Positions 1-64,000 of a stretch of 64,000 nucleotides of DNA are shown piece by piece. How positions within the stretch are numbered: position 1 is the stretch's first letter; every line of letters starts with the position of its first letter. The DNA is taken from NCBI GenBank assembly GCA_964016885.1, contig OZ024749.1:620001-684000 (forward strand), given 5' to 3'. The notes under the pieces were generated by a model. It saw only the letters and a program-made list of their open reading frames with translations. It had not been told where the DNA came from and made no database searches. Origin of the DNA: Eledone cirrhosa (taxonomy: Eukaryota). Made by a program: the position numbers and the translations under genes.

Positions 1-381
1 AAATGAAGCACAAAATGCTGCCCAGTCTGGGGATCGAACTGTTTATATCTTATCTATCAAAAATCCTCTCATTTTATGCAAGAACCTTTGTTTTAAGTTA
101 TTCTCTAAACACCAGCATAATAATGAGAAAGTTAGCTATATTACTAAATCCTTCAAAATTCTTAATTATTTTGAAAATGATTCATTTGGAAATCATAAAC
201 AGTATCTTTCATTAAAATCATGGTACAGGAAAGGTTAAATTTTTGCATTGATGTATGTATAATATAAAAATGAATGTGTAGGTAATATATATATAAGTAA
301 TGTATATATAAGATGTATCAATAATGAATATGATGTATAATGTATATATAAGCAATGTAAAAGACACACACACACATATAT

Positions 382-716
382 ATCATCATTTCATTTTACG
401 TCCGCTTTTCCCTGCTTGCAAGGGTGGGACGGGAACTGATTCTGGCTTGATTTCTACAGCTGGATGCCCTTCCTAACACCAACCTCATTTACAGTGAGTG
501 CTGGGTGCTTTTTTCCCGTAGCACCTCCACGACCACTTTGCAGTGGAATGATATGGACCTCAGTCCCTATCATCTCATTTCTACAGCTGAGTAAACTGGA
601 GCAATGTGAAATAAAGTGTCTTGCTCAAGGAAACAACACATCACCCGGTCTGAGAATTGAACTCACAACCTTTCGATTGCAAGGCCAATGCTCTAACCAC
701 TAAGCCATGTGCCTCC
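382..716 (-). mobile_element. tRNA-headed CORE-like SINE with RTE-LINE-derived 3' tail
   Basis: Minus strand starts GGAGGCACATGGCTTAGTGGTTAGAGC (A box) and has GAGTTCAATTC (B box). The centre CCTTGAGCAAGACAC...CAGTTTACTCAGCTGTAGAAATGAG resembles the MIR/CORE domain. The last ~165 nt match the 3' UTR of the RTE at 56325-56540, ending in (GAT)n. Near-identical copy at 48164-48512. Confidence 0.85.
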
Positions 717-1126
717 ATATATATATATATATATATGTGTGTGTATGAGTGTGCGTGTGCATAACTGATGTATGTAAAAGATGTGAATAGAAATAATGTG
801 CAGCAAGAAAGACATAGTTGATAAAAGGTAGGCATTGAACAGCATCTAGTTTAGTCACAGAACACTGTGTGTGGTGAAAGTATCAACTTGCACATATGAA
901 GTGTTAATTCCAGTGAGAAAATAAGAAATCTAAGCAGCCATTATAACTAGATCTCCTTTAACTGGAGAAATAACATCTCTTTTATAATGCTTTAAAATCA
1001 TGTTATTGGGGGTGGTTACCTACAAAAGTGTGACTTGACTTACAGGCCTAAGTTTTCATTCCGTAAAACAAAGGAATAGGAAAATCAGGTTGCCATAGTT
1101 AAATGTCACCTGAAGAAAGACGTTAA

Positions 1127-2192
1127 AATAGAAGGGTTGACTCTTTACAAGGTCAATAAATAATAGAAGGGTCGACTCTACAATGTCAATAAATAATAGA
1201 AAGGTGACTCTACAATGTCAATAAATAATAGAAGGGTCGACTCTACAATAACAATAAATAATAGAAGCGTCAACTCTTTACAATGTCAATAAATAATAGA
1301 AGGGTCGACCCTACAATGTCAATAAATATTAGAAAGGCCGACTCTACAATGTCAATAAATAATAGGGTCGACTCTACAATGTCAATAAATAATAGAAGGC
1401 TAGACACTACAATGTCAATAAATAATAGAAGTGTCAACTCTTTACAATGTCAATAAATAATAGAAGGGCCAACTCTAAATTGTCAATAAATAATATAAGG
1501 GTCGACTCTACAATGTCAATAAATAATAGAAGGCCCGACTCTAAAATGTCAATAAATAATAGAAGGGTCAACTCTTTACAATGTCAATAAATAATAGAAG
1601 GGTCGACTCTACAATGTCAATAAATAATAGAAGGGTTGACTGTACAATGTCAATAATAGAAGGTTCGACTCTACAATGTCAATAAATAATAGAAGGGCCA
1701 ACTCTAAATTGTCAATAAATAATAGAAGGGTCAACTCTTTACAATGTCAATAAATAATAGAAGGGTTGACTCTACAATGTCAATAAATAATAGAAGGGTC
1801 GACTCTACAATGTCAATAAATAATAGAAGGGTCGACTCTTTACAATGTCAATAAATAATAGAAGGGTCGACTCTTTACAATGTCAATAAATAATAGAAAG
1901 GTTGACTCTACAATGTCAATAAATAATAGAAAGGTCAACTCTTTACAATGTCAATAAATAATAGAAGGGTCGACTCTACAATGTCAATAAATAATAGAAG
2001 GCTAAACTCTACAATGTCAATAAATAATAGAAGTGTCAACTCTTTACAATGTCAATAAATAATAGAAGGGCCAACTCTAAATTGTCAATAAATAATAGAA
2101 GGGTCGACTCTACAATGTCAATAAATAATAGAAGGGTCGACTCTACAATGTCAATAAATAATAGAAGGGTCGACTCTACAATGTCAATAAAT
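1127..2192. repeat. 33-bp minisatellite (AATAATAGAAGGGTCGACTCTACAATGTCAATA), ~32 copies, with 35-bp variants
   Basis: Direct tandem repeats. The ORF track shows an 11-aa period (MSINNRRVDST). Confidence 0.95.
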
Positions 2193-3148
2193 ACAGGATT
2201 GAATGTTTATGAAATCTTTTCATTTCCTAACTTCAATAAAGTTTTCAGTTTTCAGGAATTGATGAACTTTTGAATAGAAATATAATAATAGGCTGGTCTC
2301 TAATGTTGAGTATTTTGTATGGGTGTGTAAAGTAAAAGAGAGAGAGAGAGTCTGAATGTGCATGCATGTGTCTGTGTGTGTGTTTTAAAGGGATTCTAAA
2401 GAAGAAATGGGGATATAACTGACAAAGATATTTGTAAAAGTGAAAAAGAAGAACTAGTGTGATGGTAAGATGGTATTACTAGTGTGATTATAGATGGTAG
2501 GATGGTATTAAAAGGGGAAAGGAGTTAATCATGAGATGAGACCAAAGAGGCGGTGTTTCCATTACTGATATAGGTCCCACATCCATTAATAACTCTACCA
2601 ATCCACTTATTTCCTCTCTCACCATGAAAAGTAGTTGGTTCTGGCAGGATTGACCTTGAAACAAGGCAGCTAATTACACAACAATCCGCCTATCAAACAC
2701 ACAACTTTATGATCATGAGTCCAATACCCTAACCACTAGGCCACATGCCTAGATCTTTTGTAAGGGGATAACCCCCCACACACCACCCCCAGTCTCGAAT
2801 GCCTTGGAAATAGATACAAATTTGAAACTCAATGCTATATAAAGAATCAATTATATTCATGAATCATTGAACAAATTTGAAAGTATGTCAGCTAAATCTT
2901 GCTCTGCTTCAATGTAGTTTTTCCACTATGGAGATATTGAAACAAATTGGGCCATATAAGTCTCTTGTGACAGAAAAAGTAGAAAGTATCACCATATTAA
3001 AAAAAGAAACTTGTTGAAGCAGCTTACATTAAGCTGACATACATTCTAAATTCAAACAATGTTAAACATGTGGATGAAATATTCCATACAGGCTTCATCA
3101 GTCAAAACAGCTGTCAAATTTTTCAAACAAAAAATTCTGAATGTTTAA

Positions 3149-3368
3149 CCCATTAGCATTTATATTATTCTATATATGCTATTGCATTTTTGTAGAAAAG
3201 GCTCATCTTACATAATTATCTCACATAATATCGAATCTATGAAATTTTGATGTTATTTATTTTGAGAACAATACCTTAACGCCAGTATGAGCAGCCAGTT
3301 ACAGCTGGTTTCAACAGAAAAAGGTAAGAGAATTCTGGCTGGATACAGCCGGCTTAAATGCTAAAGAG
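3149..3368. mobile_element. piggyBac-type MITE
   Basis: TTAA|CCCATTAGCATTT ... AAATGCTAAAGAG|TTAA. A related copy lies in the opposite orientation at 62726-62933. Confidence 0.75.
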
Positions 3369-3867
3369 TTAAATCACTTTGTTCAATGTCTCATAAATTG
3401 ATATTCTAATAACTGTATAACCTTTTTGTCCACGTGTCACACACAATGCTACCATTGTGAAATTGTTAGGAACAAGATGGGCGGAAGGTGTGGCACAAAT
3501 ATACTAAAATGTTTTTTTCAATCTCTGTATGTGTGACTGGGTGAATATATATATATATTATCATCTAGTATAAAGAAAATGAAAAATCAGTGATGCATCT
3601 GGACTCAATTTATTGCGTGTTACAATTGTTTCACCGGCAGGTGGCTCGAGACATGATACCTGTATGGATGTGGCTGATTCTACTGCTGCAGGTTCCTTCA
3701 GACACGGGTAGTTCGTTCGGAGCAAATTTTATCACTGGGGTGTTATCATAAAAAAACACCCTCAAAAAACCTTGTCCACTCTTGTCATGCCATTGGCTGT
3801 TGTTACTCCACGTCATCTTAAGTTCTGGTCACTATCTACTGCTATATTATCATCTATATATATATTA

Positions 3868-4365
3868 TCATCATCGTTTAACATTCATCTTCCACGCTAG
3901 CATCGGTTGGACGGGTTTGTCCCACTCGAGGCAAGATTGGTCGGGTGACCATGTCTCACTCGTATAGAACTGTTTCTGGCAGGTTTTCTACGGCTGGATG
4001 CCCTTCCTAACACCAACCACATTTACAGGAGCCTTTTTACCATGTCTCCTACACGACTACTTTACAGCATGGACTGGGTGCTTTTTGTTGTGTCACCTAC
4101 ACAACCACTTTACAGTGGATGGAAATGGGAGGATGAAGTAGGGGTGTGGGGTGGGATGTATATTGGGTTAAGAGGGTCCTACTGACTGTAGGTTTAAGTT
4201 CATATGTAAGGGAAGGCAGGTCTTCTGTATTACTGTGTAATCCAGTGACATTGTCTTAGAGAGGTTTAAGTGAGCAAGGTGAGTTTTTATCAGCTCGTCC
4301 CAGGTTTTTCTTGGTCTACTCACTCCGTAGCTTCCATTAATTCTGATGGCTCTGCACTTTTTTAT
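3868..4365 (-). mobile_element. 5'-truncated RTE LINE 3' fragment
   Basis: (CAT)n tail and RTE 3' UTR. The translation GSYGVSRPRKTWDELIK matches the C-terminus of the LINE at 55352-56293. Confidence 0.8.
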
Positions 4366-4372
4366 ATATATA

Positions 4373-4997
4373 CTAGCAGTGGTACACGGCGTTGCACGAG
4401 ATAAGGTATTTTGGAACACGGGCTGCCAACAGACCTAATCTTGGAAAAACTGCATGCCTAGACAATATGTAAAGAAAATAAACTGAATACTCTGATGGCT
4501 GGATAATCTTTAAGATTTTCCTCGATGAAGCAGGAAAAATGCAGATTTTCACCTAATGCGGGCCCTAGGGGATCAAAAAAATGAATTTTTTTTATGTGCA
4601 TAATATGCCTTGAAATATCGGGAAAATCGGCTAGACGTAACGCCTCAACAAAGCTGAAAAAAAATGAAGTTTTTCACCTAATGCCATAAAAAAGTTGGAT
4701 TCTCACAGTTTTGAAGAAGAGACTGACTAATACATAGTTACAATTTCAAGGAAATCGGTCTGACGTAACGCCTCACAAAACCCCTAAAAAGCTGGAAAAA
4801 ACACAGTTTTTCACCTAATGTGGGCCCTAGGGGATCAAAAAGTTGATGTGCATAACACAAGTTATGTGCCTAACACCCCCTGAAACATAAATAATACACA
4901 TGTAAAGTTTGAAAAAAATTGGTTGGGTACTTCTGGAGTTTTAGGAATTCAAACTCAGACACTCACACAGACAGACATCCAGTTTTATATATATAGA
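4373..4997 (-). mobile_element. non-autonomous Helitron
   Basis: Minus strand begins A|TCTATATATATAAAACTGGATGTCTGTCTGTG and ends with an imperfect hairpin (CTCGTGCAACGCCGTGTAC) then CTAG|T. It is inserted between A and T with no TSD. Internal duplicated blocks are present (TTTTCACCTAATG x3, GGCCCTAGGGGATCAAAAA x2). Confidence 0.8.
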
Positions 4998-5935
4998 TAA
5001 TGGTTGAATATATATTGGTCAATCTGATGACTTTGTTTTATTATTATTATTATTATTATTATTTTAACTCACAGGATAACCCATATACAAATTGTAAGTT
5101 GAACGTTTTACTGTTTTAAAGTTTGCTTTTTATTAATTGTTTACTATTTTGTCTTTGCTTTTTATAGTGAAGGCCTGGTTGAAGGCTTAATGGCCCATTC
5201 TTTACTGTTTTCAATTTGTAAAAACATACCACCGTGTTCCTCAAATATAGGGAATACTAGCTTAGCTCCCTTTCACTGTCACATGACACTGAAAGTGGCA
5301 CTGACTACAGTAATAGCAATTCCACACCAAATACCGTGGGCCAGTGTTTGACCTGTTCCAAGGAGGCTAACTCCCCGCCAATGAAGCTACTCTTAGCTAA
5401 TTACATAATGTTTAATAGCATTACCGAATTTCTGTGCATGCCAGTCCAATATGGACTGTTGCCAGCAGATGGGGTAACAGAAACTAGAGCATAAGTTCAG
5501 AGACAGGGAATTAAATTCTCTACCCACACAAAATGGTTTCTCTCACTATTAACATATAAGTGTGCCCTCTACTTTCCTGTCTGCTTGGTATCTTAATGAT
5601 ACTGGCTTAATTAAAGTGAGTGGGAAAATGGTTGAAGATATATCGGTCCTTCTGATAACTTTGTTTCAATATTATTATTATTATTATATATACACACACA
5701 CACATACATGTATGTATGAAATAAACATTGAAACAGAAGTTACAAAATCATATTTATTATACGTATTTCTGTGACACCAGCATGGAGCCATTATGCAATT
5801 TTTACAACAGCAAGCGGCACTGGTGTGATGTATTCAAATGTTAACACACACATATAGGGTGCAGCAGAAAAACCTCCCATATTTACTGAGACTGTAAAAT
5901 ATGGGAGCTTTTTCTCATGCACATTATATACACAA

Positions 5936-5968
<33 letters not shown>

Positions 5969-5974
5969 ACTTGA

Positions 5975-6540
5975 TGCTTATGACAGCAAAGAAGAACAGA
6001 TATAGTCATTCAATATAGAAGAACACTGGGAGTTCTTAAAAAATAACCTACTGAAGGCGATAGACAAGATCTGTGGATGGAGGAAGACTACAGTGAGAAA
6101 GAGAGTGACTTGGTGGTGGAACAATAAGGTAGATGTGACAATTAAGGCCAAGAGACAGGCATAGAAAAAAATGGAAGAACATGGGAAGCAGGGAACACTA
6201 CATAGAGGCCAGGAGGGAAGCAGAGGATACAAAATTCAAGCATGTTTTGCAGCGGGAGGACCAGAAACATGAGGTGTTCAGGATTATGAAGCACTGCGTT
6301 AGAAAAAACTGCGATATCATTGGTGGACCCCATAGAGGGCCCAGCAGTACAAGTGAGCAGCAGTGTAGTAAGTAAGGCAATTAAGGATATGAAGACTGGG
6401 AAAGGCAATGACACAGGACCGAGACCTTTGGCGTTACACAGTAATACAGAAGACCCACCGGCTGACACATACAGTATACCCGCAGCCACCCTCCCACTGT
6501 AAAGTGGTCGTGTCACAACAATAAGCATCCAGCCCACACC
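5975..6540 (+). mobile_element. internally deleted RTE LINE fragment
   Basis: Homologous to 54090-54680 (EDTKFKHVLQREDQK, DPIEGPAVQVSSSVV), joined to 3' UTR sequence. Confidence 0.85.
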
Positions 6541-6671
6541 CTAAATTCTAATCAAAGTCCCCATTGAAGCAACAAACAAAATATCAGAAATTTAAGAATT
6601 AAAGAGACAATTCTCATCAATGAACTAAAGACTTCTAGATGTGAACTGAGGCTGATTGGCTGTTGAATGTA

Positions 6672-6795
6672 ATAATTGTTTCTTTTTGCACAAGGCCAGC
6701 AATTACCCAATACATTACTGGTACTTTATTAAATCGAACCTGACCCCGTAAAGATGAAAGGCAAAGTTAACCTCGGCAGGACTTGATTTGAATAA
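6672..6795 (-). mobile_element. Nin-domain-like SINE fragment
   Basis: GCACAAGGCCAGCAATT...GACCCCGTAAAGATGAAAGGCAAAGTTAACCTCGGC. Same family as 58400-58542, with further copies near 11970-12170, 17850-18050, 25960-26020 and 63185-63600. Confidence 0.7.
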
Positions 6796-6954
6796 TGCCA
6801 GTCTGTGAACTACTGACTGGCTGTTGATTGTAATAATGCCACTACTTATTCCATCTGTATAAAGAAGACCAGTATGCCACATGACACTTTATCTTTTGAA
6901 ATAACAATAAAATATCAATGAAATTGAAAATGTATATATTTTGTCTTACATACT

Positions 6955-6999
6955 TCACTTCCATTTCCACTTCTTTATTTCTAATTTGCACTGAGTTTT
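6955..6999 (-). CDS. possible last coding exon of the host gene (KTQCKLEIKKWKWK*)
   Basis: Strong acceptor TTTTATTTTGTTTTAG. Phase-0 entry fits the previous exon and reaches TGA after 14 codons. A donor-like GTATGT/GTAAGA follows just after. Confidence 0.35.
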   Translation of the reverse strand, partial: KTQCKLEIKKWKWK

Positions 7000-8243
7000 C
7001 TAAAACAAAATAAAATTCAGTAGACTGAAACTGTTTGGAAGCTCGTCAATTGGACTGTACCTGTAATTCCTTTGAATTACAGGTACAGTATGCTGAATCT
7101 CCCTGAGAATTACATTAAGGGTACATGTGATTATGGAATGCTTAGCCACTTGCACAGTAATTTGATCAAACAATTTAAACACTCTTCATTGAAACCGATG
7201 GAGGTCCATTTTGTAAGAAAATGTTTTATCCAAACTCTAACTTGACAGACATATTTTACTACACCTCTTTCAAAATTCTTTGATATTCAAAAAAATTAAT
7301 AAAAAAATATAGACAGAATATTTCCACAAAATATGGTAATGAAAGGGTTAATTATACATCTCATACTGCTTCATATAAACTATGCTATTCTAATAAAAAA
7401 AAAAAAACAATGAAAAAAGAGTTTGTTATATAAGATAATAATTCATAAAATACAGAGAAATAAAAATTGAAGATAGGGAGTTGATTGTCAGATCAAACCA
7501 AGGAAACTAAGTTTCAATAGATCTTTCCATTGCTTTTACTATCTGCCAGTTGCAACTCCCAGCAGAAGTCGACAGAATTTAAACTGAAAAAACAGAAGTA
7601 GATGAGAGACCAATTCATTTACAATTCTACCCATCCACTACTCTGGTACATTTTTATTGATTCCAAAAGGAAGAAAGGCAAAGTTGACTAGTGTGATTTG
7701 AACTTGTAGTGTAGTGAGCCAGAAAAAATATTGAAGCATTTAATTTGATATTCTCACAACACTGCTAGTTAATCACCTTGAAATCATAAGAAAAAGTAAA
7801 GGGAGATATTAAAAAAAAATAATTGGATGGATCAAAGGAGCAAGTAGTGAGAAAAAATGTTCACCCATAAAACAAAAAGTACAGTGAAATACTAAATAGT
7901 AAAGTAAGGTCAATTGTTTGGCTAGTGTGTATGATAAGGGTGGCTATCAGACCATATAAGTGACTTAGTAGAAGCCACATTAAATAACTCAGCATATAAT
8001 TAGGTGACCAATGTTGTGGCAGAACCAAAGATTTTAAAAAAGCATCAATATTTAATAAAGGTTCTATTAGAAATTATAAGATTTGATGATGTTAATAATA
8101 ATAGTTTCTGATTTAGACACAAGGCCAACAATTTAATTGACATTACCCTCCCACAAAATTATTGGCCTTGTATATATCAAAAATCATTATTACTATTATA
8201 GATTAAAAGGAAAGAAACAAAATGGTAAAGAGAGCCTACATAC

Positions 8244-8491
8244 CAGAGAGTCCACCTGTGTGGACATATCTGTGTCGTGTTTGCCCTCAGAGAAAGCTGC
8301 TGATTTGGCAGCGGAACCATTTTTTCTGATGAAGCTGTCATGGAGAGCTGTAGTGGCCGCTTGGGCCATACTCTGAGTAAAAGTAGTCAGTGGCAGACTG
8401 TTGGGACGTTGGTTCTGCGATGGTTCTTCTTTCAAATATTCTACCTGACTTCTGGTCCTCTTTCGCATTGAACTTTCATTCATTTCAAATT
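8244..8491 (-). CDS. host gene exon (EFEMNESSMRKRTRSQ...QVDSL)
   Basis: Acceptor TTTGTTTTTGTTGTAG and donor GTATGT. Phase-1 entry matches the phase-1 exit of exon 11861-11927, and the frame is open. Confidence 0.75.
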
Positions 8492-8807
8492 CTACAACAA
8501 AAACAAACTCTATCATCAACAGCCCATCATTAAATAGAATATATATATATATATACCTATATATAGATGTGTGTTTGAGTATTTATATATGTGTATATAT
8601 ATATATATATATTTAGGTTTGTTGGTTCACAACCGGATAGAAGTGGTCATTCCGTATGGTCAATCTTGATGCAATATTATGGAAAGTACACAACGTAGTG
8701 CAATTCACCCGTCTTCGTTTGTGTAGTTGGTGGTGCGAATACGGAGTTAATTATTATGAATAAAATAACAGGAGGTTGGACTCGTGTAAATCCTTGAAAG
8801 GTTTATT

Positions 8808-8865
8808 ATACTATGATCATTTCAATGACCGGGTTCCGTATGAATCCGGTGATATCATCAGGTTT
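8808..8865 (-). ncRNA. minimal type-I hammerhead ribozyme motif (family B)
   Basis: Reverse complement of the motif at 9070-9127, with one stem-I substitution. Confidence 0.55.
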
Positions 8866-9069
8866 TCGAAATATAACAAAGGAATATATAAAAATCCATG
8901 GGTCCGAAAATTAGAGACAGAGAGGACGACTGACCAACTAGCTGTTTTCACCTCGGTCAGTCGCCCTCAAGTTGGGGGCGACTGACCGAGGTGAAAACAG
9001 CTAGTTGGTCAGTCGTCTGCCTGATTTTCGGACCCATGGATTTTTATATATTCCTTTGTTATATTTCGA

Positions 9070-9127
9070 ATACCTGATGATATCACCGGATTCATACGGA
9101 ACCCGGTCATTGAAATGATCATAGTAT
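9070..9127 (+). ncRNA. minimal type-I hammerhead ribozyme motif (family B)
   Basis: ATAC-CTGATGA-[TATCACCGG...CCGGTCATT stem II]-GAAA-TGATCA-TA^GTAT. Stem III is palindromic and stem I is ATAC/GTAT. The base of stem II is imperfect. Confidence 0.65.
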
Positions 9128-9177
9128 AATAAACCTTTCAAGGATTTACACCAGTCCAGCCTCCAGTTATTTTATTC

Positions 9178-9217
<40 letters not shown>

Positions 9218-9301
9218 CATATATATGTATGTGTGTATGTAAAAAGTAAAGAGATAAACACAGGGTGTTTAGTTAGCTATTTTGGGGAATGCATATATGT
9301 A

Positions 9302-9930
9302 TCACCATCATCATCATTTTAACATCTGCTTTCCCTGCTAGCAAGGGCTGGATGGATCTACCTAGACCAAGTCATTACTGAAGCAGGACTATTGACCTCC
9401 CAAACAGGCCCGAGGGTCTGCATCTTGCTTACATATGGTCTCACATTCTACTGAGTGCACAGAAGAGGTTGCCATGTCTTTGACACAACCCTTTGTTTGG
9501 CTAGTTTTCTATGGCTGGATGCCCTTCCTGTCACCAACCACTTTACAGGGTGCGTTGTGTAGAACACGAACACTAGAGAGGTTGCCAATCACGGAACAAC
9601 TGCTCAACACTTTGTTTTCCCATAGAAATGAAAACATTGAAGTGGTGGGAGTGGCACACACGAGTGCCGGAACAGTGATGGAGAGAATAACTGTTAGTGG
9701 CATGGGTGAGGTGCATCAGAGTAAGGAGAGTAGCTACAAGAATGCAATAGTGAGGGAGTCTAGAGGATTTTGAGGGGGAACAGCTAAGGAGTGATGGGAG
9801 TATAGGTGTCCAAGTGGGGGTGGTATAGTGATGACAATAGCTGTTAGGGAGGGCTAGTGTAAAGGGGAGTAGACAAGGGGATAAGTCAGGCCACATTGTA
9901 AGCTAAAGGGGGTCTTCACCATTACAGCAT
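9302..9930 (-). mobile_element. RTE-tailed non-autonomous retroelement
   Basis: (CAT)n tail and the RTE 3' UTR motif GGCTGGATGCCCTTCC, joined to a pyrimidine-rich, 5'-UTR-like segment. The 5' boundary is approximate. Confidence 0.5.
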
Positions 9931-10473
9931 AGGGCCAGCCCTCAGTCTTTTGTTGAGAGATTTAGTTTTTATGGTCAGTTTTCATTAACTAATTGCCAGC
10001 TTGTGCAACAGAAAATAAGTATTTCTACTCGTAGGATGTATGCTTGATAAGACAAACAAATTAGATAGACAGATAGATTAGAGGGAGAAAAGTAGGAAGC
10101 ATCCATTCGTCACCAAGTCGCAGCTAGAAAGGACAACAAAATTGGCCCTATCCCGTAGTAGAAGTGGTCTCTTTTGCAAACAAGGCAAAACGAAAAACAA
10201 TTTTTTTAAGAGATGCATTAAAAAATTATTTTTTGAAAAATAAAAATACAAATGAAAGACACAGAACTCCAGTGTCATCGGCTGTTGAGATGGGCTTTGG
10301 CAGTTTCGACCCCTACCAACGGTACTGCTGGTCCCTCCGGGGTCACAGTGTCTGATACAAGCCAAATGCTGTCAAGTGGAGTAAGACGAGAAACAAGACA
10401 TTAATTTATAGCAATTAAGCTATAACAAGTACAGATAGAATTTTATGTGTGTGTGTGTGTATATATATATGTG

Positions 10474-11530
10474 TATCATCATCATCCCCATTTAACGTCC
10501 AGTTTCCTATACATGGGTTAGACGGGTTGTCCCATTTGAGGCAAGTTGGGTCAGGTGTTTCTACGACTGGACGACCACTTTATAGTGTGGGCTGGGCGCT
10601 TTTTTCCGTGTTACCATCACAACCACTTTACAGGGTGACCTTGAGGCTTCACTAGATGTATGCTACAGCCTGTCCTCATGAGAGATGTATGGAAGGGTGG
10701 GGTGGTGGTGTATACTATATATATGTATGCATCTGTTTCAGCCTGTGCCCATGGGATGGCAGGTCTTCTGTATTACTGTATAACGCCAGAGATCCCAGTA
10801 CTATGTCATCACCTTTGAGAGGTGAAATTACGCAAGGTCAGCTTTTATTACTTCAACCCATGTCTTCCTGGGTCTTCCCACTCCAAGGCTTCTATCAACT
10901 TTGAGCATTCTGCACCTTTTTATATATCTGTCATCCTTCAAACGCATCACATATCCATACCAATGCCATCTCTTCTCCTGCACACGGCATCAGATTCCTC
11001 CTAGTTTCTCTCTCAGTTCGTTTATGCTTTGTTGTTCATATATATTACTATTACACATCCAAGCTTCATTTCTTTCCAATCTACGCAGGTTTTCTGCACA
11101 TAGTGCCCAAGTCTTACTACCATACAACATTGCTATTTGTATGCATGCATCATACATTCTGCCTTTCATTGTGAAGGAAAAGCCTTTTGTAGCTAGCAGT
11201 GGTAGTAGCTCCCTGAAATTCTTCCATCCCGTTCTTACCCTGGTTACTGTACTTTCAGAACACCCACCTCAGTTACTAATTCGGTCACCCAAAGTATCAG
11301 AAGCTGTCTACTGCTTCTTCCGAACCTTCCTGTAGTCGTTTGCTGCTAACTGTCCGGGCAGCTGCTACATGTAAAGCCTATATTCTTAGCTAAATTTCTC
11401 AAGATCCCACTACATCACTTGAGTACCCATAGTTAGCATTTGGGACAGAGGATGGACTTTCTACTCACAACTTTCCTACATACTGAGCAAGGCCATTTCC
11501 TCGAAGGGATCAGGGTTCTGTTTCAGCTTG
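10474..11530 (-). mobile_element. decayed RTE LINE 3' part
   Basis: Reverse complement of 55450-56540, covering the Cys-rich finger, WKKFRELLPLL and the 3' UTR. Confidence 0.85.
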
Positions 11531-11860
11531 CTCCTCTTCATAACAGTGCCATCCAGTTCCATACTTTTTATGTGGGTGAAGCTCCCAAACTAAGGTACTG
11601 TAGTGAAAAGGGTTTGGCATGGCTAACTGGCCTGTCCCTCCTCATAACGGTGCCACATTGTTCTACATTTTAAATGTAGTTGGTGCTAGGAAGGACATCC
11701 AGCTGTAAAAATCCCTACCAAATTTGGCCAGACATGCCTCTTTACGTGGATGACCCGCCTAACCCATGGATTATGGACATTAAACGATGATGATGATATA
11801 TATATATATATATATATATATAATAAGAAAAAACTGAAGAAAGAGTAAAGGTTTTTTTAC

Positions 11861-11927
11861 CTCCAAGTTTTCTAATGGCGTACATTTCGTCTGAATGATA
11901 CAACAAATGAGCTGATTTTTCAATGAC
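11861..11927 (-). CDS. host gene small exon (VIEKSAHLLYHSDEMYAIRKLG)
   Basis: Acceptor TTGTACTTACAG and donor GAG|GTAAAA. The 67-nt exon is phase 0 in and phase 1 out, bridging both neighbours in frame. Confidence 0.75.
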
Positions 11928-12806
11928 CTGTAAGTACAACAGGCATAAGAATAATAATGGTTCATGATTTAGGCACAAACCCAACAATTTAGGGGGAAGA
12001 GAAAGTCAATTAAATTGACTACAGTCATTACTGGTACTTTATTTTATCGACCTCTTAAGGATGAAAGGCAAAGCTAACCTCAGCAGGATTTGAAATCAGT
12101 ACCTAACGAGTCGTAACTCTATGCTGAGATGCCCGACATTCACCCGATACTGGCAATCCACCGCCCTAGTTATGATAAAAATAATAAGAAGGCACAAGGT
12201 TAACATTTTCTGGGGAGAGGGGGGAGGGGGTTATTTTGACCGCAGTACAACCCTGGAAGGATTAAAAGTTGACCTTGAAATGATTTGAATATAAAGAACT
12301 TGTATAAATACTGCAATAGTATTTTATCCAGTGCTCTACCAATTTATGCCAATGAAATACTGAAACGAATCATTTCATACATGAAATTGTCAATAACATC
12401 TCCATCGTATTCCATTCTAAAGAAATTCATATTTCTATGGTAGCAATACTGTTGTTGATATAGTTCACACCTATATAGGTTTAGCTGGCCTCATATGAGG
12501 TTGCATGTCATAGGAGGTTTCTTGGGGGTTTCATTGATTGTAGCCCCACTCCATGTTTTTACAGCTCACACTCATGTAAATTTAGCTAGCCTCTTATGAA
12601 GTTGCATCTCATAATAGCTTTTAATGATTAACAAATCACAACATGAAATGAAGCATCTTGCACAAGAACACAATGTGCTACTCGGTTCAGGAATGGAGCC
12701 CACAACTTTATCATAAGTCCAACATCCTACCCTCTAAACCTTGCCCCTTCAGTTGAGGAAAGTCACAAAATAGAAAAAAAGAATTCAAGAAAGTGTATGT
12801 ACTTAC

Positions 12807-15800
12807 AGGTTTTTCTTCATCAAAATGAGGTTTTGAAATTTTTACAGCTTTTGACATCTCTTCAACTGATACCACCTTCTGTTTCTTACAACAGTTGCGG
12901 GTGGGATGAATGTAGCCATTCTTTCCAATGTTCTCCTTCTTTACCTCTTTTACCATTACTGATGTGTGGTCAACAGCATCCACTTCTATGGAATTCCTGC
13001 TACTACCACTATCAGAGTTCTCATCTCCTGAAACATCCTGTCTTTTGCAGCCCTTGCGGTGAGTGAAAATGAACTTCTTTCGACGTTTCTTCTTCATTCC
13101 CATCTGCCGAACCTCTTCTGGTTTCAAGCCCCGAAGGAGTCGAGCTTCAGTTCGCCAGTGAAGCTTTTGAAATTTACTGGAGTTTTTGTTCCGCGATGCT
13201 ATGCTTGTGCAATGGCCACTGTTGTTCCTGGTCCATCTTTTGTTTCTCGTGATCATCTGGAACCGGTTGGGTTTGAGGGATTTTCTATGGTTATTTCTTG
13301 TTGAGTTTTTCTGCTTAATCTTGAGCCATTCAGACCGTAGAAGCTTGCAATATCTTTTCAAACGCATGTGTAAGCCCCGTAGGTTCATGTTCTTGTCGAA
13401 GGCCGGCCTAGGAAACTTCTGCGCTTGCTGTGTTTCCTTCCAGCGATGAAAGTTGAGTATATTAGAAATACTTGACATGTGGCCAGCAGTAGATTCCCAT
13501 TTGTCGTTGCGTTCAACAGCAATATGAGCTTGGAGAGATTCCTCAGTGGGGAATGACATGAACAAGATGCCGTCAACTTCATCAAAGTCTGGTTCATACA
13601 GACTTGAAGTTCCCCAAGAGTATGATTTAGATTGGCTAGATTCTGGTAAATTGCTAGCTGAATCCATTTTACCGACATTAGGCTCAATTCGATGAAAGTT
13701 GTATGGTAAACTAAATGATTGCCCTGCCTTGTTTTTATTGAAGTTAGAATTAACACTATCATCCAGATAACTATTACATGCCATTGGTAAACTTTTAAAA
13801 TTATCACAGCTATGATTGTTTCCTACATTATCACTATAAACATCACTAGTATTATCAACATTATTAACAGCATTATCAACATTATCCTTAACATTAACAA
13901 CATGAAAATCAATATTATCTTTAGTAACATTATCAGTATTACCATTTGCAACATTATCAGTATTTTCATTAGCATTATTATTATTAACAATCTTATCACT
14001 ATCATGAACAACAACAGTATTACTACTACTACTGTGGCTACATCTACTTCTTGTATTATAACCAATGCCAGTTGTCTTTTGAGGAGTTCTCTCTTTTGAC
14101 TTTTTGGTTCCTTCGAAAGCATAAGTATTATCACAGAAAGGGGTTGTTTTAGCTGGTGAACAAAAGGGTCCATGCTTGGAAAGAATCCTTTTATTTCTAG
14201 AAATAGATGTATCTATATTTGAACTGACAGACTTAGTTTCTCCGGCAAGATACTTATTCAATTCGGTACTTACAAATGTGCCATCTTGTTTAGATATGGA
14301 TACTGCTTTTTCTGGTATTGATAAAATGCTAAGAGGCAATGGTTGTTTAATCACAGTGAAAGTGTTAATGGTTGAAGAAAAATTGATTGTTACAGAGGCA
14401 GTTGATGGTTGAGTCTGGCTGCTAGTGAAAGATGATGAGGCAGTGACAAGAGAATCAGGCTTACTTTCTGTTTTAAAATGACGGCAAGCTGATGCAGTAG
14501 TTGTATGATCAACTATTTTGTCTTCTCTGTCTTCAAAACTATGTGATTTATTCACTTGATGTGACTGTTGTGTTGCAGTTTTAAGTAGAGGTGCAGTTGC
14601 GAATGTTTTATGGCACTTGTCGCGTCCATCTTCGTTTTGTAAAGATGGTGAGATCTTATTTAGCAAATTCTTTCCATGATCTTCTGGCTTCTGTTTCAAA
14701 ACTATTTCCTTACCTACTACAGGTTTTTTATCTTCTACTTTGGTATCCTTCTCCAATTTAACTGGGGACTTATCCTCTAGTTTACATGTTGATCGTAACA
14801 CTTTCCTGCGATCTAAAGGTAAATTGGTAGTAGCTTTAGAATCTAGGGTGTGTTTCATTTGTTGTTTCAAAGTCTTTTGAGTTACCATTTTATCTGGTGC
14901 TTTCTTGTCTTTTTCTATATCTGACTGACATCGTCGATTATAGACTCTGGACTTCTTCACAATTTCACTCACTCTATTTGAAGCTGACTGAATTGAACGA
15001 CTAGGAAAAACTAATGGAAAAGACAAGACATCATCCTTGTAACGGATACTTGGTGAACGAATTCTGTTGCTTCTTGAAAACACTGGAATCGGTTTATTTG
15101 AAATGGTATTTTTCTGGTTTGAGGGTGGTGATGATGCTTTATTAGTTGAATTTGCTGTATTTTCTTGAGATCTGTGATGTTTTAAAGATGAAGAACTCTG
15201 TTTAGAATTCTTGGAAATTGGGTTCTCACATTTTTCTTCATCAAAAAACAATTTTTTAACTGTTTTCAGGTTTGTAGTTGTCTTTGCTCTACAAGAGTGC
15301 TGCTGTTGTTGTGGTGTTGGAGTTTTGACAGAGCTGCTATTGACTGTGCTATTGCAGTTATTTGGGATGTCGGCTGGACATTCACTTCCAGGAGAGGTGT
15401 CTATAACTATAACATCTTCCATGCACACCAAAGGCACCTTAGGACTTTCTGGGAATCGATGTAATGCCTCTGAAACATTCTTGAAGACAGGTGGACTTGG
15501 GAGGCTGCGATCTTTACCATCTTCTTTCACTTCACTAGCTGGCCAAATCATGTTATCATTCTCATAGTCTGAAGACATGAAACTTATCACAGAATGTTGG
15601 TCATATTGCAGTGACGCTTTGTTAGCACCTACTTCTTCAGGTGTCGAGCATTCAGATATTTTAGATGGAAATAAATTATAGCCGTTCACAGGCTGAATAA
15701 CAGAGCAGGAGGAACAACAATGAGATGAGAAAGAATTATTGGAGGAGTAGGCAGCAGTGGTGGTGGTTATAGGAGTGGTTGCTGTCATTGTGATGGTGGA

Positions 15801-17255
15801 AGTGGTGGTAATAGTACTAGTAGAAGTAGTGGTGGCAGAATTAAAGAACGGCTGGTCATTGTCCAGATACTGTTGAGATGGAGGAGCAGGAGGAGGTAGA
15901 AAATCAGTCGAGTTGTTCTTATACATCATATTATTCATAGCACTGCTACTACTATCACAGGTTAACAAGTTCCTTGATGTCTGGTTTGTGTGTAAATAGT
16001 TGACAGTTGACACATGGCCAGTTATGTGTTGGTGCTGGAGCTCCATGCTTCTTCTACAAGCCTTACAAAGCTGCTCTTGAAAAACACAATTATCAGAGAG
16101 GGATTGGTGAGTACAGTTCCACCTGTTTGGTTTCTCTACTTTAGGGATTAGCAGAGAGTTTGGAGACTTCTGATAGGAGCAACAGCCAGGATTTTTGTTC
16201 TGATGTTTAATTGATGGGAAAGTCTGGTGGCATGTGGTGTACTGCCAAATTTGGTATTTCTCAGAATAAAGCAGTTTTTCACTGTCCTCACTTTTAACTG
16301 CAATACAGCTACCCATTTGTTCATTTGCATTGTTATACATTAAATCATATATGTAAGCATTTGGGGCATTTTGAGGTTTTAAATGCATACTGTTGCCCCA
16401 GAATTTATTTCTCTGGGCCTCACTATGATGGTTGACATTTGATAAAGGTCGGTGTTGGCTCTTGTAAGAATTTCTCTGAAAAGTATTTGATTTGGGAAAC
16501 ATCACCTGACCTTGATACTTCATGTTTTGAGGAGAAAAATTGTTGCTGCATGACATGTCACGACAGCAAATATTTACCGAACTACCAAAAGGGACATTCT
16601 GACACGTGTTCATCGAACTATCACAATCTACATTCTGGCAACTACACAGTGAACCATCACAGTAGATGTCTTGACAAGCACTCATTGGACAGTCGCAATA
16701 TACAGCACCACATGTCCCTACAGGCCCAATACCATTTGCTGCTGCCACTGATGATGATGATGATGGTGCTAAATTGAGAAATTCGTTGCTACTCTTTGAA
16801 TTAGAATCCACCTGTAGCATATGGTTAGTCACTGAATTATTAATGTTATCACTGCCGCTGTTACTACTACTACTACTGCTGCTGCTGCTATTATTAGTCA
16901 TAGTAGTTGTAGTAGTAGTAGAAATAGTACTTGATTTCACTATAAATTCTGGACCTCTTTGAGTAGTGTTGCTAAACAAAGAGGAGTTAAATGAAGAGCT
17001 GTTGCTATAGGTGGGGCTGTTGCTAAATGAGGAGTTACTAAATGAAGTAGTGTTACTGAAAAGGGAGTTGTTCTGAGAGAAGACATGTGAACAACAGCAA
17101 CTATTAGACAAATTGTGGTGGAAATAATCTTCAACTGGTTCTTGTTTACTGGAAGTTCCTGAGAGTAAGACTGTGTTATCTTGATGTTGATGTTGTTGGT
17201 AGCTTTGTTGAAGATTTGTTTGGGGTAAAAGTACCATTTCATCATTCTCTAAGTT
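12807..17255 (-). CDS. giant 4449-bp exon of an uncharacterised, largely low-complexity, probably nuclear protein
   Basis: 1518-codon ORF with acceptor TTTTGGTTTTACAG before 17255 and donor CCT|GTAAGT after 12807, phase 0/0. It has S/T/N/Q-rich tracts, Cys-rich patches and a basic KKKRRKK NLS-like motif. Confidence 0.9.
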
Positions 17256-17319
17256 CTGTAAAACCAAAAGAAAATAAGTCTATGTTAATAAATTAGATGA
17301 AAATAGAAAAAAACTTTAA

Positions 17320-17565
17320 CCGTTTGGTTACTGTATTTCTAATGAAAGCCACTGCCAATGATTTTCAAATTATTTTGAAAATAAGTAAAGGGATTTACTA
17401 ATATAACTAATTTACTCATTATTTAGATGCTGTTTGAAGCATAAATTTAACAAACGTTCTCACATAAAATTATGAGGGAATTCTTTGCAGAAAAATATAA
17501 ACACTTTAAAACAGTTTTATATCAAAGAACCAGGAGCAGTTTCAGGTGGTTTGCTATAAAAAAGG
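17320..17565. mobile_element. decayed piggyBac-type MITE (second family)
   Basis: TTAA|CCGTTTGGTTAC ... AAAAAGG|TTAA. Related fragments occur near 60-238, 7210-7351, 25050-25290 and 52260-52490. Confidence 0.55.
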
Positions 17566-18249
17566 TTAAACTCTTCAGTGATACTGTCAATAGTTAATAA
17601 ATGTACAGATTATTATTAACATTAGTACTACAAGGCCAATCAAATAACCAATGACAGAGTAGAGTACTAGACAAACTACTTGGGATAAATCTAGTTACAT
17701 TGTCTCGCATTTTTACCTCAAATAATTCTGTTTTCCTTGGAACCACTTCAATGCGGTCTCAGGGTAAATTTAAACCCCTACATCATTAGAAGCACATCAA
17801 TGTCTGAAAGGTCATATATATGTTGTGTGTATGTTATACATATATATTGTTTCTAACATTGGCACAAGGCCAACAATGGGGTGGGGGGGGGGGTAAAGGG
17901 AAAGTTGATTGTATCAACCTCAGTACTTAACTGGTACTTGATTCTATTAACCCTGGAAAATATGGAAAGAGAAGTTGACCTCAGAACGTAAAAATCCGCG
18001 ACTAAATAATGCAAAGCATTTTGACCAACACTCTCCCAATACCTCACCAATTTATAGCAATAATGAATGGACAGTGTACACGTTATATATATATAATAAA
18101 ACAAGAGAAGGCCAGATTGGATTACGTTGAACCCAAACAAACAGAGAATGGAATCTAGGAGATAGAGAATAAATTATCTTCCATTCTATGTTTGGGTTTA
18201 ACGTAATCCTGTTACATAATTCTGAAAATAATCAGGTATATAATATATA

Positions 18250-18700
18250 TCATCATCATCTCTGTTTTACATCCATTCTTCCACGCTAGCATGGGTTAGA
18301 CGGGTTGTCTTGTTGTGCGCAGTGCCTGGTCGGCTGACCTTGTCTTGCACATACAGGAACTGATTCTGGTTTGATTTCTACAGCTGGTTGCCCTTCCTAA
18401 CACCAACATCATTTACAGTGAGTGCTGGGTGCTTTTTTTCCGTGGCGCCTACACAACCACTTTACAGTGTGGGCTGGGTGCTTTTTTGCCGTGGCACCTC
18501 CACAACCACTTTGCAGTGGGAGGGTGTGGGGGCATATTGTCTATATGCTTCATCTTCGGCTTGTTCCCATGGGAAGTCGGGTCTTCTGTATTACTGCGCG
18601 ACTCCAGAGGTCACAGTCGTGTGTCATCGCCTTTGAGAGGTGCAATTGGGTATGGTCGGCTTTTATCACCTCATCCCAGGTCTTCTTGGTCAACAACTTC
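18250..18700 (-). mobile_element. RTE LINE 3' fragment, close to the intact copy
   Basis: High similarity to 56150-56540, with one extra ~40-bp 3' UTR subrepeat. Confidence 0.9.
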
Positions 18701-19110
18701 CTGGCGAAACAGATCTCTTTGGATTTGTACGCGTGTGTTATATAGTTATAGAGGTGCGTATATACATTTTAATTTATATTTTTAATTATTGTATGCCTAC
18801 CCTGCCTTCCTTAGATTATAGATTCCATACACTGGTGGTTTTCCCTGTTTTATTGATGACACACTATCTCTCTCTAGTGTGTTACCTTTTCAACATATTG
18901 TATTTTAAAAAGCTCAGGATTCCTTTTCCTTTGAGCACATTATTGACAGGGAATAACGAGAGTCTATAGCTCCATTAATTTATCGTGATATAATATATAT
19001 ATATATATATATAAATGAAGTATTTCCATCAGGAAGGTACAGGAAAAAAGAGTGCTCTATGTAGGCTACAGAGCCTATTAGTTATGTAATAAACAATATA
19101 AGATAATTAT

Positions 19111-19171
19111 TTCATTTACCAGTGGTTTCTTGAAGACAGATGTTGTGTCTGTCTTCAGTCATCAGAATGAA
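19111..19171 (-). ncRNA. type-I hammerhead ribozyme motif (family C)
   Basis: Minus strand reads TTCATT-CTGATGA-C TGAAGACAGA cacaaca TCTGTCTTCA A-GAAA-CCACTGG-TA^AATGAA. Stem I is 6 bp, stem II is 10 bp, and stem III is short. Confidence 0.7.
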
Positions 19172-19499
19172 TAAAAAACATGGTGTTTTTATTAAATATG
19201 GATTTGAAAACAAAATTTATGAAATATGAAAGTGAGGCTGAAAAAAAAAAAAACGGGCGAAAAGGAAATAGGGGAAAAAAATAAAAAATATATATATAAA
19301 AATATAAATATCCAGAACATAAACATACACACACTCAACTACGCACATATACTAAGCGTATTTGCGTCTACATAGAAAAACGGACAGGAACATAAATACA
19401 TACACAGATATATATGCACTCAAAAATGTATACACAGATACAAGCAGTAGTTAGGAAGCAGGAGTAACTAAATAAATAAATGAGAACAAAAAAAAATAG

Positions 19500-19833
19500 A
19501 AGCTACTAAATAGTCGGTCGTCATCTTGTCTCTGATTTTCAGCCCCATGGATTTTATCTGTTTTATTTCTTTGTTATATTTTGAATACCTGATGATATCA
19601 CTGGATTCATACTGAACCCGGTCATTGAAATGATCATAGTATAATAAACCTTTCAAGGATTTACACCAGTCCAGCCTCCTGTTATTTTATAATAATTAAC
19701 TCCGTACTCGCACCACCAACTACACAAACGAAGACGGGTGAACTGCATTATGTTGAGTACTCTCCATAATATTACACCGAGATTGACCATACGGAATGAC
19801 CAGTTCTATCCAGTGGTGAACCAACAAACCTAA
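19500..19833 (+). mobile_element. solo Penelope-type terminal repeat, same family as 8613-9182
   Basis: Reverse complement of 8613-8940, ending at (TA)n. Confidence 0.75.
19585..19642 (+). ncRNA. minimal type-I hammerhead ribozyme motif (family B)
   Basis: ATAC-CTGATGA-TATCACTGG...CCGGTCATT-GAAA-TGATCA-TA^GTAT. Confidence 0.6.
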
Positions 19834-19913
19834 ATATATATATATATAAGAAAGTAAAAGTCAAAATCAAAAACAAAATAAAGTAAAAAAGGGGGGACGT
19901 GTTGACAACGATA

Positions 19914-20011
19914 CTACAGCTGAGTAAACTGGAGCAATGTGAAATAAAGTGTCTTGCTCAAGGAAACAACACATCACCCGGTCTGAGAATTGAACTCACA
20001 ACCATTCGCCT

Positions 20012-20013
<2 letters not shown>
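19914..20013 (-). mobile_element. partial copy of the CORE-like SINE
   Basis: Matches 580-670. Confidence 0.8.
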
Positions 20014-20055
<42 letters not shown>

Positions 20056-21129
20056 CACATATATACACACATATAATCATACATATATACACACGTACAT
20101 ACATACATATATATATACACGCATACATACGCACACACATATATAGATATATGTACACACACCTACATACGCACACACACAATTAATTATAAGAAAAAAT
20201 AATAATATAAAATAAAAATTAAAATAAAAAACAATGGACAACCATATGATACAAAAGGCCGTCACATCAAAATAAAAATAAAAAATAAAAACTATACGAC
20301 TTAAGAAAATAAAAATAAAAATTATTATAAAGTTGACAGCGATACAGGAAAGGACACATTCACACATATATATATATATATATATTATATAATATAGTAA
20401 TAATAATAAAATTTTGTTTCATTCTTTTCCATTTATCGTTTTCGGTGCGCCCGTAAATCGTTCCTGTGTCAGTGTTGAACAAAAGGGCGACGATGGTTGC
20501 CGAGCACTGTACGGCGTAATTCGGGCTGATTACAAATAAACCGAACATTATAATAAATGTTCGGTAAACCCATACGTACATATATATACGTGTGCATGTA
20601 TGTATATATATATACATACTACTGTGCGTCTGTACACATATATGTATGTACGTATACATTATTTATATATGTGTGTGTGTGTATATATATATTTGATATA
20701 TATTTATCTACAATTACATCTACTTGTTTATGATGTGTTATGTAATCTAAGATTATTATTTGTTATTACTATTATTTTTGTTACTATCAATAATGGTATC
20801 ACTGGTTATATTGGTGCCTATTTCGTTGGCGACTACTTGAGGATGGTATTATGGATACAGCATTGTTTGCGTTACATTAGTAGGTGTTGGGCTGGTTGCG
20901 CGTGCATTTTCAATATGACCAGTCGAGGAGATTATTACAGCCTGATGATTGCTTGATATTTCCTTTAGTTGACCTAAGTTAGGTGATATTCTGCAGGTTG
21001 AGTGTGTGTAGATAGTATTATTTATATGTTTTGGTTTACATTGTGAGTAATATTTGATGTAAGACTAGTTCCGTCTTTTTGTGGGGGGTGTTTTATCGGT
21101 GCATTTTCCACTATCCTACATTTATAGAA

Positions 21130-21300
21130 ATTCATTGAACTTAATTTTTGCTGTAGATTGATTGATGTTGAGTAAGAAAGTTTAACAGTAAAGCAGTTAA
21201 GGATTTGGTGATATTTATTGTTAGGTGGTAAGTGCTTATCTAAGATTGCAAAGAAATTTTTTAGGTATTTGTCCCTTAATCTGTATGTTGAAAGGTGTAC
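21130..21300 (-). pseudogene. Penelope-like RT thumb/linker remnant
   Basis: Hand translation with one frameshift gives PFNIQIKGQIPKKF/FAILDKHLPPNNKYHQILNCFTVKLSYSTSINL. This resembles the PLE motif PF..FL.L.DKHFP...KIFNRNTVK.SYS. Confidence 0.65.
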
Positions 21301-22131
21301 CTTTCAATTAATCTGATCCTTCAAAAGCGGATCTAGTATTTCCTCATTTTAATAATACTATTGACTTCCAAACTAATCAAAATAACTTACATTCTAACTA
21401 ACCAAATTAACTTAATGAAAATCATATTCTTCTATCTAAACTATAATAAATATTCAAAAACAATATTAAAATTTAAATACAACTCAAATTACTATGTATT
21501 AATATCAACTAACCTGAGATCATTTTAGCCTTGAAAATTTTATATCACTCAATATTTTCCCATATTGGAATTACAATCCACCTCTTCTATGACTTACAAA
21601 CCAAACAACCTATATAATTAGTACAAACTTCTTCCTCTATCCAAACTTTATTCCCAATCCTAAATCAACATTGGATCTGAAAAATAAATTATTTTCTTAC
21701 TATATATGTATTTATGTATACATATATAACCTTGATTAAGAAACAAGGCTTGCCTTCTGAATTGGGTTTTTATTAAATATTATTTATTGAACATTACTTT
21801 CTCAAGTTAGCAATACAGTAACCTATAAATTAATCTAATAGAGTGGTATGATAACCAAATGATTTCCGTATATCTAAATTAGAACACCCATGTAAAAACA
21901 GCTTTATTTATTATCAACCAAAAGCTTTACATCCCTCAATTAAGACATCTTCTCTCAGAAGTTTTATTACCACCTAGCACAAAGCACTCACCCATTTTAT
22001 GATCATCTTCTTCTTCTTCTAGCCCTCTTAGTCTACCTCTTCTTTTATCCCTCTAATTCTACCTCTTCTTCTGCTTCTTCATCCACTTACTCCTCAAAGT
22101 ATAGTGGGAGCAGGACACACACACACATACA

Positions 22132-24700
22132 CTAGCTGAATGACCCGGCATTGCCCGGGTTACTGCTGTTCTTATTCAGATTAGTAAACAATAAATATGA
22201 AGATATATTTTTGTCTCATAATTATTTCAAAATATCTATATTTTATTTTTAAATATCCAAATTGTAATGATAATAGAATTTAGAACTGAAAATCTGTCAA
22301 TCTTGAAGCACCTCAGAGTAAACAATATTCATTATGTAATTTTTGGTTCGTGTCCAAATGAATAAATTATTGCTGCTTCCAACTCGTAAGCAACCAACAT
22401 ATAGTTGGCCGTAGAAGAAGCATGTAGTAGAGAGATCAAGTCCAACTACCTTGAGGGATTGACCCTGAGATTTGTTAATTGAAATACCAAAACTTAGTTT
22501 GACTGGACACTGAAGCCTTTTAAATTTAAATGGAATAGCTGTAGGTATGAGAGGAATTTTTGGAATAAAGACATTTTCTCCTTTGTGACTGCCTGTTATA
22601 ATTGTTGCTTCTAGGACATGGGGCTTCATGGAAAGTAACAATTAAGTGAGTTCCATTACACAGGCTAGGTAGGTAAAGATTCCTAAGTAACATAATGGGA
22701 GCACACAGCTTTAGTGTCAGGTTATGTGGTGGCATCCAGTGGGTTTAAGTGTGTTCAGAAATTCAACAGAGGATTGAACAACCTGACCTTGATTGACTGA
22801 TGTGTGAGTTGATCGAAAAGTCATTTCTGACGTATGTGTTAACTTTTGAAGAAGTTCATGATCGAGTTCATCAATCATTTCATTAGTTGGATCCAGTATA
22901 ACTTTTTCACATAGCCAGTTTATATCAGTGTAATTGACAGATAAATTAGGAAATACTTTATCCATAAGATCATTAAGAGAAAGTACCATTCGATCACATG
23001 TAATTTCATGTAAGTGAATGTTAATATCTCATTACCAATCTTAAGAAGCTCCTCTCGGAATTCACCAGCTGTATGTTGCTTGTAAGATGAAGTTTTTTCA
23101 CATGTCTCCAAAGGTAGGATTTTTTTAAGCATGCATTGACCTCATCAGCTGTTGATCCTTTGGGGATAACTGGCAACATTTGACAGAAATCTCCTGCAAA
23201 AAGAACTGATACTCATCCTATGAGGCTGCTATTGTTTTTTATGTCTTAGAGGGTATGGTCAAATGCCTCTAGAGCTCCACGATGTGACATAGTGCACTCA
23301 TCCCAAACAATGAGGCAAGTTTGTTGGAGAATTGTTGCCATTGCAGAGCTTTTGGAAATGTTGCACATTTGAGATTCTTTCATTGTAAGGTTTAAAGCAG
23401 GCATGTCAAACATGTGGCCCGCGGACCGCACAAAGGCTATTACAGCACGAGCGTAATATAAAATAAAAAATATTAGTTGTAATGTGCACAATTAGTTGTC
23501 ATGTGTGGCCCTCAGACAACGCATGTGACCCATGTGGCCCTCGGAGAGCCTCAGTTTGACATGCCTGCTTTAGAAGGAGCTTGAACATGGAATGAGCCGT
23601 TCTTCCTCCATTGAGGAAGGTAGCTGCAATATCAGAAGATGCAACAACTAAGGAAATTTGATTCTAGTGGCGGACTGTAGCAAGAAGTAAATTCATTAGG
23701 AATGTCTTTCCTTACCACCAGGAACATTCAAAAGAAAACTCCCCCTCTTTCATGTTTGACTGCGTCAATGATTACATTATATGCATACCTTTGCAATTGT
23801 TGAAGCTTAGACTCATTTTCTGTGACAAACTGTGCCAGAACAACTAAATAGTAGGTAGTTTCTCAGAGAATTTCATGGCACAAATTTCGTTGTTGTCTGT
23901 TGGTAGATGGCAATCCATACTCATTTATAATGGAGTTTATTCTCAAATAATGAAGTTTATTCTCAAGCAGTATCAAAGTCTCATTGAGAATAGTCATTTA
24001 ATTGAAGGTCAAGGTTTGGATTTTCCCTTTGAGCACATTGAGAACATCCTCAATTAGTTCATGCTTGTGATTCTCCCATAGCTGTTTAGGATTGGACAGG
24101 TCACATGTGTCAAGCATTATTGCAAATAAATTCCTAAGCTGAGTGGGAGAACTTGAAACGCCAGCTTCAGTTAACTTGTCATCCCAGTGAGAATCATTTT
24201 CTAACAGTCCTTGTTTGAGATATGATTCACAATAAGTTTCACATAGTTGACCATCAACCATTCTCAGATCTTGAAAAGACTTTGGTTCTCTAACCACACG
24301 AAGTAACATGCAAAGAAAATAGCATTCAAAGTTGTTTGGATTGCAGTATAGACCTTTCCAAGTACATTATCTTTCTTAATTCCAGGCCATCCTTCAACAT
24401 ATCTCCCCCTTTCCCTCTTCTTCCACATCTTTTTAGTTTGAATCAATGTATAGAAATTTGGGACTTATTGGTAGAGTAATGTTGCAGCAAATGAGTCCTG
24501 ATTACAAGTTTTAAAGAAAGCAGTAAGTGTTGTTTCTGGAGGAGTTTGCATTTACTGCATGCTGGGTAGTTCCAGGATTGAAGATTACACACTGCCCGTT
24601 TTCTAAATGTACAGCAAGATGAACTATGTTGGATACCTTTCATGAATTGGAAAAGTGAAAAGTCTCCATGCTGCCAATATAGTGAGCCATCTGGTCACAT
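22132..24700 (-). mobile_element. decayed autonomous Helitron (RepHel, PIF1-like helicase pseudogene)
   Basis: Fragmented ORFs carry PIF1 motifs: IVWDECTM, PPHNLTLKLCAPIMLLRNL, RLQCPVKLSFGISINKSQGQSL and GQLYVG. The 3' terminus is CCCGGGCAATGCCGGG hairpin + CTAG|T at 22132. The 5' end was not found. Confidence 0.9.
23398..23567. mobile_element. hAT/Charlie-like MITE inserted in the Helitron helicase
   Basis: Perfect 14-bp TIR CAGGCATGTCAAAC/GTTTGACATGCCTG, subterminal TGTGGCCC repeats, and a degenerate 8-bp TSD GTTTAAAG/CTTTAGAA. Confidence 0.85.
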
Positions 24701-25292
24701 GCTTAGCTTTTCACCTCATTTTTTTTTTTTGTCAGTCACATATGTATATGTATGTGTAGGTGAGTGTGTGTCGCAAACACACGCATAGCTTTCCACCTCA
24801 TTTTTGCCAGTCGTCACATGTGTGTGTGTGTGCGCGCGCGTGCGTGCGTGTGTGTGTGTGTTTAATAACATACCTAACGAATGCGCAAACACAGACACAT
24901 TCATAGACAAAATGTGACGTCGTAGTCTGTGAAATGTAAAGCCACAGAAATGTTTTCAGTAAGCTTTCTGCCATGTGTTACCAATAGACAAATATCACAG
25001 CCCCCTCACACAACTCTCAGTGTCATGGCATCCTGTGTTAACCCTTTCATTACCTTATTTCTAATGAAAAACACTACATGTGGTTTTCAAATATTTTTGA
25101 CAATAACCAGCTCTCATCACTTCTGTCCAGGTCAGTCTCCCTCTACTGCAGCTTCCTCAGCTAACTAATGAAAAGCTGAGTTATTTCATTAAATTCCTCC
25201 AAATTGTTGGTGATTATTCAAAATTAATTGAAACACACAAGCAGTGTGTATTTCATGAGAAATATGGAAATAACAAAAATAGCAACACTTAC

Positions 25293-25610
25293 ATGATTAA
25301 AACAGTCAAATTTTCTCAACTGTATGTTGTGTTGTGCATTGCTCTTATCATTGAACAATACTTCTGTTGGTGACTTGTTAGACTTATTGGCACTGGACAG
25401 CTCCTTAAACTGTGGCTGTTCGCTGTCAACAGAGTCAATTATGCTGTTCGAAGTTGGTGTTTGACGGAACTTTGATGGAGGAAAGTGTCCAGTTATGTCT
25501 GCCTTGCCTGAATCCAGGGAGGTACAGTTAATGTCCGTCGAAGTACCAGGCATGTCCGACTGGAGACTTCTAGTCATATAGCGTTTATCTCTTAGCATTG
25601 CAAGATAGTT
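25293..25610 (-). CDS. host gene upstream exon (NYLAMLRDKRYMTRSLQS...DCFNH); possible start ATG at 25598
   Basis: Acceptor TTTGTTTGTTTTCAG and donor CAT|GTAAGT. The 318 nt are open, and the phase-0 exit matches the exon starting at 17255. Confidence 0.8.
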
Positions 25611-26984
25611 CTGAAAACAAACAAAAACAAGACAAAAATGATCAATACATGAGACAGCCATTATATATGTAATCCAAGGAAAAACAGACATATGATGAGG
25701 AGCAGGTGGAGGAGTGTGTCATTATCATTGATATTTTACATCTGCTTTCCATGTTGGCATTAGTTGGGTCATTCTGGTCCAAGTAACTAATTATTCAGAG
25801 TTACACCCAACAAATTAGATGACCCTCCCACCCCCTTCCTTGCCTATACCTTCCAATTTTGGCATGATTTCAACAGCCAAATGGACCTTGCTATCACTAA
25901 CCCTTTTACAGAGTGTACTGGGTGCACTTTATCATGGCACCATCAATAGCAGCTTAATTTCTAATTTAAGTACAAGGCCAGCAATTTAGGGGAAGAGATA
26001 AGTCAATCAAATTGACCCCAGTATCTTCTGTGTCACAGACATGACAACCCCTTTAGTGTTGATGCAACAATAAAATGCACCCGGTCATTGTGAAAATTTA
26101 CAGTAAACTGAAATGAACATTTTGATTTACATATTACAAATCTTTACATATTTGGATAACACCTATGTCGATAACACCTATGTCCAAAACACCTCTCTTT
26201 AACATCCTGTAAAAAAATATCTGCTTAAAAAAAAAAGTTTATTAATTCAAATGTTTATAGTATCTTTACTAGTGAATAGATCAGCATGAACATTTGAATT
26301 ATTAGTAAAGACTTTAATTATAATATGGTGGTGAAATGGCAGTGTCCTTAGAATGTCAGAGAGAATGCTTTGTGATATTTGTTCCAGTCTAATACTGGGT
26401 TGTTTCCTCCTCGCTACTTCTCTATATTTTTCCTTCTCCAATAGAAATTGGCTGTGTTCAGAACTGGAGAGGAGATGGGCGCCACCAGGCTTTTAAAAAA
26501 AAGGCCCCTAAATGCTGTATGACACTACGGCACCCTTACAAGTCCACCAGGAGTTATGGGTTCATAAATAGACATAGTGCTGTTTTGTACATTTCAAGAA
26601 TGTGTTGCTAATGTGGTGTCACACAGTACTGGATGTTAAAAGTTAAACATAACTCTTTATAATTAAAGGTTGGTATCAAAAGAGTTAAACAATGGCTGCA
26701 CTAATTTTGCCTGTTTCACAGGTACATCAACCTGAAATAAAAGTATTGGGAGAGACTCGTCATTCATCATTATCAGCATCATAATCATCACCATTTAAAA
26801 TCTATTTTCCATGGGTTGTCATGAGGCTAGACAGGCCAAGTGATCAAGTTTATCATGTGTTCTATTAAGGGTTTGAAGGCAGGGTGCCCTTCCTAATACA
26901 AACTACTTCACAGACTAGGAGCAATGTATTGTGACTCCAGCAATACCACTTTACCAGGTTAACTGGATGCTTTTTTTGTCATCG

Positions 26985-27279
26985 AACCAGCAGTTACACC
27001 TTACAGGGTCATGGCACCAGCACTAACACCTTACAGGGTCATGGCTCCAGCACTAACACCTTACAGGGTCATGGCACCAGCACTAACACCTTACAGGGTC
27101 ATGGCACCAGTACTAATACCTTACAGGGTCATGGCACCAGCACTAACACCTTACAGGGTCATGGCACCAGCACTAACACCTTACAGGGTCATGGCACCAG
27201 CACTAACACCTTACAGGGTCATGGCACCAACACTAACACCTTACAGGGTCATGGCACCAGCACTAATACCTTACAGGGT
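26985..27279. repeat. 30-bp minisatellite (CATGGCACCAGCACTAACACCTTACAGGGT) x ~9-10 inside an RTE-type 3' UTR
   Basis: Tandem repeats flanked by RTE tail sequence (26760-27320). Confidence 0.95.
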
Positions 27280-27367
27280 GGACTGGGTGTTTGTTTGTCA
27301 TGACACCAGTACTTTACAAAACAGAAACTGGAAATAAGGATCCCTGCTTCCCCAGTAGACTATAGAG

Positions 27368-27510
27368 CAGGGGTCGGCAACCCCCAGCCCGAGGACCACA
27401 TCCGGCCCTCGAGTGATTTTTGTCCGGCCTGCCATCTTACACTGGACAGTATTTATCTAATTAGTATCGAATACAGATACAGTAGTTCACTTCAAGGTTG
27501 TGCCGACCTG
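27368..27510. mobile_element. hAT/Charlie-like (MER58-like) MITE
   Basis: CAGGGGTCGGCAAC...GGCCC... at the left end and a degenerate GTTGTGCCGACCTG at the right end. Confidence 0.6.
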
Positions 27511-28360
27511 ATGTCCATTACAAATTACTGCTCATACCGTATATATTTACAGATACCTTTGTAACCTTATATTTTCCATTTATTATTATTTCCTCTTATC
27601 CATCTTTTTCTGGGCTTTCCGCCAAGCAATATATCACCTGTGTTATTAAGTATTATATCACCTGTATTATTAAGCATTATATCACCTGTATTATTATTTC
27701 CTGTGATTTCATGTATGTGTTTTTGTTCCAGTCAACAAACACAAATGTTGGCTGGAAGTATGCCTTTCCGTCAGCGACTGGAAGGTATACTACCTTACGG
27801 TTTATACCCATATTCAATAAAATCACTCATGAATTATTGTCGTCTTTGTTTGCCTGACCTTAAGTTGTTGACAATGAATGATTTTGGCTTCTTCTATCTC
27901 ACCATTTCAAGAGCACTAGTGATACATACATGCATAAGTACACATACATACACACGTATACACATACATACACACAGTAGTATATCACTATCTCATATCA
28001 TACATACACACACAAATTAGTAGTATATTACCATCTCATCTCATATCCATACACAGCAGTATATCACACACATGCTCACATTAACAGTATATCACTATTT
28101 CATACATGTTTGCATGCACACACACCTGTTTCTAGGTCATCTTTCTTGCCACAGAAAGGGTTAACGTTGCTGGCTCCATGACAAGGTATCTGAGGTTCTA
28201 TATAGCTGGACATAGCCTTTCTGGTGCCAGCCAGAGATATGGTGTACCTATTTTAAACCAGGTACACACAACCACATACAGATAGACAGACATCAATAAC
28301 TATATTACCTTTATCAAAAAGAACTGTAGAAATTCTTAAAAGAGCTGAATGAAACTGAAG

Positions 28361-28623
28361 GCATATTTCAACACCGCATGTACCAATATCAAGGCATATT
28401 TCAACACCACATGTACCTATATCAAGACATATTTCAACACCACATGTACCTATATCAAGACATATTTCAACACCACATGTACCTATATCAAGACATATTT
28501 CAACACTACATGTACCTATATCAAGACATATTTCAACACCACATGTACCAATATCAAGACATATTTCAACACCACATGTACCTATATCAAGACATATTTC
28601 AACACCACATGTACTTATATCAA
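28361..28623. repeat. 33-bp minisatellite (CATATTTCAACACCACATGTACCTATATCAAGA) x8
   Basis: Direct tandem repeats. Confidence 0.95.
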
Positions 28624-29386
28624 ACAATTTTGTTTATCTTTCTCTACTGATCTACCCTTAGTACTTACATAACTCTATATTTACACTGAGTTACAAAAAA
28701 TTTTTTTTTATAAATTGTCTAAGTTTTTTCAAATGATTTAGGACAATGTTGCACTGTTTAATCTGAAAATGACACCTGTTTCTCTCAATCAGGTTTTTGT
28801 GCTAAGCCTATTAAAAAAATATCCGATCTTCTGACTAAATTGATTACATTTTTGTAAATATTTCTCACCCGAAATAGGTTTTTAAGAGAACAAAAATTGT
28901 TTTCTAACATAATTCATTAATTAAAAGTTACAAAAATTGATTAGTATACATTGAATAGTAAAGATTGATGAAGGTGAATACAGTACTACAGTACATGTAA
29001 ATTGGATATTAGGTCATCACTGTTCAAATTTCATGGCTTGAGCTTCCGTTCCTTTGAACTGCTAGAATGCACAGTGGCAGGGATGTCTCTCTTCAGAGTC
29101 CAACAGTAATCAACCATCATCACTGCATCCCCGCATCCCTGATACCTGATCATTGTTTTAATGTTCATCTTCCACGCCAGCATGAGTAGGGCAACTGTAC
29201 TAACTATAATAATAATTCTTTTTAACAGGATCAGTTTCAAGATGTTTTGTATCAAAAGAGTGTAATATTTCTTGAAGACGTCTCATCTACATATTCACAG
29301 GTTCAGCACTAAACCAGCAAGTTTATATTTTACAACAGTCAATGTATGTATAAAGTATGTGATGTATATATGGCTATATAGGTGTG

Positions 29387-32300
29387 ACTGTGTGTGCTGT
29401 ATGGTGAGTTAGGTGACTGTGTAGTGTATGGTGTGTACTGTATGGTGTGTACTGTATGGTGTGTTAGGTAGGTGTGTACTGTATGGTGTGTTAGGTAGGT
29501 GTGTACTGTATGGTGAGTTAGGTGACTGTGTAGTATATGGTGTGTTAGGTAGGTGTGTACTGTATGGTGTGTTAGGTAGGTGTGTACTGTATGGTGGGTT
29601 AGGTAGGTGTGTACTGTATGGTGTGTTAGGTAGGTGTGTACTGTATGGTGTGTTAGGTAGGTGTGTACTGTATGGTGAGTTAGGTGACTGTGTAGTGTAT
29701 GGTGTGTTAGGTAGGTGTGTACTGTATGGTGAGTTATGTGACTGTGTAGTGTATGGTGTGTTAGGTAGGTGTGTACTGTATGGTGTGTTAGGTAGGTGTG
29801 TACTGTATGGTGAGTTAGGTGACTGTGTAGTGTATGGTGTGTTAGGTAGGTGTGTACTGTATGGTGTGTTAGGTAGGTGTGTACTGTATGGTGTGTTAGG
29901 TGACTGTGTAGTGTATGGTGTGTTAGGTAGGTGTGTACTGTATGGTGTGTTAGGTAGGTGTGTACTGTATGGTGAGTTAGGTGACTGTGTAGTGTATGGT
30001 GTGTTAGGTAGGTGTGTACTGTATGGTGTGTTAGGTAGGTGTGTACTGTATGGTGAGTTAGGTGACTGTGTAGTGTATGGTGTGTTAGGTAGGTGTGTAC
30101 TGTATGGTGTGTTAGGTAGGTGTGTACTGTATGGTGTGTTAGGTAGGTGTGTACTGTATGGTGAGTTAGGTGACTGTGTAGTATATGGTGTGTTAGGTAG
30201 GTGTGTACTGTATGGTGTGTTAGGTAGGTGTGTACTGTATGGTGAGTTAGGTGACTGTGTAGTGTATGGTGTGTTAGGTAGGTGTGTACTGTATGGTGAG
30301 TTAGGTGACTGTGTAGTGTATGGTGTGTTAGGTAGGTGTGTACTGTATGGTGAGTTAGGTGACTGTGTAGTGTATGGTGTGTTAGGTAGGTGTGTACTGT
30401 ATGGTGTGTTAGGTAGGTGTGTACTGTATGGTGAGTTAGGTGACTGTGTAGTGTATGGTGTGTTAGGTAGGTGTGTACTGTATGGTGTGTTAGGTAGGTG
30501 TGTACTGTATGGTGTGTTAGGTAGGTGTGTACTGTATGGTGAGTTAGGTGACTGTGTAGTGTATGGTGTGTTAGGTAGGTGTGTACTGTATGGTGGGTTA
30601 GGTAGGTGTGTAGTATATGGCGTGTTAGGTAGGTGTGTACTGTATGGTGAGTTAGGTAGGTGTGTACTGTATGGTGTGTACTGTATGGTGTGTTAGGTAG
30701 GCGTGTACTGTATGGTGAGTTAGGTGACTGTAGTGTATGGTGTGTTAGGTAGGTGTGTACTGTATGGTGTGTTAGGTAGGTATGTACTGTATGGTGTGTT
30801 AGGTAGGTGTGTACTGTATGGTGTGTTAGGTAGGTGTGTACTGTATGGTGTGTTAGGTAGGTGTGTACTGTATGGTGAGTTAGGTGACTGTGTAGTGTAT
30901 GGTGTGTTAGGTAGGTGTGTACTGTATGGTGTGTTAGGTAGGTGTGTACTGTATGGTGAGTTAGGTGACTGTGTACTGTATGGTGGGTTAGGTAGGTGTG
31001 TACTGTATGGTGGGTTAGGTAGGTGTGTACTGTATGGTGTGTTAGGTAGGTGTGTACTGTATGGTGTGTTAGGTAGGTGTGTACTGTATGGTGAGTTAGG
31101 TGACTGTGTAGTGTATGGTGTGTTAAGTAGGTGTGTACTGTATGGTGTGTTAGGTGACTGTGTAGTGTATGGTGTGTTAGGTAGGTGTGTACTGTATGGT
31201 GTGTTAGGTAGGTGTGTACCGTATGGTGTGTTAGGTAGGTGTGTACTGTATGGTGTGTTAGGTAGGTGTGTACTGTATGGTGAGTTAGGTGACTGTGTAG
31301 TGTATGGTGTGTTAGGTAGGTGTGTACTGTATGGTGAGTTAGGTGACTGTGTAGTGTATGGTGTGTTAGGTAGGTGTGTACTGTATGGTGTGTTAGGTAG
31401 GTGTGTACTGTATGGTGAGTTAGGTGACTGTGTACTGTATGGTGGGTTAGGTAGGTGTGTACTGTATGGTGTGTTAGGTAGGTGTGTACTGTATGGTGTG
31501 TTAGGTAGGTGTGTACTGTATGGTGAGTTAGGTGACTGTGTAGTGTATGGTGTGTTAGGTAGGTGTGTACTGTATGGTGAGTTAGGTGACTGTGTAGTGT
31601 ATGGTGTGTTAGGTAGGTGTGTACTGTATGGTGTGTTAGGTAGGTGTGTACTGTATGGTGAGTTAGGTGACTGTGTAGTATATGGTGTGTTAGGTAGGTG
31701 TGTACTGTATGGTGTGTTAGGTAGGTGTGTACTGTATGGTGAGTTAGGTGACTGTGTAGTGTATGGTGTGTTAGGTAGGTGTGTACTGTATGGTGTGTTA
31801 GGTAGGTGTGTACTGTATGGTGAGTTAGGTGACTGTGTAGTGTATGGTGGGTTAGGTAGGTGTGTACTGTATGGTGTGTTAGGTAGGTGTGTACTGTATG
31901 GTGTGTACTGTATGGTGTGTTAGGTAGGCGTGTACTGTATGGTGAGTTAGGTGACTGTAGTGTATGGTGTGTTAGGTAGGTGTGTACTGTATGGTGTGTT
32001 AGGTAGGTATGTACTGTATGGTGTGTTAGGTAGGTGTGTACTGTATGGTGTGTTAGGTAGGTGTGTACTGTATGGTGTGTTAGGTAGGTGTGTACTGTAT
32101 GGTGAGTTAGGTGACTGTGTAGTGTATGGTGTGTTAGGTAGGTGTGTACTGTATGGTGTGTTAGGTAGGTGTGTACTGTATGGTGAGTTAGGTGACTGTG
32201 TACTGTATGGTGGGTTAGGTAGGTGTGTACTGTATGGTGGGTTAGGTAGGTGTGTACTGTATGGTGTGTACTGTATGGTGTGTTAGGTAGGTGTGTACTG

Positions 32301-35300
32301 TATGGTGAGTTAGGTGACTGTGTAGTGTATGGTGTGTTAAGTAGGTGTGTACTGTATGGTGTGTTAGGTGACTGTGTAGTGTATGGTGTGTTAGGTAGGT
32401 GTGTACTGTATGGTGTGTTAGGTAGGTGTGTACCGTATGGTGTGTTAGGTAGGTGTGTACTGTATGGTGTGTTAGGTAGGTGTGTACTGTATGGTGAGTT
32501 AGGTGACTGTGTAGTGTATGGTGTGTTAGGTAGGTGTGTACTGTATGGTGAGTTAGGTGACTGTGTAGTGTATGGTGTGTTAGGTAGGTGTGTACTGTAT
32601 GGTGAGTTAGGTGACTGTGTACTGTATGGTGCGTTAGGTAGGTGTGTAGTGTATGGTGTGTTAGGTAGGTGTGTACTGTATGGTGTGTTAGGTAGGTGTG
32701 TACTGTATGGTGCGTTAGGTAGGTGTGTACTGTATGGTGAGTTAGGTGACTGTGTAGTGTATGGTGTGTTAGGTAGGTGTGTACTGTATGGTGAGTTAGG
32801 TGACTGTGTAGTGTATGGTGTGTTAGGTAGGTGTGTACTGTATGGTGTGTTAGGTAGGTGTGTACTGTATGGTGAGTTAGGTGACTGTGTACTGTATGGT
32901 GGGTTAGGTAGGTGTGTACTGTATGGTGTGTTAGGTAGGTGTGTACTGTATGGTGTGTTAGGTAGGTGTGTACTGTATGGTGAGTTAGGTGACTGTGTAG
33001 TGTATGGTGTGTTAGGTAGGTGTGTACTGTATGGTGAGTTAGGTGACTGTGTAGTGTATGGTGTGTTAGGTAGGTGTGTACTGTATGGTGTGTTAGGTAG
33101 GTGTGTACTGTATGGTGAGTTAGGTGACTGTGTACTGTATGGTGGGTTAGGTAGGTGTGTACTGTATGGTGTGTTAGGTAGGTGTGTACTGTATGGTGTG
33201 TTAGGTAGGTGTGTACTGTATGGTGAGTTAGGTGACTGTGTAGTGTATGGTGTGTTAGGTAGGTGTGTACTGTATGGTGAGTTAGGTGACTGTGTAGTGT
33301 ATGGTGTGTTAGGTAGGTGTGTACTGTATGGTGTGTTAGGTAGGTGTGTACTGTATGGTGAGTTAGGTGACTGTGTAGTATATGGTGTGTTAGGTAGGTG
33401 TGTACTGTATGGTGTGTTAGGTAGGTGTGTACTGTATGGTGAGTTAGGTGACTGTGTAGTGTATGGTGTGTTAGGTAGGTGTGTACTGTATGGTGTGTTA
33501 GGTAGGTGTGTACTGTATGGTGAGTTAGGTGACTGTGTAGTGTATGGTGGGTTAGGTAGGTGTGTACTGTATGGTGTGTTAGGTAGGTGTGTACTGTATG
33601 GTGTGTACTGTATGGTGTGTTAGGTAGGCGTGTACTGTATGGTGAGTTAGGTGACTGTAGTGTATGGTGTGTTAGGTAGGTGTGTACTGTATGGTGTGTT
33701 AGGTAGGTATGTACTGTATGGTGTGTTAGGTAGGTGTGTACTGTATGGTGTGTTAGGTAGGTGTGTACTGTATGGTGTGTTAGGTAGGTGTGTACTGTAT
33801 GGTGAGTTAGGTGACTGTGTAGTGTATGGTGTGTTAGGTAGGTGTGTACTGTATGGTGTGTTAGGTAGGTGTGTACTGTATGGTGAGTTAGGTGACTGTG
33901 TACTGTATGGTGGGTTAGGTAGGTGTGTACTGTATGGTGGGTTAGGTAGGTGTGTACTGTATGGTGTGTACTGTATGGTGTGTTAGGTAGGTGTGTACTG
34001 TATGGTGAGTTAGGTGACTGTGTAGTGTATGGTGTGTTAAGTAGGTGTGTACTGTATGGTGTGTTAGGTGACTGTGTAGTGTATGGTGTGTTAGGTAGGT
34101 GTGTACTGTATGGTGTGTTAGGTAGGTGTGTACCGTATGGTGTGTTAGGTAGGTGTGTACTGTATGGTGTGTTAGGTAGGTGTGTACTGTATGGTGAGTT
34201 AGGTGACTGTGTAGTGTATGGTGTGTTAGGTAGGTGTGTACTGTATGGTGAGTTAGGTGACTGTGTAGTGTATGGTGTGTTAGGTAGGTGTGTACTGTAT
34301 GGTGAGTTAGGTGACTGTGTACTGTATGGTGCGTTAGGTAGGTGTGTAGTGTATGGTGTGTTAGGTAGGTGTGTACTGTATGGTGTGTTAGGTAGGTGTG
34401 TACTGTATGGTGCGTTAGGTAGGTGTGTACTGTATGGTGAGTTAGGTGACTGTGTAGTGTATGGTGTGTTAGGTAGGTGTGTACTGTATGGTGAGTTAGG
34501 TGACTGTGTAGTGTATGGTGTGTTAGGTAGGTGTGTACTGTATGGTGTGTTAGGTAGGTGTGTACTGTATGGTGAGTTAGGTGACTGTGTACTGTATGGT
34601 GGGTTAGGTAGGTGTGTACTGTATGGTGTGTTAGGTAGGTGTGTACTGTATGGTGTGTTAGGTAGGTGTGTACTGTATGGTGAGTTAGGTGACTGTAGTG
34701 TATGGTGTGTTAAGTAGGTGTGTACTGTATGGTGTGTTAGGTGACTGTGTAGTGTATGGTGTGTTAGGTAGGTGTGTACTGTATGGGGTGTTAGGTAGGT
34801 GTGTACTGTATGGTGTGTTAGGTAGGTGTGTACTGTATGGTGTGTTAGGTAGGTGTGTACTGTATGGTGTGTTAGGTAGGTGTGTACTGTATGGTGAGTT
34901 AGGTGACTGTGTAGTGTATGGTGCGTTAGGTAGGTGTGTACTGTATGGTGTGTTAGGTAGGTGTGTAGTGTATGGTGTGTTAGGTAGGTGTGTACTGTAT
35001 GGTGTGTTAGGTAGGTGTGTACTGTATGGTGTGTTAGGTAGGTGTGTACTGTATGGTGTGTTAGGTAGGTGTGTACTGTATGGTGAGTTAGGTGACTGTG
35101 TAGTGTATGGTGTGTTAGGTAGGTGTGTACTGTATGGTGAGTTAGGTGACTGTGTAGTATATGGTGTGTTAGGTAGGTGTGTACTGTATGGTGAGTTAGG
35201 TGACTGTGTAGTATATGGTGTGTTAGGTAGGTGTGTACTGTATGGTGTGTTAGGTAGGTGTGTACTGTATGGTGAGTTAGGTGACTGTGTAGTGTATGGT

Positions 35301-38300
35301 GTGTTAGGTAGGTGTGTACTGTATGGTGAGTTAGGTGACTGTGTAGTGTATGGTGTGTTAGGTAGGTGTGTACTGTATGGTGTGTTAGGTAGGTGTGTAC
35401 TGTATGGTGAGTTAGGTGACTGTGTAGTGTATGGTGTGTTAGGTAGGTGTGTAGTGTATGGTGTGTTAGGTAGGTGTGTACTGTATGGTGGGTTAGGTAG
35501 GTGTGTAGTATATGGTGTATTAGGTAGGTGTGTACTGTATGGTGAGTTAGGTGACTGTGTAGTGTAGGTGTGTACTGTATGGTGTGTTAGGTAGGTGTGT
35601 AGTATATGGTGTGTTAGGTAGGTATGTACTGTATGGTGTGTTAGGTAGGTGTGTACTGTATGGTGTGTTAGGTAGGTGTGTACTGTATGGTGTGTTAGGT
35701 AGGTGTGTACTGTATGGTGAGTTAGGTGACTGTGTACTGTATGGTGGGTTAGGTAGGTGTGTACTGTATGGTGTGTTAGGTAGGTGTGTACTGTATGGTG
35801 AGTTAGGTGACTGTGTAGTGCATGGTGTGTTAGGTAGGTGTGTACTGTATGGTGAGTAAGGTGACTGTGTAGTGTATGGTGTGTTAGGTAGGTGTGTACT
35901 GTATGGTGTGTACTGTATGGTGAGCTAGGTGACTGTGTACTGTATGGTGGGTTAGGTAGGTGTGTACTGTATGGTGTGTTAGGTAGGTGTGTACTGTATG
36001 GTGTGTTAGGTAGGTGTGTACTGTATGGTGAGTTAGGTGACTGTGTAGTGTATGGTGTGTTAGGTAGGTGTGTACTGTATGGTGAGTTAGGTGACTGTGT
36101 AGTGTATGGTGTGTTAGGTAGGTGTGTACTGTATGGTGTGTTAGGTAGGTGTGTACTGTATGGTGAGTTAGGTGACTGTGTAGTATATGGTGTGTTAGGT
36201 AGGTGTGTACTGTATGGTGTGTTAGGTAGGTGTGTACTGTATGGTGAGTTAGGTGACTGTGTAGTGTATGGTGTGTTAGGTAGGTGTGTACTGTATGGTG
36301 AGTTAGGTGACTGTGTAGTGTATGGTGGGTTAGGTAGGTGTGTACTGTATGGTGTGTTAGGTAGGTGTGTACTGTATGGTGTGTACTGTATGGTGTGTAC
36401 TGTATGGTGTGTTAGGTAGGCGTGTACTGTATGGTGAGTTAGGTGACTGTAGTGTATGGTGTGTTAGGTAGGTGTGTACTGTATGGTGTGTTAGGTAGGT
36501 ATGTACTGTATGGTGTGTTAGGTGACTGTGTAGTGTATGGTGTGTTAGGTAGGTGTGTACTGTATGGTGTGTTAGGAGGTGTGTACTGTATGGTGAGTTA
36601 GGTGACTGTGTAGTGTATGGTGTGTTAGGTAGGTGTGTACTGTATGGTGTGTTAGGTAGGTGTGTACTGTATGGTGAGTTAGGTGACTGTGTACTGTATG
36701 GTGGGTTAGGTAGGTGTGTACTGTATGGTGTGTTAGGTAGGTGTGTACTGTATGGTGTGTTAGGTAGGTGTGTACTGTATGGTGAGTTAGGTGACTGTGT
36801 AGTGTATGGTGTGTTAGGTAGGTGTGTACTGTATGGTGAGTTAGGTGACTGTGTAGTGTATGGTGTGTTAGGTAGGTGTGTACTGTATGGTGTGTTAGGT
36901 AGGTGTGTACTGTATGGTGAGTTAGGTGACTGTGTAGTATATGGTGTGTTAGGTAGGTGTGTACTGTATGGTGTGTTAGGTAGGTGTGTACTGTATGGTG
37001 AGTTAGGTGACTGTGTAGTGTATGGTGTGTTAGGTAGGTGTGTACTGTATGGTGAGTTAGGTGACTGTGTAGTGTATGGTGGGTTAGGTAGGTGTGTACT
37101 GTATGGTGTGTTAGGTAGGTGTGTACTGTATGGTGTGTACTGTATGGTGTGTTAGGTAGGCGTGTACTGTATGGTGAGTTAGGTGACTGTAGTGTATGGT
37201 GTGTTAGGTAGGTGTGTACTGTATGGTGTGTTAGGTAGGTATGTACTGTATGGTGTGTTAGGTAGGTGTGTACTGTATGGTGTGTTAGGTAGGTGTGTAC
37301 TGTATGGTGTGTTAGGTAGGTGTGTACTGTATGGTGAGTTAGGTGACTGTGTAGTGTATGGTGTGTTAGGTAGGTGTGTACTGTATGGTGTGTTAGGTAG
37401 GTGTGTACTGTATGGTGAGTTAGGTGACTGTGTACTGTATGGTGGGTTAGGTAGGTGTGTACTGTATGGTGGGTTAGGTAGGTGTGTACTGTATGGTGTG
37501 TTAGGTAGGTGTGTACTGTATGGTGTGTTAGGTAGGTGTGTACTGTATGGTGAGTTAGGTGACTGTGTAGTGTATGGTGTGTTAAGTAGGTGTGTACTGT
37601 ATGGTGTGTTAGGTGACTGTGTAGTGTATGGTGTGTTAGGTAGGTGTGTACTGTATGGTGTGTTAGGTAGGTGTGTACCGTATGGTGTGTTAGGTAGGTG
37701 TGTACTGTATGGTGTGTTAGGTAGGTGTGTACTGTATGGTGAGTTAGGTGACTGTGTAGTGTATGGTGTGTTAGGTAGGTGTGTACTGTATGGTGAGTTA
37801 GGTGACTGTGTAGTGTATGGTGTGTTAGGTAGGTGTGTACTGTATGGTGAGTTAGGTGACTGTGTACTGTATGGTGCGTTAGGTAGGTGTGTAGTGTATG
37901 GTGTGTTAGGTAGGTGTGTACTGTATGGTGTGTTAGGTAGGTGTGTACTGTATGGTGTGTTAGGTAGGTGTGTACTGTATGGTGAGTTAGGTGACTGTGT
38001 AGTGTATGGTGTGTTAGGTAGGTGTGTACTGTATGGTGAGTTAGGTGACTGTGTAGTGTATGGTGTGTTAGGTAGGTGTGTACTGTATGGTGTGTTAGGT
38101 AGGTGTGTACTGTATGGTGAGTTAGGTGACTGTGTACTGTATGGTGGGTTAGGTAGGTGTGTACTGTATGGTGTGTTAGGTAGGTGTGTACTGTATGGTG
38201 TGTTAGGTAGGTGTGTACTGTATGGTGAGTTAGGTGACTGTAGTGTATGGTGTGTTAAGTAGGTGTGTACTGTATGGTGTGTTAGGTGACTGTGTAGTGT

Positions 38301-41300
38301 ATGGTGTGTTAGGTAGGTGTGTACTGTATGGGGTGTTAGGTAGGTGTGTACTGTATGGTGTGTTAGGTAGGTGTGTACTGTATGGTGTGTTAGGTAGGTG
38401 TGTACTGTATGGTGTGTTAGGTAGGTGTGTACTGTATGGTGTGTTAGGTAGGTGTGTACTGTATGGTGAGTTAGGTGACTGTGTAGTGTATGGTGCGTTA
38501 GGTAGGTGTGTACTGTATGGTGTGTTAGGTAGGTGTGTAGTGTATGGTGTGTTAGGTAGGTGTGTACTGTATGGTGTGTTAGGTAGGTGTGTACTGTATG
38601 GTGAGTTAGGTGACTGTGTAGTGTATGGTGTGTTAGGTAGGTGTGTACTGTATGGTGTGTTAGGTAGGTGTGTACTGTATGGTGAGTTAGGTGACTGTGT
38701 ACTGTATGGTGGGTTAGGTAGGTGTGTACTGTATGGTGGGTTAGGTAGGTGTGTACTGTATGGTGTGTTAGGTAGGTGTGTACTGTATGGTGTGTTAGGT
38801 AGGTGTGTACTGTATGGTGAGTTAGGTGACTGTGTAGTGTATGGTGTGTTAAGTAGGTGTGTACTGTATGGTGTGTTAGGTGACTGTGTAGTGTATGGTG
38901 TGTTAGGTAGGTGTGTACTGTATGGTGTGTTAGGTAGGTGTGTACCGTATGGTGTGTTAGGTAGGTGTGTACTGTATGGTGTGTTAGGTAGGTGTGTACT
39001 GTATGGTGAGTTAGGTGACTGTGTAGTGTATGGTGTGTTAGGTAGGTGTGTACTGTATGGTGAGTTAGGTGACTGTGTAGTGTATGGTGTGTTAGGTAGG
39101 TGTGTACTGTATGGTGAGTTAGGTGACTGTGTACTGTATGGTGCGTTAGGTAGGTGTGTAGTGTATGGTGTGTTAGGTAGGTGTGTACTGTATGGTGTGT
39201 TAGGTAGGTGTGTACTGTATGGTGTGTTAGGTAGGTGTGTACTGTATGGTGAGTTAGGTGACTGTGTAGTGTATGGTGTGTTAGGTAGGTCTGTACTGTA
39301 TGGTGAGTTAGGTGACTGTGTAGTGTATGGTGTGTTAGGTAGGTGTGTACTGTATGGTGTGTTAGGTAGGTGTGTACTGTATGGTGAGTTAGGTGACTGT
39401 GTACTGTATGGTGGGTTAGGTAGGTGTGTACTGTATGGTGTGTTAGGTAGGTGTGTACTGTATGGTGTGTTAGGTAGGTGTGTACTGTATGGTGAGTTAG
39501 GTGACTGTAGTGTATGGTGTGTTAAGTAGGTGTGTACTGTATGGTGTGTTAGGTGACTGTGTAGTGTATGGTGTGTTAGGTAGGTGTGTACTGTATGGGG
39601 TGTTAGGTAGGTGTGTACTGTATGGTGTGTTAGGTAGGTGTGTACTGTATGGTGTGTTAGGTAGGTGTGTACTGTATGGTGTGTTAGGTAGGTGTGTACT
39701 GTATGGTGTGTTAGGTAGGTGTGTACTGTATGGTGAGTTAGGTGACTGTGTAGTGTATGGTGCGTTAGGTAGGTGTGTACTGTATGGTGTGTTAGGTAGG
39801 TGTGTAGTGTATGGTGTGTTAGGTAGGTGTGTACTGTATGGTGTGTTAGGTAGGTGTGTACTGTATGGTGTGTTAGGTAGGTGTGTACTGTATGGGGTGT
39901 TAGGTAGGTGTGTACTGTATGGTGAGTTAGGTGACTGTGTAGTGTATGGTGTGTTAGGTAGGTGTGTACTGTATGGTGAGTTAGGTGACTGTGTAGTATA
40001 TGGTGTGTTAGGTAGGTGTGTACTGTATGGTGAGTTAGGTGACTGTGTAGTATATGGTGTGTTAGGTAGGTGTGTACTGTATGGTGTGTTAGGTAGGTGT
40101 GTACTGTATGGTGAGTTAGGTGACTGTGTAGTGTATGGTGTGTTAGGTAGGTGTGTACTGTATGGTGAGTTAGGTGACTGTGTAGTGTATGGTGTGTTAG
40201 GTAGGTGTGTACTGTATGGTGTGTTAGGTAGGTGTGTACTGTATGGTGAGTTAGGTGACTGTGTAGTGTATGGTGTGTTAGGTAGGTGTGTACTGTATGG
40301 TGTGTTAGGTAGGTGTGTACTGTATGGTGAGTTAGGTGACTGTGTAGTGTATGGTGTGTTAGGTAGGTGTGTACTGTATGGTGTGTTAGGTAGGTGTGTA
40401 CTGTATGGTGAGTTAGGTGACTGTGTAGTGTATGGTGTGTTAGGTAGGTGTGTAGTGTATGGTGTGTTAGGTAGGTGTGTACTGTATGGTGGGTTAGGTA
40501 GGTGTGTAGTATATGGTGTATTAGGTAGGTGTGTACTGTATGGTGAGTTAGGTGACTGTGTAGTGTAGGTGTGTACTGTATGGTGTGTTAGGTAGGTGTG
40601 TAGTATATGGTGTGTTAGGTAGGTATGTACTGTATGGTGTGTTAGGTAGGTGTGTACTGTATGGTGTGTTAGGTAGGTGTGTACTGTATGGTGTGTTAGG
40701 TAGGTGTGTACTGTATGGTGAGTTAGGTGACTGTGTAGTGTATGGTGTGTTAGGTAGGTGTGTACTGTATGGTGTGTTAGGTAGGTGTGTACTGTATGGT
40801 GAGTTAGGTGACTGTGTACTGTATGGTGGGTTAGGTAGGTGTGTACTGTATGGTGTGTTAGGTAGGTGTGTACTGTATGGTGTGTTAGGTAGGTGTGTAC
40901 TGTATGGTGAGTTAGGTGACTGTGTAGTGTATGGTGTGTTAAGTAGGTGTGTACTGTATGGTGTGTTAGGTGACTGTGTAGTGTATGGTGTGTTAGGTAG
41001 GTGTGTACTGTATGGTGTGTTAGGTAGGTGTGTACTGTATGGTGAGTTAGGTGACTGTGTAGTATATGGTGTTAGGTAGGTGTGTACTGTATGGTGGGTT
41101 AGGTAGGTGTGTACTGTATTGTGTGTTAGGTGACTGTGTAGTGTATGGTGTGTACTGTATGGTGTGTTAGGTGACTGTGTAGTGTATGGTGTGTTAGGTA
41201 GGTGTGTACTGTATGGTGTGTTAGGTAGGTGTGTACTGTATGGTGTGTTAGGTAGGTGTGTACTGTATGGTGTGTTAGGTAGGTGTGTACTGTATGGTGA

Positions 41301-43999
41301 GTTAGGTGACTGTGTAGTGTATGGTGTGTTAGGTAGGTGTGTACTGTATGGTGTGTTAGGTAGGTGTGTAGTGTATGGTGTGTTAGGTAGGTGTGTACTG
41401 TATGGTGTGTACTGTATGGTGTGTTAGGTAGGCGTGTACTGTATGGTGAGTTAGGTAGGTGTGTACTGTATGGTGTGTACTGTATGGTGTGTTAGGTAGG
41501 TGTGTACTGTATGGTGAGTTAGGTGACTGTGTAGTATATGGTGTTAGGTAGGTGTGTACTGTATGGTGGGTTAGGTAGGTGTGTACTGTATTGTGTGTTA
41601 GGTGACTGTGTAGTGTATGGTGTGTTAGGTAGGTGTGTACTGTATGGTGTGTTAGGTGACTGTGTAGTGTATGGTGTGTTAGGTAGGTGTGTACTGTATG
41701 GTGTGTTAGGTGACTGTGTAGTGTATGGTGGGTTAGGTAGGTGTGTACTGTATGGTGAGTTAGGTGACTGTGTAGTGTATGGTGTGTTAGGTAGGTGTGT
41801 ACTGTATGGTGTGTTAGATGACTGTGTAGTGTATGGTGGGTTAGGTAGGTGTGTACTGTATGGTGTGTTAGGTAGGCGTGTACTGTATGGTGAGTTAGGT
41901 GACTGTGTAGTGTATGGTGTGTTAGGTAGGTGTGTACTGTATGGTGTGTTAGGTAGGTGTGTAGTGTATGGTGGGTTAGGTAGGTGTGTACTGTATGGTG
42001 TGTTAGGTAGGTGTGTACTGTATGGTGTGTACTGTATGGTGTGTTAGGTAGGCGTGTACTGTATGGTGAGTTAGGTGACTGTGTAGTGTATGGTGTGTTA
42101 GGTAGGTGTGTACTGTATGGTGTGTTAGGTAGGTATGTACTGTATGGTGTGTTAGGTAGGTGTGTACTGTATGGTGTGTTAGGTAGGTGTGTACTGTATG
42201 GTGTGTTAGGTAGGTGTGTACTGTATGGTGAGTTAGGTGACTGTGTAGTGTATGGTGTGTTAGGTAGGTGTGTACTGTATGGTGTGTTAGGTAGGTGTGT
42301 ACTGTATGGTGAGTTAGGTGACTGTGTACTGTATGGTGGGTTAGGTAGGTGTGTACTGTATGGTGGGTTAGGTAGGTGTGTACTGTATGGTGTGTTAGGT
42401 AGGTGTGTACTGTATGGTGTGTTAGGTAGGTGTGTACTGTATGGTGAGTTAGGTGACTGTGTAGTGTATGGTGTGTTAAGTAGGTGTGTACTGTATGGTG
42501 TGTTAGGTGACTGTGTAGTGTATGGTGTGTTAGGTAGGTGTGTACTGTATGGTGTGTTAGGTAGGTGTGTACCGTATGGTGTGTTAGGTAGGTGTGTACT
42601 GTATGGTGTGTTAGGTAGGTGTGTACTGTATGGTGAGTTAGGTGACTGTGTAGTGTATGGTGTGTTAGGTAGGTGTGTACTGTATGGTGTGTTAGGTAGG
42701 TGTGTAGTGTATGGTGTGTTAGGTAGGTGTGTACTGTATGGTGTGTTAGGTAGGTGTGTACTGTATGGTGTGTTAGGTAGGCGTGTACTGTATGGTGAGT
42801 TAGGTAGGTGTGTACTGTATGGTGTGTTAGGTAGGTGTGTACTGTATGGTGTGTTAGGTAGGTGTGTACTGTATGGTGAGTTAGGTGACTGTGTAGTATA
42901 TGGTGTTAGGTAGGTGTGTACTGTATGGTGGGTTAGGTAGGTGTGTACTGTATTGTGTGTTAGGTGACTGTGTAGTGTATGGTGTGTACTGTATGGTGTG
43001 TTAGGTGACTGTGTAGTGTATGGTGTGTTAGGTAGGTGTGTACTGTATGGTGTGTTAGGTGACTGTGTAGTGTATGGTGAGTTAGGTAGGTGTGTACTGT
43101 ATGGTGAGTTAGGTGACTGTGTAGTGTATGGTGTGTTAGGTAGGTGTGTACTGTATGGTGTGTTAGATGACTGTGTAGTGTATGGTGGGTTAGGTAGGTG
43201 TGTACTGTATGGTGTGTTAGGTAGGCGTGTACTGTATGGTGTGTTAGGTAGGTGTGTACTGTATGGTGTGTTAGGTAGGCGTGTACTGTATGATGAGTTA
43301 GGTGACTGTGTAGTGTATGGTGTGTTAGGTAGGTGTGTACTGTATGGTGTGTTAGGTAGGCGTGTACTGTATGGTGAGTTAGGTGACTGTGTAGTGTATG
43401 GTGTGTACTGTATGGTGTGTTAGGTGACTGTGTAGTGTATGGTGGGTTAGGTAGGTGTGTACTGCATGGTGTGTTAGGTAGGCGTGTACTATATGGTGTG
43501 TTAGGTAGGTGTGTACTGTATGGTGTGTTAGGTAGGCGTGTACTGTATGGTGAGTTAGGTGACTGTGTAGTGTATGGTGTGTTAGGTAGGTGTGTAGTGT
43601 ATGGTGTGTTAGGTAGGTGTGTACTGTATGGTGAGTTAGGTGACTGTGTACTGTATGGTGTGTTAGGTAGGTGTGTACTGTATGGTGTGTTAGGTAGGTG
43701 TGTACTGTATGGTGTGTTAGGTGACTGTGTATGCTGTATGGTGTGTTAGGTGACTGTGTACTGTATAGTGTGTTAGGTAGGTGTGTACTGTATGGTGTAT
43801 TAGGTAGGTGTGTATTATATGGTGTGTACTCTATGGTGTGTTAGGTGACTGTGTACTGTATGGTGTGTTAGGTGACTGTGTACTTATTGGTGTGTTAGGT
43901 GACTGTGTATTGTATGGTGTGTTAGGTAGGTGTGTACTGTATGGTGTGTTAGGTAGGTGTGTACTGTATGGTGTGTTCGGTAGGTGTGTACTGTATGGT
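29387..43999. repeat. 14.6-kb satellite of 27-bp units with higher-order structure
   Basis: Two main units, GGTGTGTTAGGTAGGTGTGTACTGTAT and GGTGAGTTAGGTGACTGTGTAGTGTAT, give about 540 units by length. Occasional 14-bp and 25-bp units shift the frame. Confidence 0.98.
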
Positions 44000-44597
44000 A
44001 TCTTGGTTACCAATAGCAAGAGCAGTTAATTTGACCACCATCCCATCCCCAACCCCAAAAAATAAAGAAAATAACACAAATGCCACAATTTAAAAAATTT
44101 ATCTTGCTAGTATGTTGTCAAAGCTGACATCTACATAAGTTGACCACTTATGGTTTTGAATATCATGTTAAGTGTTTAATGATTGTGGTTCCTATATTGT
44201 AGAGCTGACACCTATGTAGGTTTAGTTGGCCTCCCGTAGCGTCTCAGGTCTTTTAACAATAGTGGTCCCAGTTCTATCATCTTGTTGCTATGTGAAATGT
44301 AGCGTCTTGCTTAACAACAAAACATATCCCAATCCAAGAATCAAACCCACAACTTTTGAGTCCAAACATACTTAAGGAAAAAAAGATTTACAGCTCACAC
44401 ATATGTAGGTGGCCTCCTATGAGGTTGTGTATCAAAAATAGTTTCTCAGGTATTTTAAAGATAGAGGCAAGGCGCCAATCCTATCATGAAAAGCAATGTG
44501 AAATGGAGTATCTTTCTCATGGATAAAATGCATGGGCTGGTGTAAGAATTGAACCCACAACCATATAACACTCAGTGCAATAAGCTAACCATACTAG

Positions 44598-44850
44598 TAT
44601 CATCATCAGTTTTATGTCCATTTTTCCATGCTAGCACGAGTTAGATGAGTTGTCCTGTTGTGGGCAATGCTAGGTCACGTGACCATTTGTCCACACAGAA
44701 CTGATTTGGGCTGGTTTCTACAGCTGGATGCCCTTCCTAATGCCAACCTCATTTACAGTGAGTACTGGGTCCTTTTTGTCAGGTTGCCTACATGGCCACT
44801 TTACAGTGTGGACTGGGTGCTTTTTGTCATGATACTTACACATCCACTAG
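44598..44850 (-). mobile_element. RTE 3' UTR fragment
   Basis: (CAT)n followed by CAGCTGGATGCCCTTCCTAATGCCAACCTCATTTACAGTG. Confidence 0.8.
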
Positions 44851-46992
44851 TACAGAAATATATATAATGTGTGTGCGTAAAACAAAACACAAACAAACCC
44901 TAGCTTTGACCGCAATTAATGTGGTAAAATCTATCCTTTAATTTGATGTGAATAGCAGATGGCAAAGTCAAGTCAAAGTGAAACCAAATTCTAAAAATAG
45001 TCTTAATTGGAATGGTAAAATATGTCAGGCTTGATAAGAAATATTAACATTTATAAATACTGAATTACTTGTGTGTATAGAAATAAACAAAAATATGTTT
45101 ATACAAAAAATATTATGAGGTCATTTTCCCAGCCGAAGCAAAGGTTACCCTTGCAAACTCCATAACAGGTTTCTTACTAATCCTTCGATCATTCTCGGGG
45201 CGATGTTTTATGAGTGAATGGCCTTCCTAGTACCAACTTTTTAGTTGCTTCTTATGATATTCAGGGATATAAGGTACCTATTCAAAATCTCATACATACA
45301 GTAAACCAAAATATATGAACACACACGCACATATATATATATATGGATGAGAGGAGGGCTGTGTGGTTACTGATAACGGGTGTTAGAAGATAAGGAGACA
45401 CAAACAAGAGGTGGACAGTCTCCCTTCGTCAGTAGTTTACTATGGGTCACGGATGTTTCGGCACATTATAAACTATACATCTATCCATAACGCGCCCATA
45501 GCCTTTTATCTATCAAAAGGCCATGAAGGAGAGAAAGAAAAGAAGAAAGAGAGAAGAAAAAAGGGAAAAAAAAAACATACTGATAGAAGGAAGAACAATA
45601 GTACATGTAAGCAAGTAACCGAGAGAATGGAGATCAAGTTTAAAAAAGCTGTTGGGTTTAAGCCCAGGGCCATGAGTGAAAGCATAGCAGAAAGAGAGGA
45701 AAACGGAGGAAAAGGAAGCGAGGGGGAGTAGAAAGTGGAGGGGGTGAGTGAGGGATAGAGAGATTGGGGGAGGGGGGAAGGGAGTTAATCCAAACGAGTG
45801 TACGACATCACAATAGAGCTCTGAGAAAGACAACAAGTACAGTTTGACCACACAAAAATCCACATTTTTCTTGATCATATGCCAGGACTCAAATTTAATA
45901 TGAGCATTGCCAAGGCTTAAAAGTTAACCAAAGTGTTACTAACAGTCCTGTTACAAAGTGTTAGTGACATCAATAAAACTATTTAATTTTATTTAATTAA
46001 TGACACTTTCTCAGAATTGCATATAGACTTAGATTAAAAAAAAAAAAAAATGTGTGAAAACTAATTCCTGGAAGCAAACACATTAGTAGGAAAGAAAAAG
46101 AAAAAATGAATCAGACTACTCCTGAAAATGTAAACACTACAACAAATTATCTGACGCTTGGGGAACCAGCTGGAGATGATTGTTTCTAACAGGACCCGTT
46201 AGAAGGATTGTTTGAGCACTCCCCCCACAATCCCCTCAAGAAGAAGAAGAATAATAAGAATAAGAAGAGGATATTTGACCAATATTTCTCAAAAAAAAAT
46301 GAAATTACAATGAGAGTTAATAAAAAACATTCTCAATATGACAATTCCATGATAATTTGGGGCTCTAGAAGACTTATGTAGCTCAATTTAGTGCATTGGA
46401 TTTGTGTTGTTTCAGCCCTTGGTGCACGAGAATACGCCATTTCAGCAAGTAGCATCAATATGCATTATGAACATCCATGGTATTCCCGTTTTTATTGACT
46501 TTGTACTTTTGACCCATCTCATACCCAGAATCAGCAATGGCTGTATTGAATTTGCAAGAAATTTTTCTTTCTTTTGGTTATAAAAATATTGAAAAAAATC
46601 TGTTCTTTCTTAAGTGAAAATTAATGATAAAATTATCTCCCATAGATTTTTTATATTGAAATAAAGCAAACAAAAAAAAAGCCCTCTTTGTGATTGTATC
46701 ATTTTCAACACAAATCAAGTTATACTATTCAGCAGTCAAAAACGAACACAGGACAAAAGTTTTAAATGGCTGGAAATACAAGAGTGATTAAGGAGTAAGG
46801 AGATGTGGCATGATATACAAGTGTTGGATTTTGATCAAAAGTATATGAGAAGAAAGTTCATATCCAAATTTTTCAAACAATATATAATTGTCCACAGAAA
46901 AAAATGTATTTTGACATGAAAAATGATCAAGCAAACTATGTGTGTAGCCCCTTCCACAGAGCTCTTTTTAATCTATTGTAAAGCTCCAAACT

Positions 46993-47260
46993 TACAGACA
47001 GGATTCAGTTTTATACACCATGTCTGAGCCCCCTACAGATAACAGATCAGACAAGATTCAGTTTTATACACCATGTCTGAGCCCCCTACAGATAACAGAT
47101 CAGACAAGATTCAGTTTTATACACCATGTCTGAGCCCCCCACAGATAACAGATCAGACAAGATTCAGTTTTATACACCATGTCTGAGCCCCCTACAGATA
47201 ATAGATCAGGCAAGATTCAGTTTTATACACCATGTCTGAGCCCCCTACAGATAACAGATC
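46993..47260. repeat. 53-bp minisatellite x5
   Basis: GATTCAGTTTTATACACCATGTCTGAGCCCCC recurs at 47002, 47055, 47108, 47161 and 47214. Confidence 0.95.
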
Positions 47261-48163
47261 AATTTCAAAGATATGACATTACAAATATGGGTAATCATTT
47301 AGGCCTAATTAGGCAAGATTGTAACCAATTTGCTGACCATTCAAATTGTCATATTTCTTAAAATACCCAAAATTTCACAAATGAGATATCAAAATGTTTC
47401 TTTTTGATAAAAGAATCTCTCCAACAGTAGAAGTTAGATTTAAATATTTTCAAAAATTAATAGTGATACCTAATAATATACATTATATATATAGAATGGG
47501 AGAAGTAGAGAGCACTACCAGGATACTATGAAAGATTACTGAATGAGGAGAATGCATGAGATGAGGACAGTCTGTCACATGTCGACCCAACAGAAGGACT
47601 GTCAGTACAAGTCAGCAGTAGGCAATCAAGGATATGAAGTCAGGCAGGGCAGCTAGACCTTCAAGGATAGTTGCCGAGATGCTGCAAGTATCTGGGATGG
47701 TGGGCCACAACATAACCACCCATGTTGTAAACCAAGTAATACAAAATGGTGTCATACCCAATGACTGGTGTAGCAGCATCATTCTCAACTGTTACAAGGG
47801 CAAAGGAGATGCTCTAGACAGAGAAATCTATAGAGGTATTAAGTCATGAAGGTCACAGAAAGAGTTATGGCACAGCTGATCAGAGACCAAGTAAACCTAG
47901 ATGAGATGCAGTTCGGATTTGTGCCAGGTAAAAGTACCACTGATGCTATCTTCCTTGTGAAGCAACTGCAGAAGTCCTTAGCTAAAACTAAATCCCTATA
48001 CTTGGCATTTGTGGACCTGGAGAAAGCTTTTGACAGAACCCTCAATTTCATTATCTGGTGGGCTCTTAAAAAACTAGATGAGTGACTTGTGAAGGCAGTA
48101 CAAGCAATGTTTAGAGGAACAGTCAGCAAGGTTACACTATAGTGATGAATCTAGCATGCAGGT

Positions 48164-48512
48164 ATCATCATTCATCATCATCATTTCATTTTACGTCCGC
48201 TTTTTCCCTGCTTGCAAGGGTGGGACGGGAACTGATTTTGGCTTGATTTCTACAGCTGGATGCCCTTCCTAACACCAACCTCATTTACAGTGAGTGCTGG
48301 GTGCTTTTTTGCCGTGGCGCCTACACGTCCACTTTGCAGTGGAATGATATGGACCCCAGTCCCTATCATCTCATTTCTACAGCTGAGTAAACTGGAGCAA
48401 TGTGAAATAAAGTGTCTTGCTCAAGGAAACAACACATCACCCTGTCTGAGAATTGAACTCACAACCTTTTGATTGCAAGGCCAATGCTCTAACCACTAAG
48501 CCATGTGCCTCC
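48164..48512 (-). mobile_element. tRNA/CORE-like SINE with RTE tail (second full copy)
   Basis: Near-identical to 382-716. It splits the RTE at the QVG|VHQG motif. Confidence 0.9.
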
Positions 48513-48946
48513 ATGAGTACATTAAGGCTGTTCTTAACCTTCTCCTGTTTATTACCACCTTACAAGCTATAATAGAGAAGTTTGGGACTGGCTGCATTTG
48601 GGAACTTCTATATGCAGAAGATCTAACTCTCATAGCTGAATCTATGGCAGATCTAGAGAAGAAATTCCAAACCTGGAAGCAATTTAAAGGTCTTAAAGTT
48701 AACATGGCAAAGACCAAAGTCCTAGTATGTACAAAGGATAACAGGGCCCAGATTCCCTCAAGGAAATGGCTTTGCTCAGTGTGTAGGAAAGGAGTAGGTA
48801 GAAATTCCATCCTATGCTCCAAATGTATACGATGGGTACACAAGATGTAGTGGGATTTCAAGTAGGCTAGCAAAGAACACAGGTTTTATATGTGGTCATT
48901 GTACAGGTTCAAGTGACAACAGCCCACATGATGCTAACACCTTTAA

Positions 48947-50113
48947 CACTTTAGCATTCACATTATTTTCAGTTAATCGTTAACTTTGCCTTTCATCATT
49001 ACGGGGTCGATAAAATAAAGTACCAGTAATGTACTGGATAATTGCTGTCCTTGTGCCTAAAGTAGAAACAATTATTTTCAGTTAATCGTACTCAAGAGGG
49101 TTATCAATTTTATTTGTTTGTAATTTTCTTTATTTTCTATGTGTAGGCTTGAAATTTTGTCAGTAGATGTTTAACTATCAATAATTTACAATTATATAAT
49201 TTTACCTGATTTTTTCTTTTGTTAAATTTGACTTTTATGGGCAGGTGAAATTAATTAATAGGGGCATTTGAAGTATCGACCAAGTGCAAATACTGGTTTA
49301 ATTTTAAATACGTTGTTTTTGGCATAATACTTGATATATAAGGATCACTAAATCTTATATCAGTGCTCCAGTAATTCCACAGTCTTGGAAATTGTTTTAT
49401 ACCGAACATAATATTTACGGTAAAAAATGCTTGCATTTCCGCAGCATCTGTCGGTCGCCATAACAGATCGGGTTTTCCTCGATTTGAAATCTGTTGTTGG
49501 GCATATCGATTAATCTCTTCTGCCACAACTCCGAAGAAAGTTTGTGATAAAAACAAAAAGAAATAATCCAATGCTTTAGCATTGGGAGGTAATGTGTGTT
49601 GTGGACCAGTATTTTGAATAAAATCAGGAACATGTATTGGTGTGGTATTTTTCAACCACGTTGCTATAATATTTTCAATGGCGTCCTTTGTTTTCACTTT
49701 CAAAATAATCATCGTCGGATGAAATTTCAGAAATATAAACATCAGGTTCATTTGAAGATAAATCACTAATATTATCTTTTGTTTCTTGTTCATTCTGAAT
49801 GTCGTCGAGTGTAAGACCTTCAAAATCGGTATTGCTACTTTCACAAGCCATGTTGATAAACAAAAAAATCTGTTCTACTTTCAACGTTAAAAAAAACACG
49901 TGTTGTTTCAAGTTGTTTTACTATATTAAGTGTTAATTTTCACGATAAGGGCCTAATCTCGCAGTAATCTCGAATTGACAAGATTTTGATGACAGTAGTG
50001 TTTATTTTTAGAACAATATTTTAGTGTGGGTCTTGTTGGCCTGTTTCAGGTGGTTTGAACAAAGGAAGGGGAAATAATTACGGCCGGTTTAGGGCAGTTT
50101 GAACACTAAAGGA
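48947..50113 (-). mobile_element. internally deleted piggyBac (N-terminal transposase fragment)
   Basis: TTAA at 48943-48946 and 50114-50117, with TIRs CACTTTAGCATTC and GAACACTAAAGGA. ORFs show an acidic N-terminus and LDYFFLF...EEINRYAQQ...W..T..EMQAF...YWSTD...YLHL. Confidence 0.9.
48981..49070 (+). mobile_element. 5'-truncated Nin-like SINE with 19-bp TSD
   Basis: ATTATTTTCAGTTAATCGT is duplicated at 48962-48980 and 49071-49089. The body reads GCCTTTCATCATTACGGGGTCGATAAAATAAAGTACCAG. Confidence 0.85.
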
Positions 50114-51382
50114 TTAAATGCCCAGAGAACTCAGTAGAAGTAGATGATATTTCCTTTAGCAACCAAATTAGCAGTGGAAGTGGGTGTTCCGAAAGTAGTG
50201 TAGCCAGAGTGAGAACAGGATGGAGAAAGTTCAGGGAGTAACTACCGTTGTTAACCACAAAAGGTTTTCCCCTCAAAATGAAGGGCACATTTACGATGCA
50301 TGTATACGAAAACCAATGTTACATGGTAGTGAGACCTGGGCACTGTGTGCAGAGAACTTGCGAAGATTGGAAAGAAATGAAGCTTCCATGCTTTGATGGA
50401 TGTGTAATATGTGAATGGCAAAGCATAAATGAACTGAGAGAGAAACTACGCATCAGAGGGATCAGATGCAGTGTGCATTGGTATGGACATGTGATGCATA
50501 TGAAGGATGACAATGACAGATGTATAAAAAGGTGCAAGGGGCTCAAAGTTGATGGAAGCTATGGAGTAGGAAGACTTGGGATGAGGTGACAAAAGCTGAC
50601 CTTGCACAATGGTGATGACAGAAGAATGTGGTCTCTGGTGCTCTGCATTAATACTGAAGACCCACCCTCCCATATGCAGATGCTGAGGCATACATTTAGT
50701 ATGCATCACCTTCCTTCCCATTCACCTCCCCCTCACTGTAATCCATCCACCCCTATACCTACCTCCCCAAACTCCATACATCTCCCCCACCCAAGTCCCC
50801 AATCCTCACCATAAAATGCTCATCCTGGAGCCATGACAAAAAGCATCCAGTCCACATTGTAAACTGGTTGTGTAGGTGTCACGTCAAAAAGCACCCAGTA
50901 CACATGGTAAATGTGGTTGGCAGCAGGATGGGCATCTAGCCATAGAAACCAGGCCCAAATCAGACAGCACGTCTTACCCAAGCTAGCGTGGAAAATGGAC
51001 ATCAAACGATGATGATATATTCAAAAGATCAATAAAGAGGGACTACTCAAATGATACAAACCTTTCTTACGAGACTTTAATTCTTATTTTATTATTCCAA
51101 AATATATATTGACTGTGGTATGGAACAGGTATGACTGTGGTCAACAAGTTTGTTTTGCAACTACATGGTTCCAGTGAGTGGCACCTTGGGTAAACCTTGT
51201 CAGTGAACAGTGTAGATGGAAACTGTCAAAACGTCTATTGTGTGTGAGTGTATGCTAGACTACTGTAGATATTAACACATCAGAGAGTAGCAGTTTGATG
51301 AAGCAGAGAAGTATATACTATACTTATAAAGGAGAAAAACAAATGTAATCTGGCAATGCACACAGCATATATTATAAAAACA

Positions 51383-51512
51383 ATGATGATGATGGTGGTG
51401 ATGATAATGATGGTAATGTTGGTGATGGTAATGATGGTGATGATGGTGGTGGTGGTAATGTTGATGATGGTGGTGGTGGTGGTGGTGGTAATGATGATAA
51501 TGATGGTGATGA
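51383..51512. repeat. (GAT/GGT)n trinucleotide microsatellite
   Basis: Direct inspection. Confidence 0.9.
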
Positions 51513-52799
51513 AATAGATGCACTTATAAATTACAACCATGCTTGTTGTTTTATATATCTAATACAGCCATATGCAATTTAATTCTTATTCCTGTACTGC
51601 AAGAAACTGCATTATTATGAAGACATTCTTGAAATAAATAAAACAGCACTATGACATCATCACATTAAAAATTAAACTAGTACGTTCCATCATAATTTTA
51701 TGTAAGAACCTTTGTTAAGTTATGTTCCAAACACCAAATTAATAATGAAGTTAATTATAGTACAGAAAATTCTTGATTATTCTTGAAAATATTTAAAACC
51801 ATATGCAGTGTCTTTCATTACAAATATGGTAATAATTGACCAGAACCAGCTCTGGGTTTTTTTGAAAGGAGGCCACTCATTTTAAATTAAAATCTTCCTA
51901 ATTTTATTTAAGAACTATATCTTAGTAATGAAATAACTAATAATTTTAGTGAATCCTTCAAAATTCTTAGTTTATCAATTGAAGCAATGTATTTAATTAG
52001 AAATACATTTGCGTTACTTATAGCTGGTACAGTCCAATGAAATTTAATAACAGTTTAATTATCAACCATAAGACCACACCAAACTCTATTGGGATGGAGA
52101 TAACAGAAAAATAACTCACGTTATCTGTTTGGAATGTGTTGAGAGATTTCAAGCTAGAAAGGAATTAAAATAAAACACTTAAATAACCTTCAAATGCCAC
52201 ATTCTCTAAGGTTTTATTTCATATATTCTGTGATATGGGAATTTCCCCCAGCTCTTTTAACACTTTTGTTACCACTATCAAATGTGTTTCAATTGATATT
52301 GAAAATATTTAAAACTTTTAAGAAATTTTAATAAAATAACATAGCTTCTTTTATAATTTTATAAGTAAGCTGATGTTCAGAATATTAGTTAAAGTTCTTA
52401 CATAATGTATGGTTTTAAATATTTTAAAACAAAGACATTTTTGAATTGTAGAATCAAAGGATGGTTTCAAGTAGTTTGGCATGAAAGGGATATAAATAAT
52501 CTATGATGGCTACCCTCTCTCTCTCCCACTCTCTATCTATCTATCTCTAAGCCACCTATTACCTCCCTTTCCCTCTCACCCATTCCTTCCTCACTCATCT
52601 TGAAGTTCATGAAGAGATAAGACATACTTGACTCTGAAAGGCTAAAATGAATCACTAGAGCTGCTTAACCACGTTCCAGCCATCCATCCATACAAATCTG
52701 TCAGGTATCCGTCTATTTCCCCAATTGCAAATGTTCTGCTCACAATTATTGCTGTATTTATCACTCCGCTAGCTTCCACAACACATTTATTTTTTACCC

Positions 52800-55700
52800 T
52801 CATTTTCTCTACCATGCTGCCTCTCTATCTGTCTATTTTGCCATCAGATGCTACAGGCCATGACTTGGCTACCTACCTCACAATTTCTCTCCCACCCACC
52901 CCCTCACACCACCATAGCCTATTTGACCAATCAAACCTCAGCATGCACACACCCCTCCCACTACCAACCCCAACAAACCCTGCCGTTTCTACTACTACCT
53001 AACTCTCTCCTCCCCCGTCCCAGCCCAACACACCCTGCCATTATTACCACCACCACTGTTCTTCTAGTCCTGAATTCTCCTACCGTTATGTATGGATGAG
53101 CTGAGAATAAATGGAGCAACTCTGAATTAATAGATGAAAATGAATATGAATCTGCGAGCTACCAAGCACCCATGTGAAGCTCCAATTCAGAGACAGGAAG
53201 CACACACACACCCCTGCAAAAATCAACCCTTCCCTACGAATGTTGATAAATGCCCAAAACTCCGAGTTGGTACCATCAATGTAAGCACAATGAAAGGAAG
53301 AGCAGGAGAAATCGTAGCGATGCTAGAGCGAAAGGAAATTGATGTACGCTGTGTGCAAGAGACTAGATGGAGAGGAGAGTCTGCTAGAGTCCTTGTAGGA
53401 AAAAGTCAGTGCTACAAATTTTTCTGGGTGAGAAATGACGATGGGATGGGTGGTGTAGGTATACTACTAGCTGACAAGTGGGTAGATAAAGTAATCTCAG
53501 TGTACAGGGTAAATGCAAGAATCATTAAACTCAGACTAGTCCTGAATAAAACAATTACCACAATAATATCAGCTTACGCACCCCAATCGGGGTTGCCAGA
53601 CGAACTTAAGAATAGGTTTTACGAGTCCCTAATGTACACTACTGCTCTAACAAACGACAATGACTTCCTAATCATCGCAGGAGATTTTAACGGACACTTA
53701 GGTAAACACTGTGATGGCTTCAATAGAGGCCATGGGGTTGGCAGAAGAAATGAAGAAGGATTCAGACTTCTAGAATTCTGCGATGCCAATGACATGTCGA
53801 TATGTAACACAAACTTCAAAAAAACCCGACAACCACCTGATCACCTATAGATCAGGGGAGCATTCTAGTCAGATAGATTTTATCCTCATCAGAGAACGTG
53901 ACAGATGGACGGTCGTAAACACAAAAGCCTTCTCTAGTGAGGAATGTACCTCCCAACATAGCTTAGTTGTCAGCGACCTCACGGTCAGAACTAGACAAAC
54001 CTGGAAACAGACAGAGGCCAACCTGGAGAAGAAAGATCTGGAAGCTGCAAGACCCCTCAACCAGTAACAGATTTAAAGATATTTTACTCAACACCTACGA
54101 CAGTAAAGAAGAACAGATAGAGACATTCAATGTAGAAGAGCACTGGGAGTTCCTAAAAAATAACTTACTAGAGGCGACGGATGAGATCTGTGGCTGAAGT
54201 AAGACCACAAGCAGGAGGAGAGTGATTTGGTGGTGGAACAATGAGGTAGATGAGGCAGTTAAGGCCAAGAGACAGGCATGGAAAGAATGGAAGAACGGGG
54301 GAAGCAGGGTACATTACATAGAGACCAAGAGGGAAGCTAGGCGACAAGTATACTTAGCTAGGAGGGAAGCAGAGGATAGAAAATTCAAGCATGTTTTGCA
54401 ACGTGAGGACCAGAAACAGGAGGTGTTCAAGATTGCGAGACAGTGTGTCAGAGAGAATTGTGATGTCATTGGAGAGAAGTGTATCCGGAATGATAAAGGT
54501 GAGCTTGCCCTCACAAGTGCTGAGAAGAAAGATGCATGGAAGAGCCATTATGATAGATTACTAAATGAGGAGAATGCATGGGAAGAAGAGACCCTACTCC
54601 AAGTAGACCCTATAGAGGGGCCAGCAGTACAAGTCAGCAGCAGCGTAGTAAGTAAGGCAACCAAAGATATGAAGATGGGGTAAGCAACCGGTCCATCGGG
54701 TGTAGCTACCGAGATGCTGAAGGCATCTGGGTCTGTAGGTCACACTATAACCACACGTATTGTTAACCAGGTAATACTAGAAGGTGTCATACCAAAAGAT
54801 TGGTGCAGTAGCATCATTGTCAACTGCTATAAATGTAAAGGTGATGCACTAGATAGAGGAAACTATAGAGGTATAAAGCTGATGGACCAGGTCATGAAAG
54901 TAACAGAAAGAGTTATAGCACAGTTGATTAGGGACCGGGTGAAACTAGATGAGATGCAATTTGGGTTTGTACCAGGAAGAGGCACCACTGATACCCTCTT
55001 CCTTGTGAGGCAGTTACAGGAAAAGTACCTAGCTAAAAGTAAGCCACTCTACCTGGCATTCGTCGATCTCGTGAAAGCCTTTGACAGAGTTCCCCGTACT
55101 ATAATCTGGTGGGCTCTTAGAAAACTAGGAGTAGATGAATGGCTTGTGAAAGCTGTACAAGCCATGTATAGGGGAACAGTCAGCAAAGTTAGGATTAGCA
55201 ATGAGTATAGCGAGGAATTTAGCGTACAGGTTGGTGTCCACCAGGGCTCTGTTCTTAGCCCTCTCCTGTTCATCATAGTCCTGCAGGCAATAACGGAGGA
55301 TGCCCATGGGAACTCCTGTATGCAGATGACCTCGCACTTATAGCTGAATCTATGGTAGAACTAGAGAAGAAATTCCAAACTTGGAAGCAGGGACTAGAAA
55401 GAAAGGGTCTCAAAGTCAACGTGACAAAGAGCAAGGTCCTTGTAAGTAGACGAGAAAACAGAACCCAGATCCCCTCAGGGAAATGGCCTTGCTCAGTATG
55501 TAGGAAAGGCGTAGGTAGGAACTCCATTCTCTGCCCCAAATGCAAACAATGGGTACACAAGCGATGTAGTGGGATCTCAGGAAACTTAACTAAGAATGTA
55601 GGCTTCACATGTAGCAGTTGTGCTGGGACAGCAAGCAGCAAACAGCCACAGGAAACAAGTACCACCAAACTCTGGGAGGGCTCTGTAGAAATAGTAGACA

Positions 55701-56540
55701 GCTTCTGCTACCTAGGTGACCAAATTAACAGCGAAGGTGGGTGTTCGGAAAGTACAATAACTAGGGTAAGAATGGGATGGAAGAAGTTCAGGGAGCTACT
55801 GCCACTGCTAGCTGCAAAAGGCTTTTCCCTCAAAATGAAAGGCAGACTGTATGATGCTGCGTGTATACGAACAGCAATGTTACATGGTAGTGAGACCTGG
55901 GCGCTGTCTGTGGAAGACTTGCGTAGATTAGAAAGAAACGAAGCCTGCATACTCCAATGGATGTGTAATAGTAATATACGCGAACGGCAAAGCATAAATG
56001 AATTGAAAGAGAGACTGAGCATAAGAGGAATCAAATGCTGTGTGCAGGAGAGGCGGTTGCGTTGGTATGGACATGTGATGCGTATGAAGGATGACAGCTG
56101 CATAAAAAGGTGCAGAGCACTAGAAGTCGATGGAAACCACGGAGTGGGGAGACCCAAGAAGACCTGGGATGAGGTGATAAAAGCTGACCTTACCCAATTA
56201 CACCTCTCAAAGGCGATGACACATGACTGTGACCTCTGGCGTCCCGCAGTAATACAGAAGATCCGATCCCCCACAGGTACAAGCCGAAGCTGAAGCATAT
56301 AGACAATACACCCCCACACCCTCCCACTGCAAAGTGGTCGTGGAGGTGCCACGGCAAAAAAGCACCCAGCCCACACTGTAAATGAGGTTGGTGTTAGGAA
56401 GGGCATCCAGCTGTAGAAATAAAGCCAGAATCAGTTCCCATATGAGCAAGACAAGGTCAGCCGACCGGACACTGCCCACAAGACAACCCGTCTAACCCAT
56501 GCTAGCGTGGAAGAACGGACGTAAAATGGTGATGATGATG
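52800..56540 (+). mobile_element. near full-length RTE-clade LINE (APE endonuclease + RT + PHD-like finger), inactivated
   Basis: APE motifs: VGTINV, VQETRW, SAYAPQ, GDFNGH, SQIDFIL. RT motifs: NYRGIKL, QFGF, FVDLVKAFD, VHQGSVLSPLLF, YADD, FCYLG. C-terminal RRLRWYGHV and GRPKKTW, then a (GAT)n tail. Frameshifts near 53825 and 55297 and stops at 54195 and 54681. The 5' boundary is approximate. Confidence 0.95.
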
Positions 56541-56679
56541 ACTATAAGCAAAGAGATATTTAATTTGTTGGTTATTCAACAAATTTATTTATAACAGATT
56601 CGAAGCACTCTACAGTTTTCTTCTGGAGTATAATATCAATGATATTAATACATGGAAACTATCTTTATAAAACCATATT

Positions 56680-56740
56680 TATTTTATTATATATATTTCA
56701 AGGGTACCAAAATTTTGGTACGCACTCATCAGATAAAATA
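56680..56740 (-). ncRNA. minimal type-I hammerhead ribozyme (family A) in the inverted pLTR
   Basis: Minus strand reads TATTTTAT-CTGATGA-GTGCGTACCAAAATTTTGGTACCCTT-GAAA-TATATA-TA^ATAAAATA. Stem I is a perfect 8 bp, stem II is GTACCAAA/TTTGGTAC, and stem III is palindromic. Confidence 0.8.
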
Positions 56741-58073
56741 CAAAAATTGTTTTATAAATATTGACATATCCAAAAACAAGAACTTATCGTTTTAAGTTCA
56801 TTTTGGATAGTGAAAGAAATTTCAAATCTTAGGATGAAATATGTTAATGAGGCTAATAAAATAAATATGGTTTTATAAAGATAGTTTCCATCTATTAATA
56901 CCATTGATATTATACTCCAGATGAATTCTGTAGAGTGCTTCGAATTTGTTATAAATAAATTTGTTCAATAACCAACAAATTAAATATCTCTTTGCTTATA
57001 AATAGCTCCTTCAATGTAGAGCACCTTAAACTATAACAGATTGCAAAAAATTAATAATGGAATTTTTTATGATCTCTTCATCTCTCAAGGATGTACCCTT
57101 ACCAACCAATAAAGAATGTTTGAAACAACTAATAGAAAAATCCGATTATTTCATAAGGAGACTCAGATGGCGCGCTTTCCATTTTGATAAGAAATCGGAA
57201 AATGAAAAAAATATATCTGAATATAACTTTGATCTTATTTTCAAATCCAGGAAAAATCCACCTTTCAACAAACCATTAGCAAAATTTGAAAATGAAATAA
57301 TCTCCATAATACAGAACATTAAATTTAAAAGGAACCAGTATATAGTCCAGGAATACCTCAAAGACCTTAAAAACAAAATAGACAACGTGAATAAAACAAA
57401 GAAGATCCTTGTAAAATCTGACAAAACTAATAATTTATACGGAATAGAAAAGGATAATAATAATTTAATATTAATAATTTAATATTGAAAGAACTTAGGA
57501 AGAACTATAAAAAACCTCTTATGAAGATCTATCAACCCTAAATAAAGAAACTTCGGAAATCATTTATAAATTAGGTATTCAAAATAAGACTGAACCTTTC
57601 ATACCAAGGAAACCGAATATAAATATGAAGGACCACAAAAGAAATTTCGAAGTAGAACTACCAGTCAGACCATCTAAGTCTGATTTAGGCATATTTAGCA
57701 AACATATACGAGATAGGATTATACCAGCACTTAAGCAAAAATCACACCTTAAACTATGGAACAGTACAAATGAAGTAATAGATTGGTTTGCAGACATTAA
57801 ATTAAAACATAAGAAAAAATTTATACAAATGGATATTGCTAATTACAACTCCTCAATTGTCCCTAACTTACTTAATAAGGTACTTATTTATGCTTCAAAA
57901 TATACGGACTTATCTAGTGAAGAAATAAATATCATTTTAACCGCACGCAAAACTCTAATTGAATTTAATAACCATCTCTGGACAAGGGTTGACAGACAGA
58001 ACAATTTCGATATCACAATGGGATCATCTGACTCAGCTTAAGTAACAGACCTCGTTGGAATATTTATTCTTAA

Positions 58074-59305
58074 CGCTTTAGTGTTCAAACCACCTGAAAC
58101 TATTTCCCCTTCATTTGTTCAAACCAAACGAAACCTGCCGATAACACCCACACTAAAATATCGTTCTAAAAATAAACAAACCATCATCAAAATCTCGTCA
58201 ATTCAATATTACTGCGAGATTAGGCCCTTACCACGAAAATTAACACTTAATATAGTGAAACAACTTAAAATGTGTTTTTTTAACGTTGAAAGTAGAACCG
58301 ATTTTTTTGTGTATCATCATGGCTTGTGAAAGTAGCGATACCGACTTTGAAGGTTTTACACACAATGACATTCAGAATAAACAAGAAATAAAAGATAATT
58401 GTTTCTACTTTTGGCACAAGGCCAGCAATTACCCAGTGCATTACTGGTACTTTATTTTATCGACCCCGTAAGGATGAAAGGCAAAGTTAACCTCGGCGGG
58501 ATTTGAACTCAGAATGGCATAGGACCATAACTCTATGCGTCAATAATATTAGTGATTTACCTTCAAATGAATCAGATGTTTACATTTCTGAAATTTCATC
58601 CGACGATGATTGCTGTTTTGAAAGTGAAAACGAAGGAGATCTCCAGGATGCCATTGAAAATATTACAGCAATGATGTTGAAAAATACCACACCAATATAT
58701 GTTCCTGATTTTATTCAAAATACTGGTCCACAACACACATTACTTCCCGATACTAAAGCACTGGATTATTTCTTTTTGTTTTTACCACAAACTTTCTTCG
58801 AAGTTGTGGCAGAAGAGATTAATCGATATGCTCAACAACCGATTTCAAATCGAGGAAAACCCGATCTGTTATGGCGACCGACAGATGCTGCGGAAATGCA
58901 AGCCATTTTTTACCGTAAATATTATGTTCGGTATAAAACAATTTCCAAGACTGTGGAATTACTGGAGCACTGATATAGGGTTTAGTGATCCTTCTATATC
59001 AAGTATTATGCCAAAAACAATGTATTTAAAATTAAACCAGTATTTGCACCTGGTTGATACTTCAAATGCCCCTATGAATTAATTTCACCTGCCCATAAAA
59101 GTCAAATTTAACCAAAAAAAATCAGGTAAAATTATATAATTGTAAATTATTGATATTTTAACATCTGACAAAATTTCAAGCCTGCACATAGAAAATTAAG
59201 AAAATTACAAACAAATAAAATTGATAACCCTCTTGAATATGATTAACTCAAAATAATGCGAACAGATAAGCATGACATTTGAAAATTAATGCGAATGCTA
59301 CAGGG
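58074..59305 (+). mobile_element. internally deleted piggyBac inserted into the Penelope RT
   Basis: TTAA TSD at 58070-58073 and 59306-59309, with TIRs CGCTTTAGTGTTC and GAATGCTACAGGG. Same truncated transposase as 48947-50113. Removing it rejoins LVGIFIL-NVL...GLYRDD. Confidence 0.92.
58400..58542 (-). mobile_element. Nin-like SINE inserted in the piggyBac
   Basis: B box GAGTTCAAATCC and Nin-like GCCTTTCATCCTTACGGGGTCGATAAAAT. ATAAT TSD. Absent from the sister piggyBac at ~49770. Confidence 0.85.
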
Positions 59306-61461
59306 TTAATGTACTACATAGAAAAATGCAAAAGATGGCCAGAGGTTTATATCGCGATGATATGTTACTTATAGTCAACAACCATAGCAATAGCGAACTT
59401 AATAGGAAAAAGAAAAGTATCATAGAATTTTTCAATAATTACAACCTTAAATTAGAAATTGAGAATAATAATAAAACGGTTAACTTCTTAGATGTCACTT
59501 TAAACCTTAGCTCAGGTCTATATTACCCTTTCCATAAGATTAATGAAAATCTAAACAACGTAAGCTTCCATTCTATCCATCCTAGAAATGTAAAAAATAC
59601 TATTGTCAATAGTGTCCAACAACAAATTTCATACATTTCAGCTAATAAAAATATAATAATAGAAACTTAAATTCAAACCCAAACAAAATAAACCAAAATA
59701 ACAATATTAATATTACTAATAACAGTATTAATACTAATAATAATCATACCGTTCCTATTGACAACAACTTTGGAAAAGGTAACTGTAGAAACAAATCAAA
59801 TTGCCCTTTACAGAATAATTGTCTAGATAGTATATAAATGCATAGTAAAAACTAGAGATAAACTATATAGCTATATAGGAGCCACTTCTATAAAATGTAA
59901 AGAACGCTGGTATAATCACAAACATACTTTTAATAGATCAGACAAAAAATTTTCAACATCACTTTCACATCTAATTTGGTACTTAAAAGACAATAATATT
60001 GACTATTCAATCTCTTGGGGAATGATTTTGAAAGCGCCTGCATACCGAAATATGGCTCTCTCAAGAATTTGTCATTTGTGTATTGAGGAAATTTTTCATA
60101 TATTTACCAGCCAAAAACTCTATTAACAAAAAGAATTATTCAGTTCTTGCAGACATCGCCAAACCAAAACATTCAGAAGTATCTATAATCTATAGAAAAT
60201 ATTATCTATACCTCACTTGTTTACACTTAATATGTCTTCACTATGTTTTGTTGATGTTTTGCGATGATTATTAGATGTTTTTCTTTTAAGTGATATTTTC
60301 CAAAATGATACTCTTTTTAAATTGTTTTTAAATGATATTTTGAAATATAACTTTTTTGTGATAGTTCTAATGATGTTTCTGAATATACTTTGGATGTCTC
60401 TAATATTTCTTCCTTACAGACTATATAGACATTAACATATGCACAGATGTAAGTAATGCTATCTAAATACATATATAAAAGAATTTTTATTTTTGAAAAT
60501 ATGTAATACCTTATAATTTATATATAAAAAATGTTCTACATATATTCTGCATATATCTTAATTGAATATTCTTTTAAAGTAAATTCTAGTATAAACGACA
60601 AATTTAACCTATTTTAACTAAAAAAACACACTTAAATACTTCTTCTAAGTAACAACTAAACTTTACATAAATATTAAATTTTCTGTATAATATCGTTAAC
60701 TTACTAAACTTTGTAAATGTATTCCTATCTTGAAATAACTAATAATCTCCTCTAATAAAAATAGAACTACTTCCTTTTTCTTAAATATATATTGAAAATG
60801 TAAACACAAAATTCTTCGAAACCCTTAACTCACAGGAAAAAAACATATATACTCACCAAAATTATTTAGATGAATATTTATATAAATAACCAGTTGTAAT
60901 ATAATAAAATAAAATATACTTACAACCTTAATTCTTCATAAAATATACTTAGAAATATTATATATATATAATATTATAACTCACGATTTGAATAGATCCA
61001 ATAATTAGTAGTATCTCTCAATTTTTTAAATTGGTATTCCACCACTTCAACACATTTATAATTCTCATATATTTTATAGATACTACCAAAATATATAATT
61101 ATATTATATAATTAAATAAATAATTATAATTATATCACTCTCTTTACACTATCACCGATTTGATCCATACAATTATATTTTTATAATAATAGTGTATTTC
61201 TAAATATATTTTTTTCTTATACACATTCCTTATATTTTCTTACACCCTAATATTAATATTAACATCTCTCTCTTCTTCCCTTAAAAATAAAAAAATTAAA
61301 AATTATCCTAGCATCTAAATATAACGATCTTTTTCAACTGTACGTTTAGCCTCATTAACATATTTCATCCTAAGATTTGAAATTTCTTTCACTATCCAAA
61401 ATGAACTTAAAACAATAAGTTCTTGTTTTTGAATATGTCACTATCTATAAAACAACTTTTG

Positions 61462-61522
61462 TATTTTATCTGATGAGAGCATACCAAAATTTTGGTACCC
61501 TTGAAATATATATAAAAAAATA
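61462..61522 (+). ncRNA. minimal type-I hammerhead ribozyme (family A) in the 3' pLTR
   Basis: TATTTTAT-CTGATGA-GAGCATACCAAAATTTTGGTACCCTT-GAAA-TATATA-TA^AAAAAATA. Confidence 0.78.
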
Positions 61523-61923
61523 AATATGGTTTTATAAAGATAGTTTCCATTTATTAATATCATTGATATATAAAACATTTATGAAAGCTATTTATTAGTT
61601 TAATGAACATCACAGCAATATAGTTGAGAGATGGATAGAGAAAAGGATAAAGAAAAGAGAGGAGGGAGGAAGGAAGAGCATTTGTATAAGTCAATACCTT
61701 TTGTTTGACAAAGTAGAAAGTTGTGGTCGTACCTTCTGTAAACATCATCCACACACACACACACATATATATATAATATTATAAAGCTGAGCGTCGTGTG
61801 TATGTATTATGTATGTATCCTACACACCTCCCTATAGTTCCTAAGCTTTACTCTCTCCGTCGCTCTTCCCTCTCTCTATAATAGATCATTACCCCTCTCT
61901 ATAATTTAACTGCTTTACTCTCT

Positions 61924-62123
61924 NNNNNNNNNNNNNNNNNNNNNNNNNNNNNNNNNNNNNNNNNNNNNNNNNNNNNNNNNNNNNNNNNNNNNNNNNNNNN
62001 NNNNNNNNNNNNNNNNNNNNNNNNNNNNNNNNNNNNNNNNNNNNNNNNNNNNNNNNNNNNNNNNNNNNNNNNNNNNNNNNNNNNNNNNNNNNNNNNNNNN
62101 NNNNNNNNNNNNNNNNNNNNNNN
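61924..62123. other. assembly gap (200 N)
   Basis: Run of N. Confidence 1.
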
Positions 62124-62725
62124 ATTAACAACACAGCTTAACTCTTTCTTTTTAAACTCATTTCTACGGTAGCTCCTCCCCATTACTACGAAGTCAGAAG
62201 GACAATGTGACACGGGAGGGTGTGTGGTATCTTTGCAGTGGAGTGGTGGGGGCAGGTATACCTAGCTGGGCGCCAGCCAGATGGGCCATGTAGTATATAT
62301 ATATATAGCAAAGGTAAAATTATATACACATAGCTCAAATGTAGAGAATTATATATGATAGTATATAATTGCTAAGTAGTTTCAGAATTAGCTGAAAGTG
62401 TTTTTATATTACTGGTCTGAAGAAAAGGGAGATTTTAAAGGCAGATATAAACACGGAGCAAATATTAATTTTTAGTCACTCATTATGCCAATGGGTAGAC
62501 TTGAGATATTCCCCATCCTGTGTAAGGTGGGAATTGAATTTTGGATATATTCTGCTTCAATTTAATGTTTTGTTAATTCTCTGAAGATAGAGAAGTGTAA
62601 ATATCATTTTGTAATATCATTTTGTAAGTATAAATCTTGATTTTACGAATTTCCACCTAACATTATTCAAATAATTTGATATACAACTCTCTTGAAACAT
62701 GTGGAAGGAATTAAAAATGATTTAA

Positions 62726-62933
62726 CCCTTTAGCATTTAAACCAGCTGTATCTGGCCAGAATTCTCTCATCTGTTTCTGTTCAAACTGGCTATAACCAGC
62801 CACTCATACAGATGTTAAGGTATAGTTCTCAAAATAAATAATATCAAAATCTCATAGATTCGATATTATGTGAGGTAAAGCCTTTACTATGAAAATACAA
62901 TAGTAAATATAGAGTAATATAAATGCTAAAGGG
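62726..62933. mobile_element. piggyBac-type MITE
   Basis: TTAA|CCCTTTAGCATTTA ... TAAATGCTAAAGGG|TTTAA, a 14-bp perfect TIR. Same family as 3149-3368. Confidence 0.85.
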
Positions 62934-63184
62934 TTTAAAAGGTAATTTATATATATATGCAACAGCAATACCAAGTGGGAGTTTAATCAGGGTGTGTATA
63001 AAGGGAAGGGTGAGCGATATTTTGTCTGATGTTCTGTTATGCCAATCCAACCTGCCACTTTTATTAACAATTAATTTTGAAAATAAACAAGAATTTAGAA
63101 GGATTTAGTAATATAAGTGTAAAATCACAAAGTTTCTTACACATTAAAATGGTTTCAGGTGGTTTGGTATCAAAATAATTATGG

Positions 63185-63600
63185 TTTCTAATTTAAGCAA
63201 AAGATTAATGATTTTGATGGGAGGAGAAAGACAATTATGTTGACCCAATATGTAACTGGTACTTTATCGACCCCGGAAGAATGAAAGGCAAAGCTGATCT
63301 TGGCGAGATTTGAATTCAGAATGTAAAGGGTCATAACAACATGCCACAAAACATTTTGTCAGACACTGTTCCGATACTGCTAATAATTGTTTCTAATTCT
63401 GGCACAGGGCCAGCAATTTGAAGGGAAGGGGAAAGTTGATTAAATCGATCCGTGTGGGGTTACTGGTGCTTTATTTTATTGACCCCATAAAGTTAACCTG
63501 AGTGGGATTTGAACTGAGATTAAATTAGTCACAGTATTTTACTGGTATTTTATTTTATCGACCCCAGAAAGATGAAAAATAAAGTGAGTCATAGTCATCT
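63185..63600 (-). mobile_element. cluster of decayed Nin-like SINEs
   Basis: Three recurrences of ACTGGT...TTTAT(C/T)GACCCC, two followed by GATTTGAA. Confidence 0.7.
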
Positions 63601-64000
63601 ATTATAATTCAATTCATATCTGGGATGTTTTATAGAAATATTATACTACTATTGGTACTTATAATTTCGTGTATGGTAGCACACACCTTAAATCTTATTC
63701 TATAAATTCTTCTCACATCCTTTCATGTATGGTAGCACAACCTAAATTTCATTTCTAAATTCTTCTGTCATCCTTTTTTCAAGATGGTCTCCATCCCAAA
63801 ATTTCACCTACATATCTTACTTTAACCCTTTCTCATACCAAACTGTCCCTGATTCTACAATTAGTTTGAGTTAAGTGGCTGCTGTTAGGAAAGGAATTTA
63901 GTCATAGAAACCAGGTCAAAAATGGAACATGAGCAAGACATGGTCTTCTGATCTGTTTAGGAGGGTGGTAGCTCTATAAGAACTGGCTAACACTTTCACA

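Follow-up and report, generated by a model that had tools for sequence, protein, structure and literature searches.

Background

The ultraconserved intronic hammerheads of the amniote genes C10orf118 and RECK are single-copy motifs that are conserved across species and possess canonical cores and loop contacts. They are of type I and lie on the sense strand of introns, as does the motif described here, but the latter is one among thousands of young repeat copies. The C10orf118 hammerhead is named in PMC3088659. Metazoan PLEs have a second set of type I motifs, termed minimal hammerheads (Cervera and de la Pena 2014, PMC4209133), which resides in pseudo-LTRs (pLTRs) and resembles our motif in having a long helix II and a palindromic helix III predicted to need dimers, and also in that most copies are solo and truncated, with some inverted pairs 100-700 bp apart. 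As a monomer the Schistosoma PLE hammerhead gave no detectable cleavage, and its dimers cleaved little (PMC4209133); the ribozyme of an anole PLE requires the protein of the element for cleavage (PMC11167929). Among PLEs, the Hydra clade is defined by RWK and DKT motifs, a CxCX5C linker, the lack of CCHH, a CxxC/CxH arrangement and (TA)n targets (PMC8557442).

We investigated a hammerhead-like motif in a 64-kb stretch of DNA from Eledone cirrhosa (hereafter the window), which a first-pass annotation had taken for a PLE relic that could cleave host pre-mRNA. We present evidence that this motif is very probably the pLTR hammerhead of a Hydra-clade PLE, inserted in 5'-truncated form into a TA repeat, and that such a lone copy would probably cut the host pre-mRNA only rarely and without effect on splicing.

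Results and discussion

A hammerhead motif in a predicted host intron

The motif occupies 19111..19171 on the minus strand and is of type I, with an open stem I and three helices of 6, 10 and 3 bp. Read on that strand, stem I (19171-19166 paired with 19116-19111, 6 bp) encloses CUGAUGA at 19165-19159, C10.1 at 19158, a 10-bp stem II (19157-19148 with 19140-19131) capped by a 7-nt loop, A11.1 at 19130, GAAA at 19129-19126, CCACUGG at 19125-19119, U16.1 at 19118 and A17 at 19117. The core is complete (C3 U4 G5 A6 N7 G8 A9, G12 A13 A14, A15.1-U16.1 and H17), and cleavage is predicted after A17, at 19117/19116, with GUA as the cut triplet. Stem III is a 9-nt near-palindrome (ACCA-C-UGGU) that forms 3 bp in the monomer fold. 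The full core, the 6-bp stem I, the 10-bp stem II and the CCACTGG stretch that had been claimed were all recovered at 19171-19111 (-). A canonical 10.1-11.1 pair, usually G-C, is absent, and a symmetric 1x1 C·A mismatch stands in its place. Since this closure is family-wide, as detailed below, we file the putative ribozyme as a PLE-type variant rather than as a canonical hammerhead.

A relaxed descriptor of the motif has a single match in the window, with any match being found in 3 of 200 block-shuffled windows, and with the observed stem lengths none of 200 such windows matched. No hammerhead family was matched in an Rfam scan of the whole window at E<=10.

The surrounding intron is predicted at 17256..25292 (-), spanning 8,037 nt with GT...AG ends; its donor GT at 25292 follows an exon at 25610-25293 (-), its acceptor AG lies at 17256, and the phase is 0 on both sides. 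Downstream lies a giant exon (12711..17255, -) within a 1,522-aa stop-to-stop frame (12711-17279), for which a set of 1,137 candidates contained 6 homologous proteins, including a bivalve one, with 35-58% identity over the searched part; the frame itself has no Pfam match. The open frame, its homologues and the splice signals together suggest a host gene on the minus strand, and exon, splice signals and frame agree with the earlier placement of the motif on the sense strand of an 8-kb intron upstream of the giant exon. As the bivalve homologue (P0005) contains an MGA_dom at 1378-1423, outside the matched part, the host gene may be related to MGA. Elsewhere in the window, 29300-44000 is occupied by a tandem repeat of about 15 kb, whose GC skew is extreme (about +0.82) and whose minus strand has long open frames.

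A high-copy family linked to a PLE open reading frame

A 24-mer from the motif has 3,665 exact matches in its own genome (1,838 on the plus and 1,827 on the minus strand, showing no bias between strands), as against none for the reversed control. A 171-nt query yielded 2,169 candidates in the same genome, and the 40 that were scored gave 42 matches at 94-97%, the window itself excluded. The first-pass annotation had regarded a lack of related copies with covarying stems as telling against its reading; more than 3,600 copies exist, and stem II shows compensatory changes among them. Downstream of the motif the family sequence stops sharply after about 100 nt, in TA or CA repeats, and upstream it fades over about 500 nt. 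The 3' ends of 96 sampled copies are of two kinds, 49 being short and 47 long. The 500-bp size and the microsatellite end had suggested a SINE origin, which is ruled out by linkage to an ORF.

Several loci carry an inverted fragment of a PLE ORF just upstream of the hammerhead region. We fetched 20 loci containing the linked ORF. In 8 of them a common microsatellite-rich UTR of 1.2-4.2 kb connects the ORF to a hammerhead region that lies downstream and in the same sense; the other 12 have no downstream same-sense hammerhead in the fetched stretch, with 4 of the 20 having none at all there. In three loci (L034, L036 and L041) the hammerhead region and its tail continue directly into the 5' UTR and ATG. 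One of these, L041, is near full-length: its ORF is flanked by two same-sense hammerheads separated by 4,781 nt, and A17 lies 213 nt before the ATG. In tandem copies, the tail of about 66 nt likewise leads over to the following unit, into its 5' UTR. Of the traits of EN+ PLEs, a partial pLTR-ORF-pLTR tandem, inverted 5'-truncated copies and an optional tail are present. The earlier notion of a PLE relic is supported and gains in precision: what remains here is the 3' part of a Hydra-clade PLE, truncated on its 5' side.

The relatives contain collinear pieces of a single ORF with an RT and, at its C terminus, a GIY-YIG, every copy seen being interrupted. Pfam returned no PLE protein match for 8 window frames and a frame of L043, and no match for the C-terminal 326 aa of the PLE ORF. 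Its motifs comprise RWK, DKT, YRDD, CSCRKPEEC and CxxC..E..N..CxH, and CCHH is absent. RWK occurs in L036, L041, L044 and L047, and DKT in the same four and in L034; the L026 frame combines the CxCX5C linker (also seen in L003 and L004) with the lack of CCHH and with CxxC and CxH around a conserved E and N. Judged by eye, the family sequence gives way at its 3' ends to TA or CA/TA tracts, in keeping with (TA)n insertion. Because the ORF motifs fit the definition in PMC8557442, we assign the linked ORF, on motifs and target class, to a putative Hydra-clade PLE. The Neptune, Nematis and Poseidon clades were ruled out, as CCHH is absent and the linker is of the CxCX5C form. The distance between the L041 hammerheads exceeds the length of less than 3 kb given for the Hydra clade, this being a descriptive trait, inflated here by simple repeats and nested insertions.

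In many of the fetched loci PLEs of several families lie close together. For instance, a Hydra copy in L031 has as its neighbour, about 1.5 kb away, a 398-aa frame of Neptune type at 520-1713 (-) with RT thumb, CxxxxCxxC linker and GIY-YIG. Our literature searches showed no description of the present family, which may already be catalogued in Repbase, Dfam or the repeat library of PMC13282606. The main text of PMC13282606, in the portion consulted, mentions neither ribozymes nor Hydra elements.

The window copy and its neighbours

The window copy is a 3' part alone, from about 20180 to 19012, and the PLE ORF is absent from it. Matches to the family delimit its hammerhead-bearing 3' pLTR at 19012..19493 (-), which has the long 3' end and abuts a (TA)n tract at 18990..19011 (no strand), the target class of Hydra PLEs (PMC8557442). 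The optional tail of about 66 nt, which separates the short from the long 3' ends in the sampled copies, corresponds to 19013..19078 (-). A remnant of the microsatellite-rich 3' UTR follows upstream at 19831..20180 (-), 68-85% similar to other copies and broken by a piece of an unrelated repeat at 19914-20008; its far end marks an approximate 5' truncation point. Between the two is nested an unrelated hammerhead-bearing element at 19494..19830 (+), antisense to the host gene, with its core at 19589-19630 and approximate bounds taken from the gap in the matches. The 64-kb window holds no second copy of the motif's family. From the commonest letters of its closest relatives the window copy differs at 9 of 218 columns, the mean being 5.8, and so shows no sign of special preservation.

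Several other repeats adjoin it. At 18870-19010 a further repeat, 87% similar to a piece inserted in L045, borders the TA tract into which the window copy runs on its 3' side, and a decayed remnant resembling a PLE RT thumb and linker by eye lies at about 21100-21300 (-) in the same intron. The nested hammerhead belongs to a family with U·U closure and a perfectly palindromic stem III, represented at 8820-8861 (-), 9074-9115 (+) and 19589-19630 (+), with the first two forming a head-to-head inverted pair around a hairpin at 8914-9028. Another Hydra-like PLE, with G·U closure and an AT-palindromic stem III, has hammerheads at 56696-56732 (-) and 61470-61506 (+) and between them a broken ORF (57030-59670, +) with RWR and DKT, such that one hammerhead is downstream in the same sense and the other upstream and inverted; the span of the ORF also contains a piggyBac-like piece. 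Next to it, at 53134-56293 (+), is a LINE, likely of RTE type, with endonuclease and RT domains split over several frames. The statement that the motif shares nothing outside the core with "families A and B", which we took to mean the two other hammerhead types in the window, holds on comparison by eye.

The stem II closure is inherited

A11.1 is found in 3,665 of 3,714 copies, and only 7 of the 49 non-A copies have C11.1; among 18 copies without C at 10.1, G occurs in 1. These figures rule out copy-specific decay of a G-C pair. The 30 closest copies all have the C·A closure or nearly so. The C·A closure is the normal state of the source element and not decay of the window copy. The mismatch described in the first-pass annotation stands, as a state inherited family-wide, and might reduce activity, as was suggested there.

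To follow variation in the stem we used copies anchored by the downstream flank alone, taken from the first places on contig 1. Of 96 distinct copies 69 could be parsed, the remaining 27 being left out on account of truncation, inverted junctions, deletions or membership of a sister subfamily with a longer stem. The commonest closure among the 69 is C·A, seen in 40; A·A follows with 21 and U-A with 6, leaving 2 of other kinds. Stem II pairs 10.6, 10.7 and 10.10 alternate between A-U and G-C (45 A-U and 19 G-C at 10.6; 41 G-C and 15 A-U at 10.7). Watson-Crick pairing holds in 440 of 483 cells, whereas shuffling gave 396 on average and 418 at most; as this control ignores kinship, the covariation amounts to about four independent events and not 69. 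U11.1 marks a sister group for which there are 1,132 exact matches, being present in 95 of the 100 listed.

Using a filter that favoured intact cores, we sorted 147 of 161 copies into four subfamilies, leaving out 14. Closure is C·A or A·A in S1, to which the window copy belongs, C·A, A·A or U-A in S2, C·U or G·U in S3 and A-U or G·U in S4. At pair 10.2, S1 and S2 share U-A, and C-G is found in the other two. The majority core letters vary between subfamilies only at N7 and loop III, with 0 of 12 core columns variable, an invariance partly built in by the filter. Variation is almost equally scarce in the 26 nt downstream (1 of 26 columns), partly because they served as the search anchor. S4 has three consecutive pyrimidine mismatches in stem II, which indicates that this stem is not strictly held.

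These data bear on whether the C·A closure abolished catalysis in the source elements, the fold then being kept as a landmark for protein binding or reverse transcription, or simply drifting. This account is compatible with PLE identity, and several points speak for it: after 15.1-16.1, the 10.1-11.1 pair is the most conserved, and mismatches other than U·U are less active (PMC3088659); from one subfamily to another the closure shifts between the forms C·A, A·A, U-A, C·U, G·U or A-U; and ribozyme activity is dispensable for insertion in vitro (PMC11167929). We nevertheless consider it rather unlikely, for the core varies only at the tolerant N7 and loop III and the stem II changes between subfamilies are mostly compensatory, both under the intact-core filter, and unpaired closures recur in Hydra elements of several phyla. 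File S2 of PMC8557442 has U·U in most Hydra magnipapillata elements; C·A (ctgatgac ... agaa) is listed there for PLE-X1_cBra from Chara braunii. U·U is the best tolerated 10.1-11.1 mismatch and is present in active natural hammerheads (PMC3088659). We found no cleavage rate for a C·A closure in the literature, PMC11300833 and PMC2837043 being silent on it in the sections consulted. One core string has 7 matches in the supplement of PMC8557442, and neither of the 2 viewed lies within a hammerhead.

Folding and a possible role in the source element

In predictions on the isolated 61-mer, which folds almost as a hammerhead, stem I has a probability of 0.55 and stem III of 0.65. With 20-100 nt of flank on each side (101-261 nt, three contexts) these values drop to at most 0.06 and at most 0.15, respectively; co-transcriptional folding could favour the hammerhead in context. 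The predicted energy of a dimer is -37.8 kcal/mol, as against -28.8 for two monomers, and the 9-nt near-palindrome in stem III likewise predicts a dimeric ribozyme.

We propose that a transcript of the pLTR-ORF-pLTR tandem would carry two same-sense hammerheads about 4.8 kb apart, which could exchange their near-palindromic stem III strands to form a dimer, probably aided by the RT-endonuclease protein of the element. Cutting after A17 would then trim the precursor to unit length, placing its 5' end 213 nt before the ATG; this last step is modelled on PMC4209133. The anole PLE makes such a processing role appear doubtful, given that mutants of its ribozyme left insertion in vitro unaffected and that no reads ended at the cut site (PMC11167929). 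The two genomic 3' ends of that element match two start sites of reverse transcription (PMC11167929), a result that would fit the short and long 3' ends seen here.

Consequences for the host transcript

The window copy might act as a cis ribozyme that lowers or alters host output, alone or in trans with another copy or the RNP of the element. Its core is intact, its triplet is GUA, it is in sense orientation, the minimum-energy fold of the bare motif is near the active one, the genome offers thousands of compatible stem III partners, and a closure of the U·U kind is compatible with activity in natural hammerheads (PMC3088659). Against this stand the competing folds in context, the absence of a partner in the window, the inactivity of the Schistosoma monomer (PMC4209133), the protein dependence of the anole ribozyme (PMC11167929) and the 9 column differences noted above, so that we hold it very unlikely. 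Since the copy is solo, the probabilities of stems I and III are low in context and the metazoan PLE hammerheads cited were inactive as monomers or needed protein, host pre-mRNA cleavage by this putative ribozyme seems weakly supported, and an effect on the host is unlikely. With thousands of copies in the genome, many would be expected to fall in sense introns by chance. In work cited by PMC2995048, slow hammerhead cleavage within an intron reportedly left splicing intact, while a fast HDV ribozyme is said to have blocked it; by analogy even a slow cut of the host intron would probably not matter.

A more far-reaching proposal, that this is an active C·A-closure lineage whose solo copies, including the intronic one, cut in trans through stem III pairing with element transcripts or RNP, with PLE expression thereby trimming host pre-mRNAs genome-wide, we regard as highly improbable. 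Finally, derivation from a non-autonomous retrozyme (tandem monomers of 150-400 nt with circular RNA) instead of a PLE proper is scarcely credible: the type I fold with its weak palindromic stem III, the large number of copies and the lack of an ORF in most of them would suit it, and retrozymes have been proposed to derive from PLE pLTRs (bioRxiv 10.64898/2026.07.22.740005), but it fails on the collinearity of the motif with the PLE ORF, and in addition the window copy is a monomer, close pairs are mostly head-to-head inverted, as is typical of PLE 5' inversions, and no short direct tandem array was noticed (as distinct from counted) in the fetched loci.

Conclusions

As the pLTR hammerhead of a 5'-truncated Hydra-clade PLE, the single locus is an ordinary transposon end, one among thousands, and carries little weight alone. 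A hammerhead in a PLE pLTR is of a known kind, represented here by a high-copy Hydra-clade family. The value of this family is modest: its four subfamilies form a natural series at the closure (G·U or A-U, C·U, C·A, A·A) while the rest of the scaffold is matched, so that both the tolerance at 10.1-11.1 and the role of PLE hammerheads can be tested directly. With its high copy number, long UTR and intact pLTR layout it is also a further Hydra family in a cephalopod, where the one described element is listed without a pLTR.

Compared by eye, the closest described system is the Hydra clade with its member Hydra-1_Obim (PMC8557442), which shares the C-terminal GIY-YIG, the lack of CCHH, the CxCX5C linker, RWK, DKT and the (TA)n target, as well as a sense hammerhead near the 3' end. 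In both elements stem III consists of four pairs around one central base (acca-a-tggt in Obim and acca-c-tggt here), and the unpaired or wobble closure common in the clade takes the form of G·U in Obim and C·A here (PMC8557442). The present family is set apart by the length of its unit, about 4.8 kb in L041 including a long 3' UTR rich in microsatellites, whereas members of the clade generally measure less than 3 kb and Obim 2,507 bp, by different stems I and II and by a tail of 66 nt as against 30-40 nt (PMC8557442). In the metazoan PLE hammerheads of PMC4209133 a base is bulged out after A9 and the G10.1-C11.1 pair is conserved, where ours has a 1x1 mismatch and no G-C form. PLE-X1_cBra offers the same combination of a PLE hammerhead with C·A closure, but is an unrelated plant PLE that lacks an endonuclease and has a stem II of 6 bp (PMC8557442).

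Follow-up and report, generated by a model that had tools for sequence, protein, structure and literature searches.

A decayed Hydra-clade Penelope-like element whose ends suggest copying of a linear RNA begun at two places

The element at 56543..61569 of the window, by which we mean the whole 64-kb stretch of DNA analysed, is on sequence grounds one insertion of a decayed Penelope-like element (PLE), placed in the Hydra clade by its motifs. Its ends probably record the copying of a linear RNA begun at two places, and not of an RNA circle. We propose, with a probability of roughly 0.6, that each strand of a TATA target served as primer for copying linear head-to-tail RNA, one strand for each of two leader hairpins, and that the two cDNAs were joined head-to-head. 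The basis for this reading that can be seen directly consists of the extents of the arms, the lack of indels across the hammerhead ribozyme (HHR), the TATA(A) at both outer ends and a 3-nt microhomology at the junction. The inverted-arm layout as such is a known PLE layout, and it gives no special support to a circular RNA. The features are listed below, with offsets counted from the predicted HHR cut.

53134..56542, plus strand: flanking LINE with APE endonuclease, RT and PHD, ending in (GAT)n; the PLE adjoins its tail and is separate from it
56543..56547, plus strand: TATAA at the left outer end, candidate target duplication or priming microhomology
56543..56856, minus strand: inverted pLTR arm, offsets -168 to +145, long end at 56543
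56680..56740, minus strand: intact copy of a minimal type I hammerhead motif, with the cut predicted between 56688 and 56687 (AUA^)
56854..56857, no strand: head-to-head inversion junction with 3-nt microhomology TAA, including the predicted scissile position 56856
56856..57056, plus strand: leader at the 5' end of the forward body, starting at the HHR cut position and reaching the ATG (+202)
56914..56939, plus strand: leader hairpin 1 (RCHC stem, 2-nt bulge, GDGY-RCY), at +59, 4 nt 3' of the short end
57005..57025, plus strand: leader hairpin 2, at +150, 5 nt 3' of the long end
57057..58073, plus strand: PLE ORF, N-terminus and RT fingers/palm, with RWR and DKT motifs (profile iE 2e-32 and 5e-56)
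58074..59305, plus strand: later piggyBac-like insertion between TTAA copies at 58070-58073 and 59306-59309 (PF13843, E 1e-6), interrupting the RT
59310..59667, plus strand: RT motif C (YRDD) and thumb; the region of profile positions ~451-544 is missing after the thumb
59751..60183, plus strand: Cys linker and remnant of a C-terminal GIY-YIG-type endonuclease, with frameshift and stops (iE 5e-24)
61346..61569, plus strand: part of the 3' pLTR common to the inverted arm, HHR core at 61470, cut+1 at 61515, short end +55 at 61569
61569..61573, plus strand: TATAA at the right outer end, candidate target duplication

The inverted arm is a single ungapped run of 169 nt upstream of the HHR cut site followed by 145 nt of leader (BLAST E ~1e-101). 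Its reverse complement matches 61346-61569 at 215/224 nt without gaps and continues unbroken as 56854-57000 (140/147 nt), 90 nt beyond the end of the 3' copy. This alignment bears out the first-pass annotation, which had described one continuous run reaching well past the end of the 3' copy. That annotation had placed the arm at 56541-56856; the end holds, and the start moves to 56543, as 56541-56542 are the tail of the flanking LINE. The forward 5' copy starts at 56854-56857, an interval that includes 56856, the base directly 3' of the predicted scissile bond. This start at the cut site was absent from the first-pass annotation. From cut to cut the unit measures 3423 nt, to which 55 nt are added. 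The arms are 4-5% diverged, and an assembly duplication or artefact as their source is therefore ruled out. Divergence is alike in the two aligned segments (9/224 and 7/147, P=0.80). Clustered mismatches between the inverted and the forward leader had raised the idea of two donors, which was rejected, the clustering not being significant (P=0.08).

A pLTR-HHR-leader template had already been suggested for this arm, as a tandem transcript, an extended pLTR or a circular RNA. A contiguous head-to-tail 3'UTR-HHR-leader template stands; a special template (circle or extended pLTR) is less likely, the arm being an ordinary PLE pLTR-to-leader junction. Inverted pLTRs with a one-sided tail have been published for D. 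virilis Penelope and A. vaga Pen2a (PMC3846280, PMC2377424) and for the Hydra-clade Penelope-13_HM. Since the layout is already published and a head-to-tail template is normal, no circle is needed. Tandem genomic copies, proposed earlier as a check, did not turn up: there is one unit plus 55 nt and no other copy of the element's family in the 64-kb window, and a search of 55500-62500 for tandem repeats with periods up to 500 found no long-period repeat.

The coding region has the organisation of EN+ PLEs, with a single ORF in which a PLE-type RT precedes a C-terminal GIY-YIG endonuclease, and with direct and inverted pLTRs accompanied by a tail. Five collinear ORF pieces match a profile of 41 full-length relatives; tblastn was also used. 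The ORF carries a frameshift near 57480 and a stop at 58039, and a second copy of the piggyBac-like element lies at 48979-50117. Because Pfam gave no RT or GIY-YIG match on the PLE pieces, the assignment rests on motifs read by eye and on homologues. Searches of the PDB, a profile search included, returned nothing significant, and no homologue of the endonuclease piece was found by search. The RWK/DKT motifs of the Hydra clade read RLRWR and SDKT in the window, DK[TSG] being found in 114/120 relatives. The CxCX5C linker, present in 108/120 relatives and invariant in A2, reads G-N-C-X5-C-P, its first Cys being absent. As in Hydra-clade endonucleases there is no CCHH, and the piece contains IVYKC...YIG without the Cys pair, as well as CHLCIEE and CRH, which correspond to the clade's CxxC and CxH near the conserved E and N.

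The HHR of the inverted arm has its core at 56732 on the minus strand, with an 8-bp stem I, a stem II of ~10 bp and a palindromic stem III. Its CUGAUGA/GAAA core and AUA triplet agree with the minimal type I definition (CUGANGA/GAAA plus NUH), and G10.1-U11.1 replaces the usual G-C. Across the 64-kb window the motif scan returned 4 matches, where 100 shuffles averaged 0.01; it missed the HHR of the 3' copy, which has a substitution in stem I. Rfam gave no HHR match at the gathering threshold or at E<=10, and the single-strand MFE fold stands out only slightly (z -2.3 and -1.5). The predicted cut site coincides with the start of the forward body, and a second family is alike (2 of ~13 5' ends): there the end falls at +1/+2 (7310, in L012 7260-7310), in a family without a TA run at the cut site. 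Fourteen 5' ends were read by hand; the L012 end at -101 proved to be an alignment break, which leaves 13. At least two cut-site ends among 14 hand-read ends would arise by chance with P 0.3-1.1%; without the discovery case the coincidence has a chance of 7-14%. Most mapped 5' ends lie elsewhere, many of them upstream of an uncut HHR. These ends weakly suggest that a body start at the predicted scissile bond is a shared feature. In the window element the junction also lies beside the pLTR's one (AT)4 run, which an endonuclease directed to (TA)n would be likely to cut.

Both kinds of 3' end lie close to the leader hairpins. All 7/7 intact Hydra heads carry two bulged, covarying hairpin copies (one copy degenerate), and 8/8 measured ends lie 4-7 nt 5' of a hairpin. 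The pattern matches 9 times in the whole window, both strands included, and among 5000 leader shuffles 0.2% gave one match and none gave two. The outer 4 pairs are paired by construction of the search pattern. The first inner pair, left free in the pattern, is paired in 21/21 copies and covaries (C-G 13, T-A 8), and the 2-nt bulge begins with U in 21/21. Pairs were counted by anchoring; a MAFFT alignment had misaligned the 5' strands. The count leaves out the degenerate hairpin 1 of L006, and also the families at window 8811 and L004 8843, which do not match. Neither the Hydra hairpin pair nor a body start at the HHR cut was found in the papers searched. The main text of Craig et al. 2021 (PMC8557442) has 0 mentions of hairpin, stem-loop or palindrome.

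Hydra consensus 3' ends extend past the cut by 30-70 nt in 12/24 cases, by 88-153 nt in 11/24 and by 355 nt in 1/24. Compared with these sequences, the end of the 3' copy at +55 is the natural short site. The earlier proposal was to fall if the family's 3' pLTR normally ran through the whole leader and this copy was simply truncated; long 3' ends are indeed normal, and simple truncation does not apply to a natural short end. The 64-kb window holds a second inverted pair at 8598-9183, with ends at +214 and +60 and a near-perfect palindromic centre at ~8968. One short and one long end were found in 7/10 mapped inverted pairs, an asymmetry that is not significant against 50:50 (P=0.17); L002 (contig ends) and L006 and L013 (nested, ends unclear) were left out. 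Related loci include head-to-tail arrangements, in sequence in L011 and as a permuted contig in L003, and long-ended ORF-bearing copies (L001, L008, L009, L010). The candidate target duplication of the window element is 4-5 nt long, TA-rich and overlaps the element's microhomology. Hydra-clade elements favour (TA)n as insertion site; the window element ends in TATA(A) only, and most related loci end in (TA)n. Searching for a target duplication of the LINE to fix the empty site gave chance 8-mer matches only.

We hypothesize that the hairpins position the RT/EN. Synthesis primed by the left nick would begin at the long site (+145), on a template in which pLTR joins leader, and pass an uncut HHR before ending at -168. 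Synthesis primed by the right nick would begin at the short site (+55), cross the HHR downstream, also uncut, and copy all of the ~3.4-kb unit; its cDNA would then, with somewhat better than an even chance, run to the template's 5' terminus, created when the HHR cleaved at +1. That the 5' HHR was intact for one cDNA yet cleaved for the other would be most simply explained by a dimeric RNP containing two RNA molecules. The two cDNAs would then likely be joined head-to-head, and the piggyBac-like element, a deletion and point changes would later have inactivated the ORF. Against this reading, HHR cleavage is dispensable in vitro and no RNA-seq reads end at the cut (Frangieh et al. 2024, PMC11167929). 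Initiation in that system also proceeds without target homology (PMC11167929), whereas the ends of the window element show TA microhomology. A more tentative proposal, to which we give rather less than an even chance, is that the duplicated bulged hairpin is the RT/EN landing pad of Hydra PLEs, with a dimer priming 4-7 nt upstream of each copy from opposite strands, and that the scissile-bond 5' ends are fossils of in vivo HHR cleavage, the cleaved RNA having been reverse-transcribed. If true, such a landing pad would explain the PLE tail and the pairing of one short with one long inverted end. Each copy would also lose its priming hairpin, and only complete head-to-tail templates, tandem or circular, could give rise again to long-ended coding copies.

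End-to-end template jumping on a fully cut monomer is disfavoured because both HHR junctions are free of indels; such jumping is expected to add bases, as work on R2 indicates. Alternatively, both HHRs could be cut and the monomer ligated into a circle, on which RT starting at +55 and +145 would traverse the re-formed junction; Cervera and de la Pena (2014) put forward this circular-RNA option for PLEs. In its favour, the downstream-type junctions are both seamless, the unit of 3423 nt plus 55 nt is slightly over one round, animal retrozyme circles with type I HHRs exist, and the long-ended ORF copies would need ORF-HHR-head templates if hairpin 2 is required. However, RT would pass the ligation point once and would have to halt exactly there the second time, the head-to-tail loci already supply junction templates, and minimal HHRs are poor self-cleavers in vitro (Cervera and de la Pena 2014). 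We consider a circle rather unlikely for the window element; the stop of the body at the cut site counts mildly against it and is what a linear RNA with a cleaved 5' end would give. An extended pLTR as template would be unlikely if a hairpin 3' of the priming site is required. It is unlikely, too, that two-site priming took place on uncut RNA and that the cut-site junction is a coincidence of EN nicking or slippage at the stem III (AT)4, or of chance microhomology. The sole (AT)4 run does end at the junction, TAA occurs 18 times in 370 nt, and Anolis can dispense with HHR cleavage, but the L012 end at 7310 belongs to a family with no TA run there, and the 0.3-1.1% probability of at least two such ends in 14 speaks against coincidence.

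Self-priming onto an antisense template was proposed by Arkhipova (2013). In a one-strand version of this fold-back, a truncated long-site cDNA would switch to an antisense template and the endonuclease would resolve the product at the short site. Palindromic junctions and EN-mediated tail resolution are published ideas, and the 8598-9183 pair has the corresponding centre. The centre of the window element, with a 164-nt spacer, is not palindromic; its forward part is the whole sense unit and would need a full-length antisense template; and extension of both strands is seen in vitro. We find this version quite improbable here. Large palindromes are unstable, and a symmetric palindrome could have lost the upstream half of its forward pLTR after insertion by microhomology deletion, with or without later truncation of the 3' copy. 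The 3-nt junction microhomology and the decay of a copy 4-5% diverged are compatible with such changes. Against them, the 3' copy stops 4 nt short of hairpin 1, where the conserved short site lies, and has TATAA in the flank, and a random deletion would fall in the 4-nt cut-site window ~1% of the time, which makes this the least probable origin of the layout.

Two questions are open in the literature, how PLE tails and tandem or inverted ends form and whether weak minimal hammerheads act in vivo. The spacing of hairpins and ends touches the former, and the cut-site 5' ends the latter. The fixed 4-7-nt spacing to both ends and the peak of 5' ends that is predicted at the scissile bond make both testable. 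The hairpin pair could also be used as a boundary marker in annotating Hydra PLEs.

Non-LTR retrozymes (PMC7229834; bioRxiv 10.64898/2026.07.22.740005) share with the window element a type I HHR, a relation to PLE pLTRs and tandem organisation. Unlike it, they are non-coding tandem arrays with demonstrated circles; the window element is a coding PLE with an inverted arm, whose layout gives no sign of a circle. A. vaga Pen2a and D. virilis Penelope (PMC3846280, PMC2377424) keep a direct 5' pLTR and palindromic junctions, whereas the direct 5' copy in the window starts at the HHR cut position and has no HHR. In the Anolis Poseidon PAc (Frangieh et al. 2024, PMC11167929), as proposed here, both strands of an AT-rich target are cleaved and extended, and two internal RT start sites lie downstream of the HHR, the tail being the stretch between them. 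PAc differs in initiating in an AC-rich stem-loop without target homology and in having no ends at the HHR cut (PMC11167929). The ends described here, in contrast, have TA microhomology; they precede a hairpin of another kind, which is repeated, and at two genomic loci the 5' end coincides with the cut. L1 twin priming produces inversions by priming from both target strands, as we propose for the window PLE. R2 with its HDV-like ribozyme (PMC3774820) resembles the window element in that the ribozyme sets an RNA 5' end matching the genomic 5' junction. R2 and L1 differ by priming at the RNA 3' end and by using other endonucleases, and they are not known to duplicate a leader segment as a tail. 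The Hydra-clade PLEs (PMC8557442; Penelope-13_HM, Hydra-1_Obim) share the RWK-like motif, DKT, a Cys linker (without its first Cys in the window element), the lack of CCHH, the C-terminal GIY-YIG, the HHR in the pLTR and a putative TA target, and in Penelope-13_HM a 5'-truncated copy lies inverted, its HHR antisense (PMC8557442). Compared with them, the window element has a longer unit, ~3.4 kb with a ~1.3-kb 3'UTR against generally <3 kb in the published families, and a tail of 90 nt against 30-40.

The decayed PLE and its surroundings are laid out as follows.

53134-56542, near full-length LINE with an APE endonuclease, RT and then a PHD finger; its (GAT)n tail is the left flank of the PLE
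56543-56856, minus strand, inverted pLTR arm
56854-56857, start of the forward body (predicted scissile position, 56856)
57057 to about 60183, five ORF pieces
58074-59305, piggyBac-like element flanked by TTAA copies (58070 and 59306)
59690-59750, Asn-rich (AAT)n tract separating thumb and endonuclease
60183-61346, 3'UTR
61346-61569, 3' pLTR copy

The ORF pieces are collinear with a profile built from 41 full-length relatives. A search with the RT piece matched only an Octopus sinensis protein, which as query returned 244 proteins, 120 of them listed. The motifs (RWR, DKT, YRDD, CxxC, CxH and a Cys linker whose first Cys is missing here), with no Cys pair read between GIY and YIG, fit the Hydra clade as Craig et al. 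2021 (PMC8557442) define it. The copy is inactive because of the piggyBac-like insertion, frameshifts, stops and a lost thumb segment. The piggyBac-like element has a second copy at 48979-50117 (84-92% identical), each with a short repeat frequent across the window, and several 3' fragments of the LINE lie elsewhere in the window. The Asn-rich tract, also present in the relative proteins P0003, P0005 and P0006, resembles the N-rich inserts of Adineta PLEs. The 3'UTR (about 1.3 kb, strongly AT-rich) is much longer than in the published Hydra consensi examined, and is possibly captured DNA or an unrecognised insert.

The inverted copy, described in the first-pass annotation as one continuous run, is real: starting at 56543, its reverse complement matches the 3' copy without gaps (215/224 identical) and goes on unbroken into 56854-57000 (140/147). 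With the first base past the predicted HHR cut as +1, it extends from -168 to +145. The 3' copy stops at +55, the first base of the forward copy falls between -1 and +2, and the ATG is at +202. TATAA is found at both outer ends. An inverted pLTR with a one-sided tail is not unusual among PLEs. Craig et al. 2021 describe a 5' end bearing an inverted, 5'-truncated copy, with the tail frequently at one end only, and their supplement gives an inverted copy and an antisense HHR for Penelope-13_HM of the Hydra clade; Arkhipova 2013 describes the same layout for Pen2a. Among the 24 Hydra consensi of Craig Files S1/S2, the end lies 30-70 nt past the cut in 12, 88-153 nt in 11 and 355 nt in one, classes that bracket our +55 and +145.

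A scan of genome contigs gave 13 related loci (L001-L013), probably animal DNA binned into bacterial genome records. All seven intact heads (window, L001, L003, L006, L007, L009, L011) have a duplicated hairpin (RCHC-stem-[UN bulge]-GDGY-RCY) between HHR and ATG, one L006 copy being degenerate and escaping the search pattern. Among 5000 leader shuffles, 0.2% had one match and none had two. The first inner pair, outside the pattern constraint, is paired in 21/21 copies and covaries (C-G 13, T-A 8); the next two are kept in 17/21. The motif was seen by eye in 4/6 Hydra consensi of File S7. Each of the eight measured ends falls 4-7 nt to the 5' side of a hairpin, copy 1 for the short ends and copy 2 for the long ones (in the window, +55/+59 and +145/+150). 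A hairpin may be needed 3' of the priming site. If so, the long arm could be primed solely on a genuine pLTR-head junction, and the long-ended coding copies L001, L008, L009 and L010 would need full head-to-tail templates, an arrangement found in L011 and also in L003, there as a permuted contig. The tandem template proposed in the first-pass annotation thus stays viable at family level, and no circle is needed.

Similar asymmetry is seen at 8598-9183, in an unrelated inverted pair that carries an HHR (ends +214 and +60). This pair lacks an ORF, is embedded in (TA)n and has its palindromic centre near 8968. A third copy of that family (19513-19848) has a long end, and the Hydra hairpin is absent from the family. 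Both outer ends could be read in ten inverted pairs (two in the window, eight in L004, L008, L010 and L012). Seven of these combine a short with a long end and three have like ends (P=0.17 against 50:50); the arm carrying the long end, inverted or direct, varies between pairs. L010 also holds a tail-only inverted arm (77-129, +107 to about +55) fused to a 5'-truncated ORF. The solo Hydra unit at 3883-6445 of L009 begins at hairpin 1 following (TA)n and ends at the long site; its tail is therefore directly duplicated, as in the Penelope form termed 'ancient' (Schostak 2008, Fig. 1A). In L004, L012 and L013, PLEs are nested in one another's (TA)n ends, and one of the HHRs in L012 corresponds to the published motif of Hydra-2_Amil. 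On the minus strand of the window, 19013-21303 holds the remains of a second Hydra-type ORF (21025-21303) together with an HHR (core 19165) accompanied by hairpin 1, with a long end at +104 within (TA)n; both probably belong to one element.

The HHR of the PLE is a predicted minimal type I motif (8-bp stem I, AUA triplet, palindromic stems II and III). An Rfam search did not detect it; the window holds four HHR-type motifs against 0.01 per shuffle. The forward body begins inside a 4-nt interval that includes the scissile position (chance about 1% over 370 nt). An inverted piece of another family (L012, 7260-7310) runs from +51 to exactly +1/+2. That the junction meets the cut by coincidence is unlikely; an (AT)4 run ending at the forward-body start favours coincidence, and no run of this type occurs at the L012 end. 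About 13 hand-read 5' ends lie within -119 to +230, two of them on the cut; for n=14, two such ends have P 0.3-1.1%, rising to 7-14% with the discovery case removed. Most 5' ends fall elsewhere and come from read-through of an uncut HHR, in keeping with weak cleavage. In Frangieh et al. 2024 (PMC11167929), on an Anolis PLE protein in vitro, RNA ends at the cut were not seen, both strands were cleaved and extended, and RT initiated at two internal sites, the tail being the stretch between them.

We think, with a probability of about 0.6, that the template was linear RNA, that each strand of the TATA site primed a cDNA on it, and that the two cDNAs were then joined. The first would have started at +145 and stopped at -168; the second would have begun at +55 and run off at +1 after copying the 3423-nt unit, their 3' ends joining via TAA. 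This joining recalls L1 twin priming. The suggestion that the template crossed tail, HHR and head was partly right, though ordinary; its circular version is unsupported for this element. A circular template, already put forward by Cervera and de la Pena 2014, is improbable here, as RT must cross the ligation point the first time yet halt there the second. A fold-back origin seems quite improbable, and deletion after insertion very much so.

Neither the twin hairpin nor genomic PLE ends that coincide with the HHR cut are reported in the literature searched; paywalled articles, figures of supplements and supplementary bioRxiv files lay outside that search and may affect novelty. For a 5' junction set by a ribozyme, R2 provides a precedent (PMC3774820). 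In summary, the hairpin rule and the cut-site ends are modest additions, open to test, to a layout that is itself already known for PLEs.
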